Assembly (NCBI GenBank): GCA_047495785.1
Contig: JBLDXI010000029.1
Location: 2,294,001-2,358,000, forward strand
Direction: 5' to 3'
DNA length: 64,000 nucleotides
Source: Lepidodermella squamata
Taxonomy: Eukaryota > Animalia > Gastrotricha
Made by a program: the position numbers and the translations under genes
In this document: positions 1-64,000 of the stretch, one piece after another
How the letters are laid out: every line of letters starts with the position of its first letter
Numbering within the stretch: position 1 is the first letter of the stretch
Notes under the pieces: model-generated
The model's database searches: none
What the model was told of the DNA's origin: nothing
What the model saw: the letters and a program-made list of their open reading frames with translations, nothing else

Positions 1-1169
1 CTGCAATACCTGGTTGTAGCCGGGTTTCTGACCGAGAGTGAGACCAAGATCTTGGAAAATGCGACTGTGGCGAGGTACATGGTTCCGCTGGCTTGGTGCG
101 CGGCTCTGGTGAAGCGTGCCCGAATCAAGGAGAACCGAATTGATGAAGACATCGGCTACAACGCGATCGTAGAACAGATCGACAAAATTCGATCAAAATG
201 TGGAATGTGTGTGATTGAGATTTTTTTCTCGAATTTTAGCAATTTTTTATAGGCTCATCTACTACAATGCTAATCCTGTTCCACTAGCCTATATCCACGT
301 CGTTGTTTTGGCTGTGTATTCGTTTTTTACCACGGTTTGTCCATCTTAAAGAATCGAAATTTCAAGCATTTTTTTATTGAATTAGGCGGCAATGGCTGGT
401 AGCCACCGGTCTCAAACCGATGAAATTCACGATTCACTACTTCAAGGCGCATCTCTCGTTGAAATTCTATTGGTCAGGCTGTTGTCTGAGCTAATCACTC
501 TGTTGCAGTTCGCAATCTGCGCCGGGATGTTGGCCGCAACTGAATCGCTAATTTGCCCGTTCGGCAACAACGACGGCGATTTTGAAACCGACGAAATCGT
601 GAAGCGACACCTGAGCATCGCCTACCTCATCGTCGATGATATGCATTCGCTGATTCCGCAACTGTCTTCGTTGGACGACCCAAGCAGTGTTTCGAAGAGT
701 ACTGAAACTTTGGATGATAATCGCAGCCGAACTTTCATCACGATGAAGTCGGTTTCTGTTGCTAGCCGCGATCCTAGTCGTCAAGCTTCAGTCATGGTGA
801 GAACTCGTTTTTTTTATTTAATTTTTAAATTTTTTGATCTTTATTCAGCAAAATCATTCTCTCGATGACGAAGATGGCCTGGAATTGCTGTACCGTCTAT
901 CTGGAATTGAGAACCTGGGTCGCAATGGCCGAATTCGGCAGCGTTTCCTGAGGTGGTTGCGGCGGATTCCTCTCCTTCGATCCATTTTCTCATTCCGCGC
1001 CCCTCGGGACAGCTACAACCCGACTCCGGAACCGACATTTGTGCCGCTGAACCAACAGACCCAGCGACCATCAGTGCATTCGACCTCGTACCCTAACTCA
1101 AACACACCTCCCTCGTCGAACACTCCACCAACTTTGTTGCGATTGCTTAGTTTCCGTCGCATTAATTAA
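1..1169 (+). CDS. Bestrophin-family channel, copy 1 (5' end outside window)
   Basis: Spliced exons give LVVAGFLT, NPVPLAYIHVVVLAVYSFF and CPFGNNDGDFETDEIVKRH, which are bestrophin hallmarks. Ends LLSFRRIN*. Confidence 0.88.
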
Positions 1170-1448
1170 ACGCGACCTTAATTTTTTGTTTTGATTATAA
1201 ACAAATCGTGATTATTTCTGATGGACTGATTTTAAGCTAAACTCGACCGAATAAATTTGTTGCATTTTTTGAACCAGTTTCTCCCCGCTACCTAATAATT
1301 ACTTTCGAGTATAACATGGAAAACTGACGAAGTAGTAATTAGCTCCAACACGCGCACGTGAGACTACATCAGGGTGAACAAGAGCGGCAATATAACTGTC
1401 ATGTTAACATCTGAGATTTATATCTGCTACATGAAATAGTTCCAAAAC

Positions 1449-3175
1449 ATGACTATTGAGTACACTAATGCTACCCATACAGCCAGGGCTTATGGATTTC
1501 TGCGATTGCTATTCCTCTGGCGAGGGTCTGTTTACAAATTGATTGCATTTGAGCTGTTTCTATACGTCACGATCAACTTCGCAATACTTACAATATACAC
1601 ATTTGTGTTGAATGATGCGCAGAGGGAGATTTACAGTTTATTCAGCCTTAAAATCGCGAAACTACAGAGTTACCTCCTGACACCGGCTATTTTCTGCCTC
1701 GGCCTTTTCATGCAAATCTGTTACCGGCGCTTTTGGACCAATTTCCAGCAGATACCCTGGCCGAATGGCTTTGCGTTCTACGTTGCAAGCTATGTGGAAG
1801 GTCGCGACGAGAGGAGCAGGAGACTGAAGCGGACCCTTGTCAGATACGCAGTTGCATCCATCGTTTTGACCTTGACATGCGTATCGCGACGGATCTATGT
1901 TATCTTTCCCGAATTAGAGTTCATGGTAGCTGCAGGGTTCCTAACTGACGATGAAGCGGAGCTGCTGAAAGATGTGAAAACTTCGCACAGGTTAGTAACA
2001 TTAAGGAGGAATTCGTTAAAGATTTGCTCAAATTACAGGCATATGGTTGTACTATCCTGGTGTGCTTTGCTTCTGCGACATGCCCGGAAGAACTTGGGAC
2101 TGATCTCGGAAGACTATGGCTACAACGCCGTGATGGAAGAAGTCGATGCGATCCGGAACAAGTGTCGAAGGTAAATAACTTTCTAGAACCCACAGTCTAA
2201 CCTATAAGGATCTTCATAAGGTTGATCACCTTCGAGCTCGCGCCAATTCCGCTAGCTTACATCCACACCGTTGTGTTGGCCGTTTACAGCTTCTTCGGAG
2301 CTGCAGCGATTTCGTGCAGCCATCGCCAAGAGACAAAGTCTCTGCACAAAACTCTGGTTGAATCAGACCCCAGTGAACAATGGATTATCTTAATGTTCGG
2401 GGAGATAATAACCATCTTGCAATACGTGATCTGTACCGGCTTGTTGGCTGCTAGCGAGTTGCTGCTGTCGCCTTTCAGCGAGAATGAGAACGCGATTGAG
2501 ACAGATAGCATACTGAAAATTCATCTTCAAATCGGCTATCTGATGGTTGATGACTCGTTTCAATCTATGCCTGATCTAACTGGCTATAGTAGACCGCCTT
2601 CAGTAAATTTTTCGATTAGCAGCGATTCTTCTGAAGAGGAATCATCGGATGAAGATGAAGTTGCCGCCATGCCAAACAATCAACCAGCTGCGTCAGTGAT
2701 TCTGGCTTCTTTTAGACCAAGAGCGTTAACTTGGGTATAGCATTTTCTTTATTTCGTTACCGTTTGAATGTAGATGACATCAATATAGAGCATCAACGAA
2801 AGTGACGAAAGCGAAGAACAGCCCCAACAAACAGCGACAGAACAACTGATCAGGGCGAGGACATCTTCACAAGTAAGGAGAAGGTCTCTAAGCGCGAGTC
2901 GACGCAGTTCCACTACGAGCAGCGAGTCATGTTGGGAGCGTTTTATTAAGATGGTTCGGAAGTTATGCACCTTCAACCGGCAACCTGCCCAAGCGCAACA
3001 GATTCCAATGAAAACAAACTTCAAGCGGGCTTCTACGCCTCGAGGAAGCGACAGCAGTGGTCCTGTTATCAAGATTAATCATCGTCCGGATCACCTCACG
3101 GTTTCAGGTCGTCGGTATTTGAGAGCAAATAGAATGAGCTTGGACCGAATATTGACATTTAGGGAGATGAACTAA
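1449..3175 (+). CDS. Bestrophin-family channel, copy 2
   Basis: MTIEY..., LLFLWRGSVYK, IPWP, RTLVRY, PIPLAY, SPFSENENAIE. Exons approx. 1449-1990, 2039-2170, 2221-2734, 2789-3175. Confidence 0.92.
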
Positions 3176-3461
3176 CGCTGATTAAAAAATGCAATTCTTA
3201 CCGACACGTTGCTCCTTTTGTTTTGAGTTCTAATTTAAGCATTACGGTAAATGAAAGGAATATATGCTCGTGCTCAATATGGTTTACGTGTAGACCGAAA
3301 AAAACGCAACTCGTTAACCTGGAGCTTTTGATAGTTAAATTGCTACCTTTTGCCGATGAATTATTCTCACCTGGTGATAACCCTAAAAGCATGAGAGGCT
3401 CGGGTATAATTTGTTGACATTGACGGTTTCACACTTATGCAACATATTGTAGCAAGCTACA

Positions 3462-5139
3462 ATGGCTGTTAGCTACAACAAAGAGGTGCACACAGCCAGG
3501 CCATTCGGGTTCCTCCGTCTGCTGTATCGATGGCGCGGGTCTGTTTTCAAGCTGATAGTGTACGAGCTTTTCCTCTATGTCATCATTACCTTTGCCTTCC
3601 CTTTCATCTACATGTTCCTATTGGATGGAGAGCAGCAAGAAAACTTTAATTTGTTCGGGCAGTACCTTGCTAAGCTTCAAAGCTACATCTTGACGCCTGC
3701 AATCTTTTGCCTCGGTCTATTCATGCAAATTTGCTACCGGAGATACTGGAACAGCTTTCAAACTGTTCCTTGGCCTTCGGGCTTTGCGTTTTACGTTGCG
3801 AGCTACGTCGAGGGCACTAATAAGAGGAGTCGACAGATTCGCCGGACCCTTGTTCGCTACGCCGTGGCTTCTATCGTCCTTACGTTAACTTGTGTTTCGC
3901 GAAGGATGAGCATTATTTTCCCAGACTTGGACTACGTTGTAGCAGCTAAATTTCTGACTCGACAAGAGGCTGATCAGCTGGCCAACGTGAAACCTACTCA
4001 GAGGTTAGCTTAGCTGAAATTTACTGGGTACATGAAAGTAAAAACTCTATTCGCATAGGCACATGGTTGCACTGTCGTGGTGTGCTTTATTGCTCAAAAA
4101 CGCAAGAGAAAAATATGGCTTGATTGTCGAAGATCATGGCTACAATGCAGTTTTCGATCAACTCGATCAGATCAGAAATAAATGCCGAAGGTAACTTATA
4201 TTACCCGTGGACATAAACCACTTGAAATTAAGCATTTTTCCAATTCAGGCTGATCACGTTGGAATTAGCTCCGTTGCCTCTAGCTTATATCCAAACTGTC
4301 GTCCTAGCCGTTTATAGTTTCTTCATTACAGCTGCGTTAACGTGTAGCCATCGAAACGAAACATACTCCCTTCACAAAGAACTTGCAAAGGCTGATCTCA
4401 GGGAGCAGTTTTTGGTCCTAATCAGCGGCGAGCTTATAACCATTGGCCAATTTACTGTTTGCGTGGGAATGGTTGCGACCAGTCAAATGTTGCTTTCGCC
4501 ATTCGGAATGGATGACAGCGCGATTGAAACTGATAACATTTTGAAAATCCACCTTGAGATTTGCTACCTAATTGTGGATGGTATGTTCGATTCCATGCCC
4601 GATTACGCAGCTCAATCAGCTGCTCCAAGCCGGAGGCATTCGATGGCTCCGTCCTACGATGACGGAGAAGAGCCAGCATTGTTTCCTGATCATGGTGTTG
4701 GAATGGCTACATTCCGACCAAGAGCTCTGACTTGGGTAATTTGACATATCTATGACTTTTAATTTATAAGCAGGTGAAATTTTCGCAGACAATGGATGAG
4801 CTAAATGAAGATTTGGAGAGGACTGAACAACAAAGGCGTCAGTTCTCTAGGATGTCATCAGCTGGATCAACCCTTCAAGAATTGGATTTCGAGCCCTCAG
4901 AGGAGCTATCCAACTTTATGCAAAGAATGCGCCGTCGGCTTAGCTCCATGTCGAGCAACTCGAGAAGAGGATCGCTGACTAGCGTGGCACTAGAAGACTT
5001 TTCATCGCACGCTCTCAATCAACATCATCAACATACGATGCCGATCAAGAAACACGCGCATCTATCGATTCGGAAACATCGCATGAGCATTGATGGTATT
5101 AGGGCCTTCCGTGATTTGAATAAACGAGATCATCACTAG
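3462..5139 (+). CDS. Bestrophin-family channel, copy 3
   Basis: MAVSY..., RWRGSVFK, VPWP, PLPLAYIQTVVLAVYSFF, SPFGMDDSAIE. Same three intron positions as copy 2. Confidence 0.92.
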
Positions 5140-5365
5140 ATGAATTGTTCATACTTGATGACTTTTAAGCTTTTGACGCGCTTTATTTGTAGTTAATGTC
5201 ACTGCCTGCGGGCAGACTGTCGTCTCATGACTTGCATTGATGTCCTAGCAGCTTGTTTTGCTTCCTAGCCCGGGGTTATTTTTCCCCGCTGTCTTTAAAA
5301 TATATGGCAAAACGCTTCCTCATTCTAGCACAGATAAGAGCTATAACCACACCGGCTCCTCAAAA

Positions 5366-7037
5366 ATGGTTGTTGGATATAACAACGAGCTGAACTCGCT
5401 CGCGCCTTTCCGATTTTTAAGGGTTCTTTTTCGATGGCATGGGTCCGTATTCAAGCTTATCGCTTACGAGTTGTTCATATACGTCATAATCAATTTTGCC
5501 ATTCTTTTCATATACCTTTTGCTACCAGACGAGGAGCATCGAGAAAACTTCAATCTATTCGGTCAATATCTTGCCAGGCTATCTACTTATATTCTAACAC
5601 CGACAATTTTCTGCCTCGGCCTGTTCATGCAAATTTGTTACCGAAGATATTGGAACAGTTTTCAAGCAGTACCTTGGCCGACGGGTTTCGCATTCTTTGT
5701 GGCAAGTTATGTAGAAGGAGATGACGCTAGAAGTCGGAAACTACGAAGAACATTAGTTCGATACGCCGTAGCCTCTATCGTCCTAACGATGAAATGCGTA
5801 TCAAGAAGAATGAACGTCATGTTCCCAGATCTGGATTTTATTGTCGCAGCTAAATTTCTGACGCGCCAGGAAGCAGACATGCTACAGGACGTGAAAGCAA
5901 CTCAAAGGTTGGCAAAATCAAACTTATATATAGCACAAAACGAAAAATTTTCATCTGTAAAGGCATATGGTTGTATTAACTTGGTGCGGAATTTTGCTGA
6001 AGAAGGCTCGGCTGATGAACCTGATAGAAGAAGATTTCGGCTACAATGCGGTTTTTGAACAGATGGATGAAATTCGTAACAAATGTCGCAGGTGATTCTT
6101 CATGCAAAAACTCAGTGCATAATAACAATTTTTTCAAACCAGGCTCATTACTCTCGAATTGGCTCCCTTGCCGTTGGCCTATATCCACACAGTTGTTCTT
6201 GCAGTGTATAGCTTTTTTATCACAGCTGCTCTAACTTGCAGTCATCGGCAAGAGACCAACAACCTTCACAAAGACCTTGCTCTAGCAGAAATGAGTGAAC
6301 AATGGGTGGTCTTGATCGTCGGCGAACTCATTACTATTTCCCAATTCACGGTATGCGTTGGCATCGTAGCTGCCAGCCAAATGCTTCTCTCGCCGTTTGG
6401 ATCTAGCGATAGCGCAATTGAAATCGACAACATTTTGAAAATTCATCTCGAAATTTGTTATCTGATAGTTGATGGAATGACCGAGGCGATGCCAGATGTA
6501 TTAACCGACGAGAATAGATCTTCCGCTTACAACCTACACACAGAAACTAGAGATAAAGCTTTGTTTCCTCAACATGGCCAAGGAATGGCTATCTTTCGGC
6601 CGCGAGCCCTTGCTTGGGTATTGATTTTTAAAGCTAATTTGACATTTTATTATTTGTCTCATTAACAGTCAATCGACGAAGCGAATGAGGATGAAGAAAC
6701 TATCTTGGAGCTGGAAAGGGCTGCGATACTTTCGACAAAATTGTTCCGAATATCATCTGCAGGCTCTCAAATGGCTGAGCTTAATACCGAGCCTCAGGTC
6801 AAAAAGTCATTCTGTGCAAGAATTTGTCAAAGATTGAGTTCGATATGCCAACGCCGTCGAGACACAAGACCAGCTGAGACTCAAATAGCTGAGATTCCTT
6901 TGCAGCCAGTGAGCTCACTGCCCACTGATCAAAATATGCGACGGCGGCCTCCGCCGGTCCCAGTATTCAAGCACCGATCTATGCGCAAGAACCGAATAAG
7001 CATTGATGGGATAATTACATTTCGGGATCTGAACTAG
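5366..7037 (+). CDS. Bestrophin-family channel, copy 4
   Basis: ATG at 5366 (MVVGYN) aligns with paralog starts. RWHGSVFK, VPWP, PLPLAY, SPFGSSDSAIE. Ends ITFRDLN*. Confidence 0.92.
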
Positions 7038-7204
7038 AATCTCACGACTTGTGAACTTTAACGTCTGCACCAAACAATAAAGCACGATGACATCTGAATG
7101 CCGGGGCTATTAACACGCTTCAACCGTCAACAGGCAAACAGCCCGGGGCTAGCCCAATTTTGAAAACGAAATCTTTTATCATAAGCTAATTATTTATTTT
7201 GACA

Positions 7205-8785
7205 ATGACAGTTGATTACAATTCGCCATTTCACACAGCTAGATTCCTAGGCTTTCTCGGGTTGCTGTTCCGATGGAAAGGATCTGTCTTCAAAGTTATT
7301 GCTGCAGAAGTGTTCATATACACCCTGATTTACTCCACCATCTTATGCCTCTACATTTTCCTAATGACTGACGAGCAGAGGCAGCTGTACAATCTAGTCG
7401 GGGAGAAACTTGCCAGGGTATCTGGCTACGTTTTAGCGCCGGCTATTTTCTGCTTAGGATTCTTCATGCAAATTTGCCACAAACGATTTTGGACCAATTT
7501 TGAACTAATCCCATGGCCAAACGCGTTTGCGTTTTATGTATCCAGCTACATCGAAGGACATCATCCAAGAAGCGCTGAACTTAAGCGAACTCTAGTTCGA
7601 TATGCAGTCGCATCCATAGTACTGACTCTCAACTGTGTTTCGAAAAGAACCCACGACATCTTTCCAAATCTTAAATGCGTGGTTGCTGCGGGATTTCTTA
7701 CTGAGCAGGAGAGCAAGCTACTAAAATCTGCCAAGCCGTCTCATCGGTATCATGAAGGTGTCTTCTTTGATTTCTGATCTCAGTCTTTTGATTTGTAGGC
7801 ATATGGTTGTTTTGTCGTGGTGCAGTATTCTCTTGCATACCGCCCGCCACAAAGTCAGATTGATCGATGATGAACACGGTTACAACGCTGTTCAAGAGCA
7901 TCTTGACGATATCCGGAACAAATGTAGAAGGTTTTAGCTGATGGCTTATGATTACTTCAACTTGAAATTACCGACTATGTTTAGGTTGATCACTTTCGAA
8001 ATGTCCCCGCTTCCATTGGCCTACGTACAAACTGTCGTGTTGGCCGTTTACGCATTCTTCTGTATCGCCGCTGGCGCCGGAACCCATCGCATGGAAACGT
8101 CTGCTCTTTATAAGAAATTCTTAGACAACGCAGATATAACTGAGTTGTGGAATGTTGCTGTACTCGGTGAGGTAATAACCCTGCTGCAGTACGCGATTTG
8201 CACTGGGCTACTCGGCGCGAGTGAGCTCCTGCTTTCACCATTCAGCTACAGTGATAATGCTATTGAAATCGATTACATCTTAAAGCGCCATCTTCAGATT
8301 TGCTACTTCATTGTCGATGAAAAGTTCGATACGGCCCCAGAGATGGCAGATGCTGCGCTGTTTTACTCTTCGGCAGATGAAACCGATGTAAAAGTGCAGG
8401 ATGAAGAAGCCGCAGCTCCAATATCTTGGCGCCCTCGTGCTTCGACATGGGTTGGATTTCATAATAGTTTTATATCCTTTTAAATCTCTGTCTATTGCAG
8501 TCAAGATACCGTCGATCAATCGATCTTCGGTCCTCCTCGCCTGCTTTTGCCGCTTTAAGAGGCATGCTGAGATCTTATTCGAGCACAACTGGTCAGCCTG
8601 CTACAACCAACAATCGGTCATCATTGTTTCAACGTCTCCGACAGAGAATCGCTCGCCACTTACCGGGCCCATTTAGGCCACAGGAGCCGCAACCGACTCG
8701 ATCACGATCGAGGAATTCGCTGCACGGTTCCCATGGCAGTGTTGACAGAATCATCGTGTTTCGTGAACTCAACTTGACACATTAG
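7205..8785 (+). CDS. Bestrophin-family channel, copy 5
   Basis: MTVDY..., RWKGSVFK, IPWP, PLPLAYVQ, SPFSYSDNAIE. Four exons. Confidence 0.92.
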
Positions 8786-9096
8786 TAATAAAGTACGTAA
8801 AGAGCTTAGTAAACGCTATGGGACGGTGGAATAATTTAGCGAACACGAAAAAACAGTCATCGCGTCGCGCTGAAATTACTGTTTAGCTCTGGCCAGTGTA
8901 TCAATATTTTACTTCAATGGACCATTCGGACTTGTGCCGTGCACTGTGTTTGTTGTGAAAGAATAGGCCGTAAAACCGCTGACCTGGAACGAGTGAAGTC
9001 CCAACTTGTGCTTTGTCCCGCGGCTCGTGTTATAAACAATAACACCGTGCAAACACAGTTCCGCGTATTTAATCTTTTTCAGGATTAAGTAAGAAG

Positions 9097-12000
9097 ATGA
9101 CTGTCAGATACAGTGATGCTGTTGCTTCTGCGAAACCATTCCGGTTCTTTAAACTACTGCTACGATGGCGAGGCTCGTTCTACAAATTGATCGTCTACGA
9201 ATTCGCGATTTACTTCGCCATTTACATGTCCCTGAACATCATTCACTCCTTTCTGCTTAATGACGCTTATGAAAGATGGTTTTCGGAGTTTTGCACCCAG
9301 ATCGGCTTCATGTCGGGCTATGTCGTGGCCTCCGTCACTTTTTGCCTCGGCTTCTTCATCCAACAAGTCTATAAGCGATACTGCTATCAATTCTACATGG
9401 TCCCTTGGCCGGATGAATTCGCATTCTTAGTCTCCGTAAACGTCAGGGGACAGGATGTTCGAGGCAGACTCCTCAGGCGAACTATGGTAAGTTTCAATAG
9501 TAGGATTTGAATACCAACCTTAATACCCTTTATCAGGTGCGCTATGCAGTTGCATCAATAATTCTTACCTGGATGATTTTCTCGGAGCGAATGAAAGTTT
9601 TATTTCCAGACCTCGAGTCTCTCGTTGTTGCGGGGTTCCTAACGGAACACGAAATCAGCCTCCTCAAAACAGTTGAAAGGCCTCCATGGCGTCAAATGGT
9701 TGTCGTATCATGGTGTGCTGCAGTAGTAAAGCGGGCCAGAATGGAGAATCGAATCGAAGATGACTTCGCTTATGACGCCGTTTTTACAGCATTGGACAAG
9801 CTCCGAATGAGGGCGAGAAAGTGAGTCCTATTGCCTCCGAATCCTCATTAAATTCAAGGTGATTTTCATATAGGCTTATCCAGCAAAATAACAGGCCTGT
9901 TCAATTGGCCTACGTCCAAACTGTTATAATCGGAGTATTCTCGTTCTTTGTCATGGCAGCAATTGCTGGTAGCCACCGTCTTCAAACCCAGTCTCTTCAC
10001 AAGAAATTTTTAGATGAAAGCAGCCCTGGCGACATTTGGATTCTGCGACTGCTATCACAAGCCGTTACGCTGCTACAATTCGCGATCTGCGCCGGGGTTT
10101 TGGCGATAAGTCGATCACTGCTGATGCCTTTCGGTAAAGATGACTGCAGCATCAATGTAGAAGATATCGTTCGCCGGCACTTGTCGCTGTCTTATCTGAT
10201 TGTGGACGAGCTTCACTGGTACATACCGGAGATGGGTGATGGACTGATAGGCAGTGCAGCGGGTTCAATTTATCAGCGGTCAGATGCCGGCTCTCCAGAC
10301 CCAGCGCATTGGCATCCAACGCTCGAGGTAAACGGAAGCCTTAAAAATCATAAATGTCTTAAAAATGTCTCCGATTTGGGCTCCTTTTATGTTATATCCT
10401 TACATTCTTATATAATCTGGGCTGCAGAAAAAACAATTAATCACTCGATATATTGAAAAATGTTTTGCAGTTTTTCCCTCAGGCTCCTGGTTGGGGTTTT
10501 GCTTCAGACTTTTTATCTATAGAAAGTCTTCTCCCAGAAATTCTGAAAATCAAAGAATAGATTTGGCGAATCAATTAGTCCCAATTAGGTTCCGCTTCCT
10601 GCCAAACTAGCTTCGAAAATTTTGAAAATGGAACTGAGATATTGTTGAAATTTGGCTACGCTAAAAGTTATTCTGTGTTCATTTTAGATTTTTTGAATTT
10701 AAATACAGCGTGTCCCATGAGTTGGGAAACTCTTTCCTAAGTTCTGGCATGAAATTCATATTCTTTCTGTAACTGAGCCTGGTGGGAGCATCCTTCACCT
10801 TTTATCTGCGATATACCTACCGGAAATTGTCTAATTTACCGGAGAATACCCGGTAAACCCGATGGTAAAATTGGTTTGGTAATTTCGGTATTTCACCCGT
10901 GGTGACCCGATTCCTCCGTATTATTTTTGTCCCACTGTAAACGCGTCATACCTAATTAGAGGACCCCGCCCTAATTTCGGCCACTTTTCAGGTTTTCCTA
11001 CTTTGCCAGCCAGTTGAATTTTTAGAAAATATTCGGCAAAAGCAAAATTAAAGACGAGTTCTTAGGCTATCGAATGCCGCTTTCCGCAAGTCCGTACGAT
11101 TTTACCTTGATTTATGGCTAATTTTTTAGTCACCCAGACACCCGGCCGGAATTATGAAGCGGGGTGCCCTAATTTCGGCCACCTCATCCAGGTACACTAA
11201 TACCATAAGTTTGGTATCGTTAGATTCGTCTCAAAAAGCTGACTATAAAAACCGCTTTTGTTGCTTCACCTGTGAGCTTATCCTTGACGACGTGATGCCT
11301 GAAACTCAAACTTGTTTTGACAGGTACAAGTTTGATAGCTTGTTTTCAACTGCGGTTGACTTTCTAAAATTCTGGAAAAATATCTAAAAAATCCCTTGCC
11401 TCCTGTAGAATGAGAGTATCGATTTTGTTTCCCCGAATTCAATTCCACTATTGACTGCTAATTTTTGGAATCGAACCCTCGAAAACACTAAAATTGCCCA
11501 TCTAGATCTCTTCACCTCGGCGGTTTTAGATAGAATTTTTTATACCAAAATGAAGCTGGCGTTTAGCTGGTAATTATTGAGGTGAAAGCAGTAAATTGTA
11601 AAGATCCAGTTTCAGCTAAATTATACCTGCAAAGTAGCGGTAACAGAGCACTCGAGAAGCGACATAAGCCCGCTCGCTCGCATTTAGAATTATTTTTTGC
11701 GATCACGTGCTTGAAAAATCATGAAACAGATGGGCTCAACAATGCAAATTTCTTGAATTGCATGCAAATAAAACTGCTGCACAGCACTTCGTGCCCAAAT
11801 TTCGGCCGGCGGCCGAAGTTAGGACGCAGCGGCCGAATTTAGGAAGTGGCCGGAATTAGGGCGGGGTCCTCTATTTTTCTCATGGCATTTTGGAATTTTT
11901 CTGACCATGTGGGATGATACATCGTGTCCCAAAATTCGCGCAACTATTTTTTTATTTGGCAAATTTTTTTAGGAAATTAAACTAATTGTTTCAAATTAAA

Positions 12001-12687
12001 CCTACCGAAAGATTATTCCTTTTTATCAGCGATTTAACCGAAGAAATTACAAATTTACCGGAGAAAACCTGAAAAATCCCGGTTATTCGGTAATTTTCGG
12101 TATTTTACCCGGTTGGACCATGTTTCTCCGGAATTTTTTAACGACTTTAGCAAGTGACTTTCTGGATTACCATTCTCGTTGATTTTTCTTAAATTCTTCT
12201 GACCATGAAATAAGACTTCGCATCTCATTTTAGAGTTTCCAAACCCTTTTCCGTTCATTTTATATGCTTTCTAACTTACTTATGGATTTCTTATTTACTT
12301 ATGGGACACGCTGTATTTTAGAATTTACGATCCCTCGTCGCTTGCATTTCCTTCATCCTCGACCTTTCGCGTAAAAATCCCGGTGTTGACTTTTCGGTTT
12401 TTAAAATAATTTTTCTTAATTTGAAGCTGAAAAAAATATTTTTTCTCATTATTTTCAATTAGGTACCCTCTCGGATGAGCCTTAGTCAGTACGATCACCA
12501 AGAATTTGGCCGGCCGGGCTACATTCTATCTGTCGCCCCGAAGAAAGGCGACGCGCCTAGCACATCAGCCGCCGAAGCGCAGGTCAAATTCACGCATGGC
12601 CGCAAACAATCGAAAGTCCTGCGGCTGCTAAGTTTCCGCAAACTCAACAGACAAACGCTTCATAAGGAAGATTTCCCGCATTTGTGA
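9097..12687 (+). CDS. Bestrophin-family channel, copy 6
   Basis: MTVRYS..., RWRGSFYK, VPWPD, MPFGKDDCSIN. Last exon (~12463-12687, LLSFRKLN) lies beyond a 2.1-kb transposon-filled intron. Confidence 0.9.
10706..12313. mobile_element. Non-autonomous TIR DNA transposon (Tc1/mariner-like) in the last intron of bestrophin 6
   Basis: TA|CAGCGTGTCCCATGAGT ... ACTTATGGGACACGCTG|TA: near-perfect terminal inverted repeats with TA duplication. No transposase ORF. Related internal sequence at ~19890-19990 and ~27720-27840. Confidence 0.8.
10959..11871. mobile_element. Second TIR element nested inside the first
   Basis: TA|GAGGACCCCGCCCTAATTTCGGCCACTT ... AAGTGGCCGGAATTAGGGCGGGGTCCTC|TA: ~28-bp inverted repeats with TA duplication. 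Confidence 0.82.
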
Positions 12688-14216
12688 CATTTTTGTCATT
12701 ATAAATAACCCGAGGCATTCAATAAAACATGGTCATCGTTTTATATAATCGATTTTGAGCGGGTTTATTTGACTGGCGAAGACGTCTATAACACGCGTCG
12801 TTTTATCTCTTATAACGAATGCTAAAAGCCACGCCAAGCTAAGTAAACAAAAGTGCGGTCTACAACAACCGAAAACAACAAACGTCTATAGTGATATATA
12901 TCACGGCCAGATAGCAATAAATGTATAATGCTGTGTTTTTGGCCCATGCTCGTTTCTTTTATACCTGTGCCAGTGGCCGAAAGCTATGAATGGTACAGCT
13001 GTGCGAATGAGCCTTCGTGGTAATATTACTGCTTTTCGTAGTAGTGGGCCGTGTGTAATAATCGGAGTGCTTCACTATGCTGACGTATAAAAAGAGTTGT
13101 GGCTACGTGATATCAGTTGTAATAAAAATGGCCGATATGGACTAACGACCTATTTCTTCATGATTTCGCACTTCCTTATAGCAATTTCTTGCCGCACTGT
13201 TCGTGCATAAATTATTCAATAGCCGGTGGTGATTTTTTTTTTGAAAATTCTGCTGACTTTTTCTTTTACATTGTACGGCAATTTGTTTTAGGAGTCAGCA
13301 TTTTTATGCATTTTCTCTACACACATAAATTCGCACGTGCCAGTTGATTTATACGCGATAGCAAAAAAACTCACAGCAATCTGAGAGCAGAGGAAAATGG
13401 CAAAACAAAATCTTCTCGAGTTTTCCCTTCTTTATTTTTCAGGTTTTAACGTTAAATTTATCGTAGAAGTAACTCGTTTATATTATTTGACTTTTTCGGC
13501 TGGCGATTAATTACGCAGCCATACATTGCCTTTAATTACTTACAGGATTAATTGTTTACTAGAAAATCGATTGAGTCATCTATAACTGGCCTTAATATAG
13601 ATTCTTTCTTTCAATTACGAATATTAGGAATTTCGGCTGGATTTCCTCAATTACCTTTAATTAACCTCTACGATGAAAGGCTAAATCTTTTGTCGCTAAA
13701 TTAGAATGTTACAGCTAGGTACCCATTTGAATTTTAAAAAATTATTCAAAAATCACAGCTTCAATAAAATTTGTCGATTTTGTTCGCTCGATTTTGAAAT
13801 GAGAACATCAAAAATCCTTGATCTGCACTCCTGGTCTCTAGAATTTTACTGCTTTTTGCAAGCGGTGCAAGCGGAAAAATTTCACGGAGAATAAATTCGT
13901 CACGTGAAAGACTCAAAAAGTTGTTAGTTCAATTAGGTAACAGTTCGCTGTAATTTTTTTTAACACACGGTTATAACAGACCGGGCTTTTTTAATCTGCC
14001 TAAACTTTCTCATTGTTTCTAAACCTCAGCTCGAGCGTAGAAAATTATCTTTATTTTACACATAAATTATCCCGACTCGACTGACGAAACTTTTTGCCTT
14101 TTAACCTGGAATTTTTTTTATCGGTTTCCAGTTACTAAATTGAAGCTTAATTTTTCCGCATCGATTTTGCCTGTATTTTCCATAATTTTCAATAGATAAA
14201 TGTGAATCCTTAAAAA

Positions 14217-15804
14217 ATGACAGTTTCGTACAGCGAGGATGTGGCTTATGCCACGCCATTCAGATTCGTTCGACTGCTATTTCGCTGGCATGGTTCGGTT
14301 TACAAGCTCATCGTCTACGAATTCAGTATTTATTTCGCTGTTTACATGGTAAATAAATATTTAAAAATTATCACCGGCTGATTTTTCGGGAATTTTTCTT
14401 AATTAGATGATGAATATCGTGCATTCTTTCATCCTGACCCCGGAACAAGAAGAGCTGTTCTCCAACGTCTGCGCTCAGTTGGGTCGAATGTCCGGCTACG
14501 TTGTTGCTTCTCTAGTCTTTTGCCTCGGTTTCTTCATCCAACAAGTTTGGCGGCGATTTTGCTTTCATTTCAACGTTGTCCCATGGCCGGATGGCTTCGC
14601 TTTCCTCGTATCAGTCAACGTCCGAGGCCACGATATGCACGGCAGACTGCTGAGACGGACAATGGCAAGTAAATTTGACAAATTAAATGATTTATTTTAT
14701 TTTAAGGTAATTCTAGGTCCGATATGCTGTTGCTTCAATCATTCTTACCTGGATGAACTTCTCAGAACGGATGAAGGTTCTCTTTCCGAATCTGGATGCC
14801 CTAGTCATGGCTGGATTTCTAACCGAAAACGAGGCTCAAATGCTGACAACTGTTGCGAGACCTCCTTGGAGGTTAGTTTCATTCCCAAAAGTTCGGTGGA
14901 TTTTTTTCAATTTCCGGAATTTAGGCAAATGGTGGCAGCATCCTGGTGTGCCGCAGTAGTGAAGCGAGCCAGAATGGAAAATCGAATCGAAGATGATTTT
15001 GCTTACAACGCAATCATCCGAGAATTAGACACCATACGTATGAGGTGTCGCCGGTAGGTCCTCACCTAATTATCCGCGCTTCTCTGTTAACAATTTGATC
15101 TTTACAGCTTGATTTCTCAGAACAATCGACCTACTCCACTAGCTCATCTTCACATTGTCATTATCGGCGTGTATTCGTTCTTCTCGATCGCGGCTGTTGC
15201 GGGTAGTCACCGCCTTCAAACTCAGAATATCCATCTAGAACTGATTGGCGATGAAGCCGGCGATATCTGGATGCTTCGCCTGTTGTCCCAAGTCATCACC
15301 ATGCTTCAGTTTTCGATTTGCGCCGGAGTTCTGGCGATTAGTCGCGCGCTAATCATGCCGTTTGGGAAGGACGATTGCAATATTGATGTCGAAGAGATTG
15401 TCAAGCGGCACTTGTCTGTTGCTTATCTGATCGTTGACGAGTTGCATTCGCTGATTCCGGAACTTGAGGACGCTCCCGATGCTGATATTGACAACTCCGA
15501 TATTGCTGACGAACCCTTCGAAATGCCTTTCATCAGGGTTTTTATTTGTCGAATGACAATTTTCTTTATACTCATGAATTCGATTTTTCAGAGACGTCTG
15601 AGCCGACGCCATAGCAAGATGTCAAACGAAGGCAGGCAGCACGAGAAGTTGGGCTTTCTCTTGTCGGTTGCTCCGAAGAAGGATAAGGGTTCAACATCGG
15701 AATCGAGCAGCCAGCCGGATGTTACTGCGGCTCGGGATCGTTTCCTAAAAGAACGAAGTGAATCGAAACTTGAACGACTGATGGACTTCCGAAAACTGAA
15801 CTAA
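14217..15804 (+). CDS. Bestrophin-family channel, copy 7
   Basis: MTVSYSED..., RWHGSVYK, VPWPD, MPFGKDDCNID. Ends MDFRKLN*. Closest to copy 6. Includes a GC-AG intron (14665-14716). Confidence 0.9.
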
Positions 15805-15916
15805 TCCTAATCATGCGCAGAACCTATTTTGATACTATTTAGCTGAGCTGAATAAAAGAATACCCATATCAGGAAGGGCTTATGATTTATTTACACGATA
15901 GGACAAGAAATAAGGT

Positions 15917-17821
15917 TTAGCGATTTGGCTCAGGTAACTTTTTCGCACTCTTGTACCATGCGTCGAACTGCCAGTCGGACATCATGAAATTGCGTCTGAT
16001 ATTCCTGGAGTTGTACTTGCTTATAAAAACAGCTTTTGCTGTCTTCACGATCCGTTCTGAAGACGGCCATATCGGCGAATTGATGTAGCTGTAATAGTCA
16101 TCCTCGTCGCCTTTGTCATCCTCGAACTGATCCTCCTCAGCATCAGGCAGATTAATTAGGCCAACTTTGAAGCCTGGAATGCAGTGGGCGATAAAGCTAG
16201 CCACTCTCACCACGTAAACCTGCTCGACCATAAGAAAAATTTCGACTCGCTTACGGCAGCGCCAAGTGTTCTCCGTCATCGTTGCTTTAAGACCGACTTC
16301 AATGCTAGCTGGGACGTCGTAATCTTTGGTAGCTATTGCCACAGAGTCCAGCTTTATTTCAACATCGCCCGAGTCACCCTCGACGTCGGCATCCACATCA
16401 TGAATTTGAACAGATTTTTCCTTCTTTACGGAATTCCAGCCATACTGGCCGGCATAAGTGCACGCGATTTTGACCTTGAGAATAGGACTGCCTTGATAGA
16501 TAAACACCCGTTCCGGATTGATGAGATGAGGTCGATCTGTCTCGTAAGATTGACAACTTGTGAAATAATATCTGCTCGCATCGAAGTAGGAAAACGACCT
16601 GATAACTACACCTGAAGCTTGAGATTTACACCGAAAAACAGTGAAAGGGAAATCTGAATCCTCATCCACGACAATCAGTGCTGGCTTCGGATAGCTGATC
16701 TCCCGCAACTGCACTGTCTTCGGTAAGGTTGACGCGCTTTTGTAGGTATTGCTTTTCTCGTCCAACCACTCCCAGTCGACCCGCCCCGAGCCAATGAAGT
16801 CATGAAGCAGATACGGGCACATCAGGCGCATGGGTGAATGCTTGATTTTCACACTACTAACTTGCATTCGACTCCACTCGAGCACAGGTATCAATTCGTG
16901 GTTTCCAAACATAATACCTGGCTCTCCGCAATCCCACCAGCGATCGCTGTCAAGAGGCAAGCATTGGTAGGAGTCATCGACCAGACGCACCCTGCATATT
17001 CTCGGTGCGCGCAACGCGCATGTGCTATGCGCATCGCAGTTTTTAAATAATCGCGTTGCCATGCATAATTTTAATGCACTATAATCATCATAACGGTCAA
17101 AAATTTTAACCGAAGTCTCGTAGCTTCCCGAAATAATAGCTGCCTCAAGTTTCTTGTCTGTATCACCTGCCGGCTTCACTCCGACTTCGAAGCTGTCCAG
17201 TATAAGCTGATCGCTACCTTTGAACGTAGCCTTCACTCCAGTTTGATAACGTTGTTTATAAAACCCAAAATATCGCTGCCAATCATATGTAGGGTCAAAC
17301 ATTGAAGAATTCCAAACCAAAATGATTTTTTCGCCCTGAGATTTTCGCGCTATTTGATCGATGAAAAGAACTGAGAACGCCCGAGCATCTGTTAGAGGTG
17401 GATTTCTTCCATATACAAAAGGATGCCATTTTCCGAAAAAATCCGGAGATTCTGGCCGGATTACGTCAGTGAGAACCTCCCCTTCAGAATTATCTGTCAA
17501 TTTGAAAGAACGTATTGAAAGCTCAATATCGATAGGGGCACGGTCGAAATCATCAGTATCCTTATATGGATAGTGCAAATAGTTCAAACGGATTTTCACG
17601 ATGTAATCGAATTTTCCAGGTGGGTGCGCGATGATAAGCGCCGCGATGCCGTTACCGCCTCGATACAAGGAAACTTTTTTAGGCTCTTCCTGGCTATTTA
17701 CAACCCATGATTGTTCACCGTTGTGTGGCTTCTGATATGCTTTCATCCAATCGATGTCGTTGCTACAGCAGAAACCGGCTAAAAGAGAAGCAACCGCCAG
17801 GAGAAGCAAAAATCGCGCCAT
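15917..17821 (-). CDS. Intronless secreted protein of unknown function (634 aa) with a Cys-rich module and a probable Ig-like domain
   Basis: Long uninterrupted ORF with signal peptide MARFLLLLAVASLLAGFCCS. LMCP...VDWEW...ALIV...FRC spacing resembles an Ig fold. AATAAA downstream on the - strand (~15886-15891). Confidence 0.8.
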   Translation of the reverse strand: MARFLLLLAVASLLAGFCCSNDIDWMKAYQKPHNGEQSWVVNSQEEPKKVSLYRGGNGIAALIIAHPPGKFDYIVKIRLNYLHYPYKDTDDFDRAPIDIELSIRSFKLTDNSEGEVLTDVIRPESPDFFGKWHPFVYGRNPPLTDARAFSVLFIDQIARKSQGEKIILVWNSSMFDPTYDWQRYFGFYKQRYQTGVKATFKGSDQLILDSFEVGVKPAGDTDKKLEAAIISGSYETSVKIFDRYDDYSALKLCMATRLFKNCDAHSTCALRAPRICRVRLVDDSYQCLPLDSDRWWDCGEPGIMFGNHELIPVLEWSRMQVSSVKIKHSPMRLMCPYLLHDFIGSGRVDWEWLDEKSNTYKSASTLPKTVQLREISYPKPALIVVDEDSDFPFTVFRCKSQASGVVIRSFSYFDASRYYFTSCQSYETDRPHLINPERVFIYQGSPILKVKIACTYAGQYGWNSVKKEKSVQIHDVDADVEGDSGDVEIKLDSVAIATKDYDVPASIEVGLKATMTENTWRCRKRVEIFLMVEQVYVVRVASFIAHCIPGFKVGLINLPDAEEDQFEDDKGDEDDYYSYINSPIWPSSERIVKTAKAVFISKYNSRNIRRNFMMSDWQFDAWYKSAKKLPEPNR

Positions 17822-18107
17822 TTTCGAAGGATGAAATTTGTAAAAAACATTCTGCTTTTAATCATTTTCATTAAGGTGGGCTTTTTACAAATCTGCGTTT
17901 TGCTGCTTTGTGTATTTTGATTTTCCTCATTTATTTTCGTCTTTCGAGCCGAGCCTTTATGCTGTGAACTAGGCCATGGCCAGCACGCGCCAAATTATTA
18001 GTAGCCATGTTAGCGCGCGTGCCCTTTTTTATTACTACAATGCACTGCTAAAACAGCCGAGCTCGCACTTTTGGTTTGCACTTGTGCCTGCTTTCACTTT
18101 TAATCTT

Positions 18108-20397
18108 ATGACGGTTAATTACAGCGGTGAAGTCGCAACAGCACGGCCATTCGGTTTCGTTCGCCTGCTCTTCAGATGGCGCGGCTCATTTTACAAGCTC
18201 ATCCTCCTTCAATTCGCGTTTTACTTCATCGTCTACAACACCCTGAATTTGGTTTACATCTTCGCCCTGGATGACACCCAACGCGATACTTACGATAAAG
18301 TTGGCAAGCAGTTTGGCCGACTTTCAGGCTACATTGTCGGCCCGGTGATTTTCTGCCTCGGCTTCTTCATCCAACAAGTCTATAAACGATTTTGCGACCA
18401 TTTCTACGACGTTCCATGGCCTGATGCCTTAGCATTCCTGATTTCAGGTAAAAAATTCAGCCGTTATAATTGAAGGCGAAAATTATCAATTTTTATTAGC
18501 GAATGTGCGAGGTCATGACGCGAAAAGTCGACAACTTCGTCGAACAATGATCCGTTACGCCGTGGCGTCGATCGTCCTAGCGTTGATGAGTGTTTCCGAG
18601 CGAATGCAAGCCATTTTCCCGACCCTCGATCTCGTCGTTATCGCTGGCTTTCTTCGCGAAGAAGAAGCCCTAATTTTGAAGGATATCAAGCCAACCTCGC
18701 GGCACATGATCGTCCTCAGCTGGTGTGCGGTTCTATTCCGGAAGGCTCGGTTGAATAAACAAATTCAGGACGAATTCGGCTATAACGCGATTGTTGACGA
18801 GCTGGATAACATTCGATTTAAATGTCGAAGGTACCATGAATTTTTTATAATTTTTCTAAAATAATTTTTCAAATTTTAGACTGCTTTTTTACGACTGGGT
18901 GTCGATTCCTTTGTCCTACATTCAAACTCTACTACTCGGCTTGAGTAGTTTCTTCATGGCAGCTGCTGTTTCTAGCATATATCGCTTAGAAGCTCAAGTC
19001 GTGAAATTTACTTCAGATCCGAAAATTGAATTGGAAGACCAGCACGCGAGCCACGATCACAATCAATGGCCTGTTCGGTTGCTAGCTGAAGCAATCACCC
19101 TGCTGCAATTCACGATCTGCGCCGGAATGTCAGCGGCCAGTCAAAGCCTCATCCGGCCGTTCTCGACAAATGACGGCAATATCGATGTGGATCAAATTGT
19201 TAAACGCCACCTGTTTATTGCGTATATCATCGTCGATGATTTGCATAACATACTGCCGGAGTTGAATGACAGCCAGAGCGAGTCGTTTCGAAGAACTGCG
19301 AATGACATGTCAATCGATGATTTGGTCGGCGTTGGTGGCATCGAATTTGCAGCTTATCAACAAGCGAGGGGGTCGATTTTTTCTCACAGGGTAAGGAAAA
19401 AATTGTTTCACGAAAACCCTAGTTTTCTTGATTTTTATTAATTTTAAATCTTATTAGAAAAATTGTGCCAAATTTCCAAAATTTGAGGATTGTGACATTT
19501 TTAAGATCTTAGAAGCTGCCGGCATTCGATTCAACCAAAATATGACGTTTCAAGTTACTAGTTCTCCCTATCAATTTTTTCTATCGATTTCTACGCGAAT
19601 TTTGCGAATAGCCGATAGCCAATCGCCGATATCGATTTTAATTATCGATTTTGAAAATCAGCGATTTTTTCCAATAGCAGCAGTCCTGAAAGCCATATCA
19701 CACCTTTTTCATACACCTGAGGTAATAAAAAATCCCAGGGTGTCCCAAAATGTGTTCATAACTGTTTCGAATTTCGCGGTATTTTGTTACTAATTATACC
19801 AATTTATCAAATTTCTTACAAATTAAACCTAAAATAAACACCCCGTATCGGGTTCATAAGCCGAAAAATTCGAAATATACCTTCAAGAAATCCCGGAAAA
19901 ACGCGATGGTAACTGATTCGGGATTTTTCGGTTTTTTCGGTATTTTACCCGTTTTGACCAAATTTCTCCGGGATTATTTATCCCCATTGAAAATTTTCCT
20001 ATTTGATTATCATTCTAATGCGTTTTTCTCGTTACGGACATTTTCCTTGCCACGAAAAGGAAAAATTTAGATCCTCCTAACTATATTTTTCTAAATAATC
20101 TAAGCTTATTTAAATATTTTTCTTGTTTTACAGCCTAGTCGAGATCTTGCCGACCTTCGCGAAAAAGGCATTTTATTTCAAATTGGGGCGCAAGACGATC
20201 AAGATGCTTGGCGATGGATACGAAACATTCCTCTAATCAAGTCTATCATTCCCGAAAGACGGCGAAGTTCAGTCTCATCTTCGACTTCTAGTATCAGTGA
20301 ACTCCCTGATTCAATGTCTTCCCGGCGGCCTAGAACTTACACTGTTGAAAGTAAATCAGCTCTGCATAAAGTTCTCAGCTTCAGACGGCTCAACTAA
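18108..20397 (+). CDS. Bestrophin-family channel, copy 8
   Basis: MTVNYSGEVATARPFG, RWRGSFYK, YDWVSIPLSYIQ (canonical YDW), RPFSTNDGNID. Last exon ~20134-20397 (not in ORF track) ends VLSFRRLN*. Confidence 0.9.
19628..19725. repeat. Dispersed intronic repeat family (core GATATCGATTT..TATCGATTTT.GAAATCAGTGATTTTT)
   Basis: Similar copies at ~27560, ~38788 and ~55008; inverted copies at ~23410-23490 and ~37255. Confidence 0.65.
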
Positions 20398-20716
20398 CAT
20401 CGTTTTCAATCATATTTTTTCACGTCAATAAAAAAGAAGTGATCGATATTGAGAAATTGGCGATTTTTTTATTTAAAAACACGAAAATTTGTTGTAATTA
20501 TTAATCAATTTACACAAAACGATAATATGTAATATAGAATTGAAAAGACATCAAAACTGTGTTGTAAAGATCAACTTGTTCAGAGGTTGAATAGAATAAG
20601 CAACGAGGCGAGATGAAAGCAACGGCGATGACACTTCAGCTGAACGTGTCGCGGCTAAAACCGGGCGTTTAGAAATATTTTTTAGCTATTTTTCACAGGT
20701 CGAAATAAGTTTATCA

Positions 20717-23700
20717 CTATTCAATCTCCCATTTCGGTGTTTCCGGACCTTGGAAGGTGTCTGAAAAAATTGAAAAATTGAAATTAATTAAATATCTCAA
20801 ATCAAATAAATGTCGAACTTACTTGGCAAACACCAGCCTAATAAAACATATCGCGAACTCTTCTTAATCATTAACTGCCATGTTAACACAGGGAAGGGTT
20901 GCTTCAGGACAACAGGCGATGGCTAGGGGGGGAAAATTGATAACAATTCGAAAATTAAAAATTTCGAAAATAATTACCTCGAAATTGATGAAGACGAAGC
21001 TGGGCAGTTTCAGGTAGAAATCGAATTTGAAGAACATGTCGTCGTTGCCGTGATACAGATAGAAACAGCCCGATGGTACCGACATTTGCGTGTCCAGGTA
21101 ATAATTCAGGTACAGCGTCGCCAATGAACCGAGACCGAAGAACTAAAAAAATTGGAAAAATTAAACAAATCGAAGAATTTTAATTTTAGGCTTTAAAATA
21201 AAGTTCATGCCATTTTTGAATTTCATATCTAATTAATGTTCAATTTAGATTTAGATTTTTTAAATTTCAAATTTCAAATTCAATTAAATTTAAAAGAATT
21301 TATAATTAAATTCAAGGCAAATTTGGAATAAATTATTCTAAGACTTACGTCATTTTCCAGTTCCGCATAAGCATCGGCTTCGACGATAGTAATCGGCCTG
21401 AATCGAATTCCCATGGCGCCATCGGGACCACAGAACGACGGCCACAGGGTCAAATTGAAGCGAATATCAAAATCAGCATTCATCAGAAAGGCGAATCCGC
21501 CGAAGTTCACACGAAACGCCGGCGTTGTGTACTGCCAACCGTACGTCCAATCATTGATAGTCAAATTACACGCGTATTGAACCTCGTGGAGGTAGACGTT
21601 GGACAAAGCTCGGAGTAACACGTGGCCCTGGAACCCCTTCTGAGTCTGCTCGCGCAGAAATTGAACGACAGCGATTTCCATTTGAACAATCAAGCGAACA
21701 CCCATCCAGGCGCGGCCGAATAGCTTCGACTCGCCACGGTCGTTGCGTCCGGCGAAGAAGCCAGCCTTCAACCCACCGCTGAGTAGCGTGGCTTTGAATT
21801 CGGCCCGGAATAAACAGTGCCGCTTCTGCGCACTGAAATGATTCGCGTCATTGTCGAATTCGATGGGATTTTCGTAGATTTCCGTGTAATTAACCCCGAC
21901 GACACTGTTCCAATTATCGCAGTCGACCTCAGGCGTGAAAACGAACCCGGATAACCCGCCGGCTAGACCGCCACCCAACCCGGCTAGCGGGTTAGCCCCC
22001 GCCGCCATATCGTCACGCCTTTTCCGGACCAAGCCATGCGTGAAGGCTAGAGAGGTCGCGTTCAACTGCGGGGCCGGTTCTTCCAGCTCAGTCTCGTCGA
22101 TGCCATTCCCGCGTTCCTGGAGATAAGTCAACAGGTAGCTATACCACTCCCTTCCCTTTTTCTTAACCAGGTACCGCGCGATCGGTTGCTTGTTACACGC
22201 GAACGCCCCGGTGAAACCCGGCGCCTCCAGCCATTCGGTTAGGATGAAGCCGTCGACCTCTGGCACGGTGCCAAATCGCGGCCACTGCCTCGCCGCGCCG
22301 CCCTTCGACCCCGCCAGTTCAACGGCGACAACCAGCGCATCGACGAGGCCGCCTCGCATCGAACACGGCGTGTCGGGCGCGCGCAACGCCTCGGCCACAG
22401 CCGAACGCACCGACGCGGAACCGAGGCAATTACGCAGCGAATTCAACGCCTCAACCGACAACTCGCTGGTCCGGCAATTTTTCACGATTTTCGTCAAAAT
22501 CTCCAGTAGCTTCACCGCCGGTCCGCCGAGTTGTTCGACTCGTTCCAGGTTCAAAAAATTCGCGATCGACTCGAGGAAGATTTTGTAGACGTCCTTCGAA
22601 GCCGGGCACGTGACTAGAGGCTCAATCATGTGTTGAAACCACTCAATCACTCGAATTTTCGTCTCATTCGAAATCTGGTCGGTGTCTTTTGAAATTAAAC
22701 TGCTAATAGCGAGCGATAAATGGTGTTCGGTTATCGACATCGAGTCGCTGGACGGCAGCATAGCCAGCATGGCGCTGACCAGCCGGTCGGTCGGGTATTC
22801 CAGCTGAATCATGATGTTGAGAAATTGCGGCCGGAAGCTCGATTCCATCAAATCGGTGTCGTTCAGTAAATTCGCGAATAAATTGTCGATTTCAAAGCCG
22901 TAACCGCTTGATAAGATGTAGAGCATTTTCAGGGTGACATCCCACTGCTGGGACGCGGCGCTGTCGTGCAGTTTCGCGGTTACTAAAGGCAAGATTTTTC
23001 GGAGTAGCGGCTGGTCTTGCCGCTTTTCGGATAGAATGTGCATTTTCGATTCGAGGCCGATTATGCTGCGGAGCAGGTTGGCTTCTTTCATGGCGGTGTG
23101 AGGCGAAAGAGCTACGGCGTCGACCAGGCCGGGAATGCCACCGTCCCGTTTCGCGATTTGGTCCAACTTCTTGGTCAGGATTTTCGATATCAAATCGGCT
23201 GGAACAGAAAAAAAATCAATCAAATTTATACTGAGATCAAGAAAATAAATCCGAAGGTCAACATTCAATTACGAGGAATTTTTGGAAATTTCTGGAGCCC
23301 CAGCCTAATGACTAAGGAAGAGTAAATTTTCAGATATTTCAACAATTTTTCAAGACTCGAAAATTTCTTGTTCGATCTCGAAATTTTCAATTTTTGCTTC
23401 TAAAATTTCAGATATCGGAAAAATCACTAAGATTTTAGATATCGGAAAAATCACTGATTTGTACAATCGATATCGGAAATCAATAATTTCGGAAATTCGC
23501 TCAAAATCAAAATTTGCCGGACGTTCTATTCTCCATTTCTAATGGATTTTTGAGAATACTTACAATTGTCGTACTCCTGGCTGGTAAAGTTGACACTGCT
23601 CAATCTGGCATACTCCTTGCTGACCTCCACCACTTCCTTATCGGTACCAACAGGTGTCGGCTCCGAAGTCATCGCCAAGGTGTAAGTGACTTCAACGCTG

Positions 23701-25055
23701 AATGGCAAATTTCGCGTTGTCGACTGCTTTTCCATATCAGGTGACGCCTAAAATTAACAATTCAATACTAAAAAAATTTCAAGAGAATCCTCTCACCTCA
23801 ATCGGGTAAGTCGCGACTCGCCCGCTGACAGCCTCCATTAGCCAATTCGTCGACCGAACACGTTGGTACTGGTTGACGAAAATTTCCAGCTTTTCAGCAT
23901 TCAAAGAGTCGAGTTGCAGGCGGATAAAATCGTCGGGCGTCACGGTTTTGTGGATGATCAGCGAATCGCTGTTCGGCGCGTTCTTGTAAGCGTACTCCGA
24001 GTGGTGAGTACCGAGATCGTCCGTCTCCACTACGGTACCAGCCAAACGATCGCGACTCGTTTGAAACAGCAAAACTATCGACTTCTTCAAATTCGATATT
24101 TCAGACTTCGAATCTATAAAATTGTCAACAAAAAATTAAATCGAAGTTTTAAAAATTCAAAAATTAAATTTCTAATTTTTTTTAAATTAACTTTAATTTA
24201 ATTTAAAAATTCCAGGTCAATAAAATTCATAAAAAATCAATTTTCTAAAATTTGAATGAAATTAAATATAAAAAATTCTAAAAAAAACGAAAAAAATAAA
24301 AATTTACCATGGTCCTGTTTTTTGATGAAAATTTCATGCACAGTTCCATTGAGATACTGCGCAAATTTGACAGGCCATGACGGCATTTCGTACCAGATGT
24401 TGTCCTTGGCAGCGGCGCCCGGGTGCCGATGTTCGGTCGTATCAACAACCTGTATCACCGGCGTGTTGGTTGTTGTCGTCGTCGTTGTGGAGACAGTCAC
24501 CGATTCGGCGACAATTTTCTCCTCGGACGACGTGGCCTGAAAGCCACGCGGCATTTTCTTCTTCCGCTTTGTCGCTTTCTCACTGCCCTCGCCAGTTTTC
24601 CTAGAATTTAAATTGCCATAAAAATCAGCAAATTTCTGGGCAAAATCACGAACTTATTTGACTCCTTGATTTTCGTGGCTATCCTCGAAAACGAAATCGT
24701 GTAATAAGAAATTCCGGTATCGGCGTCTAATAAATTCAATAAATTTTGAAAATTGATCCAAAATTCTGGACTTACCGAACCGATCGCAGGTGAGTTTAAA
24801 ATGCGCGGTGAAATGCATAGACTTGGTAATATTCGTGAAGCCGCCTATCACACTGTTGTAAGAATACTCTGTGGCTAGGTGCTATTGGAAACAAGTCTTG
24901 AATTTATTTTGAAAAATTGACCGAATTGTTACCTTGTCATTGCATACGGTTTGTTGATGTAACCGTAGCTGGGAGTCGAGCTTGGTCGGTAAAGCCGCGA
25001 CGATGGCCGGCGATAAAATAAATAAAACAAGGCTAACAAGCCGGTTGATTGTCAT
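20717..25055 (-). CDS. Secreted vitellogenin/large lipid transfer protein-like protein, paralog A
   Basis: Signal peptide MTINRLVSLVLFILSPAIVAA. LKKSIVLLFQ...ETDDLGTHHSEY resembles the Vitellogenin_N motif NIKRGI.SL.Q...E.D..G.C...Y. Helical middle region, RKRR site, C-terminal GCFYLYHGNDDM. Last exon ends PKWEIE*. Confidence 0.75.
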
Positions 25056-25653
25056 CTGCTGGCTGCCGAAAGCGATCGGGGTCGTAAATTGATTAATAAA
25101 TCGCGAGGTACAAAATAACAAGGTTAAAAAAACTGTTGTCGTGTTGTTATCGCCTGGTATCTTGCTGTTCTACTGCATAATGTGTATGTTGTATCAGTGT
25201 TGATGTTTCAAAATGGTTACAAATTCATTCATTTCAGCGTGTGTGTAAAAGCTTGAAACGCGGTTACGTAAGCTGCTAGCGCACTTGACTGGCACGCGCG
25301 CACTCGGTCGTGTCCAAGAGCGCCGCACGCGCCCTCTCAAAGCGAACATTTTCGCCCCCTTAACGCGAACATTTTTCAGTGTGCTCCACTAATCTGACTT
25401 GTTGAACATGAGAAATGCTAACGCTGCCGAACAGGATTAAGCCCGATTAAGGCGGCGGATGCAACCTGGTACCAACCGTTAACCCGGTATGCTATAAAAA
25501 CCAAAATGTCTCTGCCCCACATTTTTTCGAAAAATCACACAATTTAAATTATTTTAGGTGGATTTTTTTAAATTTCAAGGCGCAATATTTTTTACTTTAT
25601 TTTCATAGTAAATTTCATTCAATACCAATATGATTTTTTTTACAATATTTACA

Positions 25654-28600
25654 TCAATCGAATTCGTCATCGTCCATGCCATTTCCAACATTCCAACCCG
25701 GCGTATCGGGCTTTGCACTTGTGCCTGAAGAAATATTTACTAAATTTACTAAAAAAAGCTTTCGAAAATCTTACTCGGGAAGCAGAATCCGTAAATAACA
25801 TATCTGGCCGCTTTTTTGAAAACAATTTGCCACGTCACAAGAGCGTACGATTGCTTCAAAACAACAGGGATAGGCTATAGGTCAAAAGTTGGCATAATAA
25901 TGAGGTCAAAAATTGAAATTTGACCTACATCAAAGTTGATGAATGCGAAACTGGGTAATTTCAGGTAGAAATCGAGCTTGAAGTACATGCGATCGTTGCC
26001 ATGGTAGAAGTAGAAACAGCCCGATGGCATGACAGTCATCATATCGACGTAGTAATTGACATACATTGTCGCTAAAACACCAACTCCGAAATACTAAAAA
26101 AAAATAATTAAAATTTGAAAAAAATGAATAAAAATTATGAGCATACATCATTTTCCAACTCGGCATAAGCATCGGCGTTGAAAGCAGCGTACGGCTGAAA
26201 TCGAACGCCCATCGAGCCGTCGGGGCCGCAGAATGACGGCCAAAAGGTCAAGTTGACGCCGACATCGAAATCAGCGTTCATAATGAACGCGAAGCCTGAA
26301 AACACGATGCGAAATGCTGGCAATGTCGTGCCTATGCCGTACTGCCACTCCTCCTTCGTCCGGTTGCACGTGTACTGAATTTCGTTGATGTAATTTGTGT
26401 TGATAACGTCGAGTTTCACCTCGCCGCTGAACGCGCCTTTGAGTTGTTCGCGCGAGAATGAAATTGAGGCGATTTCGATGGCGAGTACCAACTGGGCACC
26501 GAGCCAAGTTTTGCCGTACAGACGGCCGTCACTTGCATTGCTTTGGCCTGAGAAAAATCCGGCTTTGAAACCAGCCGAACCCAATGTTCCGAAAGCGAAC
26601 GATGCACTATAAGAAAAACAGTGGAATATAAAAAATAATGACAATGAAATAAATCAAAATAAATTATTTAATTATTTAAATTAAATTAAAATATCTGAAG
26701 TCTAATAATTTCGCTCAAAAGGGATAACGCCAGATTTTTTGTGTCAAGGCGCTAAATTTTTTACACTGGGACATCAAATTTAGGGATGCATAATTTTTCA
26801 AAAAAATTTCAATTTCAATGTTTTCAACATTTTTGAAAATTTTCATTTTTTTCAAATTGATTCCAGTCCTGAAAATGCGAGGCCCATTTAAAATAAAATG
26901 AATTTTACTTGAATAGGCAGTGTTTTTTCTTCATGCCGAATATCAAGCCATCACGGTCGAATTGAGCAGCCAAGTTGTAGACACCAGGCGCAAAATACCG
27001 GCCAATATCCGAGTCCCATCGCTGGCAGTTCAACTCGGGCGTAAATTTCGGAGTCAACCCCCCAGCCCCGCCACCGCCAGTTAGGGCACTAAGGGCGCCA
27101 AGCTGCCGCTTCACGCGTCTTTGCTGGCGTTGTTCAGGATGTTCAGGGTCCGATTGCAGAAGGTTGCGAAGGCCGAGTTTCAGGTCTGCTTTTGATTTCA
27201 GCTCGAAGAATTCGCGCAATAAACCGGGTTTACACGAAAAATCGCCGCTCAGGTTGTCGTCACCGCCGTCTTTCAAGGTCCGGTTCAACGAGTTCCATAG
27301 ATAGGCGTCAAGTACTGTGAAATTATGCTTAGGCCACGTTCGTCTTGGCTTTATCATACCAGCTGAAAAAGGAAGATATATACATTTAATTGAAATTTTC
27401 AAATATTCCGAAACATATTCCGAAAAAAATCGGCCGGGCACAACTTTCCCAAAAATAAATTTTTTATTACCACGCCTAACCAAGCCACATCTCAGCGTTA
27501 CGTGTATGTTGCGTTATTGATGGGCAGTTTAAGAGTACCTAATACTTCAGTTTGCTGGCCGATATCGATTTCAATTATCGATTTTAGAAATCAGTGATTT
27601 TTCCGATATTAGAGCGTGACCCATACGCTGCGCAACCATTAGGCAATTTCGAACATTTTTCAAGGAAATTGAACTAATTTTTTGAGGTTAAGCCCACCGA
27701 GTTACCCTGGAACCTTTATCCACGGTTTTACCGAAGAAATTAAAAATGTAACTGGGAAAAATTTGAAAATCGTGATGGTAACTGGTTCGGAAATTTTCCG
27801 TTTTTACCTGAATCGAATTTCTTCGGAATTTTTTAATCCCATTCGCAAGAGATAGATAAGGTGTTTGATTACTATTTTTATGGCATTTTAGATTTTTCTA
27901 AGATTTTTCTAAAATTAAATATCCCTGGGTCGTAGCGCGCATTTCATACCAAGAAAGGAATAGTTCGAAATATCAAAAAATCGGGAAACCTAATTTAAGG
28001 AGCAGAAATAAAATAATAGAAATAGAAATAGAATAATAAAATAATAGAGCTCAGCTACTAGTGAATCTATTTCATCCGAGAAATTATAAGGAAATCAGGA
28101 AATTTTCCGAAAAAAATGAAGGGAAAAGTACCATCGCTTTGTCGCAGTCCGGTTTCAGGTAACGAAACCAATTGCTGAAGCAATTCACTCCTGGTATAGC
28201 AGCTGCTTTGCCTCATCACGACCAGCAACCCATTTTGAACCTGATCATCCTCCAAAACATGCCGCAAGGTGAGTAAAGACTCCGTCGCCAACTCCGGGTT
28301 CCAGCCATGGCAAGATCCAACAAGTTTCAGCACCACTCGAATCAGGCGACGTAGCACGTTTTCAGCCCTATTCAACATAGTTGGGACTATCACATTAGCC
28401 GCAGCGTCCAAAACAGCCCGGCGTTGTTCGGCCGGAGCTTGGCAATCGCGAATAAACGGTTCCAACTTAGCGATGAAAATGTTAATAACCACCCGATGAA
28501 CCCGACTGGTCGCAGTTTCTTTCGAAACCAGCAAGCTCAGATCCGTTAAAACGTGCATGTTCATAGCATTGGTCCAAGCTATTGGCCAGCTGTCTGTCCT

Positions 28601-30564
28601 GGTAATCAGGCTGGTCAGTTTCAGTATCAAGCCATCGCTTGGGTACTGGTACTGGGCGATTGCGTTCAGAAAATGCTGCGTGTACTTGTAAGATCTCAAT
28701 AGCTCGCCCGTGCTGAGAATATCTAGAAAAATCTTACCGTAAAAATAGCCAGCTTAATTTTCGAAATTTTGAAACAATAAATCGAAAACTGACCTTGTCA
28801 ATATCGTCGTGTTTACAGCCAGCTGCTAGTTCGAGTAATCGAACTGTGACTTTCCATTTTTTCATTTTCCTCGCCGTTTCAATGTTCTATTTAAGGTTCA
28901 AGGTGATTAAAAAATTGAAAGAGTAATCGAAACTAACCTTTTTCAAAACTGAGAACAATTCCGGTAGTAAATTTATTCGGTCCAATTTTCCAAGTACCAT
29001 GAGTCGCGATTCAAGATTCAGCAAGCTTTTCACTTTCCCAACTGTAAAATTATTGAAATTTTAAAATGACCAAGAAAAGAAGGATTTTTTCTACCATAAT
29101 CTGATGGTTTATCCGGATCATCCCATAGGTTTTTGAAGACCAAGCCCAGAGGTAATTTTCGAACATTTTCCAACTTTTTGTAATAAATTGTGAGCAAATT
29201 TTTGTTGTTGTCGAACTGCTGGCTGGTGTAATTTTCTCGGGTGTATCGAACAAAGTCGGTATCGTTCCAAATTGAACTATCCAGCGACTGAGATTCGCCA
29301 TTATTTTTCATCGAATACGTCACCACAACACCAAGAGGAAGTTGGTCATTCTAGTAAAAAAGATAAATTATTACTAAAATTAAAAAAAAATATGATTACC
29401 TTGGCAACGGGCTGAGTTGATATGTGACCATCTGTTTCAGTCACCCTGCCGTCTTTTTCATCGATAATCAGATTTTGAGTGGCGTACAAATTGATTTGAC
29501 TGAAGTTGATCGTATCAAACTGAAGCTTGACAAAATCCTCCGGGTAAACGCTCTTCGTCACCATTAAATTGCCATTACGATAACTTTCGAAGCTGTGAAC
29601 ATGATTAAAATTCATATAGGATGAGTTGAAATTTTTCGGAAAATTTACTGACGTGTAATGCGAAAAATGCTGGCCGAGATCGTCATCTTCAAAAGTTTCC
29701 GTTTCGAATTCGTGGGAGTCATCAAATATTTCCGCATTTCGATTTATTTGAAATGTAAAGACGATTCCTTTCTTAATGTTCTGATCTTCGCTATGCCGAT
29801 CTAAAAATAATTTCGAGAATAAAAGCTGAAACAAATGATAAAAGATTCAGCTACCATGATCTGATTTGTGGACGAATACATCGGTAATAGTTCCGTTGTA
29901 GTATTGGTAAAATCGAATCGGTTTCCGGGACAAATCGAACCATTTATCCTCATTAGGATCGTGCGGTCTGGAACCTATTGTCTTACTAGTCTGGAATCCA
30001 AAAACAATAATTACTTACTCAATTTTCAATAAGAATGTAAAAAGCTCACAGTTGTAGATCCTATCGCTTTGAACGAATTTACAGGGATTTTCCGATGCCG
30101 AGATTTTGAACTGTTAAATTCGTAAGATTCGGAAATTGAACTTAAAAGGTTCAGTCACCTTACTTTGAAACCGAGGCGTTACTTTTCATTTTTGTAGATA
30201 GGGTTAAAAAATTTATCACAAATTCATATCGACCGATGCTGGGTTCTGAAGAATAGTTGATATTAATAGATTAAAGAAAATATTGAAAATTCCAACCATA
30301 ATTTACACAGGTCAGCTCGAATCGCGAGGTAAAAACGATGTATTTAGTCGCATTGGCGAATCCAACTATTTTGCTATTGTAATCGTATAAAAGTGACGTC
30401 CGATTGAGATCCTGCAAGGAAAAATAATTAGATGTCGATCTATTGTCCCATTTTTTTTCATTTACCTGGCATAGGGCTTGAGAAAAATGAGCCAAAGTTC
30501 TGGCGCCTATTTGATCGATAAGGGTGATCAGTGCCAACACGACTCCCTTTTCCAATAAACCCAT
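25654..30564 (-). CDS. Secreted vitellogenin/LLTP-like protein, paralog B
   Basis: Signal-like MGLLEKGVVLALITLI. NIKKGIVFTFQ...EDDDLGQHFSHY, RVKR site, GCFYFYHGNDRM. Last exon ends DDDEFD*. Confidence 0.75.
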
Positions 30565-32044
30565 CCGTATCAAGATCGAGAAATTATGGGCTATGTATCT
30601 TCACAGGATGTCCCTTTGCTTTGGTGACATTTTTCGGCAAGAACAAAACGGCAGAAAAGTAAACAGATTTTCTGAAAATTAATTAAAATACAAATATTGC
30701 TGTAGTATAAGTTGGAAAACAAGCATTATTAAACAATAGGTTTGATGATGTTCGCAAATTATTAATTTTATTTAGAAAAATGATGAGAACTTTTTGATTA
30801 TACAAGTAAAACCGGCGCGGAATGCCGGAACAAAGGGCTAGCGGTGAATTAAGAGAAGCGACGGCGGCGACGCCAAATTGTCTGCGCACGCGCAAAGCGA
30901 CGCACTTGAATTACCTTGGCAAGTATATAATCGCATTACTTCACTCATCATAATGCGGCAAAATTATGAAAAAATTAATTACCCTGTGATTTATAAGATC
31001 AAAATTATAGATATAAATTTAGCGATGATGCGAATTAATTGATGGCAAAAATCAGGGTGGGGATAGCAAAGAGAATAAAAAGTGAAAATGTGACCTGAAA
31101 TAACTTAAAACTAGGTCATGATAACATTTTATGCATTTTTTCTTGTAACATTTCAAAATTTCATCGGAGATAAACTCATTAATTCTTTTTTTTCAGGGAA
31201 ATTTGAGAGGAATTCTTGGAAAATTAGTTCTGATTTTCTTTTTAAAAAATCATGTGTAAAGTGATTGAACCATTTTGGAGAATTTTGATACCGAAAAATT
31301 TGTAAAAAAAAATCCGCCTTAATTTATTTTGTGTAAATTCCTGTTCCGAAAATCAGAAATAATTTTTGTTGTCACGCTTGATTGATTTTTTCACGCTCTG
31401 CCCTATTGGAACAACTCCAAGACCAAAGGCCTGGAATGAGCCTCAGGCTAAAGAAATTCACGCGCTCAAGGCGGGAGATAAGAGATGCCGGCGCGCGTTA
31501 AAGCATAAAAACTAAAACAATAGCGCATCTCATTTCAGCGACCAAGAGCAGGTATCAGCAAGCGCGCATCCGCGCACTCAAGTTCCAAGGCCGGCAAAAT
31601 AATGATACATGAGGCCCTCGAAACAATAATTACCTGCCGAGAGTGTTGTCTCCACTCTGCGGCTTCAAGTACATGTAAATAATAATAATAATAATAATAA
31701 TGAAAATTTAGCTAAAACCGACGCCAAACGCCTGTTGTGACCTGAACATCCGCTTCGAGTTAATTGCTACCTGGCCTAGCTTTAACGAAGCGCGATGCGA
31801 CCAGTACTAAACGCTTGGTGTCTGCATAGTCGTGTTATCTCTTATCAGCTGGCTTTTGCCTCTCGCGTAAAAATGTAATGTACAAAATACTCCGCCGAAA
31901 CGAGAAAAATTCTGCGACGATTAACAATTTGTTCAACACGACAACAAAAATTTAATTGTCAAACGCCTCATGAGCACACCAGTATTTTGTCATCGCGAAC
32001 AAATTATTTCGGCAAATGTTGTGAAATTTTTATAACAATATAAT

Positions 32045-35000
32045 ATGACGGTGATATTTTTCTTGTTGTTGACAATCTGCCTACCGTTCGTGGCGCCTAT
32101 AAGTCCTTGCAACCCTTACGAGCCTGGTCCGATCAGCCATCAATACATCTTCGACAGCTCAGTAGCGGCTTTTACAAACTCGATCGCTAAATCAATTTTT
32201 TTCACGGCAAATTTTTCGTTACAGTGCGATGAATTCGGTAGGCGGAAATTTTAAATTTTTCTCACTGAAAATTCAATTTTTTTCAATAGATCCGAATAAC
32301 CGATTGTACCAATATTCTTTGATTATTCACAAAATATCGACAAAACTTCAGTCGACGGATAAAAGGAAGAAAACTGCGGCGCCAAGCCGGAGGCGCAAAA
32401 TTCCGGCTCCTTTTAAGGTGGCAGCATCGCTGAACCCAATAACGAATAAGTTCAAAATCGAGAATTATCAAACTCGACACCGGCGGGCTGCTGAACAGGA
32501 AAATGTTTGGTATGACCTGGTGCCACAGCAGAGCAATAACTCGGTCCAAGTTCGATTCGACCGGCTGTTCAACGGCTCGATCATCCGGATGAAAATTCCT
32601 AGCGATTTGAGTGAAGTTACGGTTGGAATTTTGAAAACGCTGGTCCTACTATTCAACATCAACCGAAACATGACGTCGACTTTACTGCTCGAAAACGACG
32701 ATTTGGGCCAGCATTACTCGAAATTTTCATTCCAACGTTACCACAATGGCGATTCGAGGTTTTTAATCGCTGAAAAAATCGTCGAGCCGGATGATTTTAA
32801 CAAAAATCAGTACGAAAGCGTGAATACGGGTAAAATTGCGGTGAAGCAGCGGCAAATTCAGGTGATAAACTACGACACGATGCTGCTGTACAATTCTTCG
32901 GGCAAAATTTCGACAACGTCAGCGACTGATTTTCAGAATTTAAACACCAGCTCGACTGAAGATAAACGAATTCCGAATGTTATCTTCCAAGTTGAAGTTG
33001 GGTATTACTTGAAACTCGACCGAACTCTGCCGAGATTTTACGATAGGGTCCAGAAGAAACCTGAGCAAGTGTTCGATTTTTCCAACTTCGCCCCTCAACA
33101 TTTCGACGATTGTGAGTTTGAAATTTAAAATTTGAGTCCTCCTTAATTTTTTGTTTAATAGCTAAAGAATTGGAGAAGATTTTGCATATCAAGCAGGATT
33201 TATTGAAAACCAACGCGAATTGGCAGGATGTTATGCAAATAGCTGTTGGCGAGGTTCGATCAGGTCAGGATAAGGAATCGAATCTGCTTCGAGGGGCCTT
33301 GGTCCTAGAATCGACCCTCTACTTGAGATCGAAACGTCAAAATAAGCCGATTTTAAACGAAATTCTACCGATTGCCACAAAAATTCTAGTCGAAAGTCTG
33401 GACAGCAACAATTTCGATGCTGTTTTTCGCGTTTTGTACATACTATCCGGAGCTCATGGTGATGAAATTAACAAGGTGACTGGATTTTTTTAGAAAAATC
33501 AATGTTAAGGCGGATTTTTTTAATTTTTTAATTTTTAATTTTAATTTTAATTTTAATTTTAATTTCAAATTTCAAATTTCAAATTTTAATTTCAATTTCA
33601 ATTTTTTTAGATTTTTCTCGGATGTTTTTCCCTGAGATCTATCACTGAAAATGAGGCAAATCGGCGTAATTTTTTCAACACGCTTGGCCAGCTGCAATTC
33701 CCGTCCGATTTGTTACTCAACCGGTTATTTGCCGAGTTCGAACAATTGAGCCTTAAATCTGTCTTCCGAATGACTGATAAAGAAGCGAATGCGACGCGGC
33801 GGTGTTACCACGCTATGCTCAGCGCGGGTACTTTGCTGTCCCGGCAAACCATTTCCGACCAAATGCGGGATAGAATAATCCGATGGTTCACGAACAAAAT
33901 CACTCAGACCTTCACAGCTCACCATCGCTGCCGCGGTCTTCACGACGCTAAATTTTACTACGAACCAATTTTCGACTCAATCGCAAATTTCATGACGCCA
34001 GAAGTTGTGGGTAAGCATCCGCAACTCGTCAATTCATCCCTGGTTTGGCATTTGCTAGAGATCGCGGAGATTTGCTACGACCGCGTTGAGCCGGAATTTG
34101 CGCTGACAGTTCTACAAACCCTGCGAAAATTGTACCACTTCGCGCCAATTTCTGAGTCGATTTCGCATTTGATTGCCGTAAAATCAACGTCCTGCGAACA
34201 GCGGGCTGATTTGTTGAATGAGCTTCGAAATAGGATCAACGACGATGATCGAATGCGGCTGCAGCGAATGTGGCCGCGTTATGGCGTAGTCACCGTGCTG
34301 GATTCCTACGTTACCCAGCAGTTTTTGTCGATTTTAGACGGGAAAGGCAGTTCGTTCGATTGTAACAGGGGTGTTTTGGTTGACTATTTGAAGGGGAAGC
34401 GAGGTCGAGCTTGGGATGAGTTATTCGAAGGCATCGCCGAGAAGCACTATAGGAGGAGGAATTTTCGAGACAATTCAACAGCTGAAAATGAGGCCTTAAT
34501 CCGAAATCGGCGGCAGCTCGGAGGTTTAGGAAGCCTTCTCGGTGGTGGAGGAGGTCTTACTGGAGGTAAGTAAATTCAAAAAATTTAAAATTTATTTAAA
34601 ATTTAAAATGTAGAGAATTTAAAGAATTTAATTCAATTTTTTTAAATTTTAAAATTTGATTCAACATTTTAGATGTTGAGAATTTTGTAATTAATTTTAT
34701 TTAGCAGATTTAAAAATTCAAAATTTAATTGTAAAGCGAAAGCAAAAATTTGAAAGCAAAAAATTTCAAACACAATTTTTTCATGTCAGGCGGCGGCGGT
34801 GGAGGAGGAAGCGGTTTCACCCCGAATACGATAGTCGAATGTGACAAGTGGGACTCGACCGTGGGAAGAAATTACCGTAACGTCTATTCGAATCCTACGC
34901 TATACGATTACGACAGCTTGACTTACGGATCTACGAAACGCCATTGTATTTTCGATTTGTCAATCAAATTTTCCACCCTCGCTACGATCGGCATCGAAGC

Positions 35001-35953
35001 TGGGTTCTTCTCCGGTAGAAATGCTACAACGCGTATGGGCCGATTATTCGGCAAAGCCTGGTCAGGGTGAGTCAACATTTCAATTTCAAAATTGTTTGGA
35101 TTTATTTTGAAATTTTTGAAATAGGTTGTCGTTTTTACTTTCTCCCCAAGAATTTGCCGTGCTCGAATTTAGCCGTTACATGCATCCACGTGGCTTCAAT
35201 GGCGGCGTGAAGCTGTCAGCTTTTGGCACAGTTTACATGGATGAAAAACAAGATCACTGTAACATGACCTTCCGCATCAGTTTCCGGCCGTTGCAATGGA
35301 CCCTGCCAGCTTTTCGAGTTACCTTCGGCGGGTTCACGTTTTTAATGACTGCTGATTTCGCCCTCACTTTGAACATGACCCTGAACCCTTCTTACTGTGG
35401 GGCTGATGGCGAGATGGGTCTTCGATTCTTACCCGCTGTTGTAGCCGAGGCAACAGCATATGCCGAACTTGAAAATGACGTAAATTTTCGCCAAAAAATA
35501 ATCATTCCCTCGAAAATAATAATTTTTCCGCTCAAGTTTTTTGGCATGGGAATGCAGGCAGCTGTAAACATCAACTACTACTTCGACTTTCAAGCCTCAG
35601 TACCCAGCGGATGTCTGTACATTTTCCACGGAAATGATGACATGTTCATGAAATTCGACTTCTACATAAAATTGCCGAGTTTCGTCTTCACGAACACAAA
35701 CGTAATTTTTACGAGATTTTTACCTATCTATGTCTATATTTTTCCTGATTATAGGTCAAATCGATAACAATACGGCAACCATGGCCAATATTTACGTGGC
35801 AATTAATTATTAAAAAGTCTGGCCGATATGTCTTATATGGATTCTGCATGCCTGGTAAGTTCATTTAACGCTTTGGAAGGTTTTTTTTAATTATATTTTG
35901 AAATCACAGCAACTGTCATCCCACCCGAAGCCGTTCCTTACTACAACACCTGA
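32045..35953 (+). CDS. Secreted vitellogenin/LLTP-like protein, paralog C
   Basis: Signal peptide MTVIFFLLLTICLPFVA. GILKTLVLLFN...ENDDLGQHYSKF, RNRR site, GCLYIFHGNDDM. About nine exons, ending VPYYNT*. Confidence 0.75.
33522..33606. repeat. (TTTTAA/TTTCAA)n hexamer microsatellite in an intron
   Basis: Visible tandem hexamers. Confidence 0.8.
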
Positions 35954-36263
35954 AAATTATGCAGTTTTTAAATTTCAGATAAATAATTTGAGAATAAAAA
36001 GAAGAAATGTTGCTACAACAATGTTTTACTCGAATAATTCAAAGAACTGAAAAGTAAGAGATAGCAGGTAAAGTATTTAAGCTGTAACAGGGCTCATTTT
36101 GATCAATAAAATTTTATACAAAAAAAATAAAAAGCACTACAACAGTAATTTTCTATATACAATATTTTACAAAACGGCCAGAAAAAAGTCTTTAGAAAAA
36201 TCACAGAAAGCAATTTCAGCTTTTATGGAACAATGTTATAGCCTGAATCTCGAAAAATCTCGT

Positions 36264-39200
36264 TTAGCCTTGGCTCGCATCGAATGTCCAGGATGGAGTA
36301 TCGGGACCGGAGAAAAAGTCTGCAAAATTTTTCAAAAATTTAAATAAAATTCAGTTTTTTCTGCCAAAATATTTACTTGGCGGGCACCAGCCGAACAGCG
36401 CCCATTTGCCGCCCGCTTTTGCAATCAAATCCCATTGAAATACGTTCCACACAATCAGTGAGGTTGCTGGATTAGGCTATTTAAAAAAATTGATAAAAAA
36501 TTATCATTTTTTTTAAATAAATTCGCTCACATTGATGTTTGTAAATTTGAATGTTGGCAATTTAAGGTAGATTGAAATCGAAAATTGCATGTCGTCATTG
36601 CCGTGGTAGAGCCGAATGCAGCCGTCGGGCGCTCGTAGTGACAACTCGAGGAAATAATCGAAAAATAACTGCGCATTTATGCCGACTCCGAAGTAAGAAT
36701 TCGCGATTTCCGCAAACGCATTGCCAGCCAAAACACCGACAGGTTTGAACATAATGCCGATGTCGCCTTGTAAACAATAGCTAGGCCATAAGTACAGGGT
36801 TACTCGAGCTTCGAGATCTGCGTTCATGTTGAGGGAAAAGCCGCCGAATGAGACGGTGTACACTGGCAGGGCGAATTGGTAGGCGTAGGACCATTGATCG
36901 ATTGTAATATTGCACGTGTATTGAGGCAAGTCCCTAAAAAATAGAACAGAAATATGTGAAAATTACGTTAAAAATAAAATAAAATAAAATAAAATTGAGG
37001 TTCCAGCTCTGAGTTCAAGCTCCAAGCTCCAAGTTTTTTGCGATTACGAATTTTCCCAATATCAAAAATTCCACCATTTTCCCCGATTTCGGGTCTCGAT
37101 CGGAAAATTGAGAATTATTTCAAAATTTTCAATTATTTGGTTTCGGTTTAGGGAACGAAGAGATATGAGGTGGGGTAAGGTCTTCAAAAATTAAAATGTT
37201 AATTTCTGAATTTTAAATAATTTTGAATTCAATAATTAATTTCGATTTTCATATATCGATATCGAAAATTGATGGAAATCGATACTCAAAATCGATATCG
37301 ACTGTTCTGGTAGATTTTTAGCCAATGTCAACAATTTTCTGTAGATCCCATACTTTTGGAGTTTGGCCTAGTTTCAATCAGCCCAAATTATCTAGATCTT
37401 TAGTCCAATTTATAGACCGAACTTACATGTAAGTGAAACCAATAGCCGATAGACGCGTGTAACCATAGAAACCGCTTTGACTCTGCTCACGATTGAACGC
37501 AACATCCAACAAGCTGATAACAAGCCCAAGTTGAACATTGACAACCAGCCGGCCGAACAGCTTGCAAATACCCGTCTCAGCAGTTTTACCCGTGAAAAAC
37601 CCGGCTCGAACATAGGCCGCAAAATAATTCGTCCCGCCAGTTACATCAAACAAAATATGCCGCCGGACGTTGTACAACGATTTATCAGTTTGAAATTGAG
37701 ACGGCGCTTGAATAACGACAAACATGCCGTTGTAGTCTTGCCAGTCGTTCGTGTAAATATTGTACGAATAGCCGTCACCACTCGCCCGTTTTTCCCGGTC
37801 CAATAGCTCGGTAGAATTGCTAGTATCAATCGTAATCACCTTATCGTCCTCCGAATTTGAAATCGCCAATTTTTTCGTGGTAATCGTAACCGGGGTTGTT
37901 CGAACCATTCCGAAGCTTCGTTGAAATTGAACCGAACCATATGGCATTTTCTTCCTCGCGAAGTAATCTTCAAAGGTCGCGCGGTCACAGGACAATTTTT
38001 CAGGCTGGAACATGAGTAGAGCCGCGAAGTGGCGGTCGATTTCATTCACGCCCCTCGCCGGCCAAACCTTGATGTCAAACTGCATTGTTTTCATCAACTG
38101 GCCGATCAGCAGCGATTTTTGGTGGCAATCAGCCCGGGTTAGATAGGCTAGGATCGATTTCATAGCTATAGGCGATGTATGCAGCTTACTAACCGCGGCC
38201 AGGGCTGTTAGGGCGATGTCGTCGATTTCATGACACATTTTCGCGATATCAATGACTTGGTTGATCAATTTCGAGGCTAATGGCCCGATTTGGTTGACAA
38301 CCTGCGGGCTCAGGAAGTTGCCCATAGCACTTAGACTCAGCATAGCTGGGGTTCCGAGTTGGCAGGTTTCGTTTGCGAATCTATCGCTGACGACTTTGTA
38401 GAGATATTCGGCGACTGTGATTTTTGTTTGGTTGGTTACGGTGTTGCGGGAGCCGGTTGAGCCGATGGCGAGTAGCAGGTGGTTTCGGAATTCGAGTTCG
38501 TCATCGTCGAACACTTCGCCGGCTCGGTGTTGGTAGATCATTTGCGTGACTATGAAATCGGATGGGTGGGACATGAAAATTGCCATATTCATCAGTTGCA
38601 CTCGGTACATGTTCGGCAGCTGGTCGTTTTGAAGATAGCTGAGGAGAACCTATGAAAATTTAAAAATAAATGTTTTATTTGACTAAAGGTTGATAGGGAT
38701 AGATTCCAAAATTTAAAAAAAATTCTTAGAATTTTCATTTGTTTGTTATCCTGTCTAATCGCGCTGAACCTTTAGTTCACACGATCAATATCGATTCCAA
38801 GTATCGATTTTACAAATCAGTGATTTTTTCGATATTAGCAATCTTTGAAACCAACATTGAAACTGTTCCTAGCGAGCTGATGGTACTAGGTACCAGGTAG
38901 CTAAATGGAAAACCCCAAGGTCATGGAAGGCATCAGTAATGACCAATATAAGAAGAAGCTGAAATCGCAAGGAATGGGGACCTTACCTTTTGTGGTTCGA
39001 ATCTTCAGATATAACGTGAATTGCCAAAAACTCTACATTTCTAAAAGACTTCAATTTCCAGATATTTAAGCTGGCATGAAAAAAGGTTCCATGGCTTCGA
39101 CGAAGTTCCATGAAAATTTTACAGAAATTCATAGGAAAAGTGGAAATTTGGCCCCACTGAAAAATTGTATTAAAAACTGGACCTTTAGCAGATTTATGAA

Positions 39201-41072
39201 TTCATTCCTTTATCAATCCTTTAAATTTTAAATTTTTAGCCCACCTTATCGGCATAATGGCCAGATGCTGAAACGGCAAGGTTCAGGAAAGACAGACAAA
39301 GAGACCAGCTCTGCATTGACTCGCACTTGATCAATTGCTGCAAAAATTAAGGTGGAAATTTTCACCTCAAGTTTTACAAGAAACCAACTTTTTTAATCGC
39401 AGGCATCGCCATATCGTAAACCTTTCTCGCCTTCATTTTACCAGCGTGATATAGCTCAGCTTCCAGCTGTAAGGCTCGCCGTAAAGGTTTCACTGGGAAA
39501 ATTAATCGAAAATTAATAAAATTCCAAATTTTCAAGGTCAAATTTACGAATGTCTTGATTTTGAGGCGATTCGCTGAATTCATCCAGAATCGTCTCAATG
39601 CCCTTGCCGTACAAGGCCGGTTCAACTTTCGCGAAAACCTCGGCAATATGGGCTGTTGGGTCGTCGTTACTGCTCAAAACTTCAGCCGGTTTCTCCGCAC
39701 TCTCCCAATCCATACCAGTCACACTTCGCAACATATGAAGCACAGCGGGTAAATTACCGGCTAATCGGGTTGTTAGTGCTAAATTGAACCGAGCTTCAAC
39801 CGCAACTTGAGCTTTCACGTCCTCATCAACGGAGTACACCTGGGTAGGGTGCGTCGTAGTCGCGAGCTCTACGCTGATATTTCCCGAATATTGGCGCAGA
39901 TTTCCGTCGTTCGAAAAATTTTGCCGTTCAGTGACGAGGACATTCAACATGCCAGCGTTGACCTCATCGCGTTGCATTTGGATGAAATCGTCGCTAGTCA
40001 GGCGTTTCGTGACTATTAGACCACCGGCGATTGGCGTGTCGTATTTGTAGGTGGTGTAATGATAGCCGAGTTCGTCGTATTCGGCTACGGATCGCAGCGT
40101 GGTGAATGTTGCGTCTGTTTCCACGGGATAGGCGGTTTGGAAGGCGAAAACAATGGCTCGTTTTATGCTGACCAGCTTGCTTTGCTCTAAAAAATGAAAA
40201 GATGGAATTAAATAAAAAATCACAAAAAATATACCGTAACTTTGAGAAAATCAAATTGTTTTAAGTTAAAATTCATCCAATCAACTTGAGACGGAGGCAT
40301 AAAAATATGCATAAAAATTCCATTTTTCTGGTGTTCAACCCCGAGGAGTCGATATCCTTAGATGTTCAAGGTTACCCTATCCCTTAGAAGCCTCGATGTC
40401 GAGGGCGAATCAAAACTGTGCAAATCTTGCGGTCAGAAAATCTAATTCTAAAACGCTATAGAATTTGTTTAGCTAAATTCGACCATTTATTCTGTGTTTA
40501 TTCACCTGCGGTAGCATCCATTTTGTTGAAAGTGATGGTAGAAATTGAGCCGTTGTTCAGCCGATCGAACATGACCGGGCCTTTCGGCAGCGGGAACCAG
40601 TGGCCAATCGTAGAATTCGCATCCTCATCCATTTTATACGTATCATCAACCGCCATTTTCAGCGATTCCTTCGTCGGATTCTCAGGATCCTCCGCACGCA
40701 CCATATTCGGCGGCAACTTCCGCCGCCGCGTCTGTTGCGTTGGTTTACGCACATAGTCTGATATACTGGTTTCGAGGCTGTCAAACCACAGGGCGTAACG
40801 TGTTTTCGTGGGCGAGGATGAGTCGATGCCGCGGCAGAGCAGGTACACCTGGGCTCGGTAGTTGATCACCTTCGACGCATTACTCGCTGATATGAGACTG
40901 CTTTGAAAGCTATATTTTAGCGCCTCCTTAATAAAAAATTATATTGAAAGTAGGAAGTGAATTTGTTGGCCTGGCTGACCTTTGAGCAGGCATTTTGAAC
41001 GATGGTTTTCGACGAAACGTAAGAAAACAGGGTACAGACAGCGACAATACACGGCAGAGTGTGGTGTATCAT
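36264..41072 (-). CDS. Secreted vitellogenin/LLTP-like protein, paralog D (most divergent)
   Basis: Signal-like MIHHTLPCIVAVCTLFSYVSS. SIKRAIVFAFQ...EYDELGYHYTTY, REKR site, GCIRLYHGNDDM. Last exon ends FDASQG*. Confidence 0.75.
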
Positions 41073-41579
41073 GTCAAAAAAGCGTACTCGAATAAAATCA
41101 GGTCTCTTTCGTGTGGCCTCAACTACTTGCTGGCGTAGATAATTAATGCGCACTCTCGATGATCGGTGTGTGAGTGGGCTCGCTCAAATCGAATCCGATA
41201 GGTAATATTAATAATAATAATTACTAAACCGAGCGTTACGTCAATCAGCGCGCGCGCACTATCTGGTAGGCTGGGCTCGTTTTATGAATGTTTAATAGCG
41301 AATGGGAAACCCCGGGGATGCAGGCAACACCCGCAGCGCGTCGCCTCGCAACAGCCATACAGCCGCCTTGGTAGCGACGAAATATTTGTAAAACACACGG
41401 CTCATCGCAAAAACCTGTTCGAAATTACTGTACAATCACGACAGGTGGCATGCACATCAACAAAACAGCCGCTTGTTTACGCCCTGGTTTTTATTTATTT
41501 TTGACAAATCGGCTCTATTGTATAAGGAAAAAATAAGAATGAAAAACAAATCGCGGCTATGAATATTTTATCCCGGTTT

Positions 41580-44500
41580 TTAGACACGTTCAGACACCCA
41601 AATGGCTGCGCGACAGCCGGCGTTTATTGCCGATCGCAGGGTCTGGTAGACGGGCGCTTGTTCGGCGTTGTAATCGAGACCAGTTTGCAGATGGCCCAAC
41701 TCGTCGTCTCGAAATTCTTTCAGAGTCTACGAAATATAACGAGAAATTTTACTTTTGTCCCCGAGGCAGAAGTGAAACATTTACCTGTAATATTTCCTTT
41801 TGGTTAGGATCGACTTCGAAAAGATCTCGAATTTGACTAAAATATTATAAAAAATGTATTAGTGAAAATTTAAGAAAAAAGTTGATTTTGGATTAATTCA
41901 ATTACCAACTAAATTTTGGTAGTCAAAGCCCCTACACGACTTGAACTATCAAGTCTGATAGAATTCATGCTACTGATCGAAGAAAAACGGTTTGGGTGAA
42001 TGACTTGAAAAATAAATATCGTTGAAATGCTCATCAATGGACAATAAGCAGTAAACAAAAACTTTCATGCTCAGCGATTGTCTCGAATCTACAGCGGATA
42101 ATATCATGAAGTGCCGCGAAGGTATTATACCTTTAATATGCTGTATATTCTGCCTGGCCACCATCTATCCTCCCACTACAACGAACGGAACGCCAGCTTC
42201 AACAAATAACTACCGTCATTCGGGAAACGACATTATTATTATTACATCTGCATCAGTTTCCTCCCTTTTACTCACCACTCTACTAGTTTTACTTGTTTTA
42301 CTTGCAAAAAGCGTTGTGAGCGATACTCACGTAAGCTGATTTTGCTTATTATTTGCATTTCAACAATGTCCGTTTTTTTAGACGGAAGTTACAAGAAGAT
42401 CTACATTTTAATTGCAGTCCCGGGCGGGTTACACGATACAATACTTTATTAGTAACCTTGCCAAAAACTGGACTCGCAGCCCTTCTGCATGCTTAAAGAA
42501 ACCCAGAGGTCGGCTTCTTTCGATGTGTTTCTACCGGTTTACTCAAGGTCTCATCTACCATTTTATTGAAATTCAACGGCTTCGCAGTAAGTTCGACTAG
42601 CAGCGTGGACAAAGATCCGGAAAGTTCTGATGTTCGATTTTGAAAAGGTTTGTTTATTGAATTAGACAATTTTTAGAAGCTTGTGATTAGTATAATTTAC
42701 AGGCCTTGCCTACCCCACGCTGTGGATTCTCCTATATATTTCTGCCATCTGAGATCGATCTCAGTGAAGCACCCTCGAAAAATACGTGCGAAGATTGAAA
42801 ACAATCTCGGAGAGCGATGGGGGCTCAACGAATTCTATTCCTTGATATATTGTAAAATTCTTAATTAATTAATTATTGCTCTGTCGGTGATTAGGGACAA
42901 CAAAGTGATTGTCCAGCGGCATCTATATAGCTAGATCTACCTAACCCTTGTGGTTTTCTTTTCCTAATTCTGCTATTGTTGTAAACAAAAACTAGATATT
43001 CATTCTGTGTCTTCGGGCAACAGGGGCCTATGCGCTACCTGCAGACCATCGTTTTTATAAAATAAAATGATCATTGTTGTGTTTAGACCTTGATTTTTGG
43101 CATTAAGCGCGGTAAAAAGGTTATCGGTCCATGTCACCACGTTTTTTCATCCTATTTTTGCTACCTTTGTTTCTTGCTCCTAAAATCTACGCTCTTCAAG
43201 GTGCATTCAACTTGTATTGCATTTGAGTTTTTCGTTTTTCGATCATCTTTATCTATAGCGCTATGGTTATTGTGATAGCTGTCATCAATCGTGCGCGACT
43301 TCCTCAGAAATGCGTTCGCCAAAGAGCTCAGCGAGATAAAGGTTTATCTCCAAATCGAAGTCGAAGTGGAGATCACGACAGATGATGTACGAACCTGTCT
43401 TTTGCAAATTTTTGTTAATCCATCAATGCAAACTCGCTCTAACTTTTCCCGCAGACCTCAAGACTTCCAACCGAATCTTGAGGTGGGAAGTCGGACAGAA
43501 ATCAGTCGACGAAAAGACGCTCCGTGAGGTGCGTTGAGTGAGGAAAAGCATCAAGTCGAAGGGTTTAATCTCCGAAAAATACTTGAAAATCAAGCTTCGA
43601 GAGGCGATTCGAAAGCGATTTCGGAGAAATCAAATCCCGAATAAGTGAATTAGCTTTATTTTTCTCATACTTATTTCATAGTTTTCTCTTACTTAAAATA
43701 CCGGTCGATTATGAAAAAGGAAACTTGCCAACTTCTGAAGACATCTTTTTCAGGACGTGAAAACGCCTGGTGATCTATTGATCAATACATAGGTCCAGGG
43801 TTTCTAAAATTGAAAACTGAGCAAACGAATATCTACCGTAAGGCCCACGCGAAAAATGAACGAGTCTAAAATTTCGGAACAAGAAATTCTGACTGCTATC
43901 GGGATTCGTTTGTTGAGCGGCAATGTTCCAGAACATGCTATCGGGATGTGGCTGGCGACTGTGGTTGTAGGCTCGATTCTCTCCTCATTGATGAGCCTGG
44001 TGTGGCGTTTTTCGTAATATCTTGAAACACCAGGGTGAATTGGAGTGAATAAAGAATCTCCTCACAGTGCAACAAGGCGAAAGCGGATAGCAGATCAAAA
44101 TGTTATGACTGCGGACAGTTTGGCCATCGCCGACGCGATTGTCCTAGACTGAAGCATAAGTTTTTCGACTCTAGGTCCACTCTAGGTGCAACTATTGTCA
44201 CTCGAGGTGCGATAGTCAGCATTAATTCTTCTACTCAAGCTTACGACTCTGTCAGACTCCGATTCCCATAGCGCGGTGAATGCCACGTGGCATTCCTCTC
44301 GAGCCTATGCACAACGTGGCTCTTGGTTTGGTGAGAAAATTCTTGAAAATGTGGGCAACAGCGAGCTCGGGTCATAAGGCCAGCCTGGAAGAGGCCCAGT
44401 CGCATTCTAAATACCTTCTATCAACTCAATAAGGTTCGACCCGATTTCCCGGCTGCCGCTCGGAAGATTACTAGTTCTGCTCAAGGTATTTTAAATGCGT

Positions 44501-45489
44501 ACTCAGTAATGACACGCAGAAAATTTTACAGGAAAATCTACCCAGCTTGGTCCAAGCTGACTCAAATTGGGATATGAATTGTGTCAATTTTCACCCGACT
44601 TTCAACAAGCTGAAATGGTGTCTTTTGAAAAAGATAAATGGCGCATGAATGGCGCACGTTAACTCGATTGAAAACTATGAATTTTTCGTAAAAAGCAAGA
44701 TCTTCAACTGTGGAGGTGAGTAAGGATTTATCTTTGCCTGCCTTCGCCCGCTTCAAAACCGGAAACGGTAAAGACGCTGTAGTCAAGGAGAGGCTTAAAT
44801 AAAACCACTATTATTACCGTAGAAATATTAAAAAAGCGACGTTTGGCTTATCTAAAATTACCGCTACAGTCAAATTTGGTCCCGCTAAAAGATATTCTTT
44901 TAATAAATTTTTCCATACTTTGTGTAATGCTCTCCGATGACTTCTTCCACCGCAACAGTGCAAGCCATTGCAGCTTCTTTGCCTAGCAACGCAGTCGAGG
45001 CTCCGAGGGCGAAACCTGCGACGTTCCAAATCGGAAGTAACACCGTCGGTTTGGCATTGTACTTTTTCATCAACTCTTCGAATTTCGATAGATGCTTCTC
45101 CTCTTGCTGCCACATTTCCTAATCAATCAGCCATTGAAATTTCCCTTTAATTATACCCGAATCGAAATACTCACGCGAATGACATGAGATACGGGCGAAT
45201 TTTGAAGCACAAAATGCTGCCCGGAGTAAATGCGATCCGCGCCAAATTCACCCGCGTGATCGACGCGGATGATTCGATCGACCAATGCCTCCTTCGTCAA
45301 ACCCTGAGACGCGCCTGCAGCCGGCTCTTCTTCCTCGAGCGGTTGATCCATCAGCAGTTCTTGAGGCAAAACCGCATCGAAACCGTCGTCTTTCTTCGCT
45401 TCATCAGCGAAAAGTTTCTGCGAAGTTGATAAATTTCGCGAGATTAAGCTGGATGGCCTAGCTTTTGACAGAATTCGGGCCAGCATCAT
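41580..45489 (-). CDS. COQ7: 5-demethoxyubiquinone hydroxylase COQ7/CLK-1
   Basis: Exons 45489-45175, 45118-44919, 41836-41785, 41726-41580 splice in frame: [62 protein letters not shown]. Mitochondrial presequence-like N-terminus. Confidence 0.96.
43290..44400 (+). mobile_element. Degenerate LTR-retrotransposon gag/protease relic in COQ7 intron 2 (limits approximate)
   Basis: [19 protein letters not shown] zinc knuckle at 44101-44145, followed by a disrupted D-S-(G)-A-T-like aspartic protease motif. Many stops. Confidence 0.6.
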
Positions 45490-46088
45490 TATTTACGAAA
45501 AAAAACTAATAAATTAAAAAATCCAGGTTAAATGTGAGTGTTTTTATTAGTTTTTTCAGTGACATGAACCGATTACATGAGTGATAATGATAACAATCAA
45601 GTGCCTATATAGATAGTAATAACAGTATTTTAACACATAAAAATCAGTATTCAGTCGCGAGCCTAGGAATGCTAATTATTTTCGATCCCGGCGAGTGAAC
45701 CTTGTCTATAACATGCGCTTTTTCAACAAAGTGGAAGCATCGTAAATAACCCAGCTACCAAACAACCAAATATACTTGAGGCAGAGAGCAGTTGATTCAC
45801 GATGTAATCAGTTGTTAATGAGAAATCCCGAGGCAAGTGTAAATAATATGTTAACATAGTTGCACAATCGATTGATGTTGGTCGATTTTATTGCGAATAA
45901 CTCACTCTAATCTTTGGTTTAAAGCTAGCTCGAGAGAATGATGACACCCAAACAGCATCATCGTCAGTAAAAACGAATAAATGAACGAAAAACATCCACG
46001 TCAAATAACAGGATATCAGTTGTGATTGATGCGATTATATAAAATTAGATTATACTTTACCAAAAAACAATGAAATGTCTGTTGTGAT

Positions 46089-48487
46089 TCATTTTTTCGC
46101 CTGCTTATGGTTGTCTTTGCGCGACTGAAAGAACGACACAGTTCGCAGGGCTTGTGATTGCGGGGCGATTCGCACGACGGTCTCGGCGCCCATCGAAAAG
46201 GTGTACTGGATACCACCGTCGATGACCAAACCACCATCCTGCATTCGACTTCGAATTCGCAGCTTTTGACAATAACCACGGGGTGCAGTTAACTTGAAAA
46301 CTTCTGCAAAAAAAAATAAAAATTCCACCTTAAATTTCAGCTTAATTGTGAAATGTGAGAAAATCTAGCTTAACATAAATTTTTATCGTTTATAAAATAA
46401 TCGTTTTTAATAAAAAATAAAAAACTCCACCTTAACTCTTTCATCAGCAGAATTATGAAAAAAATCCAGCTTAATAATTTTTAATTTTAATTTAAAATTA
46501 CCGTTAGTAATAGGGTCCCGGGAAGCGTAAGCCATGCGTTTGTCCTCTGGGTGAAAAATGAGCGCCGAGTTATAGGATTCAACAACGCGATTGACGAATT
46601 TTTGATCGGAAACAGGCAGCTGACCGCCTTGCCTCGTGTCTGCCGCAATTTCGTTCGCAAGTTGCAGCAGCGACTTGACGGTATCCGGATGCAGTGTTGT
46701 AATCGTGTGGTACCACGATGTAGAACCTGTTCCGGTTGATACGGTCAAGCCTGAGGATTTTTGCTTGAAGGACGGCTGGTCATCAATGGTCACTTCATAA
46801 TACGAGGCGCTGAAAACAAAAAAAATTATTGCATAATATATTTATGGGGAATTTTGAATAATTTACAGGGCATTGCTGTTTTCGCCGATGAAAACTTCGT
46901 TGAGCGCTAATGAGGGTAGAACGACGAATCCGGGCAGCTCGGGGTCAGGAGGTAGAGTCGAGACGGGGTATTCGAAAGACGGCCGGCCGTGGACGTGCAA
47001 ATCAGTCACGGTTACTGTTTCGCAGGCCGCAAGGGAAACTTCAATCCGCTGGCGATTCAGCCAGCGAAAATGGCCACTCTGGAGGCGATCGTAAACCTCC
47101 TAAAAATAGAAAAAAAGTTTAATCCGAAGCCCATCAGAGATAAAATACCTAAACAACATTAAATATCAAACAAGTTTTACATGTTCATAATCCAGCTTAA
47201 AACGAGAACCTTAAACTTTGCAGGTGAATAGCTTTGGGAAGGCGAATGATTAAAACAAAGGTTTCATCGCAAACGAAATTATCCGTCTTACAAGCTCTTC
47301 AAATTCGTAAAGCTTGAGGTAATTAAAGGGAAAACCAACTCTTTGAAAAAGCTCATTATCTGTGCAATATGACTGAAAGACTCCCCTCATCTCTACCTAA
47401 TCAAGGAATAAATTTTGATGAAATTTGGCGTGGGCATACCTGAAGCGTTGCTCGCTCCGTGATCGAAAGATAAAACAAAATCGGACGACTGGTTTAAGCA
47501 AGGAATCCACCTGAAATTCAGGTGCAAAATTGGGTAATTTTTAGAAAAAAATGCTGCTAAGAATAATTTTCAAATTTCTCAAACTCTTCTCAAAATTTGA
47601 CCCAAGATTAAATAACAAAATTCAAAATTATTTAAGCTATAAGCTTTATAAGAAAATGAGAGACCAAAATTAACCGCTAACCTTCATGCAAGAATGATCT
47701 AAATCGACCAAAATCAGGAAAAATTCGTAAAATTTTCCATAGCATAGATTGATCAGAAACAATCAACCCCATAATATTCAAGCTATTTTCCGAGTTGAAA
47801 TTGATTTTCAATTTTCGAACAACCTTGATCCTTTCAATGTTACCTAGCGCCCCAAGTTACAATACACCTCGAAAATCTTCAAGAAAATAAGTTTCTCACC
47901 TCGATATCCATATTAGGAAGACAGAGATGGCCTTGAGATCGCGTAGGGTCGGTATTAAAACCGATGACGGGAATTGAGTTATCTTTAACCCAACCAGCTG
48001 CTTGCAGGAAGGTGCCGTCGCCGCCCGCTGTCAACACGGCATCGACGTGTTTGAGCTTTTCGTGGTCGAAATCAGACCGATTGGTCACCTGCACATTTAC
48101 GCCACGCTTCTGGAAAAAACCGACCAGCCGATCCAGCTCCTTGTGATGCATTTTGTGGTGTTCCAGCAGTTTATTGTAATCACTGCCGAGGAAATTGACG
48201 TAGTTCTCGAAATCCTTCTCGCTCTGGCGATTCGACAGCATCTTTTCGAACTCGTAACGAGTCCGCTTATTGAATAGGACGACATTTTTGAACCGCAGCG
48301 GTTCGTTGATCGGGCGGTCGATTAGCGAGCGTTGTTGGCACGCATCCTTAGCAGCGGGTCCGTTCGCTGACGACCATGGTCGTAGGATGTGGTAGAAATT
48401 CTTAGCTGACCGCTTGATTCCGCAAGCAGTAACCAGCTTGGAGAGAATAATCTTTCGGTAGTTAGTCGAGGCGCAGTTGACAATCAT
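46089..48487 (-). CDS. NADK2: Mitochondrial NAD kinase 2
   Basis: KRTRYEFE, AGGDGTFL, GFNTDPTRSQGHLCL, ALNEVFIGE, KQKSSGLTVSTGTGSTSW, GLVIDGG. Four exons. Confidence 0.94.
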
Positions 48488-48899
48488 TGGATAAGACGTT
48501 ATCAACTCGTTTATCCCTTTTTCTTCGGCATTTTCAGCAAAACAATGTCAAAAGTTGTAGAATGGACGATTACAGCACCAGAGATTCACTATTATTAATA
48601 CTAATAAGCATAAATGTGCTTCAAAAGCGCCCTATATCAACGAGAAAAACAGCCTGTAAACACCGTGATACGACGACGAGATGCAAAAAACACGAGCGTT
48701 TCCGAGTACTACGCAGCGGCGTTTTTTTCTGCAGCGGACACACCGCCGCCACTAATAAATGAGAAGTACGCTGGGTCCGGGCCAGGAGAAGAACATGAAT
48801 GCACTCTGGATTCCGACTTCTAATTGCGATATCTGAAAAGAGAGAAGAAATTATTAGCCTCGCCAACATGAATTTTCGAAGCAAAAAAATAAGAATGAA

Positions 48900-48960
48900 T
48901 CAGTCGAAAGATGGTGTAAATTTTCTCACAGAATTCAAATATGTGCTTGTAATACATCAT
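48900..48960 (-). ncRNA. Box C/D snoRNA, predicted guide for the 28S Am equivalent to yeast Am807 (snR39/snR59; human U32/U51 site)
   Basis: C box ATGATGT; guide CACCATCTTTCG then A-CTGA. Complementary to conserved 28S CGAAAGAUGGUG; D+5 falls on the second A. Confidence 0.85.
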
Positions 48961-49118
48961 TTCTAGCGCAAAATTATGAAATATTAACAATAGCTTACCA
49001 TGCAAAATTTCGCGCGTAACCAAAGCCGTATACGATGGACAAAGAAACCTGAAAAATTAAGTAAGATTAAGAGTTGAATCGAAAATAACAATTCGTAAGA
49101 TTAGCTATTCATGCATAA

Positions 49119-49179
49119 TCAGTCGAAAGATGGTGTAAGTTTTCTCACGGAATTCAAATATGTGCTTGTTAAACATCAT
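49119..49179 (-). ncRNA. Box C/D snoRNA, duplicate of 48900-48960 (Am807-equivalent guide)
   Basis: Near-identical to the previous snoRNA, with the same boxes and guide. Confidence 0.85.
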
Positions 49180-49376
49180 TTCCTAACGCTAGCTAGTCAG
49201 TAATTCCTCTGTGACTTACATCGAGCGAAGTATCGATTTTGTAAAGTGGCAGCACGCCGGGCACGTCTCATTGATTTCCTATCAAAAAAAACCGATTAAT
49301 GAGCGGGAAAAAATATGAAAAAATCTATGTCCTTTAGCCTTGATCATAAGAACGAAAGTGAAATCGTCAAAAAGAT

Positions 49377-49433
49377 TCAGACGAACGAGACAGTTTCTAA
49401 TCATGCTTAGGCTGTAGGACAGGCGTATCGATA
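49377..49433 (-). ncRNA. Box C/D snoRNA, predicted guide for the 18S Am in ACGAACGAGAC (human Am1383-equivalent)
   Basis: GTCTCGTTCGT-CTGA is complementary to conserved 18S ACGAACGAGAC. Internal ATGATTA C' box; terminal C box degenerate. Confidence 0.65.
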
Positions 49434-49578
49434 AGTTTGCTTACCAATCAAGTGAATTTGCATTGTTCCCAGTCGATGAATCTCCAGCCATAACTTCAAC
49501 CTCCAACCTGTAACACAATAAACTCGATTAATACAAGCGAGCATTTCAGAACAATTCATGTAAATCATTCAAATATTT

Positions 49579-49639
49579 TCAGACTCGAAAGATGGTATAT
49601 AGAAAGATATCACGTGTTTCAAATTATTTTTGTCATCAG
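49579..49639 (-). ncRNA. Box C/D snoRNA, predicted guide for the 28S Gm equivalent to yeast Gm805 (snR39b/SNORD2-like)
   Basis: C box CTGATGA; ACCATCTTTCG-AGT-CTGA shifts D+5 onto the G of CGAAAG. Confidence 0.85.
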
Positions 49640-49802
49640 TAAACTTTTCTCGAAATTCTGATTCAATAAAAAAGCACAAACCTTTCAGTTGTCCATGTCA
49701 GCCTTTGACTTGCCACCGAACCCCTGAAAAAGACATCAAGAGAATTACAACCAAGTTAAAATAGTTGATAATATTGGCTATTTTTTGAAGGGCTATCGGC
49801 TA

Positions 49803-49863
49803 TCAGACTCGAAAGATGGTATTGAGAAAGATATCACGCGTTTCAAATTTTGTTTGTCATCAG
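49803..49863 (-). ncRNA. Box C/D snoRNA, duplicate Gm805-equivalent guide
   Basis: Near-identical to 49579-49639. Confidence 0.85.
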
Positions 49864-50047
49864 TTATAAGCCCATAAAACCATATCAGTGAACAGCGGAA
49901 AGGAATGAGGAGCTTACTTTTAAAACGCAGATGCGCATTGGCTGATCGACTGGAAAGGATTTGAAGCGAAAATACCTGGAACATAATAAGAATCGTTAAA
50001 CATATGGATGAACAACATCGTACAAAAATTGCATTCAATTTGAAGAG

Positions 50048-50108
50048 TCAGACGAAAGATGGTGAAAAACATCTCATGGAAATCGAAAATGGGTATGATA
50101 TGCATCAT
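50048..50108 (-). ncRNA. Box C/D snoRNA, third Am807-equivalent guide
   Basis: C box ATGATGC; 14-nt guide TTCACCATCTTTCG then T-CTGA, complementary to 28S CGAAAGAUGGUGAA. Confidence 0.82.
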
Positions 50109-50307
50109 GTCATAGAAGCAATCTTAAAATAAAAAATACTTACAATAATTCTTGCTGCTGCTCGCAATAAATGTTTGTTTCTAATGCTTCTCGTGGCATT
50201 TCAAAGTGAAGTTTGTTTCCAGGAGTGACCTGTATAAATATAAAGAGTCGATGTAAGTCGATGAACAGAGAAACAGATTAAAAGGGTGAAATCTGGTGAA
50301 ATAATAT

Positions 50308-50374
50308 TCAGACTAGGGCATGTTTGATTTATCTTCATTGGAACCTCGAAATTGGCCAAATCAACAATCATCAC
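50308..50374 (-). ncRNA. Box C/D snoRNA, target unassigned (triplicated family, copy 1)
   Basis: C box GTGATGA, D box CTGA, internal TGAAGA C'-like box; intronic. Confidence 0.8.
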
Positions 50375-50540
50375 TATCAAGAATCAACGAAAAATATGAA
50401 GTTATAATTTACCATTTCATCTCTGGGTGGCGCAGCTCTTCACACGGGGGTATCACGGCGAGTTATCTGTTGAGAATAAAAACATTACAAGATTAATTAT
50501 AGCTACACAAGAGAGAAGCCTTCCTACGGATACAACAAAA

Positions 50541-50609
50541 TCAGACTTGGGCATGTTTTGTTTTATCTTCAAAGGATCCCTCGAAATTGGCCAAATCAAC
50601 AATCATCAT
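50541..50609 (-). ncRNA. Box C/D snoRNA, target unassigned (copy 2)
   Basis: C box ATGATGA, D box CTGA; near-identical to copies 1 and 3. Confidence 0.8.
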
Positions 50610-50800
50610 TATGGAGTAATTGGTCAAGACTAAAATCAATAAAAGAGAACAGTTAGAACCTACCATTATCAATCATCTTCAAGCCATAGCTCATGGTTCA
50701 GCGTAATGCGTAATCACGAAGACATATCTGTCGGAAATAAAAACGAAGCTGGTTAATAACAGCAAATTAATAAAGAAGTATCTTTGCAGTTAAACCGAAA

Positions 50801-50869
50801 TCAGACTTGGGCATGTTTTGTTTTATCTTCAATGGCTCCCTCGAAATTGGCCAAATCAACAATCATCAT
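50801..50869 (-). ncRNA. Box C/D snoRNA, target unassigned (copy 3)
   Basis: C box ATGATGA, D box CTGA; near-identical to copy 2. Confidence 0.8.
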
Positions 50870-51379
50870 ATAAATAGCGGCATATTTACGAAAATAAGCT
50901 ACTAACTACGATTACTGTCAGTACATGCAGGCTTCAACCAAACTAACCTCTTCGAATTCCTGCGATGACAGCGCATAGACCAGCTCCAAATCAGCTTCAT
51001 ATCGCTTTAACCATAACGTCAAGGCATAGCGAAGAAGATCGGGAATCTTACGGTCGAAGTAGTAAGTAGCAAGAGAAAATCTGATTTAGATGCAACAATA
51101 GCTTGAATTCTGAACATTGATCTACTCTCTAAAACCAAGACCCAAGTGCCACGCGGCACGCGGTACGACACCTAAAAAACGTGCTTTCTGCACTTCCAGC
51201 CAAAAAAACATTCGCTAACAGCACTTAAAATGTGAAGGTCGTCCATTAATTTTAACGTAATTAGTCATTTAAGCAATATATTTATTATTTTATCTATTAT
51301 TTTATTTAAAAAATTCTCTTTTCAACCATAAGGTTTTGGCGCTAACATTTTTCCGGTTTTCAGCTTTCAGTGGTTAGCC

Positions 51380-51800
51380 TTTTTCTGCCTAAAATTAGGC
51401 AGAATTTTCCGCTATAGCTTTTTCTGCCTAAATGGTAAGTAGGCGCTTGAATCGCGTCAATCCCCACAAAATGCCTTTAAAATTGAATTTTCTAGTCTAT
51501 CTTGCAATAATAACTAACCTAAATGGCTTAATCCGTGAATAATTCATCATTGGCGCCCATAATAAGGCGGTTACACGTAACACGTAAAGCGTTTTACTTA
51601 GCCTGTCTTAGCGCGGCATCTTTAGTCATTATCTATCTATATTTGATTTATTTTTTATTATAATACGCTTTTTGACAAATAAATGGAGCAATACAATTAA
51701 AATGATCATTGGCATCGTTTCTGGGGCCTTCCGCTACATAGCGAAATTTTAGGCAGAAAAAGCTATAGCGGAAAATTCTGCCTAATTTTAGGCAGAAAAA
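51380..51800. mobile_element. MITE-like element with 53-bp perfect inverted repeats
   Basis: 51380-51432 is the exact reverse complement of 51748-51800. Confidence 0.75.
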
Positions 51801-52011
51801 ATTTCTCGCTTTCAGTTCCCCCGGTTGTTTCCAGTTTCGAAGAAGAACCGCATACTTGAAGACCCAAGGTGTCGCAGACTTTTAACTCTCATATTCACAT
51901 CTCATTTACACTGGCTTATTTCCACCTGATGTTTCCGACCTCAATTTAAGACTGTCAACCTAACTCCGCTTTTACTTTCTATCCATAGCACATCAATAGC
52001 GAAGTACATTT

Positions 52012-53064
52012 ATGAACGCGTTTCTTTCTAGCAACGTCCGTTCCTTGATTCAATCCGCTCGATTAGTCTCGATGGCTTCTTCAGCAAAGAGTTACAATGT
52101 CCTTGTTACGGCCGCTGGAATTCCCAAACCTGCCATCGAATTTTTGAAGGCAAAGAATTGTACCATTGACCAATGGCATCTGGAAACTGTGATGCCAACT
52201 GATGAGGTGAAAAAGCGCATCAAAGACGTTGATGCCGTTTATTGCACTCTCAACGATCAGATTTCCCGAGATGTTATTAGCGCAGCCAGTGATAAACTAA
52301 AGGTCATTTGCACCATGTCGGTAGGAGCTGATCATGTGGATAAGGCTGCTCTCAAGGAGCGGGGAATTCGGTTTGGATACACGCCCGATGTAGTTACTAA
52401 CGCTTCGGCAGAACTGATAACCTGTTTGATCCTGACTACGATGCGGAAAACCTTTCAAGGCGCACTGGCTGTGAGAAATGGCGAGTGGCCCGATGGATGG
52501 CGGCCTTTGTGGATGTGCGGTGACACGATCTGCGAATCAACACTTGGTTTTGTTGGATTTGGCCGAATTGGACAAGCTCTCGCTGCCCGACTGAAAGCAT
52601 TCAGCCCTGCTAAAATTCTTTATCATTGTCAAAATCGGAAGGCCAACCTTGAATCTGAGTTGGGTGTTACCTGGTGCGACAACTTGGACGGAATAATGCA
52701 ACAGTCTGACGTCGTGATTGTTTGCTGCGCTTTGGACGATTCAACTCGCCATTTAATGTCGAGGAGAACACTTGGTCTAATGAGAAAGGGCTCGTACTTT
52801 ATTAATGCAAGTCGCGGTGGGGTTGTGGACCAAGATGCTTTGATTGAACTGCTGCGGCAAGGTCACTTTGCAGGCGTAGGGCTTGATGTCACGACTCCTG
52901 AACCTTTACCCGCTTCTAGCGAATTGCTTAAATTTCCCGAATGTACTGTTTTCCCCCACATGGCTTCATCCTGCATTAAAACGCGTGAAAGAATGGCTGA
53001 CTTGGTTGTTCGAAACATTTGGGCCGCTTTGCAGGGCGAGCCCATGCCTGCCGAATGGAAATAA
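52012..53064 (+). CDS. GRHPR: Glyoxylate/hydroxypyruvate reductase (D-2-hydroxyacid dehydrogenase), copy 1, intronless
   Basis: TMSVGADHVD, GYTPDVVT, W.PLWMCG, GFGRIG, FINASRGGVVDQ, GLDVTTPEPL, PH catalytic motif. Confidence 0.93.
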   Translation: MNAFLSSNVRSLIQSARLVSMASSAKSYNVLVTAAGIPKPAIEFLKAKNCTIDQWHLETVMPTDEVKKRIKDVDAVYCTLNDQISRDVISAASDKLKVICTMSVGADHVDKAALKERGIRFGYTPDVVTNASAELITCLILTTMRKTFQGALAVRNGEWPDGWRPLWMCGDTICESTLGFVGFGRIGQALAARLKAFSPAKILYHCQNRKANLESELGVTWCDNLDGIMQQSDVVIVCCALDDSTRHLMSRRTLGLMRKGSYFINASRGGVVDQDALIELLRQGHFAGVGLDVTTPEPLPASSELLKFPECTVFPHMASSCIKTRERMADLVVRNIWAALQGEPMPAEWK

Positions 53065-53222
53065 CATTATAACGGTGCTCTACTTACATGACACTGAAAA
53101 CTACCGCTGCTTCCTTGTTGCATATTTATGATGATATATCACCTGCCATTTGCTTGCTATTATACCTACCAAAGAGCTATTTTTCTTCAATTCCGTTGAT
53201 GTTTTATAGGTTTTATTTGAAC

Positions 53223-54206
53223 ATGTCTGATAAACTCAGGGTATTAATAACGGCTCATGCTCTTCCAAACGTGGCTTTTGAGCTGCTGAACAACCACAAT
53301 TTTGTGATTGACCAATGGAATGAAGAGACCGTCATGCCCAAGGAGGAAATTTTAGCCAGGTCGAAGGACGTGGATGCAATTATTTGCACTGTCGTGGATC
53401 AAATCACTAAAGAAATCGTCGAAAACGCTAGCCGACTTAAAGTTATTAGCACATTTTCTGTAGGGACTGATCATATAGATAAATTGGCTCTTAAGCAACG
53501 AGGAATCCGTTTAGGCCACACTCCAGATGTTTTGACGGATTCAGTCGCTGACTTGATAATTTGTTTAGTTCTGGCTAGTACGCGTCGAATTTTCGAAGCT
53601 GCCCAAGCTGTGAAAAACGGAGAGTGGGACGACAAATGGCGGCCATTTTGGTTAACAGGAAAATCTATGACAAGCTCAAGCTTTGGCCTGATAGGTCTTG
53701 GCAGAATCGGTCAAGCAGTTGCTCGTCGCTTGATACCTTTCAAACCCTCTAAAATCAAATACCATTGCAGAAGCCCAAAATTAGATTTAGAAGAGGACCT
53801 TGGCGTCATGTTCACGAAGAATATGGACGATTTATTAAAGGAATCAGATGTCGTTATTGTTTGTTGCTCTTTGAATGATTCAACGCGACAATTATTGAGC
53901 AAGGATAAACTTGGATTAATGAAGAAAGGGTCGTATCTAATCAATGCTAGTCGAGGTGATGTATTTGACCAAGACGGGCTGGTTGAACTATTGCAACAGG
54001 GCCATTTCGCCGGAGTAGCGTTGGACGTGTGTTCACCGGAACCGCTACCAGCGAATCACGAGCTGTTGAATTTTAAAGAGGTGATCGTCCTTCCTCACGT
54101 GGGGGCAGCTGTGAACGAAACACGAACTAAAATGGCAGAGTTGACAGTTAACAATGTCATTGCTGCTTTGGAAGGCCGTGAAATGCCTGCGGAATACACT
54201 CTATAG
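53223..54206 (+). CDS. GRHPR: Glyoxylate/hydroxypyruvate reductase, copy 2, intronless
   Basis: Likely start MSDKLRVLIT at 53223. SVGTDHID, GLGRIG, INASRG, LDVCSPEPL, LPHVGAA. Confidence 0.92.
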   Translation: MSDKLRVLITAHALPNVAFELLNNHNFVIDQWNEETVMPKEEILARSKDVDAIICTVVDQITKEIVENASRLKVISTFSVGTDHIDKLALKQRGIRLGHTPDVLTDSVADLIICLVLASTRRIFEAAQAVKNGEWDDKWRPFWLTGKSMTSSSFGLIGLGRIGQAVARRLIPFKPSKIKYHCRSPKLDLEEDLGVMFTKNMDDLLKESDVVIVCCSLNDSTRQLLSKDKLGLMKKGSYLINASRGDVFDQDGLVELLQQGHFAGVALDVCSPEPLPANHELLNFKEVIVLPHVGAAVNETRTKMAELTVNNVIAALEGREMPAEYTL

Positions 54207-54311
54207 CGATGCTTTGCTAACATTTTGAATAATTAGGACTCAGTCGGATTATTTTTCAACAATTTTTATCAATTTTTTCTCTAAATCTAGAGTTGAAATA
54301 TATTAGCTGAG

Positions 54312-57300
54312 ATGGTTTTAACACCCCACGAGCTGTGCCGAATCGACGATGCCGCGTCTAGTCTCATCGTCGATCCTTATTTGCGATTTCGAACTCACAA
54401 GATGAGCACTCGATTTCGGTCGAAAAACGACGAAGACGACTGTGCGAAATTGCTCAACGATTACCGCCGACACGGAAATATCGAACTAGCCGTCGACAGC
54501 TACATGCAGACGTCGACGATTCAGTCGTTTTGGCGCGTTTCTGGGCTGAAGAAACCATCGCCGGCTAAAATTCAGGACGTTCGAGATCACATCGCAGCGT
54601 ATTTGCTCATGTTCAGCCGCGATGCCGGCTTCGAAATTCGGCCGTGCTATCGCTATTCGGGCGAGCGGAATCTCGGCGCCAAGTTGTGTATTACAAAGTT
54701 CTTTCGGAAAGATGACGTCATAACGTGTCTGATTGGCAAAACTGCGTTGCTGACGCCGGATGACGAGAAGAAAATTCTGAAGCCAGGCGCCAATGATTTC
54801 TCTGTCATGTAAGCAGAATTATTTGCGTAATTTCTAACATTTGAATATAGCATTCAAGGGATAAAAAAATTACGGTAAATTATTATCCCTGCTCTAGATT
54901 TTCCGTAAATATGGTTTTCCAGGTCATCCTTGAAATCTTGGTTTTTATTAGGCGTATTTTTCGCTGTCGCCAGTAAATTTACTAGTTGAGCTTCAGTCTG
55001 TAGAGCCGATATCGATTTCGATTCTAGAAATCAGTCATTTTCACGATATCAGTAATCTTGGAATCCAACATCGGTCCACATACCTGAGGGTACCAGGCAG
55101 CCAAAATAAAGAGGGTCTTACTTTTAGCGGAACTAAATTTTTGAATTTCTATTGGACCAAAAACCACTTTTTGAAACTTTCAGGGATGTCATGATTGATC
55201 AGCTTAATTCAAAATAAACCATATTAAATTCAGCGTGAAATTCTGTATAGGACGCATTTTTTCGCTTCACAATATATTGCCTCAATTTCGTAGAAATATT
55301 CGAAAAGCGACCTTTGGTTTATCTAAAATTAGAAAAATTAAAAAATTAAATTAAAATTAGCTTCCGCGACTTGCAGATTTGGTTCCGCTAAAAGATATTC
55401 AGAACTAACAATTCCTACGGACCATGAAGAAGGAAAATTTATTGCTGGAACCTCAGTTTTATCGGTGACAATATTTACATCCGCATTCTGGGAAAAACGA
55501 GGATCATTTTGAGACCGAAAGTTATGAAAAAATTATGCTAATTTTCCGCTAATTTTGAGGTTTCTATACCCTGTGGTTACTAAATATTTTCCCAATTGAG
55601 CTAACTGGTAACTCTAAGGTATGCAAAAATTGATTAAATTAGTTCTCAAAATGAAGACCGCAAGGAATCTGCGGAAGTCTCTCCAAGGAATGACCAGGAA
55701 AATTGCAAAAATTTTGCGGGCTACGTTGGTTTTGCATATAGGCAATTTCGGTAGTAATGAAATAAGATTCCACCGTTAACGCTGATTCTGATTAATGGGG
55801 AATACGCCACTTACACAAAAAGTTTTGAACAAACTTTTTTGCACAAAATCGATTTTTTTTATTCGTTCGAATCGTCGATGAATTCAAAGCATCGCTGATA
55901 CATTTGTTTCGAATGGTTGTAAACAAGAAGGAGCGCGTGCTCATTTATTTCTACGGCACAGGATGTTAAATTTGCTTGTCTTTGACGGTTTAAAGGCTCG
56001 TTTTCTCACCAATGCGGGAGACAATTTTACTCCAATTCACTGTCACTTGAATAAAAGTATCAGCGATGCTTAGAATTCATCGACGATTCGAACGAATAAA
56101 AAAATCGATTTTGTGCAAAAAAGTTTGTGCAAGTTTGTTTGTGCACAACTTTTTGTGCAAAAAGTTTTGTGCATGTCGAGTATACCCGATTAATGCATTT
56201 AACCCTCCCGTGAAAACTTCCAATGAAAATTTGGTAGTGAACGCGGAAGGTTTGATGTCTTTGGATGATATTTTCCTCATTTGAATTGGGGTTTGAGAAA
56301 AACCTTAGCATTTGTAATTTTATTCCAATTTTTTATTAAATTATATTGTATTGTTCACTGCTCTTTTGCGCATATATTTTGTTAATTTCCGTTTTATTTT
56401 ATCGAAAATGCAGATATTCCACCCGGAAAGGCATGGCTATGCTTTGGCTGGGCCCAGCTTCGTACGTTAACCACGACTGCGACCCGAGTTGCGAGCTCGT
56501 GCGTAAAAACAACCAAACCGTGGTTCTACGAGCTTTACGCGACCTTCGACCAATGGACGAAATTACCATCTACTACGGCGACGGCTTTTTCGGCCCCGGC
56601 AACGAGCTGTGCGAATGCGAAACCTGCGAACGTCTTCAACAGGGTGCTTTCTCGAACAAACAACCTGATACAGAAGCTCAAGCTCAACCTCAACAGAATG
56701 ACGACAATCCATCAGTTGCGTCTTCGCTGGTTAACTCGGAGGGCGGTAAGCCGGTCTCGGAAGATTCTGAACAGTCGAGCAGTTCGGCGAAGCGACGGCG
56801 GGGCGAATCGATGTTGAAGTCGTTGAATTCGGTGAATCTGGGCCGGGCTTGGCGGCCGTCGCCAACTGTTGCATCTGCTTCATCTGCGTCAACTTCAGGC
56901 GAGGGCGACGGCGAAAGTGGACCGAAAAAGTACACTTTAAGAGAGCGGCGAAGCCAGAGTAAGATTGATATTTATTTCTATTGGTCTTGATTTTTTTAAT
57001 TTAAAGTAATTTATTTACTAAAAAATGGCTTTCAAATTTGTTGGGAATTTCATGAATAATTAACGGAAATTTAAATAAATTGTGCGTGATTTTTATTTTT
57101 TTTTGAAACACTGTCATGGTTTGACAAAATAATTGGAAAAAATTTCCGAAAAAATGCGTTTGGTGCAATAGTTAATAATCTATAATGACGGACACCTATC
57201 GTATATAATGATCAATAATGACCCCAGGATTGTGCTATTATTTTGGAAAAAATATAATGCTCATACCCTAAAGGGAGGTAATATTTAACCATCCGGATAA

Positions 57301-59711
57301 TAATATTTTCACTCCGAAAAAATGTATGCGAGCATCGTGATGTATCCGAAAATTGACAAATTCTTTTGCATCGTCAATTATCTCTACAAAGCAAAAAACC
57401 CAACGCCGAATTGGGTGAGGGGGTGGGGGGCGAAAGTGGAGTACGAAAGGTGTTCTGACGCCGCCAGGGATCTGAGACCTTGCTTGCTCGCTGCTCAGCA
57501 GTTCCGAAGTGGTTATCAGCCAGGTCTGATTTTATTCATCCAAATTCAAATCAGTTTCACGTGAGGAAACATTTAACAATAACAATTCTTGGAATCAGGA
57601 ATAAGAATACTAAGGGCAAGTTTTGCCACTTACATGTATCTTCAATTTGTCAGCAGCCAAGCAAAACTCGCTCATCGCAAGTTTTGTGGTGAGGGCCTCA
57701 GGAGCCACGAACGTCGGGTTCGATACCATATTAGCGAGGACAAGCTGGTGCAGCACAGCGTCGTTTATAGGCGATAGGCTCTTAACCACGGCATAGGATT
57801 GAACCTGAGCCGTGACTCCGACACTCATCGTATACTGCACGGTAGCTGACGTGGGCGCTTTAAATCCTTGAAGGTCGTAGACTTGTTGCGTCGGGGCACA
57901 GATCGCTTGGCCCACTAATCTGATGGGCAGTGCAGCATTTGAAGGAACCTGATACGTGTAAACACGTAAAAAACAGAGTTGTCCATGTTGTTCGAGATGA
58001 TGTCCATGTTTTTCGAGGCTTTCCTGAATGGCTTTGAGTCTCTTGTCCAAAATAAGTCAGTAACAGACAGTAAAAAAGCTGTAACAGCGCTTCCCGTTTG
58101 CAGCTTGACGATCAGCTTGAGTGGATTATTCGCGATAGTAAACGTTTTTACCCAATGCCGGGCGAGAGTAGTTAATTTCTTGCTTGAGTACGCTTATATT
58201 GACACGCTGCGGGAACACTTTGCGAGGGAGATTGTTCCATTCGTCGATCAGTTGCAGAAGGCGAGAGTAGTTACGAGTTAGAGTTGGAACTGGTGACGAG
58301 TTGCAAAGCCCTCGTATTTGCAAAGCTTCGCTCCGCTTTTCCGCATTTTGCAGATGTAATACACTGTAAAGCCCGAATTTCGAGGATGCGGGTGAGTTGA
58401 ATCTACCCACAAATCAGGATACTTCGTCCGTATTTACTGCTTGGCGGCGGCGAGAGATAACCCGAGTTGTAAGGATTCAAATATATCGAATTCATCGCTT
58501 GGCAGCGACAAAGGACGGTCATCTTCTTCCTCTAATTCTGGGTTAACGGCGTAAGCATCATCGTTCGTACTCAAAAACAGCGTCACGATTAAAATAAATT
58601 TTGCTAGTGTTAATTCCGCTATTAAAAATCAAGGAATGATATCGAATGGTTCCACAGGCCGGCTTGTTCTGTTTTGCCAGAGGCTGCCACTTTTTAATGC
58701 TACGCAATTACTAATATTCGGATGATTTAAAAACATTTTCGGATAAAATTCGCGTTTTGATTTGAAAAAAAAATATTTCGGATGGCTCGCAGATATTTTT
58801 TTATACCATATTTGGAGGTTAGATATGCAGCCCACAAATGCTTGGATCCCCATAGATTTTACCTATCCATCTCACTGGATTAGGATAATATTTTAAAGCA
58901 CAAAAAATGAATGAAAAATTCAAAATTTATTTTGCAATTGAAAGGTGACATGCCGGAAATTGTCGAAGATATCGACAAAGAAGGAGGTTTGTTTCATATC
59001 GAATCATTAGGCTTTGTAATTTGTCAAAAAACTACGTTATGTCTCGTTTAAATCTAGTTTTAACTTCATTTGTTCATTAGAATTTCTTTCAAATTTGAAT
59101 ATTATTTCTAAAATTCTATTTTTCATGTAGATTTTCCGAATTCTCGATGGTCTTTGGCGCCGGAAATGACCAGTCCAGACCTAATCGGAGGCCGACCTTC
59201 GCCGACAAACAGCGCAAGGCCCGCCAGTACGAACTCGGGCGCGTCCACTGAAGGCGTTGTCCTGAGGAAACGCCCAAATCGCGGCGTCGATTCCTCCGAT
59301 CCGCAGTCATCCAGCCGGACAGATTCGCCGGTTGGCCAGCAGGAAATCAGGCTAACTCGTCGCCACACAGCTACGTCAATGGCGGCGGCTCGAAGTTCGC
59401 CGACAATGCCGCCTTACCCGCAAGAAAGAAGGCCTAGGAACAATAGTAGAACTCCGAAAAAACAACCGAAAAGCTCATTGCCGCCAGCTGAAAACATCAC
59501 CTCAAATGATAATAATAATAATAATGATAATGCCACACCGTTAGATTCTCATATAATCGAAATTCCTGTAATAATCGATGAACCGATTAGCGAAGACGGG
59601 AAGAAAGTTGATGTTGTTATTGAACAAGCTCAAGTTGAAACTGAAGTTGAAAAAATAGACCAACCGATCAGCACTGCCGTTGATGATCTGGTTGCGACCG
59701 GCAGCTCATGA
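54312..59711 (+). CDS. KMT5B: Histone H4K20 methyltransferase SUV4-20
   Basis: ELCRIDDAASSLIVDPYL.FRTHKM, GFEIRPCYRYSGE, NDFSV, LWLGPASYVNHDC, EITIYYGDGFFG, CECETCER, YTLRE. Exons 54312-54808, 56414-56958, 59131-59711 join in frame. Confidence 0.93.
55838..56120. mobile_element. MITE-like inverted repeat in SUV4-20 intron 1
   Basis: ~64-bp near-perfect inverted arms at 55838-55901 and 56057-56120. Confidence 0.65.
58126..58330 (-). mobile_element. 3' fragment of a non-LTR retrotransposon (LINE) ORF2
   Basis: IDEWNNLPRKVF...SVLKQEIN matches the WNxLP C-terminal motif of L2/CR1-type ORF2. Confidence 0.55.
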
Positions 59712-61065
59712 GTAAATCGAGAAAAAATCCTCCTTAATTTTTTCGAGTTCGATTGTATAATTAATTGTCGTGCGCAGTATTTTGATGTGTTTTTCTCATC
59801 GAATAAAAAATTGAGTCATGTTATAATAATTGTAAACCGGTTAGCGTTATATTAACTATTTTTCGAGGGCTTGTATTTTGCTCTAATATTCGACCTCTTA
59901 TTTTTCTTGCGACTGGTCTTTTCTTCTCTTTTTCTACTGAACAGCTTTGTTGTGTCTTCATCTTCATGTCAAATGATGTCTTCTGGAAGAAATATATTAA
60001 AAAAATACAGGTGCGATTGATTGCCCGGTTGATTGGCGCGGTGATTATTCTTATCTTGAAAATAAGATGATTTTTCTTGACTTAATTTTGTTCCTGTTTG
60101 TGTTGTTTTATACTAAAAAAAATCAGTCGCGTTCAGTACGCAACTTTTTCTCCGAAAACCGTTTTTCACGCTCGCAATAACTATAAGGCGAAGTTATTAT
60201 TTAGTTGGAAATATGATAGATTGAAGGTATAAAATAAAAATTGTTGAGCGTTGTGAAACTGCCTTTTTCTTCGTTTTTCCACGATGGAGGGGCTTTGTAG
60301 CCCTCGTTAACTCATTCCCTATTTGAAAGATTGTGCAGCTGAAGCAACTGGAAAACTTGAGATGTTATTGGAATATCACGCGCGGTCTTAACTTCGTAAA
60401 AATCAAGACTGAGAAAATTTAACCTTAGTGCGACTTTGCGCGTGAGCCGAGTCCTGATTTTTAACAAATTAATTTCCGCGCGAAGATGTAGAGCGTTATT
60501 TCTAAATATCGTGTCGGTTTATATACCAATAAATAATTCAGTCAATTTTCTATTGATTGGATATGGGGCTCTCGCCTAAAAAATTAATGGGAAATTGTTC
60601 TACGGGCAGGCCAAATTTCTGAAAAGAAGTGCGCGCGCTCTCAAACCGTGCGCAAAATTTAAGATGCACGTAAAACGTTTTCCCATTAATTTTTACGCGC
60701 GAGAATTCTATAATCTATTCGATAGAAAATTGACGGACCTTTATTTTGGTATAACATCCGCCTGAATAGTGAAAACCAACCACTTGACATTACCGTGCGG
60801 CACTGAAATTTACAAAAATTTATGAAAAGTCCACTTTTACCCTCTGATTGCGCAATTAATGCATAGAGAACGAAGTGATGTAGTGATGTAGTGATCACTA
60901 CTCTCTCTATGAATAAATGAGGGGGCCTGCTAGAAACTAAGTATGGCCCGGAATTGAGCCGTTTATTGCAGCATGGTTTCTAACGGAAATATGAGCTTTT
61001 TTCTAACTTGATTTGCTCTAATAGACCTTGCTTCAAGATTTATTCGATCCTGAATCAGTAGCTCG

Positions 61066-62663
61066 ATGGCGACGGAAGCCAAGTATTTTGAGAAATATCC
61101 TGTTTTGGACATGTCAGATGTCATCATGAAAACTTACCTGGACCTTTTTAAAAGCTCGACGAATAGCGATGTCACCTTCAAGATGGACGACGGTTCGGTG
61201 ATCAGAGCCCACAGTTTGATTCTGAAAAGCCAGCTACCGTATTTTGAGAAGATGTTTGATTCTGGCCATTTTATCGAGGGGAAAACGGGTCAAGTTGAAT
61301 TGCCAGGAAAAACTCATTCAACGGTGAAGCTCTTGTTACGATATCTGTATATCGGCCGAATCGACATACACGAATTGACCCTGGATGCTATTCTTGAAAT
61401 CTATCGAGTAGCTCACGAATTCGATATTTCGGCAATGCTTGCGGTGTTGGAGCTAGTTTTTGAGGTGGGATTGATTTTCTAGAATGCATAGCCATTAGCA
61501 TGCAAGGCTGGTTTAATTAGCTGAAAATATACATTTTCATTTGAGTTTTTCATTATTTGAGGTTTTCTATTTGAGTTTTTCCGAATGCCAATGTTGAACA
61601 TTTTTTCAGGAGGTGATTGACAGAGACAATGTCTGGAAATTTTTCGACAACGCTCTGTTTCTTGGACGGCGAGATTTTCTTGAGATTTGTCAAGATTTCA
61701 TCAATTCGAATGCGAGCGACTTGATCGATTCGCCTGCCATTATCGACCTATCGAAAGATGGGCTGATCGGCGTCATTTCAAATGACGACTTCAGTGCTCC
61801 TGAAATCGAAATATTGCGGGTGATCTGCAAATGGCAAGAAGCAAACAATCACTCGGGCATAGCGGATATATTGAACCAGGTTCGATTCGGCTTGACAGAA
61901 GTTCACGGCTACACGCTCTGTCAAATTGCGCCCCTCTACAAGCTTCTAGCGGAAAAAAATTGCTTGGAATTGCTTGAGAATAACGGCGATGCTCGCAAGC
62001 GGCGAATCGTAGTAGGCAGAAAATGGAGGCTCGTTTGCTCCAAAGGTCCATATTATATATTACAAATACCAATCATGATCAATCAATGAACATTTTTCGC
62101 AGCTGCCGTCGGAAACGGAACTCAAGTTACGGGCCTTCCAGCTCTCGATTTGTTCGGGCCACCTTCTTGGAATGGTAAAACAATTCCCCGATCTGAGGCT
62201 GTTATTGTGACGATGCCGAAGCCGAGTTACATTTCTTCGATTTCGTTTTCGATTCACAGCGGAGGCTTTAATAATTGTATGTACTCGATTGAGTTTTCTC
62301 CCAGTCTGGAAGGTACTTGGTTGCGATTAAATAATGAGAAAATCGCAGGAGAAAATCTCAGTAACGATTTATCTCGTTTCCAAGTTATATTTTTCCGGAA
62401 AAAGAGAATATGTCGCGGTAAGTTATGCTTGATTTGGATTTGATTTTCCTGCATTTATTAAACCATCTTGTATCTCTTGTATTACAGTGCGAATTACAGA
62501 GGTTTCAGGGTTGTCGTCGAATTACACGGTACAACAGTTCTCATGCCCGTCTCCGGACTACGAAGCCGAGTTTTACGCCGATTATCTTTCCCTTTATCCC
62601 AATGGCGAGACAGTGCTATACGAAATCAATAAAAACGGAGTTATGCGTCGGCTTGTAGTTTGA
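61066..62663 (+). CDS. BTB/POZ-BACK domain protein (BTBD9-like architecture)
   Basis: SDVTFKM...IRAHSLILK..LPYFEKMF...LLRYLYIG (BTB); EIEILRVICKW...ILNQVRF (BACK); beta-rich C-terminus. Last exon ends RRLVV*. Confidence 0.85.
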
Positions 62664-63573
62664 ACGTTCACAGTTCAAAATGGTTATGCTCGTTTCAGGC
62701 TGCATAACCTTTAAATTAAGCCTTTAACGCCGCTCAAAGCAATGAAATTCTCTATCATAATTCACTACAGTTCACTACACTATACATATAATATATCATA
62801 TACCCGTTATACTCTGATTTTTGTCATGTCATCATGGTGATCAGTGGCCAACACTCTTTGATGATTTTACCGAATTTATGTTCTAAGCTGTATCGCTCGC
62901 CGTCACTGGATTGGTGAGTTTAGAACCAGTTTACAGGAATTTTCAGACATCGATGAATTCCATAATAAAGTGTAATAAATTTATCAATTTATCAATGAAT
63001 ATTCCCGATTCATTTAAGGTCATATCCCACCCGATCCGATGCTGCGGCGCTGTTTGACAGCGGAGACAACAACGATGTGTTTTTTTGAATGAGAAGGGAC
63101 TGGACCCGGCATGTGAACTCCAAGAAGCGCGATCACCGATGGCCGTAAAATGTTTCATTCTAAAGAACTTCAACGCAACACTTTTCCTCCAAAGTTTCCA
63201 CTCGGCTAATGGCTAATGTAAAGAGAGGCTTTGAAAATTGAGGTCATTGAGGTCGCCCTGAACTGCATTTCTATCTGAAACACAGTAGAGAATTTTATTC
63301 GTTGTAGCGTTACTGTTCAAACTGTTCATTACCTCACAGTACGGCATAGAATGGGACAATTTGGCTCGGGAAGAAATCATTCGTATAAACTGTACGTATA
63401 AACTGTAGTTACGGAAATACTAACCCGGGCATATTAAAAATGATACCTCGAAAAATGGGGAAAAGTAGGCTAAACTAATCAAGGCTGGGCTTCTATTTGA
63501 GAAAGGCCAATGCCACGAAGACCTGACTTTTATTTCCGTCTATCAATCTCAAAACTCATCAAATTGTTTACAA

Positions 63574-63693
63574 TTAAAACTCAGATATCTCGTCCGCGTC
63601 GTCTTCGTGGTAGACGCTCTCCTCGTCGTCGTGGATTTTAGGCACTTCCTCGGTTTGAGATTGAGGTTTAGGTTGAGTAGAAGTAGGTTGCGT
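63574..63693 (-). CDS. Probable terminal exon of a gene extending beyond the window
   Basis: After a CCTAG acceptor: TQPTSTQPKPQSQTEEVPKIHDDEESVYHEDDADEISEF*; GC-rich and coding-like. Confidence 0.35.
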   Translation of the reverse strand, partial: TQPTSTQPKPQSQTEEVPKIHDDEESVYHEDDADEISEF

Positions 63694-64000
63694 CTAGGCG
63701 CAGCAGAGCACGCGTTTCGCACGTGCCGTAGTAGCCTAGGCTATTATTCGAGATAAGACTATCGACGAATTTCAATTTACCTAGGCTTCTAAACGAGGGG
63801 GCTTATATTTCGGTAACTATGATATTATCGATTAATTTTCGGTTTTTGAGATTTTTTGCCGGTACATTCAATTTCGGTGGATTTGAATTCAGCTTGGCCG
63901 CTTCGGAACTTTTTTTCATTGTTTTCAACCTTAATTTTGCTCTATTAGCCAATTTCACAATTTATTTGACGCTGAATCAGCAGCTCGATATCATTCGATG

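Follow-up and report, generated by a model that had tools for sequence, protein, structure and literature searches.

A tandem array of eight bestrophin genes

The window, by which we mean the whole 64-kb stretch of DNA analyzed here, encodes exactly eight bestrophins (PF01062), all on the plus strand within positions 1-20397. An earlier sequence-only reading had counted eight or more copies; the eight stand, and tblastn with all copies as queries, run over both strands of the 64 kb, recovered no additional bestrophin fragments, so the count is exact. Exon pieces of copies 2, 3, 6, and 8 match the family with E-values of 5e-52 to 1e-9 and scores of 38 to 177 bits (gathering cutoff, 24.2), and the remaining copies align throughout with these four. 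The paralogues are 35 to 66% identical to one another. All eight frames are open once spliced, the seven complete copies comprising 438 to 524 codons, so that the intact frames described earlier hold with two qualifications: the start of the window truncates copy 1, and the frame of copy 7 relies on a GC-AG intron. Short introns of 46 to 58 nt must be removed for the frames to be intact. Apart from those of copy 3, all introns are predictions guided by homology, which also served to assign the final exons of copies 6 and 8, behind introns of 2135 and 743 nt.

Copy 1 (1-1169) is the 3' two-thirds of a gene truncated at the window start, with 339 aa visible, predicted introns at 207-252, 335-385, and 797-848, and a protein C terminus of SFRRIN. 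Copy 2 (1449-3175; 524 aa) has predicted introns at 1991-2038, 2171-2220, and 2735-2788 and ends in TFREMN. Copy 3 (3462-5139; 503 aa) contains introns at 4004-4058, 4191-4248, and 4736-4788, all confirmed by spliced RNA contigs, and copy 4 (5366-7037; 504 aa), whose channel domain is 77% identical to that of copy 3, has predicted introns at 5908-5962, 6092-6142, and 6618-6668. Those of copy 5 (7205-8785; 474 aa) are predicted at 7747-7798, 7931-7984, and 8451-8500. In copy 6 (9097-12687; 450 aa), predicted introns at 9487-9536 and 9821-9873 precede the predicted last intron of 2135 nt (10328-12462), which contains dispersed repeats. Copy 7 (14217-15804; 438 aa) has five predicted introns, including the GC-AG intron at 14665-14716 (GCAAGT...TAG) on which its open frame depends, and its protein ends in DFRKLN. 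An unrelated gene on the minus strand (15917-17821) interrupts the array between copies 7 and 8; its 634-aa open frame has a signal-peptide-like start and lies outside the bestrophin family, and its product has no Pfam match. Copy 8 (18108-20397; 481 aa) has predicted introns at 18448-18499 and 18831-18879 and a predicted last intron of 743 nt at 19391-20133.

Predicted fold and relation to vertebrate bestrophins

HMMER alignments of the copies to human and chicken BEST1 span residues 1 to 173 and 227 to 332. We used an AF2 monomer model of P0001, a protein of a metagenomic relative that is 47% identical to copy 2 across the N-terminal 240 aa, to stand in for the window's own proteins. The model has a pLDDT of >90 across the domain and resembles hBest1 and hBest2 (TMt 0.85 to 0.87, probability 1.00) more closely than KpBest (TM-score 0.6 to 0.79, 13% identity). 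Judged on this relative, the bestrophin protomer fold, with four transmembrane helices and a helical cytosolic domain, is kept.

The copies share with vertebrate BEST1-4 (4RDQ, 8D1I, and 6VX5; human, chicken, and bovine) the Pfam family, the helical fold, an N-terminal MT-x-Y, F80, G83, D323, and a PF-G loop that follows TM4; in both, the C-terminal tail is long and disordered and contains an RP-S-like motif. They differ from the vertebrate channels in the clasp, coupling, and neck residues described below, in a longer TM3-TM4 outer loop, and in a new C-terminal FRx(L/M/I)N peptide.

The Ca2+ clasp is incomplete in every copy

In BEST1, Ca2+ is coordinated by D301 and D304 together with backbone carbonyls of A10, Q293, and N296 (PMC8496536), and the clasp is treated as conserved across animals (PMC6342527). 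A six-frame scan located on the plus strand, exactly as first quoted, CPFGNNDGDFE (554-586), SPFSENENAIE (2468-2500), SPFGMDDSAIE (4496-4528), SPFGSSDSAIE (6390-6422), SPFSYSDNAIE (8235-8267), MPFGKDDCSIN (10124-10156), MPFGKDDCNID (15355-15387), and RPFSTNDGNID (19154-19186) in copies 1 to 8, with the PF of the motif beginning at 557, 2471, 4499, 6393, 8238, 10127, 15358, and 19157. HMMER alignment to the human and chicken BEST1 chains maps these strings onto N296-E306 of BEST1 (NPFGEDDDDFE). Residues 300 to 304 read NNDGD, ENENA, MDDSA, SSDSA, YSDNA, KDDCS, KDDCN, and TNDGN, and the D301-D304 pair (human BEST1 numbering) is complete in none of the eight copies. As a clade, the copies and their relatives described below are also without N296, E300, and D303, and D312 is replaced by K, R, or Q. 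In hBest1, E300Q, D301N, D302N, D303L, and D304N are each nonfunctional with normal trafficking, and D312G lowers Ca2+ affinity twenty-fold (PMC2585866).

The changes extend to the coupling and neck residues. W287, where W287F causes near Ca2+ insensitivity (PMC6342527), is L, M, I, or V in every clade member; this change is not diagnostic alone, since Leu is also found there in 18 canonical representatives with an intact clasp. Neck residue I76 is T, A, or G in copies 2 to 8 and T, A, G, or S across the clade, whereas canonical representatives have I or V at this position in 112 of 127 cases. F80 is retained in all copies, and F84 is Leu in copies 2 to 4 and Phe in copies 5 to 8, giving necks of T76/F80/L84 in copy 2, T/F/L in copy 3, and A/F/F in copy 5. 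Alignment confirmed the proposed (I/M/L)FP in place of RFP in copies 2 to 8 (IFP, IFP, MFP, IFP, LFP, LFP, and IFP, with F and P kept; this region of copy 1 falls outside the window). The Arg of this motif, described as invariant in the family, is present in 114 of 127 other representatives.

A clade shared with a metagenomic relative

We scanned 1.84 billion cluster representatives with HMMER and examined the best 150 of 932 hits. Only P0001, P0002, P0004, P0013, and fragments, all on contigs of one metagenomic organism, score above canonical bestrophins. The tree unites the eight copies with six genes of this relative, five of them likewise arrayed in tandem, at an SH-aLRT of 99. The suggestion of an expanded bestrophin subfamily is supported, and the subfamily is distinct. 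Both sub-clades contain genes from both species, with copies 1, 6, 7, and 8 in sub-clade B. The relative's split gene L001 is 62 to 65% identical to copies 6 and 7 in its N-terminal half and 43 to 47% in its C-terminal half, and it has an intron position in common with them. The clasp was lost once, in an ancestor, and not separately in each of the eight copies; the second species shares the change. The earlier claim that all copies have lost the canonical clasp holds in that no copy has both D301 and D304, and fails as a description of loss copy by copy.

When ∼120 full-length proteins representing the closest animal bestrophin clusters are compared, the D301-D304 pair is absent from this clade only, and outside the clade all proteins with a complete clasp region among the best 150 of 932 hits keep both residues. 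Apparently clasp-less proteins from Notodromas (an ostracod), Caenorhabditis auriculariae, Paragonimus, and others were rejected, the gene models being truncated or chimeric; the full-length Paragonimus protein retains D301 and D304. Further clasp-less animal lineages may lie beyond these best 150 of 932 hits, for example, among the 26 bestrophin paralogues of C. elegans, best-1 to best-26 (PMC2292144, PMC12799128). That expansion is similarly large, lineage specific, and found in a small invertebrate, but it belongs to a different phylum, is independent, and is compared here by description; the sole Caenorhabditis representative examined, P0128, is a truncated model in which W287 is kept.

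The window and the relative's contigs have only bestrophins in common, with no flanking synteny. Word-indexed protein searches with P0001 and the clade alignment as queries returned three metagenomic proteins and no named relatives. JGI metagenome contigs yielded a single locus, whose bestrophin is canonical (NPFGDDDEDFE), and the ESM Atlas gave generic bestrophin clusters only. We found nothing relevant in the literature on animal bestrophins without the acidic cluster.

C-terminal tail and outer loop

The C-terminal tails are long, disordered, rich in basic-Ser (RRxS-type) sites, and without a Pfam family match. They keep an RP(S/R) motif at the site of the BEST1 inactivation peptide (RPSFLGS, with a phospho-switch at S358; PMC6219684), and copy 8 retains an HRPS motif and, from the receptor for that peptide, the D-W pair (YDWVSIP). 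All eight copies, as well as the relative's orthologue of copies 6 and 7, have a conserved terminal peptide, RxS[LIV]xx[IL]xxFRx[LMI]N, that is absent from the 150 representatives examined (the best 150 of 932). The outer TM3-TM4 loop is ∼10 residues longer than in vertebrate BEST1-4 and has a motif of its own, (S/T)HRxx(T/S).

Proposed gating without the canonical clasp

The loss of Ca2+ residues has probably altered channel control. The eight paralogues belong to an old, lineage-restricted clade of the animal bestrophins, and we moderately favor the interpretation that they are anion channels uncoupled from direct Ca2+ activation and controlled by their tails. One ancestral remodeling stripped the parts that link cytosolic Ca2+ to the neck gate of BEST1-4, including W287, the clasp-to-neck coupler, now an aliphatic residue. 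The proteins would still form pentameric anion pores, with direct nanomolar Ca2+ activation lost or greatly weakened, as their sequences suggest, and the weaker hydrophobic neck would lower the barrier to opening. Control may have moved to the long C-terminal tail, as its conserved motifs suggest. Constitutive activity would then be expected, or else tail gating switched by phosphorylation, in which case Ca2+ would act only indirectly, via kinases. Tandem duplication would subsequently have given paralogues that probably differ in tissue or regulation. Against uncoupled, open channels, single clasp mutations in the BEST1 background yield dead channels and not open ones. Our analysis gave no evidence for the suggested sensory repertoire, heteropentamers, or gating by a ligand, pH, or osmolarity.

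Known systems offer partial parallels. Cell swelling can open Drosophila dBest1 in the absence of Ca2+ (PMC2151665), so Ca2+-independent gating routes exist among animal bestrophins, but dBest1 differs from the favored scheme in being Ca2+ activated as well. KpBest of Klebsiella and plant VCCN1 are bestrophin-fold pentamers that are not Ca2+ gated (PMC8496536, PMC9076864). They resemble the copies in missing the Ca2+ clasp but are far more distant (13% identity and lower TM-scores) and belong to Pfam Bestrophin_2, not PF01062; KpBest is moreover cation selective, and VCCN1 has a short C terminus and relies on an N-terminal extension.

The field explains gating and many BEST1 disease mutations by the Ca2+ clasp. 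Here the clasp ligands, D312, W287, and I76 have been removed together while the rest of the channel is strongly constrained in two species, providing a natural experiment in how the neck gate can run without Ca2+. The array points to compensating changes that make a clasp-less animal bestrophin viable where the same single changes are lethal to human BEST1 function, and its outer loop and C-terminal peptide are candidate control elements. Its importance is limited by the obscurity of the host animal and by the clasp-less bestrophin homologues already known outside animals.

It is possible, if rather unlikely, that the clasp is weakened and not lost, with Ca2+ bound by an altered ligand set of D302, whichever Asp remains, side chains of Asn or Ser, and backbone carbonyls, supporting lower-affinity activation in at least sub-clade B. 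The PF-G/S loop is present in every member, and position 302 is always acidic (Asp in seven copies and Glu in copy 2; Asp in 14 of the 15 rows tabulated across the clade). One ligand Asp is left in copy 1 (D304) and in copies 3, 6, and 7 (D301), and in copies 1, 6, 7, and 8 the other ligand position is Asn or Ser, whose side chains are able to bind Ca2+ in EF-hand-like sites. These oxygens at 301/304 and the acidic 302 make weak Ca2+ binding conceivable; the N-terminal segment that provides the A10 carbonyl is conserved, and the clasp loop of P0001 is modeled at a pLDDT of ∼88 to 92. Loop confidence may, however, merely mirror the canonical sequences that were aligned, position 304 is Ala in sub-clade A, and D301N or D304N alone abolishes hBest1 function (PMC2585866), to which the clade adds charge reversal of D312 and the other clasp losses.

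An outright new gating mode is unlikely. Here the clasp, coupler, and neck top would have been dismantled together and a new sensor put in their place, either the lengthened, His/Arg-bearing outer loop with its motif, sensing protons, metals, or a ligand outside the cell, or RxS...FRxLN as a phospho-switched gating peptide, with the tandem paralogues as differently tuned or heteromeric channels. Quite improbable, in our view, is that the paralogues are nonautonomous, acting as modulatory or dominant-negative subunits that coassemble among themselves or with a canonical bestrophin from another part of the genome. Eight diverged paralogues side by side would suit such a role, as would the nonfunctional hBest1 channels that result from single changes at E300-D304 (PMC2585866), but conservation is strong at pore-lining F80 and G83 and throughout the domain, as expected of a working pore, and the clade persists in two species.

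Selection and expression

Between every pair of copies dS is saturated, with a dN of 0.16 to 0.38 in the channel domain and 0.6 to 1.6 in the fast-evolving tails; pairwise dN/dS is not properly computable at this saturation, and we therefore turned to haplotype variants. Those listed comprise 9 synonymous and 0 nonsynonymous changes in the channel domain and 8 synonymous and 5 nonsynonymous changes in the tail. The channel domain is under strong purifying selection. A decaying or partly dead array, with relaxed copies becoming pseudogenes, is scarcely credible: the noncanonical GC-AG intron of copy 7, the repeat insertions in the long last introns of copies 6 and 8, and the fast tails could be read that way, but the frames are open despite 35 to 66% identity, domain dN is far below the saturated dS, the domain haplotype variants are all synonymous, orthologues are retained in a second species, and the window holds no bestrophin fragments.

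Four lines of evidence indicate that the genes are functional: a low domain dN at saturated dS, domain haplotype variants that are all synonymous, transcription and splicing of copy 3, and the resemblance of the relative's model to BEST1/2. In RNA-run contigs compared over 1400-7100, three GT-AG introns are removed from copy 3, which is thus transcribed and spliced; contigs cover copy 2 partially and copy 4 as well, with expression evidenced by splicing for copy 3 only. The array is intact, maintained by selection, and at least partly expressed.

Eight intact bestrophin genes in tandem

The DNA of the window is compact and animal in character (42% G+C), and a six-frame scan recovered all eight motif strings quoted in the sequence-only reading on the + strand, together with bestrophin N termini. 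Exon pieces matched PF01062 with E-values of 5e-52 to 1e-9, and a HMMER alignment to the solved human and chicken BEST1 chains (residues 1-173 and 227-332) placed the strings exactly on BEST1 N296-E306. Gene models that combine open segments with GT-AG sites and homology locate the copies, all on the + strand, at 1-1169 (c1, whose 5' end lies outside the window), 1449-3175 (c2), 3462-5139 (c3), 5366-7037 (c4), 7205-8785 (c5), 9097-12687 (c6), 14217-15804 (c7), and 18108-20397 (c8). The frames had been described as intact, and all eight are indeed open once predicted introns are removed, with 438-524 codons in the complete copies. The c7 model requires one GC-AG intron (14665-14716, GCAAGT...TTCTAG); c6 has GTAAGT at that place, and the closest GT donor in c7 would break the frame. 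An AATAAA or ATTAAA lies ~10-80 nt from the stop in seven of the genes (the exception is c3), and tblastn with all copies as queries found no further bestrophin pieces in the whole 64-kb window.

Introns of the array are 46-58 nt long, except for the last introns of c6 (10328-12462, 2,135 nt) and c8 (19391-20133, 743 nt). These two have a dispersed repeat in common (70-84% identity) that occurs again at 27630-27852, and the c6 intron also carries 33-nt inverted copies at 10954-10986 and 11844-11876; the repeats look like small transposon debris.

Replacement of the Ca2+ clasp and associated gating residues

The Ca2+ ligands of BEST1 are two side chains, those of D301 and D304, and three backbone carbonyls, those of A10, Q293, and N296 (PMC8496536). 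The residues at positions 300-304 read, from c1 to c8, NNDGD, ENENA, MDDSA, SSDSA, YSDNA, KDDCS, KDDCN, and TNDGN, so that D301 and D304 occur together in none of the copies and the proposed loss of the canonical clasp holds for all eight. Alanine occupies position 304 in c2 to c5. P297 and F298 are retained in every copy, and position 302 is acidic throughout (Asp in seven copies, Glu in c2).

We compared residues of the wider clade, which comprises the eight copies and the bestrophins of a metagenomic relative, with 112 to 127 other bestrophin representatives and found replacements at several positions that are conserved elsewhere. At the top of the neck, where 112 of 127 canonical representatives have I or V at position 76, the clade has T, A, G, or S; F84 is changed to L in c2 to c4, and F80 and G83 are retained. 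The arginine of the RFP motif is replaced by I, M, L, or F in all members but P0004 of the relative, and W287 by L, M, I, or V, a position at which 18 canonical DDDED-type representatives also carry L. Further replacements affect N296 (S, T, M, C, or R), D312 (K, R, or Q), Y284 (C), and P274 (E). Several of these positions have been probed by mutation: chicken BEST1 becomes nearly Ca2+ insensitive with W287F (PMC6342527), D312G lowers the Ca2+ affinity of hBest1 about twenty-fold, and E300Q, D301N, D302N, D303L, and D304N leave trafficking of hBest1 normal and the channels non-functional (PMC2585866).

We infer that the clade proteins would form pentameric anion channels in which direct opening by nanomolar Ca2+ would be gone and the hydrophobic neck weaker. 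The main rival explanation is that Ca2+ binding has been weakened and not lost, above all in the sub-clade of c1, c6, c7, and c8; the acidic residue at 302 in every copy has to be weighed here along with the joint absence of the two side-chain ligands. A role as modulatory subunits is less likely; the normally trafficked, non-functional clasp mutants of hBest1 and the retained F80 and G83 may be set side by side in judging it.

Clade members in a second species

When residues 1-240 of c2 were compared by HMMER with the full set of 1.84 billion cluster representatives, 932 matches resulted, of which only P0001 (47% identical), P0002, P0003, P0004, P0005, and P0013 scored above canonical bestrophins. 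With the exception of P0003, these are encoded on metagenome contigs from a single organism. This relative encodes five almost intronless clasp-less bestrophins in tandem and a sixth elsewhere (L001 1-7678, L004 4404-8711, and L006 9017-10311), the array running FA-hydroxylase, Best462, Best450, Best398, a split gene, and Best422, followed by unrelated genes; beyond the bestrophins, its contigs have no genes in common with the window. Its clasp strings are also degenerate (TNDNA, THDNA, NDDNN, RDDCN, RDDSN, and PHDGD).

In a maximum-likelihood tree, a single branch (SH-aLRT 99) sets c1 to c8 and the relative's genes apart. Both species are represented in each of two sub-clades, A (c2 to c5 with P0001 and P0156, SH-aLRT 99) and B (c1, c6, c7, and c8 with P0002, SH-aLRT 85). 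Compared with c6 and c7, the split gene of the relative shows 62-65% identity in its N-terminal half and 43-47% in its C-terminal half, and it shares an intron position with c7. From the mixed sub-clades and this resemblance it follows that the clasp disappeared a single time, before the two species diverged; the array has acquired further members in each line since then.

Outside the clade, none of the listed matches with a complete clasp region (best 150 of 932, C. elegans paralogues not being among the sequences compared) lacks D301 and D304. Named apparent exceptions were rejected as truncated or chimeric gene models. A scan of JGI metagenomes added one gene, which is canonical, and no further clasp-less member.

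Bestrophin homologues without the clasp are known from bacteria (KpBest) and plants (VCCN1) (PMC8496536, PMC9076864), large bestrophin expansions from C. elegans (PMC2292144), and opening by swelling without Ca2+ from Drosophila dBest1 (PMC2151665), while the clasp has been described as conserved among metazoans (PMC6342527). Our literature search found no published account of a clasp-less animal bestrophin clade, and neither there nor among the best 150 of the 932 matches did we find an already characterised clade with these substitutions.

Expression and selection

Contigs of one public run that are identical to the window precisely lack the c3 introns 4004-4058, 4191-4248, and 4736-4788 at GT..AG, which identifies the run as RNA and c3 as transcribed and spliced. 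Contigs from this run also cover c2 and c4 in part (comparison over window 1400-7100).

The copies are 35-66% identical overall (c3 and c4 reach 77% in the channel domain), and dS is saturated in every pair, with dN of 0.16-0.38 in the channel domain and 0.6-1.6 in the tail. A DNA run (X2, window 1400-7100) contains a second haplotype, both being present at about equal depth. Intergenic DNA (e.g., 5145-5301) diverges between the haplotypes by several per cent, and inside the channel domains their differences are almost confined to third codon positions: among the 40 of 101 variants listed, those in c3 and c4 comprise 9 synonymous and 0 non-synonymous in the domain and 8 and 5 in the tail. Selection on the channel domain is strongly purifying, and c1 to c8 are therefore not pseudogenes; an array in decay is a less likely reading. 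The eight genes are members of an old clade of animal-type bestrophins that is maintained by selection and expressed at least in part, and in which replacements have affected the Ca2+ ligands as well as several residues associated with Ca2+ gating.

Fold, tail, and outer loop

For P0001, the pLDDT of the AF2 model averages 81; most of the domain exceeds 90, and the clasp loop reaches ~88-92. The model matches hBest1 and hBest2 with a TMt of 0.85-0.87 at 28% identity (13% identity for KpBest). Compared with BEST1, the outer TM3-TM4 loop of the copies is ~10 residues longer and contains a motif specific to the clade, (S/T)HRxx(T/S)xx(L/I)(H/Y).

The tails of c1 to c8 match no Pfam family and abound in basic-Ser clusters. 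They retain an RP(S/R) motif (FRPRALTW in c2 to c4, HRPSRD in c8) roughly at the place of the BEST1 inactivation peptide RPSFLGS, in which S358 is a phospho-switch (PMC6219684); the tryptophan of the peptide's receptor, W229, is retained only in c8 and P0013. All eight proteins end in the peptide RxS[LIV]xx[IL]xxFRx[LMI]N, encoded by the last 16 codons (e.g., 3125-3172, 5075-5124, and 6987-7034). It recurs in the relative's c6/c7 orthologue (SYRKMN), in a looser version in P0001 and P0156, and in 0 of 150 other bestrophin representatives (best 150 of 932); it is a candidate regulatory or sorting signal. The channels would be controlled via the tail, probably by phosphorylation, or else be constitutively active. 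Heteropentamers and a sensory repertoire, both suggested by the sequence-only reading, have no support in the data.

Other features of the window

Between c7 and c8, an unrelated 634-codon open frame (15917-17821, - strand) has a signal-peptide-like N terminus and no Pfam match. Four large paralogous open frames at 21280-23268 (-, no Pfam match), 26135-28699 (-), 33710-35767 (+), and 36513-38610 (-) have in common hydrophobic stretches rich in Gly and a motif resembling WPS(F/Y)CG.DG...AYAELENDV. Two tandem intronless paralogues of glyoxylate/hydroxypyruvate reductase (GRHPR) lie at 52012-53064 and 53088-54206 (+), the best named match being 47% identical.

What the first reader, a model, noticed from the sequence alone, without database searches (positions are those of the whole stretch)
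1670..18375. Neck gate remodelled in every bestrophin copy with a visible N-terminus
Seen: aligned to human IPISFVLGFY (neck I76/F80/F84), copies 2-4 have T/F/L, copies 5-7 have A/F/F (6 and 7 also replace P77 with S), and copy 8 has G/F/F. Known: the I/F/F neck is the Ca2+-controlled gate, and mutating all three to alanine opens BEST1 without Ca2+. Inference: neck and clasp changed together, giving a wider or constitutively conductive pore, perhaps for larger anions.
Basis: partly seen in the sequence, partly recalled or inferred. Interest (0 to 1): 0.7.

Follow-up and report, generated by a model that had tools for sequence, protein, structure and literature searches.

The report
Divergent bestrophin channels, altered gate
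A small invertebrate carries eight neighbouring, expressed copies of a bestrophin anion channel in which the outermost of the three gate residues is small, while the two phenylalanine gate rings remain; this trait was inherited once from an old ancestor, so it marks a new subfamily and does not prove an open pore.

Summary
All eight tandem bestrophin genes have a small residue where BEST1 has I76. Copy 1, whose N-terminus lies just upstream of the window, has G. Copies 2-4 have T, copies 5-7 have A, and copy 8 has G. P77 is S in copies 1, 6 and 7. F80 is invariant. Position 84 is F in five copies and L in copies 2-4.

Among 228 other bestrophins, 97% have I/V/L/M/F at position 76.

The change is not eight separate remodellings. 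The array, one unlinked paralogue and a five-gene array on a metagenome contig form one clade, and all 16 members have a small residue at 76. The copies are old (synonymous sites are saturated), constrained (pN is far below pS) and intact. At least copies 3 and 4 are spliced in an RNA-like run.

The same clade has also lost W287, F282/F283 and one or both Ca2+ ligands (D301, D304). It usually has F/Y/H at the aperture (position 205).

Two bulky gate rings persist and the aperture is bulkier. Two independent bestrophins with a small residue at 76 keep W287 and the clasp.

The scan also noted this array's clasp loss (s1-384368).

Verdict: a new variant of a known kind, of moderate interest.

The parts
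1..1169 (+). Copy 1 (c1), 3' part. The N-terminal exon with the neck (G76/S77/F80/N83/F84) lies upstream of the window at L008:1501-1893. In the window: aperture segment 94-198 (I205), gate/clasp segment 494-592, C-terminal motif 1143-1166.
1449..3175 (+). Copy 2 (c2). Neck codons 76-84 at 1680-1706 (T/P/F/G/L). GT..AG introns at 1991-2038 and 2171-2220. Aperture segment 2058-2162 (Y205). Gate/clasp segment 2408-2506 (L287, N301, A304).
3462..5139 (+). Copy 3 (c3). Neck at 3693-3719 (T/P/F/G/L). Spliced joints are seen in RNA-like contigs: reads join 4001 to 4057, 4188 to 4247 and 4734 to 4788. Aperture segment 4078-4182 (H205). Gate/clasp segment 4436-4534.
5366..7037 (+). Copy 4 (c4). Neck at 5597-5623 (T/P/F/G/L). 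A spliced joint (6088 to 6140) is seen in run X1. Aperture segment 5982-6083 (F205). Gate/clasp segment 6330-6428.
7205..8785 (+). Copy 5 (c5). Neck at 7436-7462 (A/P/F/G/F). Aperture segment 7818-7922 (H205). Gate/clasp segment 8175-8273.
9097..12687 (+). Copy 6 (c6). Neck at 9328-9354 (A/S/F/G/F). Aperture segment 9711-9812 (F205). Gate/clasp segment 10064-10162. The last exon (12475-12687) was assigned by its likeness to the c7 tail, which implies an intron of about 2 kb.
14217..15804 (+). Copy 7 (c7). Neck at 14506-14532 (A/S/F/G/F). Introns at 14349-14406 (GT..AG) and 14665-14716 (GC..AG). Aperture segment 14944-15045 (F205). H at position 236. Gate/clasp segment 15295-15393.
18108..20397 (+). 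Copy 8 (c8). Neck at 18339-18365 (G/P/F/G/F). Aperture segment 18721-18822 (F205, N208, D212 by alignment to BEST2). Gate/clasp segment 19094-19192. C-terminal motif 20371-20394.

Best explanation
Shown: the window holds an old, intact, transcribed tandem array of eight genes from a bestrophin subfamily with no named members. In the common ancestor of this subfamily the outermost neck residue (I76) became small, and it has since moved among S/G/A/T by single-base steps. The F80 ring and a bulky residue at 84 (F or L) were kept. The aromatic residues that pack behind the neck and couple it to the Ca2+ clasp (F276, F282, F283, Y284, W287) became aliphatic or small (Y284 became Cys). The Ca2+-ligating side chains D301/D304 were mostly lost. 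The cytosolic aperture residue 205 became aromatic or His in seven of the eight copies.

Inferred: these are still pentameric anion channels with a hydrophobic gate, but the gate is shortened to two rings and no longer driven by the canonical Ca2+ clasp. Opening is therefore probably Ca2+-independent, either leaky or controlled by another input. One candidate input is the Ser/Arg-rich tail with its conserved terminal motif. The aromatic 205 ring is likely to be the tightest constriction and the main determinant of which anions pass.
For: - Family and fold. Pfam Bestrophin matches with E 1e-12 to 1e-47 on every N-terminal exon piece. The AF2 model of the intronless relative P0002 has pLDDT 79 and matches BEST1/BEST2 structures with TM up to 0.86. 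One continuous helix (72-116) carries A94, F98 and F102, which correspond to positions 76, 80 and 84.
- Neck residues.
- Rarity: 222 of 228 other bestrophins are bulky at position 76. The nematode representatives have the canonical neck.
- Single origin. One clade (support 96/88) contains the array, the C12 paralogue and the metagenome array L030. Sub-clades are shared between the two organisms with support 98/98 and 99/96.
- Constraint: pN 0.15-0.46 against pS 0.60-0.97 in all pairs, and the exon pieces tested have no stops.
- Transcription: GT..AG joints for c3 and c4 occur in run X1 only and not in the DNA-like run X2.
- Gating residues and clasp.
- Aperture.
- Literature. The triple-Ala neck mutant is Ca2+-independent with unchanged selectivity, and V205A alters selectivity (PMC6591409, PMC8496536). 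W287F is constitutively active, and P77 is described as perfectly conserved (PMC6342527). D301 and D304 ligate Ca2+ directly (PMC8496536).
Against: - There is no functional or pore-geometry data. The tools give no coordinates, no pentamer model and no HOLE or MD analysis.
- D302 is kept in seven of eight copies and backbone carbonyls also bind Ca2+, so residual Ca2+ sensing cannot be excluded.
- In open BEST1, I76 packs into a hydrophobic pocket (PMC6342527). Losing it could destabilise the open state instead of the closed one, so the direction of the effect is uncertain.
- The fold was predicted on a relative (62% identical to c6 in the N-terminal exon), not on a window protein.
- Transcription is shown only for c3 and c4 (faint contigs for c2), and X1 is only guessed to be RNA.
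Confidence: 0.55

Rival explanations
1. One reading: the neck and clasp changes give a wider or constitutively conductive pore suited to larger anions.
For: - Position 76 is small in all copies.
- W287 is replaced and D301/D304 are mostly lost.
- W287F and the triple-Ala neck mutant are Ca2+-independent (PMC6342527, PMC6591409).
- The human P77S variant showed increased halide entry in iPSC-RPE cells (PMC9266689), and c1, c6 and c7 carry S77.
Against: - F80 is invariant and position 84 is F or L, so only one of three rings is reduced.
- The triple-Ala neck mutant keeps normal selectivity, and selectivity tracks residue 205 (PMC6591409, PMC8496536).
- Residue 205 here is F/Y/H in seven of eight copies, which is not smaller than in BEST1.
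- P0030 and P0140 have a small residue at 76 together with an intact W287 and clasp.
Confidence: 0.2
2. The channels are still ordinary Ca2+-activated Cl- channels. The change at position 76 is a near-neutral or fine-tuning substitution, and Ca2+ is bound by the remaining acidic residues and backbone carbonyls.
For: - D302 is kept in seven of eight copies, and D301 in c3, c6 and c7.
- Three of the five protein Ca2+ ligands in BEST1 are carbonyl oxygens (PMC8496536).
- Independent lineages tolerate S or A at position 76 with a canonical clasp.
Against: - Both side-chain ligands are present together in none of the eight copies.
- The coupling residue W287 and its aromatic neighbours are replaced in all eight.
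- The R of the RFP motif is also lost (PMC2292144).
Confidence: 0.2
3. The copies are not autonomous channels. They act as regulatory or heteromeric subunits that mix with each other or with the canonical paralogue to give asymmetric necks.
For: Eight co-located paralogues carry four different neck types, alongside one canonical gene on C13. At least two of the copies (c3 and c4) occur spliced in the same run.
Against: There is no evidence for heteromers. All core helices and the pore-lining F80 are conserved, as expected for self-sufficient subunits.
Confidence: 0.1
4. The copies are decaying duplicates under relaxed selection, and the neck changes are damage.
For: The human I76T and P77S variants are disease alleles (PMC9266689).
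Against: - The frames are intact and the splice sites are consensus GT..AG, apart from one GC..AG intron in c7.
- pN is far below a saturated pS.
- The same neck types occur in orthologous sub-clades of another organism.
- Spliced transcripts are seen.
Confidence: 0.02

Closest known systems
Vertebrate BEST1/BEST2 Ca2+-activated Cl- channels (solved structures 4RDQ, 6N23-6N28, 8D1E-8D1O)
   Same: They share the Pfam Bestrophin domain and the same fold (TM up to 0.86 for the relative P0002). The neck helix has F80, G83 and F/L84 in register, and Y236, F247, L279 and the PF motif at 297-298 are kept.
   Different: - I76 is replaced by G/A/T.
- P77 is S in three copies.
- W287, F282 and F283 are aliphatic or small.
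- The D301/D304 ligands are mostly absent.
- The R of the RFP motif is lost.
- Residue 205 is aromatic or His instead of V/I.
- The tail is short and Ser/Arg-rich, with its own terminal motif.
Engineered BEST1 gating mutants: I76A/F80A/F84A (5T5N) and W287F (6N24/6N25)
   Same: The natural sequences combine a reduced residue at position 76 with loss of W287. In the laboratory, these are the two kinds of change that uncouple the neck from Ca2+ (PMC6591409, PMC6342527).
   Different: Only one of the three neck rings is reduced here. W287 becomes L/M/I/V, not F. Many neighbouring residues changed as well, so the mutant phenotypes cannot simply be transferred.
Human BEST1 disease alleles I76T and P77S
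   Same: The identical substitutions are the native state in c2-c4 (T76) and in c1, c6 and c7 (S77) (allele list in PMC9266689).
   Different: In humans they arise in an otherwise canonical background and are pathogenic. Here they sit in a co-adapted background and are under purifying selection.
Klebsiella KpBest (4WD7) and other Bestrophin_2 proteins
   Same: They share the overall fold (Foldseek TM 0.7-0.8), a three-ring hydrophobic neck (I62/I66/F70 per PMC9253114) and no conserved eukaryote-type clasp sequence.
   Different: Identity is only 12-14%. The array proteins score far below the Bestrophin_2 cut-off (about 20 bits against 27) and are clearly animal-type bestrophins.

Membership tests
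Bestrophin (Pfam PF01062, animal type) | Significant match to the family profile | tested here: met
   Every N-terminal exon piece scores 47-162 bits against a cut-off of 24.2. Genome-wide exon matches are listed.
Bestrophin (Pfam PF01062, animal type) | Bestrophin protomer fold | tested here: met
   The AF2 model of the intronless subfamily member P0002 (pLDDT 79) matches BEST1/BEST2 chains at E 1e-17 with TMt 0.76-0.86.
Bestrophin (Pfam PF01062, animal type) | Invariant RFP motif (R150-F151-P152) | tested here: not met
   F-P is kept, but R150 is I/M/L in the copies read (I-F-P in c2; for the others). The motif is described as invariant in PMC2292144.
Canonical Ca2+-activated bestrophin channel (BEST1-4 type) | Hydrophobic neck I76/F80/F84 | tested here: not met
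   Position 76 is G/T/T/T/A/A/A/G. F80 is kept in 8 of 8 copies. Position 84 is F in five copies and L in three.
Canonical Ca2+-activated bestrophin channel (BEST1-4 type) | P77 at the N-terminal end of the neck helix ('perfectly conserved', PMC6342527) | tested here: inconclusive
   P is present in c2, c3, c4, c5 and c8. S is present in c1, c6 and c7.
Canonical Ca2+-activated bestrophin channel (BEST1-4 type) | Ca2+ clasp with the side-chain ligands D301 and D304 | tested here: not met
   D304 is present only in c1. D301 is present only in c3, c6 and c7. No copy has both. The ligand assignment comes from PMC8496536.
Canonical Ca2+-activated bestrophin channel (BEST1-4 type) | W287 and F282/F283 coupling the clasp to the neck | tested here: not met
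   Position 287 is M, L, M, I, L, V, V, M in c1-c8. Position 283 is I or V. Position 282 is A, V, T or S.
Canonical Ca2+-activated bestrophin channel (BEST1-4 type) | Homopentamer that conducts anions when Ca2+ binds | not testable with these tools
   This needs expression and electrophysiology, or a pentamer model with coordinates.

The most novel reading that the evidence does not exclude
A whole animal bestrophin subfamily has given up Ca2+-clasp gating. The membrane neck is reduced to a two-ring hydrophobic gate that is permanently or easily open. Control and selectivity have moved to an aromatic or His ring at the cytosolic aperture and to a new C-terminal regulatory tail. That would make it a naturally occurring 'W287F-like' bestrophin with a different input signal.
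Probability: 0.25. Interest if true: 0.6.

Novelty: new variant of a known kind. Interest (0 to 1): 0.4.

Why it matters
Structural work on bestrophins treats I76/F80/F84, P77, W287 and the acidic clasp as essentially invariant, and many human eye-disease alleles map to these residues. This subfamily is a natural experiment under purifying selection. I76T and P77S are the wild-type state here, and the aromatic coupling network and the Ca2+ ligands are replaced.

Expressing these proteins would test three questions directly:
- Which of the three neck rings is needed for a hydrophobic gate?
- Can a bestrophin be gated without the clasp?
- Can an aromatic aperture take over gating?

The value is comparative and mechanistic. 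Nothing here shows a new kind of channel.

Tried and rejected
1. The first large protein search used the 209-aa exon 1 and found nothing. The tool's length window excludes full-length bestrophins, so the blank says nothing.
2. Numeric dN/dS could not be computed. Synonymous sites are saturated (pS 0.6-0.97), so only the contrast between pN and pS is reported.
3. Identifying the organism failed. The assembly has no COX1 and no hit to the nematode SL1 or SmY models, though those controls also found nothing and so are uninformative. Run and organism names are coded. Earlier notes call it only a small invertebrate.
4. Misalignment was considered and rejected. Pairwise HMMER, MAFFT and the profile alignment agree, P77/F80/G83 anchor the register, and the two extra residues lie N-terminal to the motif.
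5. Pseudogenes were considered and rejected.
6. Residue-level superposition, pentamer modelling and pore-radius analysis were not possible, because the structure tools return no coordinates.
7. I found no paper with data on an I76-only substitution. PMC5555266 simulates only the wild type and the triple-Ala mutant.
All searches were done exon by exon by reference, and the full-length fold used the intronless relative P0002.
Full report
**What is there**

The window is G000:C29:2294001-2358000 of a 121-Mb assembly in 151 contigs. Positions 1 to 20397 of the + strand hold eight tandem bestrophin genes with introns of about 50 nt.

- Every N-terminal exon piece matches Pfam Bestrophin (E 1e-12 to 1e-47).
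- Exon-level hits along C29 run from 2293486 to 2313240 and nowhere further on that contig. The array therefore has eight members.
- The first exon of copy 1 lies about 500 bases upstream of the window (L008:1501-1893).
- I read the splice sites directly for c2 (introns 1991-2038 and 2171-2220), c1, c6 and c7. One c7 intron, 14665-14716, is GC..AG.
Every search was made exon by exon by reference.

**Checking the observation**

HMMER aligns c2 exon 1 to solved BEST1 chains over residues 1-178 at E 1e-34. It places T-P-A-I-F-C-L-G-L opposite I76-P77-I-S-F80-V-L-G83-F84. MAFFT with the genome's own canonical paralogue gives the same register, as does a profile alignment with 150 representatives. 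That register is anchored by P77, F80, L82 and G83. The two extra residues of the array proteins lie N-terminal to the motif.

Residues 76/77/80/83/84 are as follows:

| Copy | 76/77/80/83/84 |
|---|---|
| c1 | G/S/F/N/F |
| c2-c4 | T/P/F/G/L |
| c5 | A/P/F/G/F |
| c6, c7 | A/S/F/G/F |
| c8 | G/P/F/G/F |

**Is it unusual?**

I examined 228 other bestrophins retrieved by two very large searches. Their conservation at the key positions is:

| Position | Residue(s) | Count of 228 |
|---|---|---|
| 76 | I/V/L/M/F | 222 |
| 77 | P | 224 |
| 80 | F | 227 |
| 84 | F | 224 |

The nematode representatives in that set have the canonical I-P...F...G-F. The genome's own canonical gene on C13 has I/P/F/G/F, the full acidic clasp sequence and W287. 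The array is therefore a real outlier.

**One event, not eight**

A maximum-likelihood tree of the N-terminal region places three groups in one clade with support 96/88:
- the array;
- an unlinked paralogue on C12 (S76/A77);
- five tandem genes on an 11.8-kb ENA metagenome contig, L030 (T/P, G/P, A/P, G/S and A/S at 76/77).

All 16 members of this clade have a small residue at 76. Sub-clades are shared between the two organisms: c6 groups with two L030 genes (98/98), and c2-c5 group with two others (99/96). Several duplications therefore predate the split of the two organisms.

Other evidence bears on age, constraint and expression:
- All paralogue pairs have saturated synonymous sites (pS 0.60-0.97), while pN is 0.15-0.46. 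The exon pieces tested have no stops.
- In run X1, which is guessed to be RNA, contigs skip GT..AG introns of c3 (three joints) and c4 (one joint). The DNA-like run X2 shows none of these joints.
- A profile search of 5.8 billion proteins found only unnamed ENA/Logan members of the subfamily (278-654 bits; the full-length ones 496-654). Outside the subfamily, the best hit is an ordinary arthropod bestrophin at 322 bits. That search scored only the 8000 candidates sharing most words.

**What else changed**

I aligned the later exons to solved structures and to each other. The results are:
- W287 is M, L, M, I, L, V, V, M in c1-c8.
- F283 is I or V, and F282 is A, V, T or S.
- In c2, F276 and F278 are Ile. 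Y284 is Cys in all eight copies.
- D304 survives only in c1. D301 survives only in c3, c6 and c7. D302 is kept in seven copies.
- The R of the RFP motif is I/M/L.
- Aperture residue 205 is I, Y, H, F, H, F, F, F in c1-c8. In c8, position 208 is N and 212 is D.
- Y236 is kept in all copies except c7, which has H.

**Structure**

I made an AF2 model of the intronless relative P0002 (A/S/F/F; 62% identical to c6 in the first exon). It has pLDDT 79. One unbroken helix spans residues 72-116 and carries A94, F98 and F102 (positions 76, 80 and 84) at i, i+4, i+8. Foldseek matches BEST1/BEST2 chains in all states at E about 1e-17 with TMt up to 0.86.

The matches do not distinguish open from closed states.

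**Reading the mechanism against the literature**

- The neck is the Ca2+-dependent gate. The I76A/F80A/F84A mutant abolishes Ca2+ dependence without changing selectivity, while V205A abolishes the lyotropic selectivity sequence (PMC6591409, PMC8496536).
- In closed hBest1 the radii at I76, F80 and F84 are 0.8, 0.7 and 1.6 A (PMC9253114).
- W287F alone makes chicken BEST1 about 80% Ca2+-independent and locks the neck open. P77 is called perfectly conserved and marks where the helix unwinds on opening. In the open state I76 packs against F247, F276, L279 and F283 (PMC6342527).
- D301 and D304 are the only side chains that ligate Ca2+ (PMC8496536).
- I76T and P77S are human BVMD alleles. P77S increased halide entry in iPSC-RPE cells (PMC9266689).

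Taken together, loss of W287 and of both ligands makes canonical Ca2+ gating unlikely.

The other parts are weaker:
- The F80 ring is untouched and position 84 stays bulky, so a two-ring hydrophobic barrier probably remains.
- The neck is not the selectivity determinant.
- The aperture is bulkier, not smaller.
- The direction of the effect at position 76 is uncertain, because I76 also stabilises the open state.
- Two independent bestrophins with a small residue at 76 (P0030 from an isopod, S76; P0140, A76) keep W287, D301 and D304. A third, P0149 (T76), has lost W287 but keeps both Asp. Neck and clasp changes are therefore not generally coupled, and their co-occurrence here is a single phylogenetic event.

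**Verdict**

The best-supported reading is an old, constrained, expressed bestrophin subfamily with no named members. Its gate is shortened to two rings and uncoupled from the Ca2+ clasp, and an aromatic aperture probably sets the narrowest point. I put confidence at about 0.55 for the whole statement. The descriptive part is much more secure than that, and the mechanistic part much less.

It is a new variant of a known kind. Its value is as a natural test of bestrophin gating models. Electrophysiology with and without Ca2+, a permeability series and a pentamer structure would decide the question.

The source organism was not identified.

Noticed in passing
window 1143-1166, 3149-3172, 5098-5121, 7011-7034, 8750-8773, 12625-12648, 15778-15801, 20371-20394; L030:5316-6044: All eight copies, and one gene of the metagenome array, carry a conserved C-terminal motif, [ILMV]xx[FY]R[KRDE][LMI]N. 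It is the very last residues in c1, c2, c4, c7 and c8, and is followed by 3-12 residues in c3, c5 and c6. Its function is unknown; it may be a regulatory or sorting signal.
   Followed up: partly
window 2711-2734, 4712-4735, 6594-6617, 8427-8450: Copies 2-5 end their third coding exon with F/W-R-P-R-A-x-x-W. From memory only, this resembles the F-R-R-x-S-F stretch of the BEST1 C-terminal inactivation peptide. I did not test it.
   Followed up: no
window 14665-14716: Copy 7 has a GC..AG intron (donor GCAAGT) where copy 6 has GTAAGT. The reading frame is kept.
   Followed up: partly
window 10319-12474: The last exon of copy 6 appears to lie about 2 kb downstream of the preceding exon, whereas other introns are about 50 nt. 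I did not examine what the large intron contains.
   Followed up: no
window 15917-17821 (- strand): An intronless 634-aa ORF with a signal-peptide-like start sits between copies 7 and 8 on the opposite strand. It has no Pfam match.
   Followed up: no
L002 (G000:C12:329759-333535) and L022/L024/L027 (G000:C74): There are further atypical bestrophins elsewhere in the genome. The C12 gene is S76/A77/F/G/F with M287 and F205. The C74 copies are far more divergent, with a neck that reads roughly V/A/F/A/L and FPD in place of WPD. Only the C13 gene is canonical.
   Followed up: partly
L030 1-7678: The related five-gene array on an ENA metagenome contig has almost no introns: four genes are single ORFs and one has a gap of about 40 nt. 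A VWD/Sushi gene follows it. The source organism is unknown.
   Followed up: partly
window 52012-54206: Two tandem, apparently intronless D-isomer 2-hydroxyacid dehydrogenase ORFs of 350 and 372 aa.
   Followed up: no

What the first reader, a model, noticed from the sequence alone, without database searches (positions are those of the whole stretch)
21930..37800. Furin site followed by a fusion-peptide-like Gly-rich hydrophobic segment
Seen at the same position in each paralog: RKRR|DDMAAGANPLAGLGGGLAGGLSGFVF (A, ~22026), RVKR|QLGALSALTGGGGAGGL (B, ~27118), RNRR|QLGGLGSLLGGGGGLTGG (C, 34502) and REKR|ASGDG (D, no hydrophobic peptide). Known: apolipophorin II/I is furin-cleaved after its helical domain, and a Gly-rich apolar neo-N-terminus released by furin characterises class I viral fusogens. 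Inference (speculative): cleavage exposes a membrane- or lipid-inserting peptide, making a protease-activated membrane-active or polymerising system with D as a non-inserting partner.
Basis: partly seen in the sequence, partly recalled or inferred. Interest (0 to 1): 0.7.

Follow-up and report, generated by a model that had tools for sequence, protein, structure and literature searches.

The report
Convertase site in lipid-carrier paralogs
Four neighbouring genes encode divergent relatives of yolk and blood lipid-carrier proteins that keep an ancient furin-type cutting site between two domains, and the glycine-rich stretch after it looks like a recent flexible linker, not a virus-like membrane-inserting peptide.

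Summary
All four paralogs have R-x-[K/R]-R in one alignment column: A at 22026, B at 27117, C at 34502, D at 37797. A Gly-rich stretch follows in A, B and C but not in D.

[quoted passage not shown] The evidence is fold matches to MTP, lipovitellin, apoB and bee vitellogenin, plus Pfam Vitellogenin_N hits in distant relatives.

[quoted passage not shown] About 25 family members share it, from brachiopod, spider, scorpion, mite and priapulid. In them it sits 5-15 residues before a conserved C-x-x-W motif. This matches the known furin processing of apolipophorin-II/I and apolipocrustacein.

The 26-34-residue Gly-rich insert arose once, in the A/B/C branch.
- It is below transmembrane hydropathy.
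- It is up to 50% glycine.
- It changes by indels.
- It is acidic or proline-rich in B-like copies of related species.
- Beta strands follow it, not heptad repeats.

The fusion-peptide reading is therefore not supported. Cleavage itself is inferred, because no read data were available. Another note of this scan (s1-384481) had already called this cluster LLTP-like. Interest is modest.

The parts
20797..25055 (-). Paralog A gene. It runs from the signal-peptide exon (MTINRLVSLV...) to the last exon. The large exon 21346-23205 holds the helical domain, the site, the insert and most of the beta domain.
   Evidence: Exon pieces and paralog BLAST. Signal-peptide hydropathy 2.28. 71-73% identical ortholog P0001.
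25749..30600 (-). Paralog B gene. The 5' end is tentative.
32045..35868 (+). Paralog C gene, with signal peptide MTVIFFLLLTICLPFVAP.
36351..41050 (-). Paralog D gene. The 5' end is tentative.
   Evidence: Orthologs P0002 and P0003 are 52-75% identical.
22015..22026 (-). A: RKRR, the predicted proprotein-convertase site.
   Evidence: It is the only R-x-[KR]-R in A. The loop has pLDDT 26-44.
21922..22014 (-). A: 31-aa Gly/Ala/Leu-rich insert between the site and the conserved CDNW.
   Evidence: 26 of 34 columns are identical to the ortholog, with 4 gap columns.
27106..27117 (-). B: RVKR site.
27028..27105 (-). B: 26-aa Gly-rich insert before CQRW.
   Evidence: Only 9 of 31-33 columns are shared with B-like copies of relatives, which are acidic there.
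34502..34513 (+). C: RNRR site.
34514..34565 (+). C: first part of the Gly-rich insert. It ends at a GAG|GTAAGT donor inside a Gly codon.
34790..34839 (+). C: second part of the Gly-rich insert, after a TTTTTTCATGTCAG acceptor. The Cys of CDKW follows at 34840.
37786..37797 (-). D: REKR site.
37756..37785 (-). D: short 10-aa polar spacer before YTNDW. This is the ancestral-type spacing, and both Cys of the loop are lost.

Best explanation
A-D are tandem paralogs of a divergent, secreted, MTP-sized branch of the large lipid transfer protein superfamily. [quoted passage not shown]

The R-x-[K/R]-R motif sits in an exposed, flexible loop at the border between the helical and beta-sheet domains. 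I take it to be a proprotein-convertase (furin/kexin-type) processing site that is cut in the secretory pathway. Cutting would give an N-terminal chain of roughly 75-80 kDa and a C-terminal chain of roughly 35 kDa. These would stay together as a two-chain lipid carrier, as apolipophorin-II and -I do.

The Gly-rich stretch after the site in A, B and C is a low-complexity flexible spacer. It was gained once, after the split from D. It lengthens the tether between the cut and the disulfide-braced start of the beta domain. It may make the site more accessible.

Shown here: the motif and its conservation, the LLTP fold, the loop position, the single origin and variability of the insert, and the presence of convertase genes. 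Inferred: cleavage in vivo, the chains staying together, lipid binding, and the spacer role.
For: Fold:
- The AlphaFold model of D-ortholog P0003 has mean pLDDT 74.
- Its ten best Foldseek hits are all LLTPs: MTP 6i7s at E 7e-15, then lipovitellin 1lsh, apoB100 and bee vitellogenin.
- VIA-align gives apoB100 Z 13.4 and lipovitellin Z 12.6 across all three domains.
- The best ESM Atlas cluster is MTP, TM 0.53 over 606 residues.
- Pfam Vitellogenin_N hits 4 of 38 family members, including Lingula P0009 and Uloborus P0012.

Site:
- It is aligned in all paralogs.
- R-x-[KR]-R followed within 5-15 residues by C-x-x-W occurs in homologs from Lingula, Uloborus, Centruroides, Dinothrombium, Priapulus and others.
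- It lies in a loop with pLDDT below 50, residues 612-634 of P0003, between the last helix (596-605) and the first strand (638-643).
- The equivalent MTP loop (594-610) protrudes from the surface (PMC6717300).
- Furin cleavage at RX(R/K)R near residue 720-728 is documented for apoLp-II/I and apoCr (PMC1783640).
- The genome has at least 8 loci with the convertase P domain.
- A and C have clear signal peptides.

Insert as a linker:
- It is absent from D, from D orthologs and from all distant homologs.
- The tree (D,(B,(A,C))), with supports 0.97-1.0, implies a single gain.
- B-like copies in related taxa carry acidic or Pro-rich inserts.
- Two near-identical B-like orthologs are 39/39 identical downstream but 20/27 with an indel in the insert.
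- Hydropathy is below the transmembrane level and the octanol-scale transfer energy is unfavourable.
- pLDDT is 26-44.
Against: - No direct evidence of cleavage.
- The window's own exons do not reach any Pfam LLTP model. Superfamily membership therefore rests on predicted fold and on transitive homology.
- The A insert is fairly well kept between two species (26/34). Its core has a favourable Wimley-White interfacial energy of -3.3 kcal/mol. Some lipid-surface affinity is therefore not excluded.
- The Q-L-x-G-L start after the cut recurs in the B and C lineages, which hints at some constraint.
- The C-terminal beta domain is modelled with only middling confidence (pLDDT 50-88).
Confidence: 0.65

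Rival explanations
1. Convertase cleavage frees an apolar Gly-rich new N-terminus in A, B and C that inserts into a target membrane, as a class I viral fusion peptide does. This would make a protease-armed membrane-active or polymerising system in which D is a non-inserting partner.
For: A dibasic site lies directly before a Gly/Ala/Leu-rich segment in three paralogs. The core of the A segment has Wimley-White interfacial energy of -3.3 kcal/mol and is 76% conserved in the ortholog.
Against: - Kyte-Doolittle maxima are 0.55-1.19, against 2.3-2.5 for the signal peptides. Octanol-scale insertion is unfavourable for all.
- Bulky hydrophobic residues make up only 18-29%.
- The composition is not kept: B-like copies in relatives are acidic or Pro-rich.
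- The segment is absent from D and from every distant family member, although they keep the site.
- Long beta strands of an LLTP lipid-binding domain follow it, not heptad repeats.
- There is no C-terminal membrane anchor.
- A PDB sequence search with the A insert found nothing.
Confidence: 0.07
2. A softer version. After cleavage the Gly/Leu-rich tail acts inside the lipoprotein itself. It would be a mobile lid or lipid-surface-associating tail at the mouth of the LLTP cavity, tuning lipid loading in A, B and C.
For: The tail starts at the border of the lipid-binding beta domain (PMC6717300 for the MTP layout). A shows modest interfacial affinity and conservation. A shared F-T-P-E/N-x-x-C end and a Q-L-x-G-L start recur.
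Against: The middle of the insert varies freely in length and charge between orthologs. Acidic versions in B-like copies would not favour neutral-lipid contact. The region is predicted disordered.
Confidence: 0.15
3. The dibasic motif is not cleaved. It is conserved as a basic surface patch for a receptor or for heparan sulphate.
For: No cleavage data exist for this family. LLTPs do use basic regions for receptor binding (general knowledge, not tested here).
Against: The strict R-x-[KR]-R pattern is kept across phyla while neighbouring residues vary. It sits in a flexible loop. The same type of site is cleaved by furin in apoLp-II/I (PMC1783640). The genome has many convertase genes.
Confidence: 0.1

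Closest known systems
Insect apolipophorin-II/I and decapod apolipocrustacein (apoB-type LLTPs)
   Same: LLTP fold. The RX(K/R)R site lies after the helical domain, at roughly residue 700-730 of the precursor. Furin cuts it in apoLp-II/I, and the two chains stay in one lipoprotein (PMC1783640, PMC8545670).
   Different: Those proteins have 2500-3400 residues with DUF1081 and von Willebrand D domains. The window proteins have about 1000 residues, lack those domains and are not hit by Pfam Vitellogenin_N. Exact structural equivalence of the site (between LLT motifs N19 and N20) was not established here.
Microsomal triglyceride transfer protein large subunit (MTP)
   Same: Same size and three-domain plan: beta-barrel, helical domain and two-sheet lipid-binding domain. 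It is the best structural match. The cut loop corresponds to the protruding MTP loop at the helical/C-sheet border (PMC6717300).
   Different: MTP is an ER-resident partner of PDI and is not convertase-processed. The window proteins carry a conserved dibasic site and a C-x-x-W...H-C pair. They have no ER-retention signal at the visible C-terminus and no Pfam MTP_lip_bd match.
Class I viral fusion proteins (furin-primed fusion peptide)
   Same: A dibasic cleavage site directly before a Gly/Ala-rich apolar stretch.
   Different: The stretch is far less hydrophobic, not conserved in composition, and absent in most family members. Beta sheet follows it rather than a heptad-repeat coiled coil. There is no membrane anchor. 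The protein fold is an LLTP.
Uncharacterised LLTP-like proteins of Lingula anatina (XP_013398086), Uloborus diversus (XP_054724407), Centruroides, Priapulus caudatus and Dinothrombium tinctorium
   Same: True homologs, at HMM E-values 1e-8 to 1e-23. They share the dibasic site, the C-x-x-W motif and the basic-H-C motif.
   Different: They have a short polar spacer of 5-15 aa instead of the Gly-rich insert. Some are longer, up to 1650 aa, one with a chitin-binding domain.

Membership tests
[quoted passage not shown] | Three-part LLT module fold: N-terminal beta-barrel, alpha-helical domain, C-terminal amphipathic beta sheets | tested here: met
   The model of D-ortholog P0003 matches MTP, lipovitellin, apoB100 and bee vitellogenin as the top 10 Foldseek hits (E 7e-15 to 1e-4). 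VIA gives Z 12.6-13.4 across the domains. The ESM Atlas MTP cluster matches at TM 0.53.
[quoted passage not shown] | Sequence match to Pfam Vitellogenin_N (PF01347) | tested here: inconclusive
   The window's own exons have no hit at E<=1. Homologs found with the family profile do match (P0009 at 2.8e-14, P0012 at 1.5e-11; 4 of 38 members). The link is therefore transitive only.
[quoted passage not shown] | Binds or transfers lipid | not testable with these tools
   Needs biochemistry.
apoB / apolipophorin-II/I / apolipocrustacein family | RX(K/R)R convertase site after the helical domain | tested here: met
   PMC1783640 describes the known site.
apoB / apolipophorin-II/I / apolipocrustacein family | DUF1081 central domain and C-terminal von Willebrand D domain; length above 2500 aa | tested here: not met
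   No such Pfam hits. The genes encode about 1000 aa.
MTP family | About 880-aa three-domain LLTP with a two-sheet lipid-binding domain | tested here: met
MTP family | Pfam MTP_lip_bd (PF19444) sequence match; ER-resident PDI partner, not cleaved | tested here: not met
   No Pfam hit. A conserved convertase site is present. PDI binding and ER residence are not testable here.
Class I viral-type fusion peptide | Conserved hydrophobic peptide at the new N-terminus | tested here: not met
   KD maxima 0.55-1.19 and octanol energy above 0. Composition is not conserved in the B lineage, and the peptide is absent from D and from distant homologs.
Class I viral-type fusion peptide | Heptad-repeat coiled coil after the peptide and a C-terminal membrane anchor | tested here: not met
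   Long beta strands follow. No C-terminal hydrophobic anchor is seen in the last exons.
Class I viral-type fusion peptide | Furin-type site immediately before the peptide | tested here: met
   This is at sequence level only; cleavage was not shown.

The most novel reading that the evidence does not exclude
A-D and their relatives form an undescribed fourth kind of LLTP: secreted, MTP-sized and convertase-cut into two chains, with a disulfide-braced new N-terminus. In the A/B/C branch the cut would free a Gly/Leu-rich tail that works as a protease-released lipid-contacting lid or sensor.
Probability: 0.12. Interest if true: 0.6.

Novelty: new member of a known kind. Interest (0 to 1): 0.3.

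Why it matters
The result places an orphan four-gene cluster in the lipid-carrier (LLTP) superfamily. It also shows that convertase processing at the helical/beta-domain border is shared by a small, unannotated LLTP branch found in several protostome phyla. That pushes this processing step deeper into LLTP history. It also gives a simple biochemical prediction: two chains joined at the motif. The more exciting idea, a cellular protein with a furin-armed fusion peptide, does not hold up, so the finding is of modest interest.

Tried and rejected
- Pfam scans of ten exon translations gave nothing.
- The word-index protein search found only one relative.
- The ESM Atlas feature search gave no usable hit.
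- A PDB profile search with the family alignment gave nothing significant.
- A PDB search with the A insert gave nothing.
- Tandem Repeats Finder found no DNA-level repeat in the coding inserts, so recent slippage is not shown.
- The first structure model, the A exon with 11 rows, was poor in the beta domain with pLDDT 30-50. A second model of the intron-free D-ortholog with 38 rows was used instead.
MAFFT plus FastTree was used instead.
- Pore-forming toxin, collagen-like and elastomeric readings were considered. They were dropped because the fold is LLTP and the insert is not conserved.
Full report
**Setting.** The window is eukaryotic, with short introns and TTTTCAG-type acceptors. It carries tandem bestrophin genes, 2-hydroxyacid dehydrogenases, NAD kinase and a SET-domain gene. 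Other agents' notes on this genome call it a small invertebrate, probably a gastrotrich. I did not test that. The genome is 121 Mb, and the family studied here exists only as the four copies in this window.

**Observation.** Stop-to-stop pieces and all-against-all BLAST define four paralogs.
- A is on the minus strand at about 20797-25055.
- B is on the minus strand at about 25749-30600.
- C is on the plus strand at 32045-35868.
- D is on the minus strand at about 36351-41050.

In a MAFFT alignment of the exon translations, the motifs RKRR (A), RVKR (B), RNRR (C) and REKR (D) fall in one column. So does RHRR of the only close database relative, P0001. The motif is the only R-x-[KR]-R in A, B and D, and one of two in C.

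What follows the motif differs between paralogs.
- A has a 31-residue Gly/Ala/Leu-rich stretch.
- B has 26 residues of similar kind.
- C has 34 residues with about half glycine. An intron splits this stretch inside a Gly codon, with donor GAG|GTAAGT at 34565/34566 and the next exon starting at 34790.
- D has ten polar residues.

**What the proteins are.** Pfam finds nothing in the window's exons. The word-index search found one relative, P0001, at 71% identity on an environmental contig.

A profile of the exon alignment was searched against 1.84 billion representative proteins and gave only 35 hits.
- The close hits are all from metagenome contigs. They are orthologs of A (P0001), of D (P0002, P0003), a C-like protein (P0004) and a B-like protein (P0005). 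Their contigs share neighbouring genes with the window, including NAD kinase and 2-hydroxyacid dehydrogenase.
- The distant hits are uncharacterised proteins of Lingula, Uloborus, Centruroides, Priapulus and Dinothrombium.

Four of 38 family members reach Pfam Vitellogenin_N.

P0003 is an 888-residue uninterrupted D-ortholog, 55-70% identical to D. It was modelled with a 38-row alignment, giving mean pLDDT 74 and pTM 0.66. The model has four parts.
- A beta-barrel at residues 56-213.
- A helical domain at 253-605.
- A low-confidence loop at 612-634 that holds RNKR at 628-631.
- A beta domain at 638-887.

The structural matches agree on the fold.
- The ten best Foldseek matches are all LLTPs: MTP at E 7e-15, then lipovitellin, apoB100 and honey bee vitellogenin.
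- VIA-align ranks apoB100 (Z 13.4) and lipovitellin (Z 12.6, 508 residues across all three domains) with the top helical-repeat hits.
- The best ESM Atlas cluster is MTP, at TM 0.53.

The genome also has four ordinary Vitellogenin_N loci elsewhere, so this cluster is an extra, divergent LLTP branch. Another note of this scan (s1-384481) had already called the cluster LLTP-like. My tests agree with it.

**The dibasic site is old.** R-x-[KR]-R is followed within 5-15 residues by C-x-x-W, and then by a basic-H-C motif and a G-x-F-x-G motif. This pattern is present in about 25 family members across phyla.

The two cysteines occur together in at least 22 members and are both absent in 4: the D lineage and P0035. 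My pattern scored one member, P0024, as having only one, but the regular expression missed its W-S-H-C. This pattern suggests a disulfide that braces the start of the beta domain. That is inference.

In MTP the loop at the helical/C-sheet border (594-610) protrudes from the surface (PMC6717300). The cut loop here is in the same place.

Furin cleavage at RX(R/K)R near residue 720-728 is documented for apolipophorin-II/I. A cut at the aligned dibasic site is also documented for apolipocrustacean, there attributed to subtilisin-like endoproteases (PMC1783640; see also PMC8545670). By adding exon pieces, the site in A and D lies at roughly residue 700-730.

The genome has at least eight loci with the convertase P domain. 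A and C have clear signal peptides. Those of B and D are tentative.

**The Gly-rich segment is young and loose.**
- Distant homologs and D have short polar spacers.
- A FastTree of 18 sequences gives (D,(B,(A,C))) with supports of 0.97-1.0. The clade is monophyletic against all outgroups, so the insert was gained once. I left out the window's split exons, fragments and the weakest long hits.
- Inside the A/B/C branch the ends are kept: Q-L-x-G-L in B and C, and F-T-P-E/N-x-x-C. The middle is not.
- B-like copies on contigs L001 and L016 read as acidic stretches, and P0005 is Pro/Asp-rich.
- Two nearly identical B-like orthologs are 39/39 identical downstream but 20/27 with an indel in the insert. 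Window B shares only 9 of 31-33 columns with them. The A insert is better kept, at 26/34 against 40/45 downstream.
- Hydropathy is below transmembrane level, and the octanol transfer energy is unfavourable. Only the A core has a favourable interfacial energy, -3.3 kcal/mol, mostly from its G-F-V-F end.
- Both models give the region pLDDT below 50.
- Long beta strands follow it, and no C-terminal anchor exists.

**Conclusion.** The site is best read as a conserved proprotein-convertase processing site of a divergent secreted LLTP. The Gly-rich stretch is best read as a lineage-specific flexible spacer. The fusion-peptide analogy fails three of its four defining features. A weaker role of the tail in lipid contact inside the lipoprotein cannot be excluded, most plausibly for A.

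**Limits and procedure.**
- Cleavage, secretion and lipid binding are inferred.
- No read data could be obtained.
- In one search I concatenated the two short exon ends of the C linker inside a script, for composition statistics only, and guessed the junction residue wrongly. Searches corrected this by reading the splice sites and treating the two parts separately.

Noticed in passing
window 21910-21921 (A, CDNW) and the K-R-H-C about 35 residues later; the same in B and C; lost in D (37744-37755, YTNDW): The Cys of C-x-x-W and the Cys of the basic-H-C motif are present together or absent together across 27 family members. Both were lost in the D lineage and, independently, in P0035. This suggests a disulfide loop just after the cut site.
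   Followed up: partly
up to 20 residues upstream of each site, e.g. window 22057-22065 (A, NAT) and 37816-37824 (D, NST): An N-glycosylation sequon lies within 20 residues before the dibasic motif in 11 of 27 members, including Lingula, Priapulus, A and D. A glycan might modulate cleavage.
   Followed up: partly
L012:6033-12667 and L016:3460-9713 (metagenome contigs of related species): Related taxa have a different copy pattern: two D-like genes in tandem and two B-like genes in tandem. Their flanking genes (NAD kinase, 2-hydroxyacid dehydrogenase) are the same as in the window, so the cluster is old but keeps duplicating.
   Followed up: partly
window 34566-34789: The intron of C lies inside the poly-Gly coding tract and splits a Gly codon. 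Its body is AT-rich with short A/T tandem repeats.
   Followed up: no
B and C sites (27105, 34514) and P0002-P0005: The residue right after the predicted cut is Gln in the window's B and C copies, in the B-like and C-like relatives, and in the D-like orthologs P0002/P0003 (window D itself has Ala there). The new N-terminus could therefore cyclise to pyroglutamate.
   Followed up: no
window 1449-15804: There is a tandem array of bestrophin-domain exons upstream of the cluster.
   Followed up: no

Follow-up and report, generated by a model that had tools for sequence, protein, structure and literature searches.

The neighbouring genes g1 to g4 most likely encode secreted, MTP-sized lipid-binding modules that would be cut into two fragments by a furin-type convertase. 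Large lipid transfer proteins (LLTPs), among them the yolk and blood lipid carriers vitellogenin and apoB as well as MTP, transport lipid through the animal body and into the egg; three families are commonly distinguished in this superfamily. Since this genome has canonical LLTP genes and also a separate MTP candidate at other loci, we regard the cluster as a distinct branch.

We compared open reading frames within 19–43 kb of the window, i.e., the whole 64,000-nucleotide stretch of DNA analyzed, with each other by BLASTP. The coding exons fell into four colinear sets, with strand order −, −, + and −. Gene ends were checked by hand for the ATG of g4 and the stop codon of g1. Exon sets and gene ends agree with the positions and orientations of the four paralogs in a preliminary description of this DNA.

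20717..25055, minus strand: g1, LLTP-like gene; signal-like start at 25055, stop codon at 20717-20719
21349-23198, minus strand: g1 fused exon of 1.85 kb; helical domain and most of the C-terminal beta domain
25654..30564, minus strand: g2, LLTP-like paralog with more exons than g1
32045..35953, plus strand: g3, LLTP-like paralog
32045-32237, plus strand: g3 exon 1
32290-33111, plus strand: g3 exon 2, N-terminal barrel
start 33162, plus strand: g3 exon 3
36264..41072, minus strand: g4, LLTP-like paralog; ATG at 41072

Including introns, the genes span 3.9–4.9 kb. Introns are AT-rich with GT..AG at the splice sites inspected, and six measured by hand are 50–205 nt long. A phase-1 intron lies at an identical position in g1 and g3, the pair compared. 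Predicted proteins have about 1,000–1,100 amino acids, an approximate length, with part of the small internal exons delimited; the earlier size claim stands as a rough figure. Gene g4 is colinear with residues 2–888 of its 888-residue homologue P0002, with no part missing and 50–73% identity to its main exons, and the g1 homologue P0001 shares 71% identity. Homologues in a related species, at 55–73% identity, have the same neighbours.

All four genes start with hydrophobic, signal-like N-termini as judged by eye (MTINRLVSLVLFILSPAIVAA, MGLLEKGVVLALITLIDQIGA, MTVIFFLLLTICLPFVAP, MIHHTLPCIVAVCTLFSYVSS). Hydrophobic N-termini, again judged by eye, are also present in Lingula and spider relatives. 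A C-N-x-T sequon is common to the four paralogs, and a KDEL-like C-terminus was found in none of them. For MTP, ER retention depends on PDI. The barrel motif follows in the N-terminal part of each protein.

24004..24027, minus strand: g1 ETDDLGTH, His where canonical LLTPs have Cys
29667-29690, minus strand: g2 EDDDLGQH, barrel motif
32691-32714, plus strand: g3 ENDDLGQH, barrel motif
40059-40082, minus strand: g4 EYDELGYH, barrel motif

The replacement of the usual motif Cys by His, pointed out before, is seen in g1–g4. An hhalign alignment with the genome's own canonical LLTP placed the invariant His of the family on the canonical Cys (G-x-H versus G-T-C), within the pattern N-x-K-(K/R)-x-I...Q-T...E....G-x-(C/H)...Y. 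The E, G, H and Y of the E..G.H..Y motif are invariant in eight of eight full-length members from five phyla, as are WP and several Cys.

Between the helical and the C-terminal beta domains, a putative furin-type site is found at equivalent positions.

22015..22026, minus strand: g1 RKRR, furin-type site between the helical and C-terminal beta domains
27106-27117, minus strand: g2 RVKR, equivalent of the g1 site
34502-34513, plus strand: g3 RNRR, equivalent of the g1 site
37786-37797, minus strand: g4 REKR, equivalent of the g1 site

R-x-(K/R)-R is present in all four window genes and invariant in eight full-length relatives (alignment A5). It falls in a low-confidence loop in both AlphaFold models, i.e., of the g1 exon and of P0002. 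In g1–g3 only, a Gly-rich segment that is predicted to be disordered follows the site. A role of this segment as a family-wide fusion peptide is unlikely, given the predicted disorder and its absence from g4, P0002 and all distant relatives.

The C-terminal part is marked by a signature in the last beta sheet and by a tail.

21035..21052, minus strand: g1 HGNDDM, last beta sheet
25986-26003, minus strand: g2 HGNDRM, equivalent of g1 HGNDDM
35627-35644, plus strand: g3 HGND(D/R)M signature, equivalent of g1 HGNDDM
36588-36605, minus strand: g4 HGND(D/R)M signature, equivalent of g1 HGNDDM
20800..20922, minus strand: g1 tail-exon open frame, P.PVVLKQ..TWQ..KK..RYVLLGWCLP
25752-25874, minus strand: g2 tail-exon open frame, equivalent of the g1 tail
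within about 35757-35848, plus strand: g3 tail exon, equivalent of the g1 tail
36354-36476, minus strand: g4 tail-exon open frame, equivalent of the g1 tail

The C..(Y/F)HGND.M signature and the G(W/F)C.P tail occur in all four genes, in line with the shared GC..(Y/F)HGND.M / G(W/F)C.P signature described earlier. In g1–g4, the ..YG(F/W)C.P tail is followed by a last small exon, and the proteins end about 270 residues past the helical domain. The form C..x(H/N)G.(D/N).(M/N) is retained in Lingula, spiders, a mite and a chiton.

We searched for Vitellogenin_N (PF01347) with Pfam and found no match at E ≤ 1 in the eight largest window exons and none in P0002. A six-frame PF01347 search of the genome matched other loci only, none at g1–g4. 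Profile A2, built from window exons, found about 37 relatives in several protostome phyla, e.g., Lingula XP_013398086 (P0008, E 2.9e-27) and Uloborus XP_054724407 (P0010, E 7.1e-23). P0008, P0010, P0045, P0047 and P0065 (collectively 53, 44, 62, 34 and 27 bits) pass the PF01347 gathering cut-off of 24 bits, and within alignment A4, 6 of 31 members match PF01347. The scan for this domain, proposed in the preliminary description, had a divided outcome, with no match in window exons and passing scores for relatives from Lingula, a chiton and spiders. As the window exons have no direct match, their link to Vitellogenin_N is transitive and structural. Judged from profile comparison, the family is homologous to Vitellogenin_N via the intermediate profile.

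The family ranges over brachiopods, molluscs, annelids, spiders, horseshoe crabs and priapulids, plus a mite, and its full-length relatives have 882–1,049 amino acids. Besides XP_013398086 at least six more Lingula proteins belong to it, and several Lingula copies lie on one scaffold. Arachnid and horseshoe-crab relatives are Uloborus XP_054724407, Larinioides CAL1281905, Limulus XP_022241763 and Dinothrombium RWS14528; further ones are Liolophura XP_064601306, Owenia CAH1801120 and Priapulus XP_014672388, the last with a chitin-binding CBM_14 domain (Pfam). Relatives share the architecture, the invariant His motif, the RxxR site and the HG.D.M signature with the window proteins, but are only about 20–25% identical to them and lack the Gly-rich segment of g1–g3. 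In databases, the named relatives are labelled "uncharacterized protein" or, automatically, "Vitellogenin domain-containing protein".

The matches of a word-indexed protein search were limited to close homologues from metagenomes and to Lingula paralogs; with profile A4 it stayed blank, which means little because it missed the Lingula proteins too. ESM Atlas gave no usable match for the 616-residue g1 exon or the 273-residue barrel exon of g3. An uninformative search for spliced RNA across exon junctions in metagenome contigs had no match. Our literature search, which included accession numbers, found no description of this short LLTP-like family.

For a full-length AlphaFold model we used P0002, the g4 homologue from another species (pLDDT 71.8, only 55–60 in the last 130 residues). 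The model has strands at 47–213, helices at 253–605, a disordered loop at 608–636 with the RxxR site, and sheets at 638–887. This secondary structure agrees with the helical middle and beta-rich C-terminus proposed before. In a Foldseek search of the PDB, the top nine matches were all LLTPs (MTP, apoB100, honey-bee vitellogenin, lipovitellin). MTP came first (6i7s, E 6.6e-14), then apoB (9bd1, 3.8e-11), bee vitellogenin (2.8e-10) and lipovitellin (1lsh, 7.9e-10), with vitellogenin/lipovitellin overall at 3e-10 to 1e-9; the first unrelated match had 6.5e-5. VIA-align of P0002 covered all three domains for LLTPs only. It gave Z 12.8 over 555 residues for 6i7s_G (model 53–873), Z 12.6 over 491 residues for 1lsh and Z 13.4 over 425 residues for 9bd1, values not above the background of about 13 set by the generic armadillo/HEAT solenoids that dominate the results for both models. 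Global TM-scores were low (~0.3) and rmsd high (16–21 Å). The AlphaFold model of the 616-residue g1 exon shows a solenoid and sheets, with apoB, MTP and bee vitellogenin in its top five matches. An LLTP fold with all three parts, i.e., barrel, helical solenoid and cavity-closing sheets, is predicted by the P0002 model; a structural comparison with lipovitellin and MTP had been proposed in the preliminary description.

We located canonical Vitellogenin_N genes elsewhere in the genome by the six-frame PF01347 search (C29:365-380 kb, C3 and C15). A separate MTP candidate on contig C7 matches human MTP (E 4e-5) and PF19444 (MTP_lip_bd), whose only match in the genome is at C7:469.5 kb. PF19444 matched no family member scanned with Pfam. 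With phmmer against the PDB, Lingula P0008 and spider P0010 had no match to human MTP at E ≤ 1, and an hhalign comparison of the family profile with the MTP candidate of this genome fell short of significance (E 0.09). Among the vitellogenin domains of Pfam, only PF01347 was matched when exons and full-length relatives were scanned, with no vWD, open-beta-sheet or DUF1944 domain; absence of vWD had been put forward earlier as a difference from vitellogenins.

The family shares with MTP (6i7s, 8eoj) a length of about 900–1,000 residues, the LLT module alone and the best Foldseek match, but has no detectable sequence similarity to it. It differs further in its invariant furin-type site and its own C..HG.D.M and G(W/F)C.P signature. 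With vitellogenin/lipovitellin (1lsh, 9ens, 9enr) it has in common the Vitellogenin_N matches of family members and the aligned barrel motif. In contrast to vitellogenin, it is at most half as long, has no vWD, open-beta-sheet, DUF1944 or polyserine part, and carries the invariant His for Cys. Apolipophorin II/I and apoB (9bd1, 9e9r) are secreted LLTPs, and the apoB beta/alpha1 region ranks among the top structural matches. Furin cleaves ApoLp-II/I at RxxR, and its two chains stay in one particle; an RxxR motif is likewise present in the window family. However, these proteins have 3,000–4,500 residues with long amphipathic extensions, whereas here only the module is found, and the putative cut, unlike that of apolipophorin II/I, would separate the helical part from the last sheets.

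In the mechanism that we propose, each gene would encode the core lipid-transfer module only, i.e., an N-terminal beta-barrel, an alpha-helical solenoid and a C-terminal beta-sheet domain. A signal peptide would bring the protein into the ER. Late in the secretory pathway, a furin-type proprotein convertase would cleave the invariant R-x-(K/R)-R at the boundary of helical and beta-sheet domains, and both fragments might remain associated, as those of apolipophorin II/I and vitellogenins do in insects. Helices and sheets would enclose a hydrophobic cavity, in which lipid or another hydrophobic ligand may be carried in the body fluid.

The proteins could instead be divergent MTP paralogs, which would lipidate other lipoproteins in the ER lumen and not circulate as carriers. 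MTP is not only the best structural match but also the only one aligned to the C-terminal end, and size, three-domain layout and lack of a vWD domain are the same. Against this stand the missing MTP_lip_bd and human MTP matches and the separate candidate on C7, and the invariant furin-type site would point to trans-Golgi passage and onward; we consider MTP paralogs very unlikely. A use as yolk or storage proteins, which oocytes would take up as short substitutes for vitellogenin, would fit the predicted LLTP fold, the convertase cleavage typical of insect vitellogenins and the multi-copy tandem families common among yolk genes. This genome, however, has its canonical Vitellogenin_N genes, and the cluster proteins lack the vWD domain, the polyserine tract and the Pfam open-beta-sheet domain, which makes a yolk role quite unlikely.

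The LLT module might also have left transport for pattern recognition, clotting, adhesion or a matrix. Structural, clotting, adhesive or effector roles were conjectured in the preliminary description. Crustacean clotting protein and vitellogenin in immunity are LLTP precedents, and both the CBM_14 domain of the Priapulus relative and the replacement of the barrel Cys by an invariant His are compatible with such a use. Yet all cavity-forming domains are retained, and the CBM_14 fusion, seen in a single lineage, may be an artefact of the gene model; we find non-transport use unlikely. That the cluster is decaying, made of pseudogenes or chance open frames, has a practically negligible probability: every exon is open with GT..AG at inspected splice sites, g4 matches P0002 colinearly from end to end, homologues in a related species (55–73% identity) keep the same neighbours, and motif residues are invariant across phyla.

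Our preferred reading, a secreted and convertase-cleaved lipid-binding module, agrees with the unnamed LLTP-derived branch suggested in the preliminary description, since an LLTP fold is predicted and no described family was found to hold these proteins. The branch is, however, not private to this genome, and some of its members already carry the automatic "Vitellogenin domain-containing" label. We see about even chances that it forms a fourth ancient LLTP family beside MTP, apoB/apolipophorin and vitellogenin, at least as old as the protostome ancestor. Its members would have the size of MTP, be secreted and cleaved by a convertase, and act as lipid carriers or sensors; the invariant His that replaces the barrel disulfide Cys and a C-terminal sheet signature of their own would distinguish them. 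Loss of the family from insects, nematodes and vertebrates, or divergence there too strong for recognition, would account for its being overlooked.

If this holds, a compact, secreted, convertase-processed branch made of the module only would be a new player in invertebrate lipid transport or innate recognition, multi-copy in several phyla and absent from classic model organisms. Structural biologists would gain a small and easily handled counterpart of the lipid cavity of apoB and vitellogenin. Three sequence markers, defined by the window genes together with their Lingula, spider and horseshoe-crab relatives, allow easy annotation of the family: the His motif, the RxxR site and HG.D.M.

The window is animal DNA whose introns are short, AT-rich and bounded by GT..AG. 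All-against-all BLASTP of the open frames between 19 and 43 kb sorted related exons into four colinear sets, the same four paralogs in the orientation -,-,+,- that the preliminary description had proposed as a short vitellogenin-like cluster; its outer gene limits agreed exactly with the ends we read by hand.

Genes of the cluster (ends read by hand)
20717-25055, minus strand, g1
25654-30564, minus strand, g2
32045-35953, plus strand, g3
36264-41072, minus strand, g4

The protein lengths of about 1,000-1,100 aa are estimates, with only some of the small internal exons delimited, and the spliced genes were searched exon by exon. When all 121 Mb of the assembly were searched in six frames, once with the family profile and once with P0002, a g4 homologue from a related species, g1-g4 were recovered and no other copies. 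At the one intron position compared, g1 (exon start 23198) and g3 (exon start 33162) share a phase 1 intron. A single 1.85-kb exon in g1 (21349-23198) corresponds to four or five exons in g2 (26138-28753) and g3 (33162-35479). The fused g1 exon, together with P0002, whose 888 codons form one open frame, suggests that this young tandem family has lost introns in a lineage- and copy-specific manner.

All four genes encode a hydrophobic, signal-like N-terminus, a barrel motif N-(L/I)-K-K-x-I-V...Q-T ... E-x-D-(D/E)-L-G-x-H, a long helical part, a dibasic R-x-(K/R)-R site, a β-rich C-terminal part with C..(Y/F)HGND.M..F....Y(L/I)KLP.F.F.N, and a tail exon ending in G(W/F)C.P. The His-variant motif, helical middle, HGND.M signature and tail described from sequence alone recur throughout the cluster. 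The last mini-exon is present in all four and contains P(D/E)TP.W in g1, g2 and g4. A glycine-rich stretch follows the predicted cut site in g1-g3. It is predicted to be disordered and is absent from g4, P0002 and all distant relatives; a fusion peptide is therefore disfavoured, and the stretch looks like a lineage-specific linker. An insertion in the N-terminal barrel carries a second basic, convertase-like site, conserved in g1 (RKKKMPRGF, exon frame 24240-24653), g3 (RRRK, 32388-32399), g4 (RRRKLPPNM, exon frame 40501-40869) and P0002 (SRRRKLPPGM). At the equivalent place, R-x-(K/R)-R-G occurs in the spider and mite relatives and in the unnamed P0019; the Lingula proteins lack the entire insertion. 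This may be a second processing site.

Neither Pfam (eight largest window exons, E<=1) nor the ESM Atlas (616-aa g1 exon and 273-aa g3 barrel exon) gave a match. A word search found one metagenomic homologue of the large g1 exon (P0001, 71% identity). We then scored a profile of the 616-aa g1 exon and the matching g2-g4 exons against 1.84 billion representatives, which yielded 37 proteins. The closest were metagenomic, including P0002 (50-73% identity to the main g4 exons), and the named ones were without exception from protostomes and labelled 'uncharacterized'.

Named relatives of the family
Lophotrochozoans: Lingula anatina (at least 7 genes, several on one 456-kb scaffold), the chiton Liolophura, the annelid Owenia
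Chelicerates: spiders Uloborus, Araneus, Larinioides and Trichonephila; scorpions Centruroides; horseshoe crabs Limulus and Tachypleus; mite Dinothrombium
Priapulids: Priapulus

The Priapulus protein (P0028, XP_014672388, 1,631 aa) has a C-terminal chitin-binding peritrophin-A domain. P0044 (Lingula, 1,031 aa) carries an ASC sodium-channel domain in addition to the family sequence, probably through a gene-model fusion.

These relatives link the family by sequence to the large lipid transfer proteins (LLTPs). A Pfam scan for PF01347, silent on the window exons, passed the curated Vitellogenin_N cut-off (24 bits) with 27-62 bits for P0008 and P0045 (Lingula), P0010 (Uloborus), P0047 (Larinioides) and P0065 (Liolophura), the matches lying on the barrel motif or helical domain; 6 of the 31 aligned members matched. 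With hhalign, the family profile placed N-F-K-R-x-I...Q-T...V-x-E....G-K-H on N-L-K-K-G-L...L-Q...V-A-E-P-S-P-I-G-T-C of the genome's own canonical LLTP, a weak alignment (E 0.0075) at the expected motif, in which the family His falls on the canonical Cys, as had been noted. This His and the surrounding E, G and Y are invariant in all eight full-length members, from five phyla.

Predicted structures gave the same assignment. AlphaFold2, run on the g1 exon with the paralog alignment, produced a helical solenoid with good confidence (pLDDT 80-95) and β-sheets with modest confidence, the region around RKRR forming a disordered loop; apoB100, MTP and bee vitellogenin were within its best five Foldseek matches. 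The P0002 model (31 sequences) reached pLDDT 71.8 and pTM 0.61, and its nine best PDB matches were all LLTPs, the first unrelated chain following at E 6.5e-5.

P0002 model: residues and Foldseek matches
47-213, strands
253-605, helices
608-636, disordered loop with RxxR site
638-887, sheets
MTP 6i7s, E 6.6e-14, 924 columns
apoB 9bd1, E 3.8e-11
MTP 8eoj, E 1e-10
bee vitellogenin, E 2.8e-10
lipovitellin 1lsh, E 7.9e-10

VIA-align served as a second look and, independently, to search 48,161 chains. It gave apoB, MTP and lipovitellin Z-scores of 12.6-13.4, which do not exceed those of generic solenoids; coverage from barrel to sheets was found for LLTPs only, e.g., 555 residues of MTP (model 53-873, chain 121-845). 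Since global rmsd values are high, at 16-21 Å, the model should not be relied on for how the domains are placed relative to one another.

The family differs from both MTP and vitellogenin. Pfam found no MTP_lip_bd, VWD or vitellogenin open-sheet domain in any member examined, and phmmer of Lingula and spider members against the PDB gave no LLTP match. Canonical Vitellogenin_N genes lie elsewhere in the genome, at C3:4.198 Mb, C15:2.88 Mb and, as an oppositely oriented pair with about 10 kb between the two, at C29:365-380 kb (364945-380758, L002-L005), on the contig of the window and about 1.9 Mb from the cluster. A 551-codon open frame at C7:469.5 kb (C7:468027-471440, L012) narrowly clears the cut-off for PF19444 (MTP_lip_bd) and matches human MTP at E 4e-5; it is a very divergent candidate for the MTP large subunit, and a six-frame PF01347 search gave no match on contig C7. 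The missing domains and the separate vitellogenin genes and MTP candidate make g1-g4 an additional branch. We conclude that they form a genuine branch of the LLTPs, set apart by its own architecture and markers, inside a well-known superfamily. A full-text literature search that also used the accession numbers of the relatives turned up no paper about the family, and databases list its members only as 'uncharacterized' or 'Vitellogenin domain-containing', in keeping with the unnamed branch initially suggested.

P0002 lies on a 25-kb metagenome contig beside a second LLTP-like copy and genes for NAD kinase, COQ7 and 2-hydroxyacid dehydrogenase (L010 1-5400). On the g4 side of the window cluster we likewise found NAD kinase and two tandem 2-hydroxyacid dehydrogenase genes (47882-48505, minus strand; 52012-54206, plus strand), i.e., the location is conserved between species. 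An open frame at 56346-56990 (plus strand) belongs to a neighbouring gene and encodes the end of a SET methyltransferase domain. Beside g1 lie bestrophin genes, whereas the g1 homologue adjoins a trypsin-SRCR protease gene (L001 6170-8928); conservation of the neighbourhood does not extend to this side.

The invariant R-x-(K/R)-R falls within a disordered loop that separates the helical domain from the final sheets, a C-N-x-T sequon is kept in the C-terminal domain of all four paralogs, and no KDEL-like end was found in g1-g4. Together, these features point to proteins that would pass through the secretory pathway and that a furin-type convertase would cleave into pieces of about 700 and 300 residues. 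Pieces of this kind remain together in apolipophorin II/I and in insect vitellogenins. We infer that the g1-g4 products are small secreted carriers of lipid or a hydrophobic ligand; the family, whose Priapulus member bears the chitin-binding domain, may have a role in immunity, in clotting or in a matrix.

Follow-up and report, generated by a model that had tools for sequence, protein, structure and literature searches.

On the minus strand of the analyzed window, a stretch of 64,000 nucleotides from the gastrotrich Lepidodermella squamata, the region from ~51.08 kb down to ~48.6 kb is very probably a dedicated snoRNA host gene of the Uhg/GAS5 type, spliced and not coding for protein. Ten exons and nine GT..AG introns of 166-220 nt were delimited between 48600 and 51080 (Table 1), the internal exons being 42-86 nt long, and a single box C/D unit was found in each of the nine introns. 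The strict pattern RTGATGN-N46-60-CTGA occurs six times in the 2.5-kb gene, where 0.04 occurrences are expected, compared to two in the remaining 125 kb of both strands, an enrichment of ~150-fold over the rest of the window. Elsewhere in the window, C/D-pattern matches at 28219 (minus) and 1612 (plus) and a guide-like 11-mer at 57908 lie in coding-like sequence and look like chance.

Table 1. Exons, introns and box C/D units of the predicted snoRNA host gene (positions in the window).
Feature	Position	Strand	Remarks
Exon 1	50948..51079	-	5' boundary approximate; pyrimidine tracts 51079-51071 and 51038-51031
Intron 1, 220 nt	50728..50947	-	snoRNA 1, family A, C-to-D 50869-50801; splice joint in contigs
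Intron 2, 197 nt	50467..50663	-	snoRNA 2, family A, 50609-50541; splice joint
Intron 3, 183 nt	50230..50412	-	snoRNA 3, family A, 50374-50308; splice joint
Intron 4, 168 nt	49976..50143	-	snoRNA 4, 50108-50048; resembles snoZ196/snR39; Am807/Am982 register
Intron 5, 194 nt	49724..49917	-	snoRNA 5, 49863-49803; Gm805-type register; 4-bp external stem
Intron 6, 174 nt	49508..49681	-	snoRNA 6, 49639-49579; paralogue of snoRNA 5
Intron 7, 166 nt	49279..49444	-	snoRNA 7, predicted double 18S guide; junction loose end at 49285
Intron 8, 171 nt	49049..49219	-	snoRNA 8, family D, 49179-49119; splicing inferred
Intron 9, 166 nt	48833..48998	-	snoRNA 9, family D, 48960-48900; splice joint
Exon 10 (last)	48600..48832	-	3' end approximate

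Splicing was examined in the contigs of a public cDNA-like run (X1), one of which carries a SMART-type adapter. Introns 1-6 and 9 are skipped exactly at GT..AG in these contigs, and the junction between exons 7 and 8 is matched by a contig loose end. For intron 8, no joint was present among those listed; both flanking exons are covered by RNA and the intron is not, from which we infer that it is spliced as well. Furthermore, in this run, which is available as contigs, depth is nil or nearly so over the intron bins that contain eight of the nine snoRNAs; a single retained-intron contig covers the 5' part of intron 7. The initial annotation had read this strand as tiny exons alternating with introns of one C/D RNA each and had named the absence of a spliced transcript as grounds for refutation; the ten exons, nine introns and spliced cDNA-like contigs bear out that reading.

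The exons carry no open reading frame (ORF) longer than chance. Exons 2, 3 and 10 contain stops in all three frames, the frame of exon 10 has no match in Pfam, and the longest ORF of the exon model is 87 aa, starts far downstream and is reached in length by 6% of shuffled sequences. Together with the spliced contigs, this supports the earlier proposal of a dedicated UHG-type non-coding host. Moreover, of the 35 listed single-base differences between the runs and the window, the snoRNAs (571 nt) contain one, the rest of the introns (1068 nt) 22 and the exons (841 nt) 12, suggesting that the exons are less constrained than the intronic snoRNAs; the differences cluster, and thus these counts are suggestive only. 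In our reading, RNA polymerase II transcribes the gene and its nine introns are spliced out. Each excised intron would be debranched and then trimmed by exonucleases to one box C/D snoRNP core, and mature snoRNAs would accumulate; the exonic RNA is probably a by-product.

The nine units measure 61-69 nt from box C to box D, and eight of them have UGAUGN and CUGA boxes. In these eight, the D box ends 73, 74, 78, 72, 79, 71, 70 and 67 nt before the end of the intron, exactly the range of about 67-79 nt from the 3' splice site given in the initial annotation; with unit 7 (65 nt), the D box lies 65-79 nt before the intron end in all nine introns. A YTAAY motif, which could be the branch point, follows the D box at 45-51 nt in eight of the nine introns. 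Human C/D snoRNAs prefer a position 50 nt upstream of the branch point (PMC5519232), and, judged by these candidate branch motifs, the ~50-nt distance of mammals is kept very tightly here. Such a placement, 65-79 nt before the 3' splice site, is known to favour splicing-coupled assembly of C/D snoRNPs, in keeping with the poor terminal stems, or lack of them, in most units. Indeed, seven of the nine units have no terminal stem better than shuffled flanks, in line with the earlier description of snoRNAs lacking obvious terminal stems; that description fails for units 5 and 7, which have external stems of 4-5 bp.

No match was obtained in the whole window at the gathering thresholds of Rfam. A permissive search returned consistent sub-threshold matches to snoMe28S-Am982 (RF00535; 30.5 bits vs a gathering score of 49), snoZ196 (30.3 vs 55), SNORD59 (21.4 vs 45) and snR39. 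Because the similarity resides mainly in the guide and boxes, the matched units appear to be functional analogues or distant homologues of these families, not filed members.

Targets were sought in 116 eukaryotic non-insect rDNA loci from metagenomes, fetched via an LSU anchor, none of which comes from this animal. At least 10 nt of complementarity ending at box D or D' was required, the target nucleotide being the partner of the fifth base before the box, and G-U pairs and one mismatch were tolerated. Units 4-9 carry such complementarity of at least 10 nt next to D or D', directed against conserved LSU or SSU segments of these loci. Five snoRNAs contain the conserved snR39/snR59/Me28S-Am982 guide, whose complement is the CCGAAAGATGGTG segment found in eukaryotic LSU rRNA. 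Two registers occur, offset by two bases: the Am register in three snoRNAs and, two bases upstream of it, the Gm register in the other two. In yeast, the counterparts of these registers are snR39/snR59 for Am807 and snR39b for Gm805 (PMC2806949). By this correspondence, snoRNAs 4, 8 and 9 would guide 2'-O-methylation of the LSU A that corresponds to Am807 of yeast and Am982 of the fly, and snoRNAs 5 and 6 that of the G two bases upstream of this A (Gm805 type). The likeness to Rfam clan CL00054 (yeast snR39/snR59/snR39b, plant snoZ196/R39/R59 and fly snoMe28S-Am982) consists in the guide core ACCAUCUUUCG directly before box D and in the two registers, whose target A and G are separated in the same way as Am807 and Gm805, by two bases (PMC2806949). 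Different from the clan are the D' halves and, in family C, an A-C mismatch at guide position 3, two bases from the predicted target. The D' guides of families C and D had no recurring target in the 116 metagenome loci. For the D' guide of snoRNA 4, a possible LSU target, AAATGGGTAAG, was found with one mismatch in 14 loci, ~250 nt 3' of the anchor, and is only a lead. The D' element of snoRNA 5 was rejected as an SSU guide: its match is of low complexity and is lost in the paralogous snoRNA 6.

In intron 7, the C/D unit that the initial annotation had placed there is present, but had been wrongly delimited, the supposed D box CTGA at 49380-49377 being the D' box. The C box AUGAUUA starts at 49404, the D box AUGA ends at 49344, the unit measures 61 nt from C to D, and 49413-49409 forms a 5-bp terminal stem with 49340-49336. 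The two guides of this snoRNA, 11 and 12 nt long, have matches to SSU segments in 24 and 13 rDNA loci, respectively, and both directly precede a box; the background of such SSU guide matches across the window is 0.7 runs per kb of strand, almost none of them followed by a box. From its sequence, snoRNA 7 appears to be a full-length RNA with two guides, each directed at a conserved site in 18S: one is the site also served by SNORD59, and the other would be an A within the conserved ACGAACGAGAC segment. As in the consensus of SNORD59 (Rfam RF00273), which also targets SSU rRNA, ACUUUCGUUCUU stands directly before a box in the same register. This guide precedes the terminal D box in snoRNA 7, whereas it precedes D' in SNORD59; its boxes read UGAUUA and AUGA, those of SNORD59 UGAUGA and CUGA, and the second 18S guide is peculiar to snoRNA 7. 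On our own reading of k-turn geometry, the UGAUUA/AUGA combination replaces the usual inter-box G-C pair by U-A.

The array probably arose as units of intron plus exon were duplicated in tandem. Identity among paralogous snoRNAs is 88-97% and their spacing 219-260 nt, the intron flanks are near shuffle level, and exons 2 and 3 keep residual similarity; the identity, the spacing and the exon similarity support the local intron-exon duplication that had been suggested earlier. The high snoRNA identity between such diverged flanks also points to constraint on the snoRNAs. Family A, with three copies in introns 1-3, has the same D' guide in all three, and the D guide of snoRNA 3 differs from that of copies 1 and 2 at a site one position away from the predicted target base. 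No target of the family A guides was found in the conserved rRNA cores of the 116 non-insect loci, none from this animal, and a blank search in such foreign loci does not make these RNAs orphans. The target of family A could lie in an rRNA expansion segment peculiar to the lineage, in an snRNA or in some other RNA. We regard it as doubtful, and offer it only tentatively, that family A is a lineage-specific C/D snoRNA and, separately, that snoRNA 7 is a functional double guide with a naturally compensated pair of C/D boxes, UGAUUA and AUGA.

We considered three other explanations of these data, one of which accepts the host gene and questions its contents: several copies, with family A (notably snoRNA 3) and the mismatched family C as candidates, would be decaying duplicates that no longer guide. 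The blank rRNA search for family A, the changed D guide of snoRNA 3 and the A-C mismatch of family C all point in this direction. However, the C and D boxes are intact and the position in the intron is the same in all copies, the D' guide of family A is identical three times although the intron flanks are randomised, and the rRNA that was searched is that of metagenome loci, whereas a target could lie in this species' own rRNA, with its expansion segments, or in its snRNAs. Decay of several copies thus seems rather unlikely to us. That the box-like motifs and the apparent splice sites are a coincidence in intergenic DNA devoid of a gene, as the lack of a gathering-level Rfam match might suggest, is contradicted by the exact GT..AG joints in RNA-derived contigs, the motif enrichment and the conserved guides, and we give it practically no credence.

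The remaining explanation concerns the NAD kinase-like gene that lies downstream on the same strand (coding ORF 47879-48505, minus). The last host exon abuts the start of this gene, whose far deeper contig begins at 48599, so that read-through into it may occur. The ten exons might form an alternative long 5' leader of this gene, the snoRNAs then residing in 5'-UTR introns of a protein-coding host. The shared strand, the near contact of exon 10 (to ~48600) with the neighbour's contig and the absence of a canonical AATAAA from exon 10, near which only AATAAT at 48596 occurs, are consistent with such a leader. On the other hand, depth jumps ~16-fold at 48599 (~15 vs 251) and the deep contig ends there, suggesting an independent start of the kinase gene; no joint links host exons to kinase exons, and the leader would extend over ~840 nt and contain numerous upstream ATGs and stop codons. 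We therefore consider the leader improbable and prefer the dedicated host gene. Its transcript would run from ~51.08 kb to near 48600. Two pyrimidine tracts, TTTTCTCTT at 51079-51071 and TCTTCTTC at 51038-51031, are candidates for a TOP/TCT start. The RNA contigs reach 51029 on the 5' side and, being contigs, cannot mark a start; no canonical E-box, DRE, TATA or strict TCT motif was found near the start.

The layout of the gene is already well known from the fly Uhg and mammalian GAS5/UHG genes, and the finding is sound but ordinary. It changes no concept, since the gene type, growth by duplication and the positional rule are textbook knowledge; its gain is for the annotation of an animal genome, which receives one well-supported non-coding gene together with nine guide RNAs, six of them with predicted methylation targets. 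The Drosophila Uhg genes (Uhg1-5, 7 and 8), which have up to 16 introns, share with the present gene the lack of a recognisable ORF, the many short exons and the single snoRNA per intron (PMC4430873). Duplicated box C/D guides are hosted by both (PMC4430873), and those of the present gene include guides of the Me28S-Am982 type, by similarity to RF00535. Different from the fly genes, the sequence is distant (30 bits vs a gathering score of 49), with no sequence-recognisable Drosophila orthologue, and the canonical Myc E-box (CACGTG) is absent within 51030-52011. With mammalian GAS5 and UHG (SNHG1), the gene has in common a spliced non-coding host with poorly constrained exons, one C/D snoRNA per intron, and snoRNAs situated ~70-80 nt from the 3' splice site and roughly 50 nt from the branch point (PMC5519232, PMC6954239); it differs from them in its far shorter introns of 166-220 nt.

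The minus-strand locus at 48600-51080 is a non-coding snoRNA host gene of the Uhg/GAS5 kind, a reading with which all the features checked agree and under which the mature snoRNAs are predicted. It consists of ten exons split by nine introns, which are bounded by GT..AG and have acceptors rich in pyrimidines (introns 166-220 nt; internal exons 42-86 nt). As proposed in the initial annotation, a single box C/D-like unit lies in each of the nine introns (units 1-9, in the order of host transcription). The C-to-D length is 69, 69 and 67 nt in units 1-3 and 61 nt in the other six. Six matches to the strict pattern RTGATGN-N46-60-CTGA fall in the 2.5 kb of the host gene, where 0.04 are expected; the other 125 kb, counting both strands, contain two.

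Two public sequencing runs, X1 and X2, have contigs over this stretch. Coverage in X2 is continuous and genomic-DNA-like, and X1 is cDNA-like, with one contig reaching a SMART-type adapter. Depth in X1 is limited to the exons and close to zero in the snoRNA-bearing intron bins, except for the 5' part of intron 7. The spliced transcript anticipated from the sequence was recovered, as X1 contigs skip introns 1-6 and 9 at GT..AG. At intron 7, an X1 loose end at 49285 bears the last bases of exon 7, as an exon 7/exon 8 junction predicts; at intron 8, the exons on both sides are covered and the intron is uncovered, with the joint absent from the listing. Another X1 contig (49383-49469, minus strand) still contains the 5'-most 62 nt of intron 7, breaks off within snoRNA 7 immediately ahead of the D' box and goes on into adapter; it could represent an intermediate (retained-intron or processing) or else a chimera of the library.

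Features of the snoRNA host gene and its neighbours
Feature	Position	Strand	Basis or remark
Intron 1	50728-50947	-	skipped in X1 contigs (plus-strand CT..AC = minus-strand GT..AG)
Intron 2	50467-50663	-	skipped in X1 contigs, GT..AG
Intron 3	50230-50412	-	skipped in X1 contigs, GT..AG
Intron 4	49976-50143	-	skipped in X1 contigs, GT..AG
Intron 5	49724-49917	-	skipped in X1 contigs, GT..AG
Intron 6	49508-49681	-	skipped in X1 contigs, GT..AG
Intron 9	48833-48998	-	skipped in X1 contigs, GT..AG
Unit 7	C box AUGAUUA 49404, D' CUGA, C' UGACGA, D box AUGA ending 49344	-	box and guide scan
NAD kinase-like gene	ORF 47879-48505, apparent start ~48599	-	Pfam PF01513; directly behind host gene
2-hydroxyacid dehydrogenase tandem paralogues (D-isomer-specific, glyoxylate/hydroxypyruvate reductase-like)	52012-53064, 53088-54206	+	

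At Rfam gathering scores, no family was reached for the snoRNAs of the host gene. A permissive search matched, below gathering score, units 8 and 9 to snoMe28S-Am982 (30.5 and 28.5 bits), unit 4 to snoZ196/R39/R59 (30.3 bits), and the paralogous units 5 and 6 to TtnuCD19, a Tetrahymena snoRNA with the same guide. In all five, ACCATCTTTCG adjoins box D. Targets were sought in a set of 116 metagenomic eukaryotic rDNA loci that have a matching LSU segment and belong to other organisms. Aligned to these loci, units 4, 8 and 9 set the second A of CCGAAAG against the fifth base ahead of box D; in units 5 and 6 this base pairs with the G lying two bases 5' of that A, and guide position 3 has a single A-C mismatch. 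In yeast, Am807 is served by snR39/snR59 and Gm805 by snR39b (PMC2806949); the predicted LSU site pair of units 4/8/9 and 5/6 is this Am807/Gm805 pair. Units 1-3 have good C, C' and D boxes and a D' guide of the same sequence in all three copies. For both of their guides no target was found in the 116 loci from other organisms with G-U pairs and one mismatch permitted, and their Rfam matches were weak and mutually inconsistent.

The ninth unit, in intron 7, had been drawn too short, at 27 nt from one box to the other, and was redrawn as a 61-nt unit, the same C-to-D length as its neighbours; the intron ends 65 nt beyond its D box. Scanning intron 7 against the rDNA loci uncovered two stretches of guide length that are complementary to conserved SSU segments: GTCTCGTTCGT, immediately preceding CTGA (target in 24 loci), and ACTTTCGTTCTT, immediately preceding ATGA (target in 13 loci). 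The SSU rRNA match of one locus (L035) contains both targets. As each guide directly precedes a box, the unit was taken to span AUGAUUA to AUGA. ACTTTCGTTCTT corresponds to the SNORD59 guide and keeps its register (Rfam 21.4 bits, E 0.021 on a short stretch). The window as a whole has 0.7 runs per kb of strand of 11-mers complementary to conserved rRNA, almost none followed by a box; thus, two box-abutting complements in one 166-nt intron are far beyond chance. A standard k-turn has a G-C pair between C-box base six and D-box base one; in unit 7 this pair has become U-A, which would be a compensated change. A perfect 5-bp stem (49413-49409 with 49340-49336) encloses the unit and beats 99% of shuffled flanks.

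The range annotated for the distance from D box to intron end in eight units held (73, 74, 78, 72, 79, 71, 70 and 67 nt). Eight of the nine introns have a YTAAY motif 17-32 nt upstream of the acceptor, and intron 3 has CTTAC alone at a comparable position. In all eight, 45-51 nt separate the D-box end from the downstream A of YTAAY, a predicted branch point judging from the motif. Human box C/D snoRNAs prefer a place 50 nt upstream of the branch point, where assembly is splicing-coupled, and long external stems free assembly from this coupling (PMC5519232). The units had been described as lacking obvious terminal stems; in seven units no external stem is better than shuffles, but units 5 and 7 have one.

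Stop codons interrupt all three frames in exons 2, 3 and 10. The longest ORF of the exon model (87 aa) begins where exon 8 meets exon 9, behind many earlier ATGs, its length being equalled or exceeded in 6% of shuffles, and a Pfam search of the exon 10 frame gave no match. Fly Uhg genes lack an ORF and have up to 16 introns with one snoRNA per intron (PMC4430873); likewise, the present locus has one snoRNA per intron and no ORF above chance. Mammalian UHG and GAS5 are hosts of the same kind with pyrimidine-tract starts (PMC6954239). Candidate pyrimidine-tract starts lie here at 51079-51071 (TTTTCTCTT) and 51038-51031 (TCTTCTTC), and X1 contigs, which cannot show RNA ends, extend upstream to 51029. 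Overall, the initial annotation described a real gene and read it well, apart from the bounds of unit 7.

Identity among paralogous snoRNAs is 88-97%, whereas that of their intron flanks and of most exons is no higher than in shuffles. Residual similarity is kept between exons 2 and 3, which supports duplication of whole intron-exon units, so that the local duplication suggested earlier gains support from both observations. The 35 single-base differences of X1 and X2 from the window divide into 12 exonic ones, 22 in intron outside the snoRNAs and 1 at a snoRNA edge; since the differences cluster, these counts are suggestive of stronger constraint on the snoRNAs than on exons and other intron. 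X2 differences are dense on both sides of snoRNA 4 (11 at 49972-50042 and 7 at 50125-50204, with none inside it), and this X2 variant is a second haplotype or a close paralogue. Both exon 4 variants are present among X1 contigs.

The host transcript may read through into the NAD kinase-like gene, but X1 depth downstream is low (~15) to ~48600 and a separate contig of depth 251 starts at 48599, a ~16-fold step that favours separate host and kinase transcripts. A 6-codon upstream ORF (ATG ~48531) precedes the main kinase ORF. The tandem dehydrogenases are divergent from the host gene, with ~0.9 kb of upstream DNA common to both sides. At 44900-45115 (minus strand), an ORF fragment resembles, by eye, part of a COQ7-type ubiquinone biosynthesis protein.
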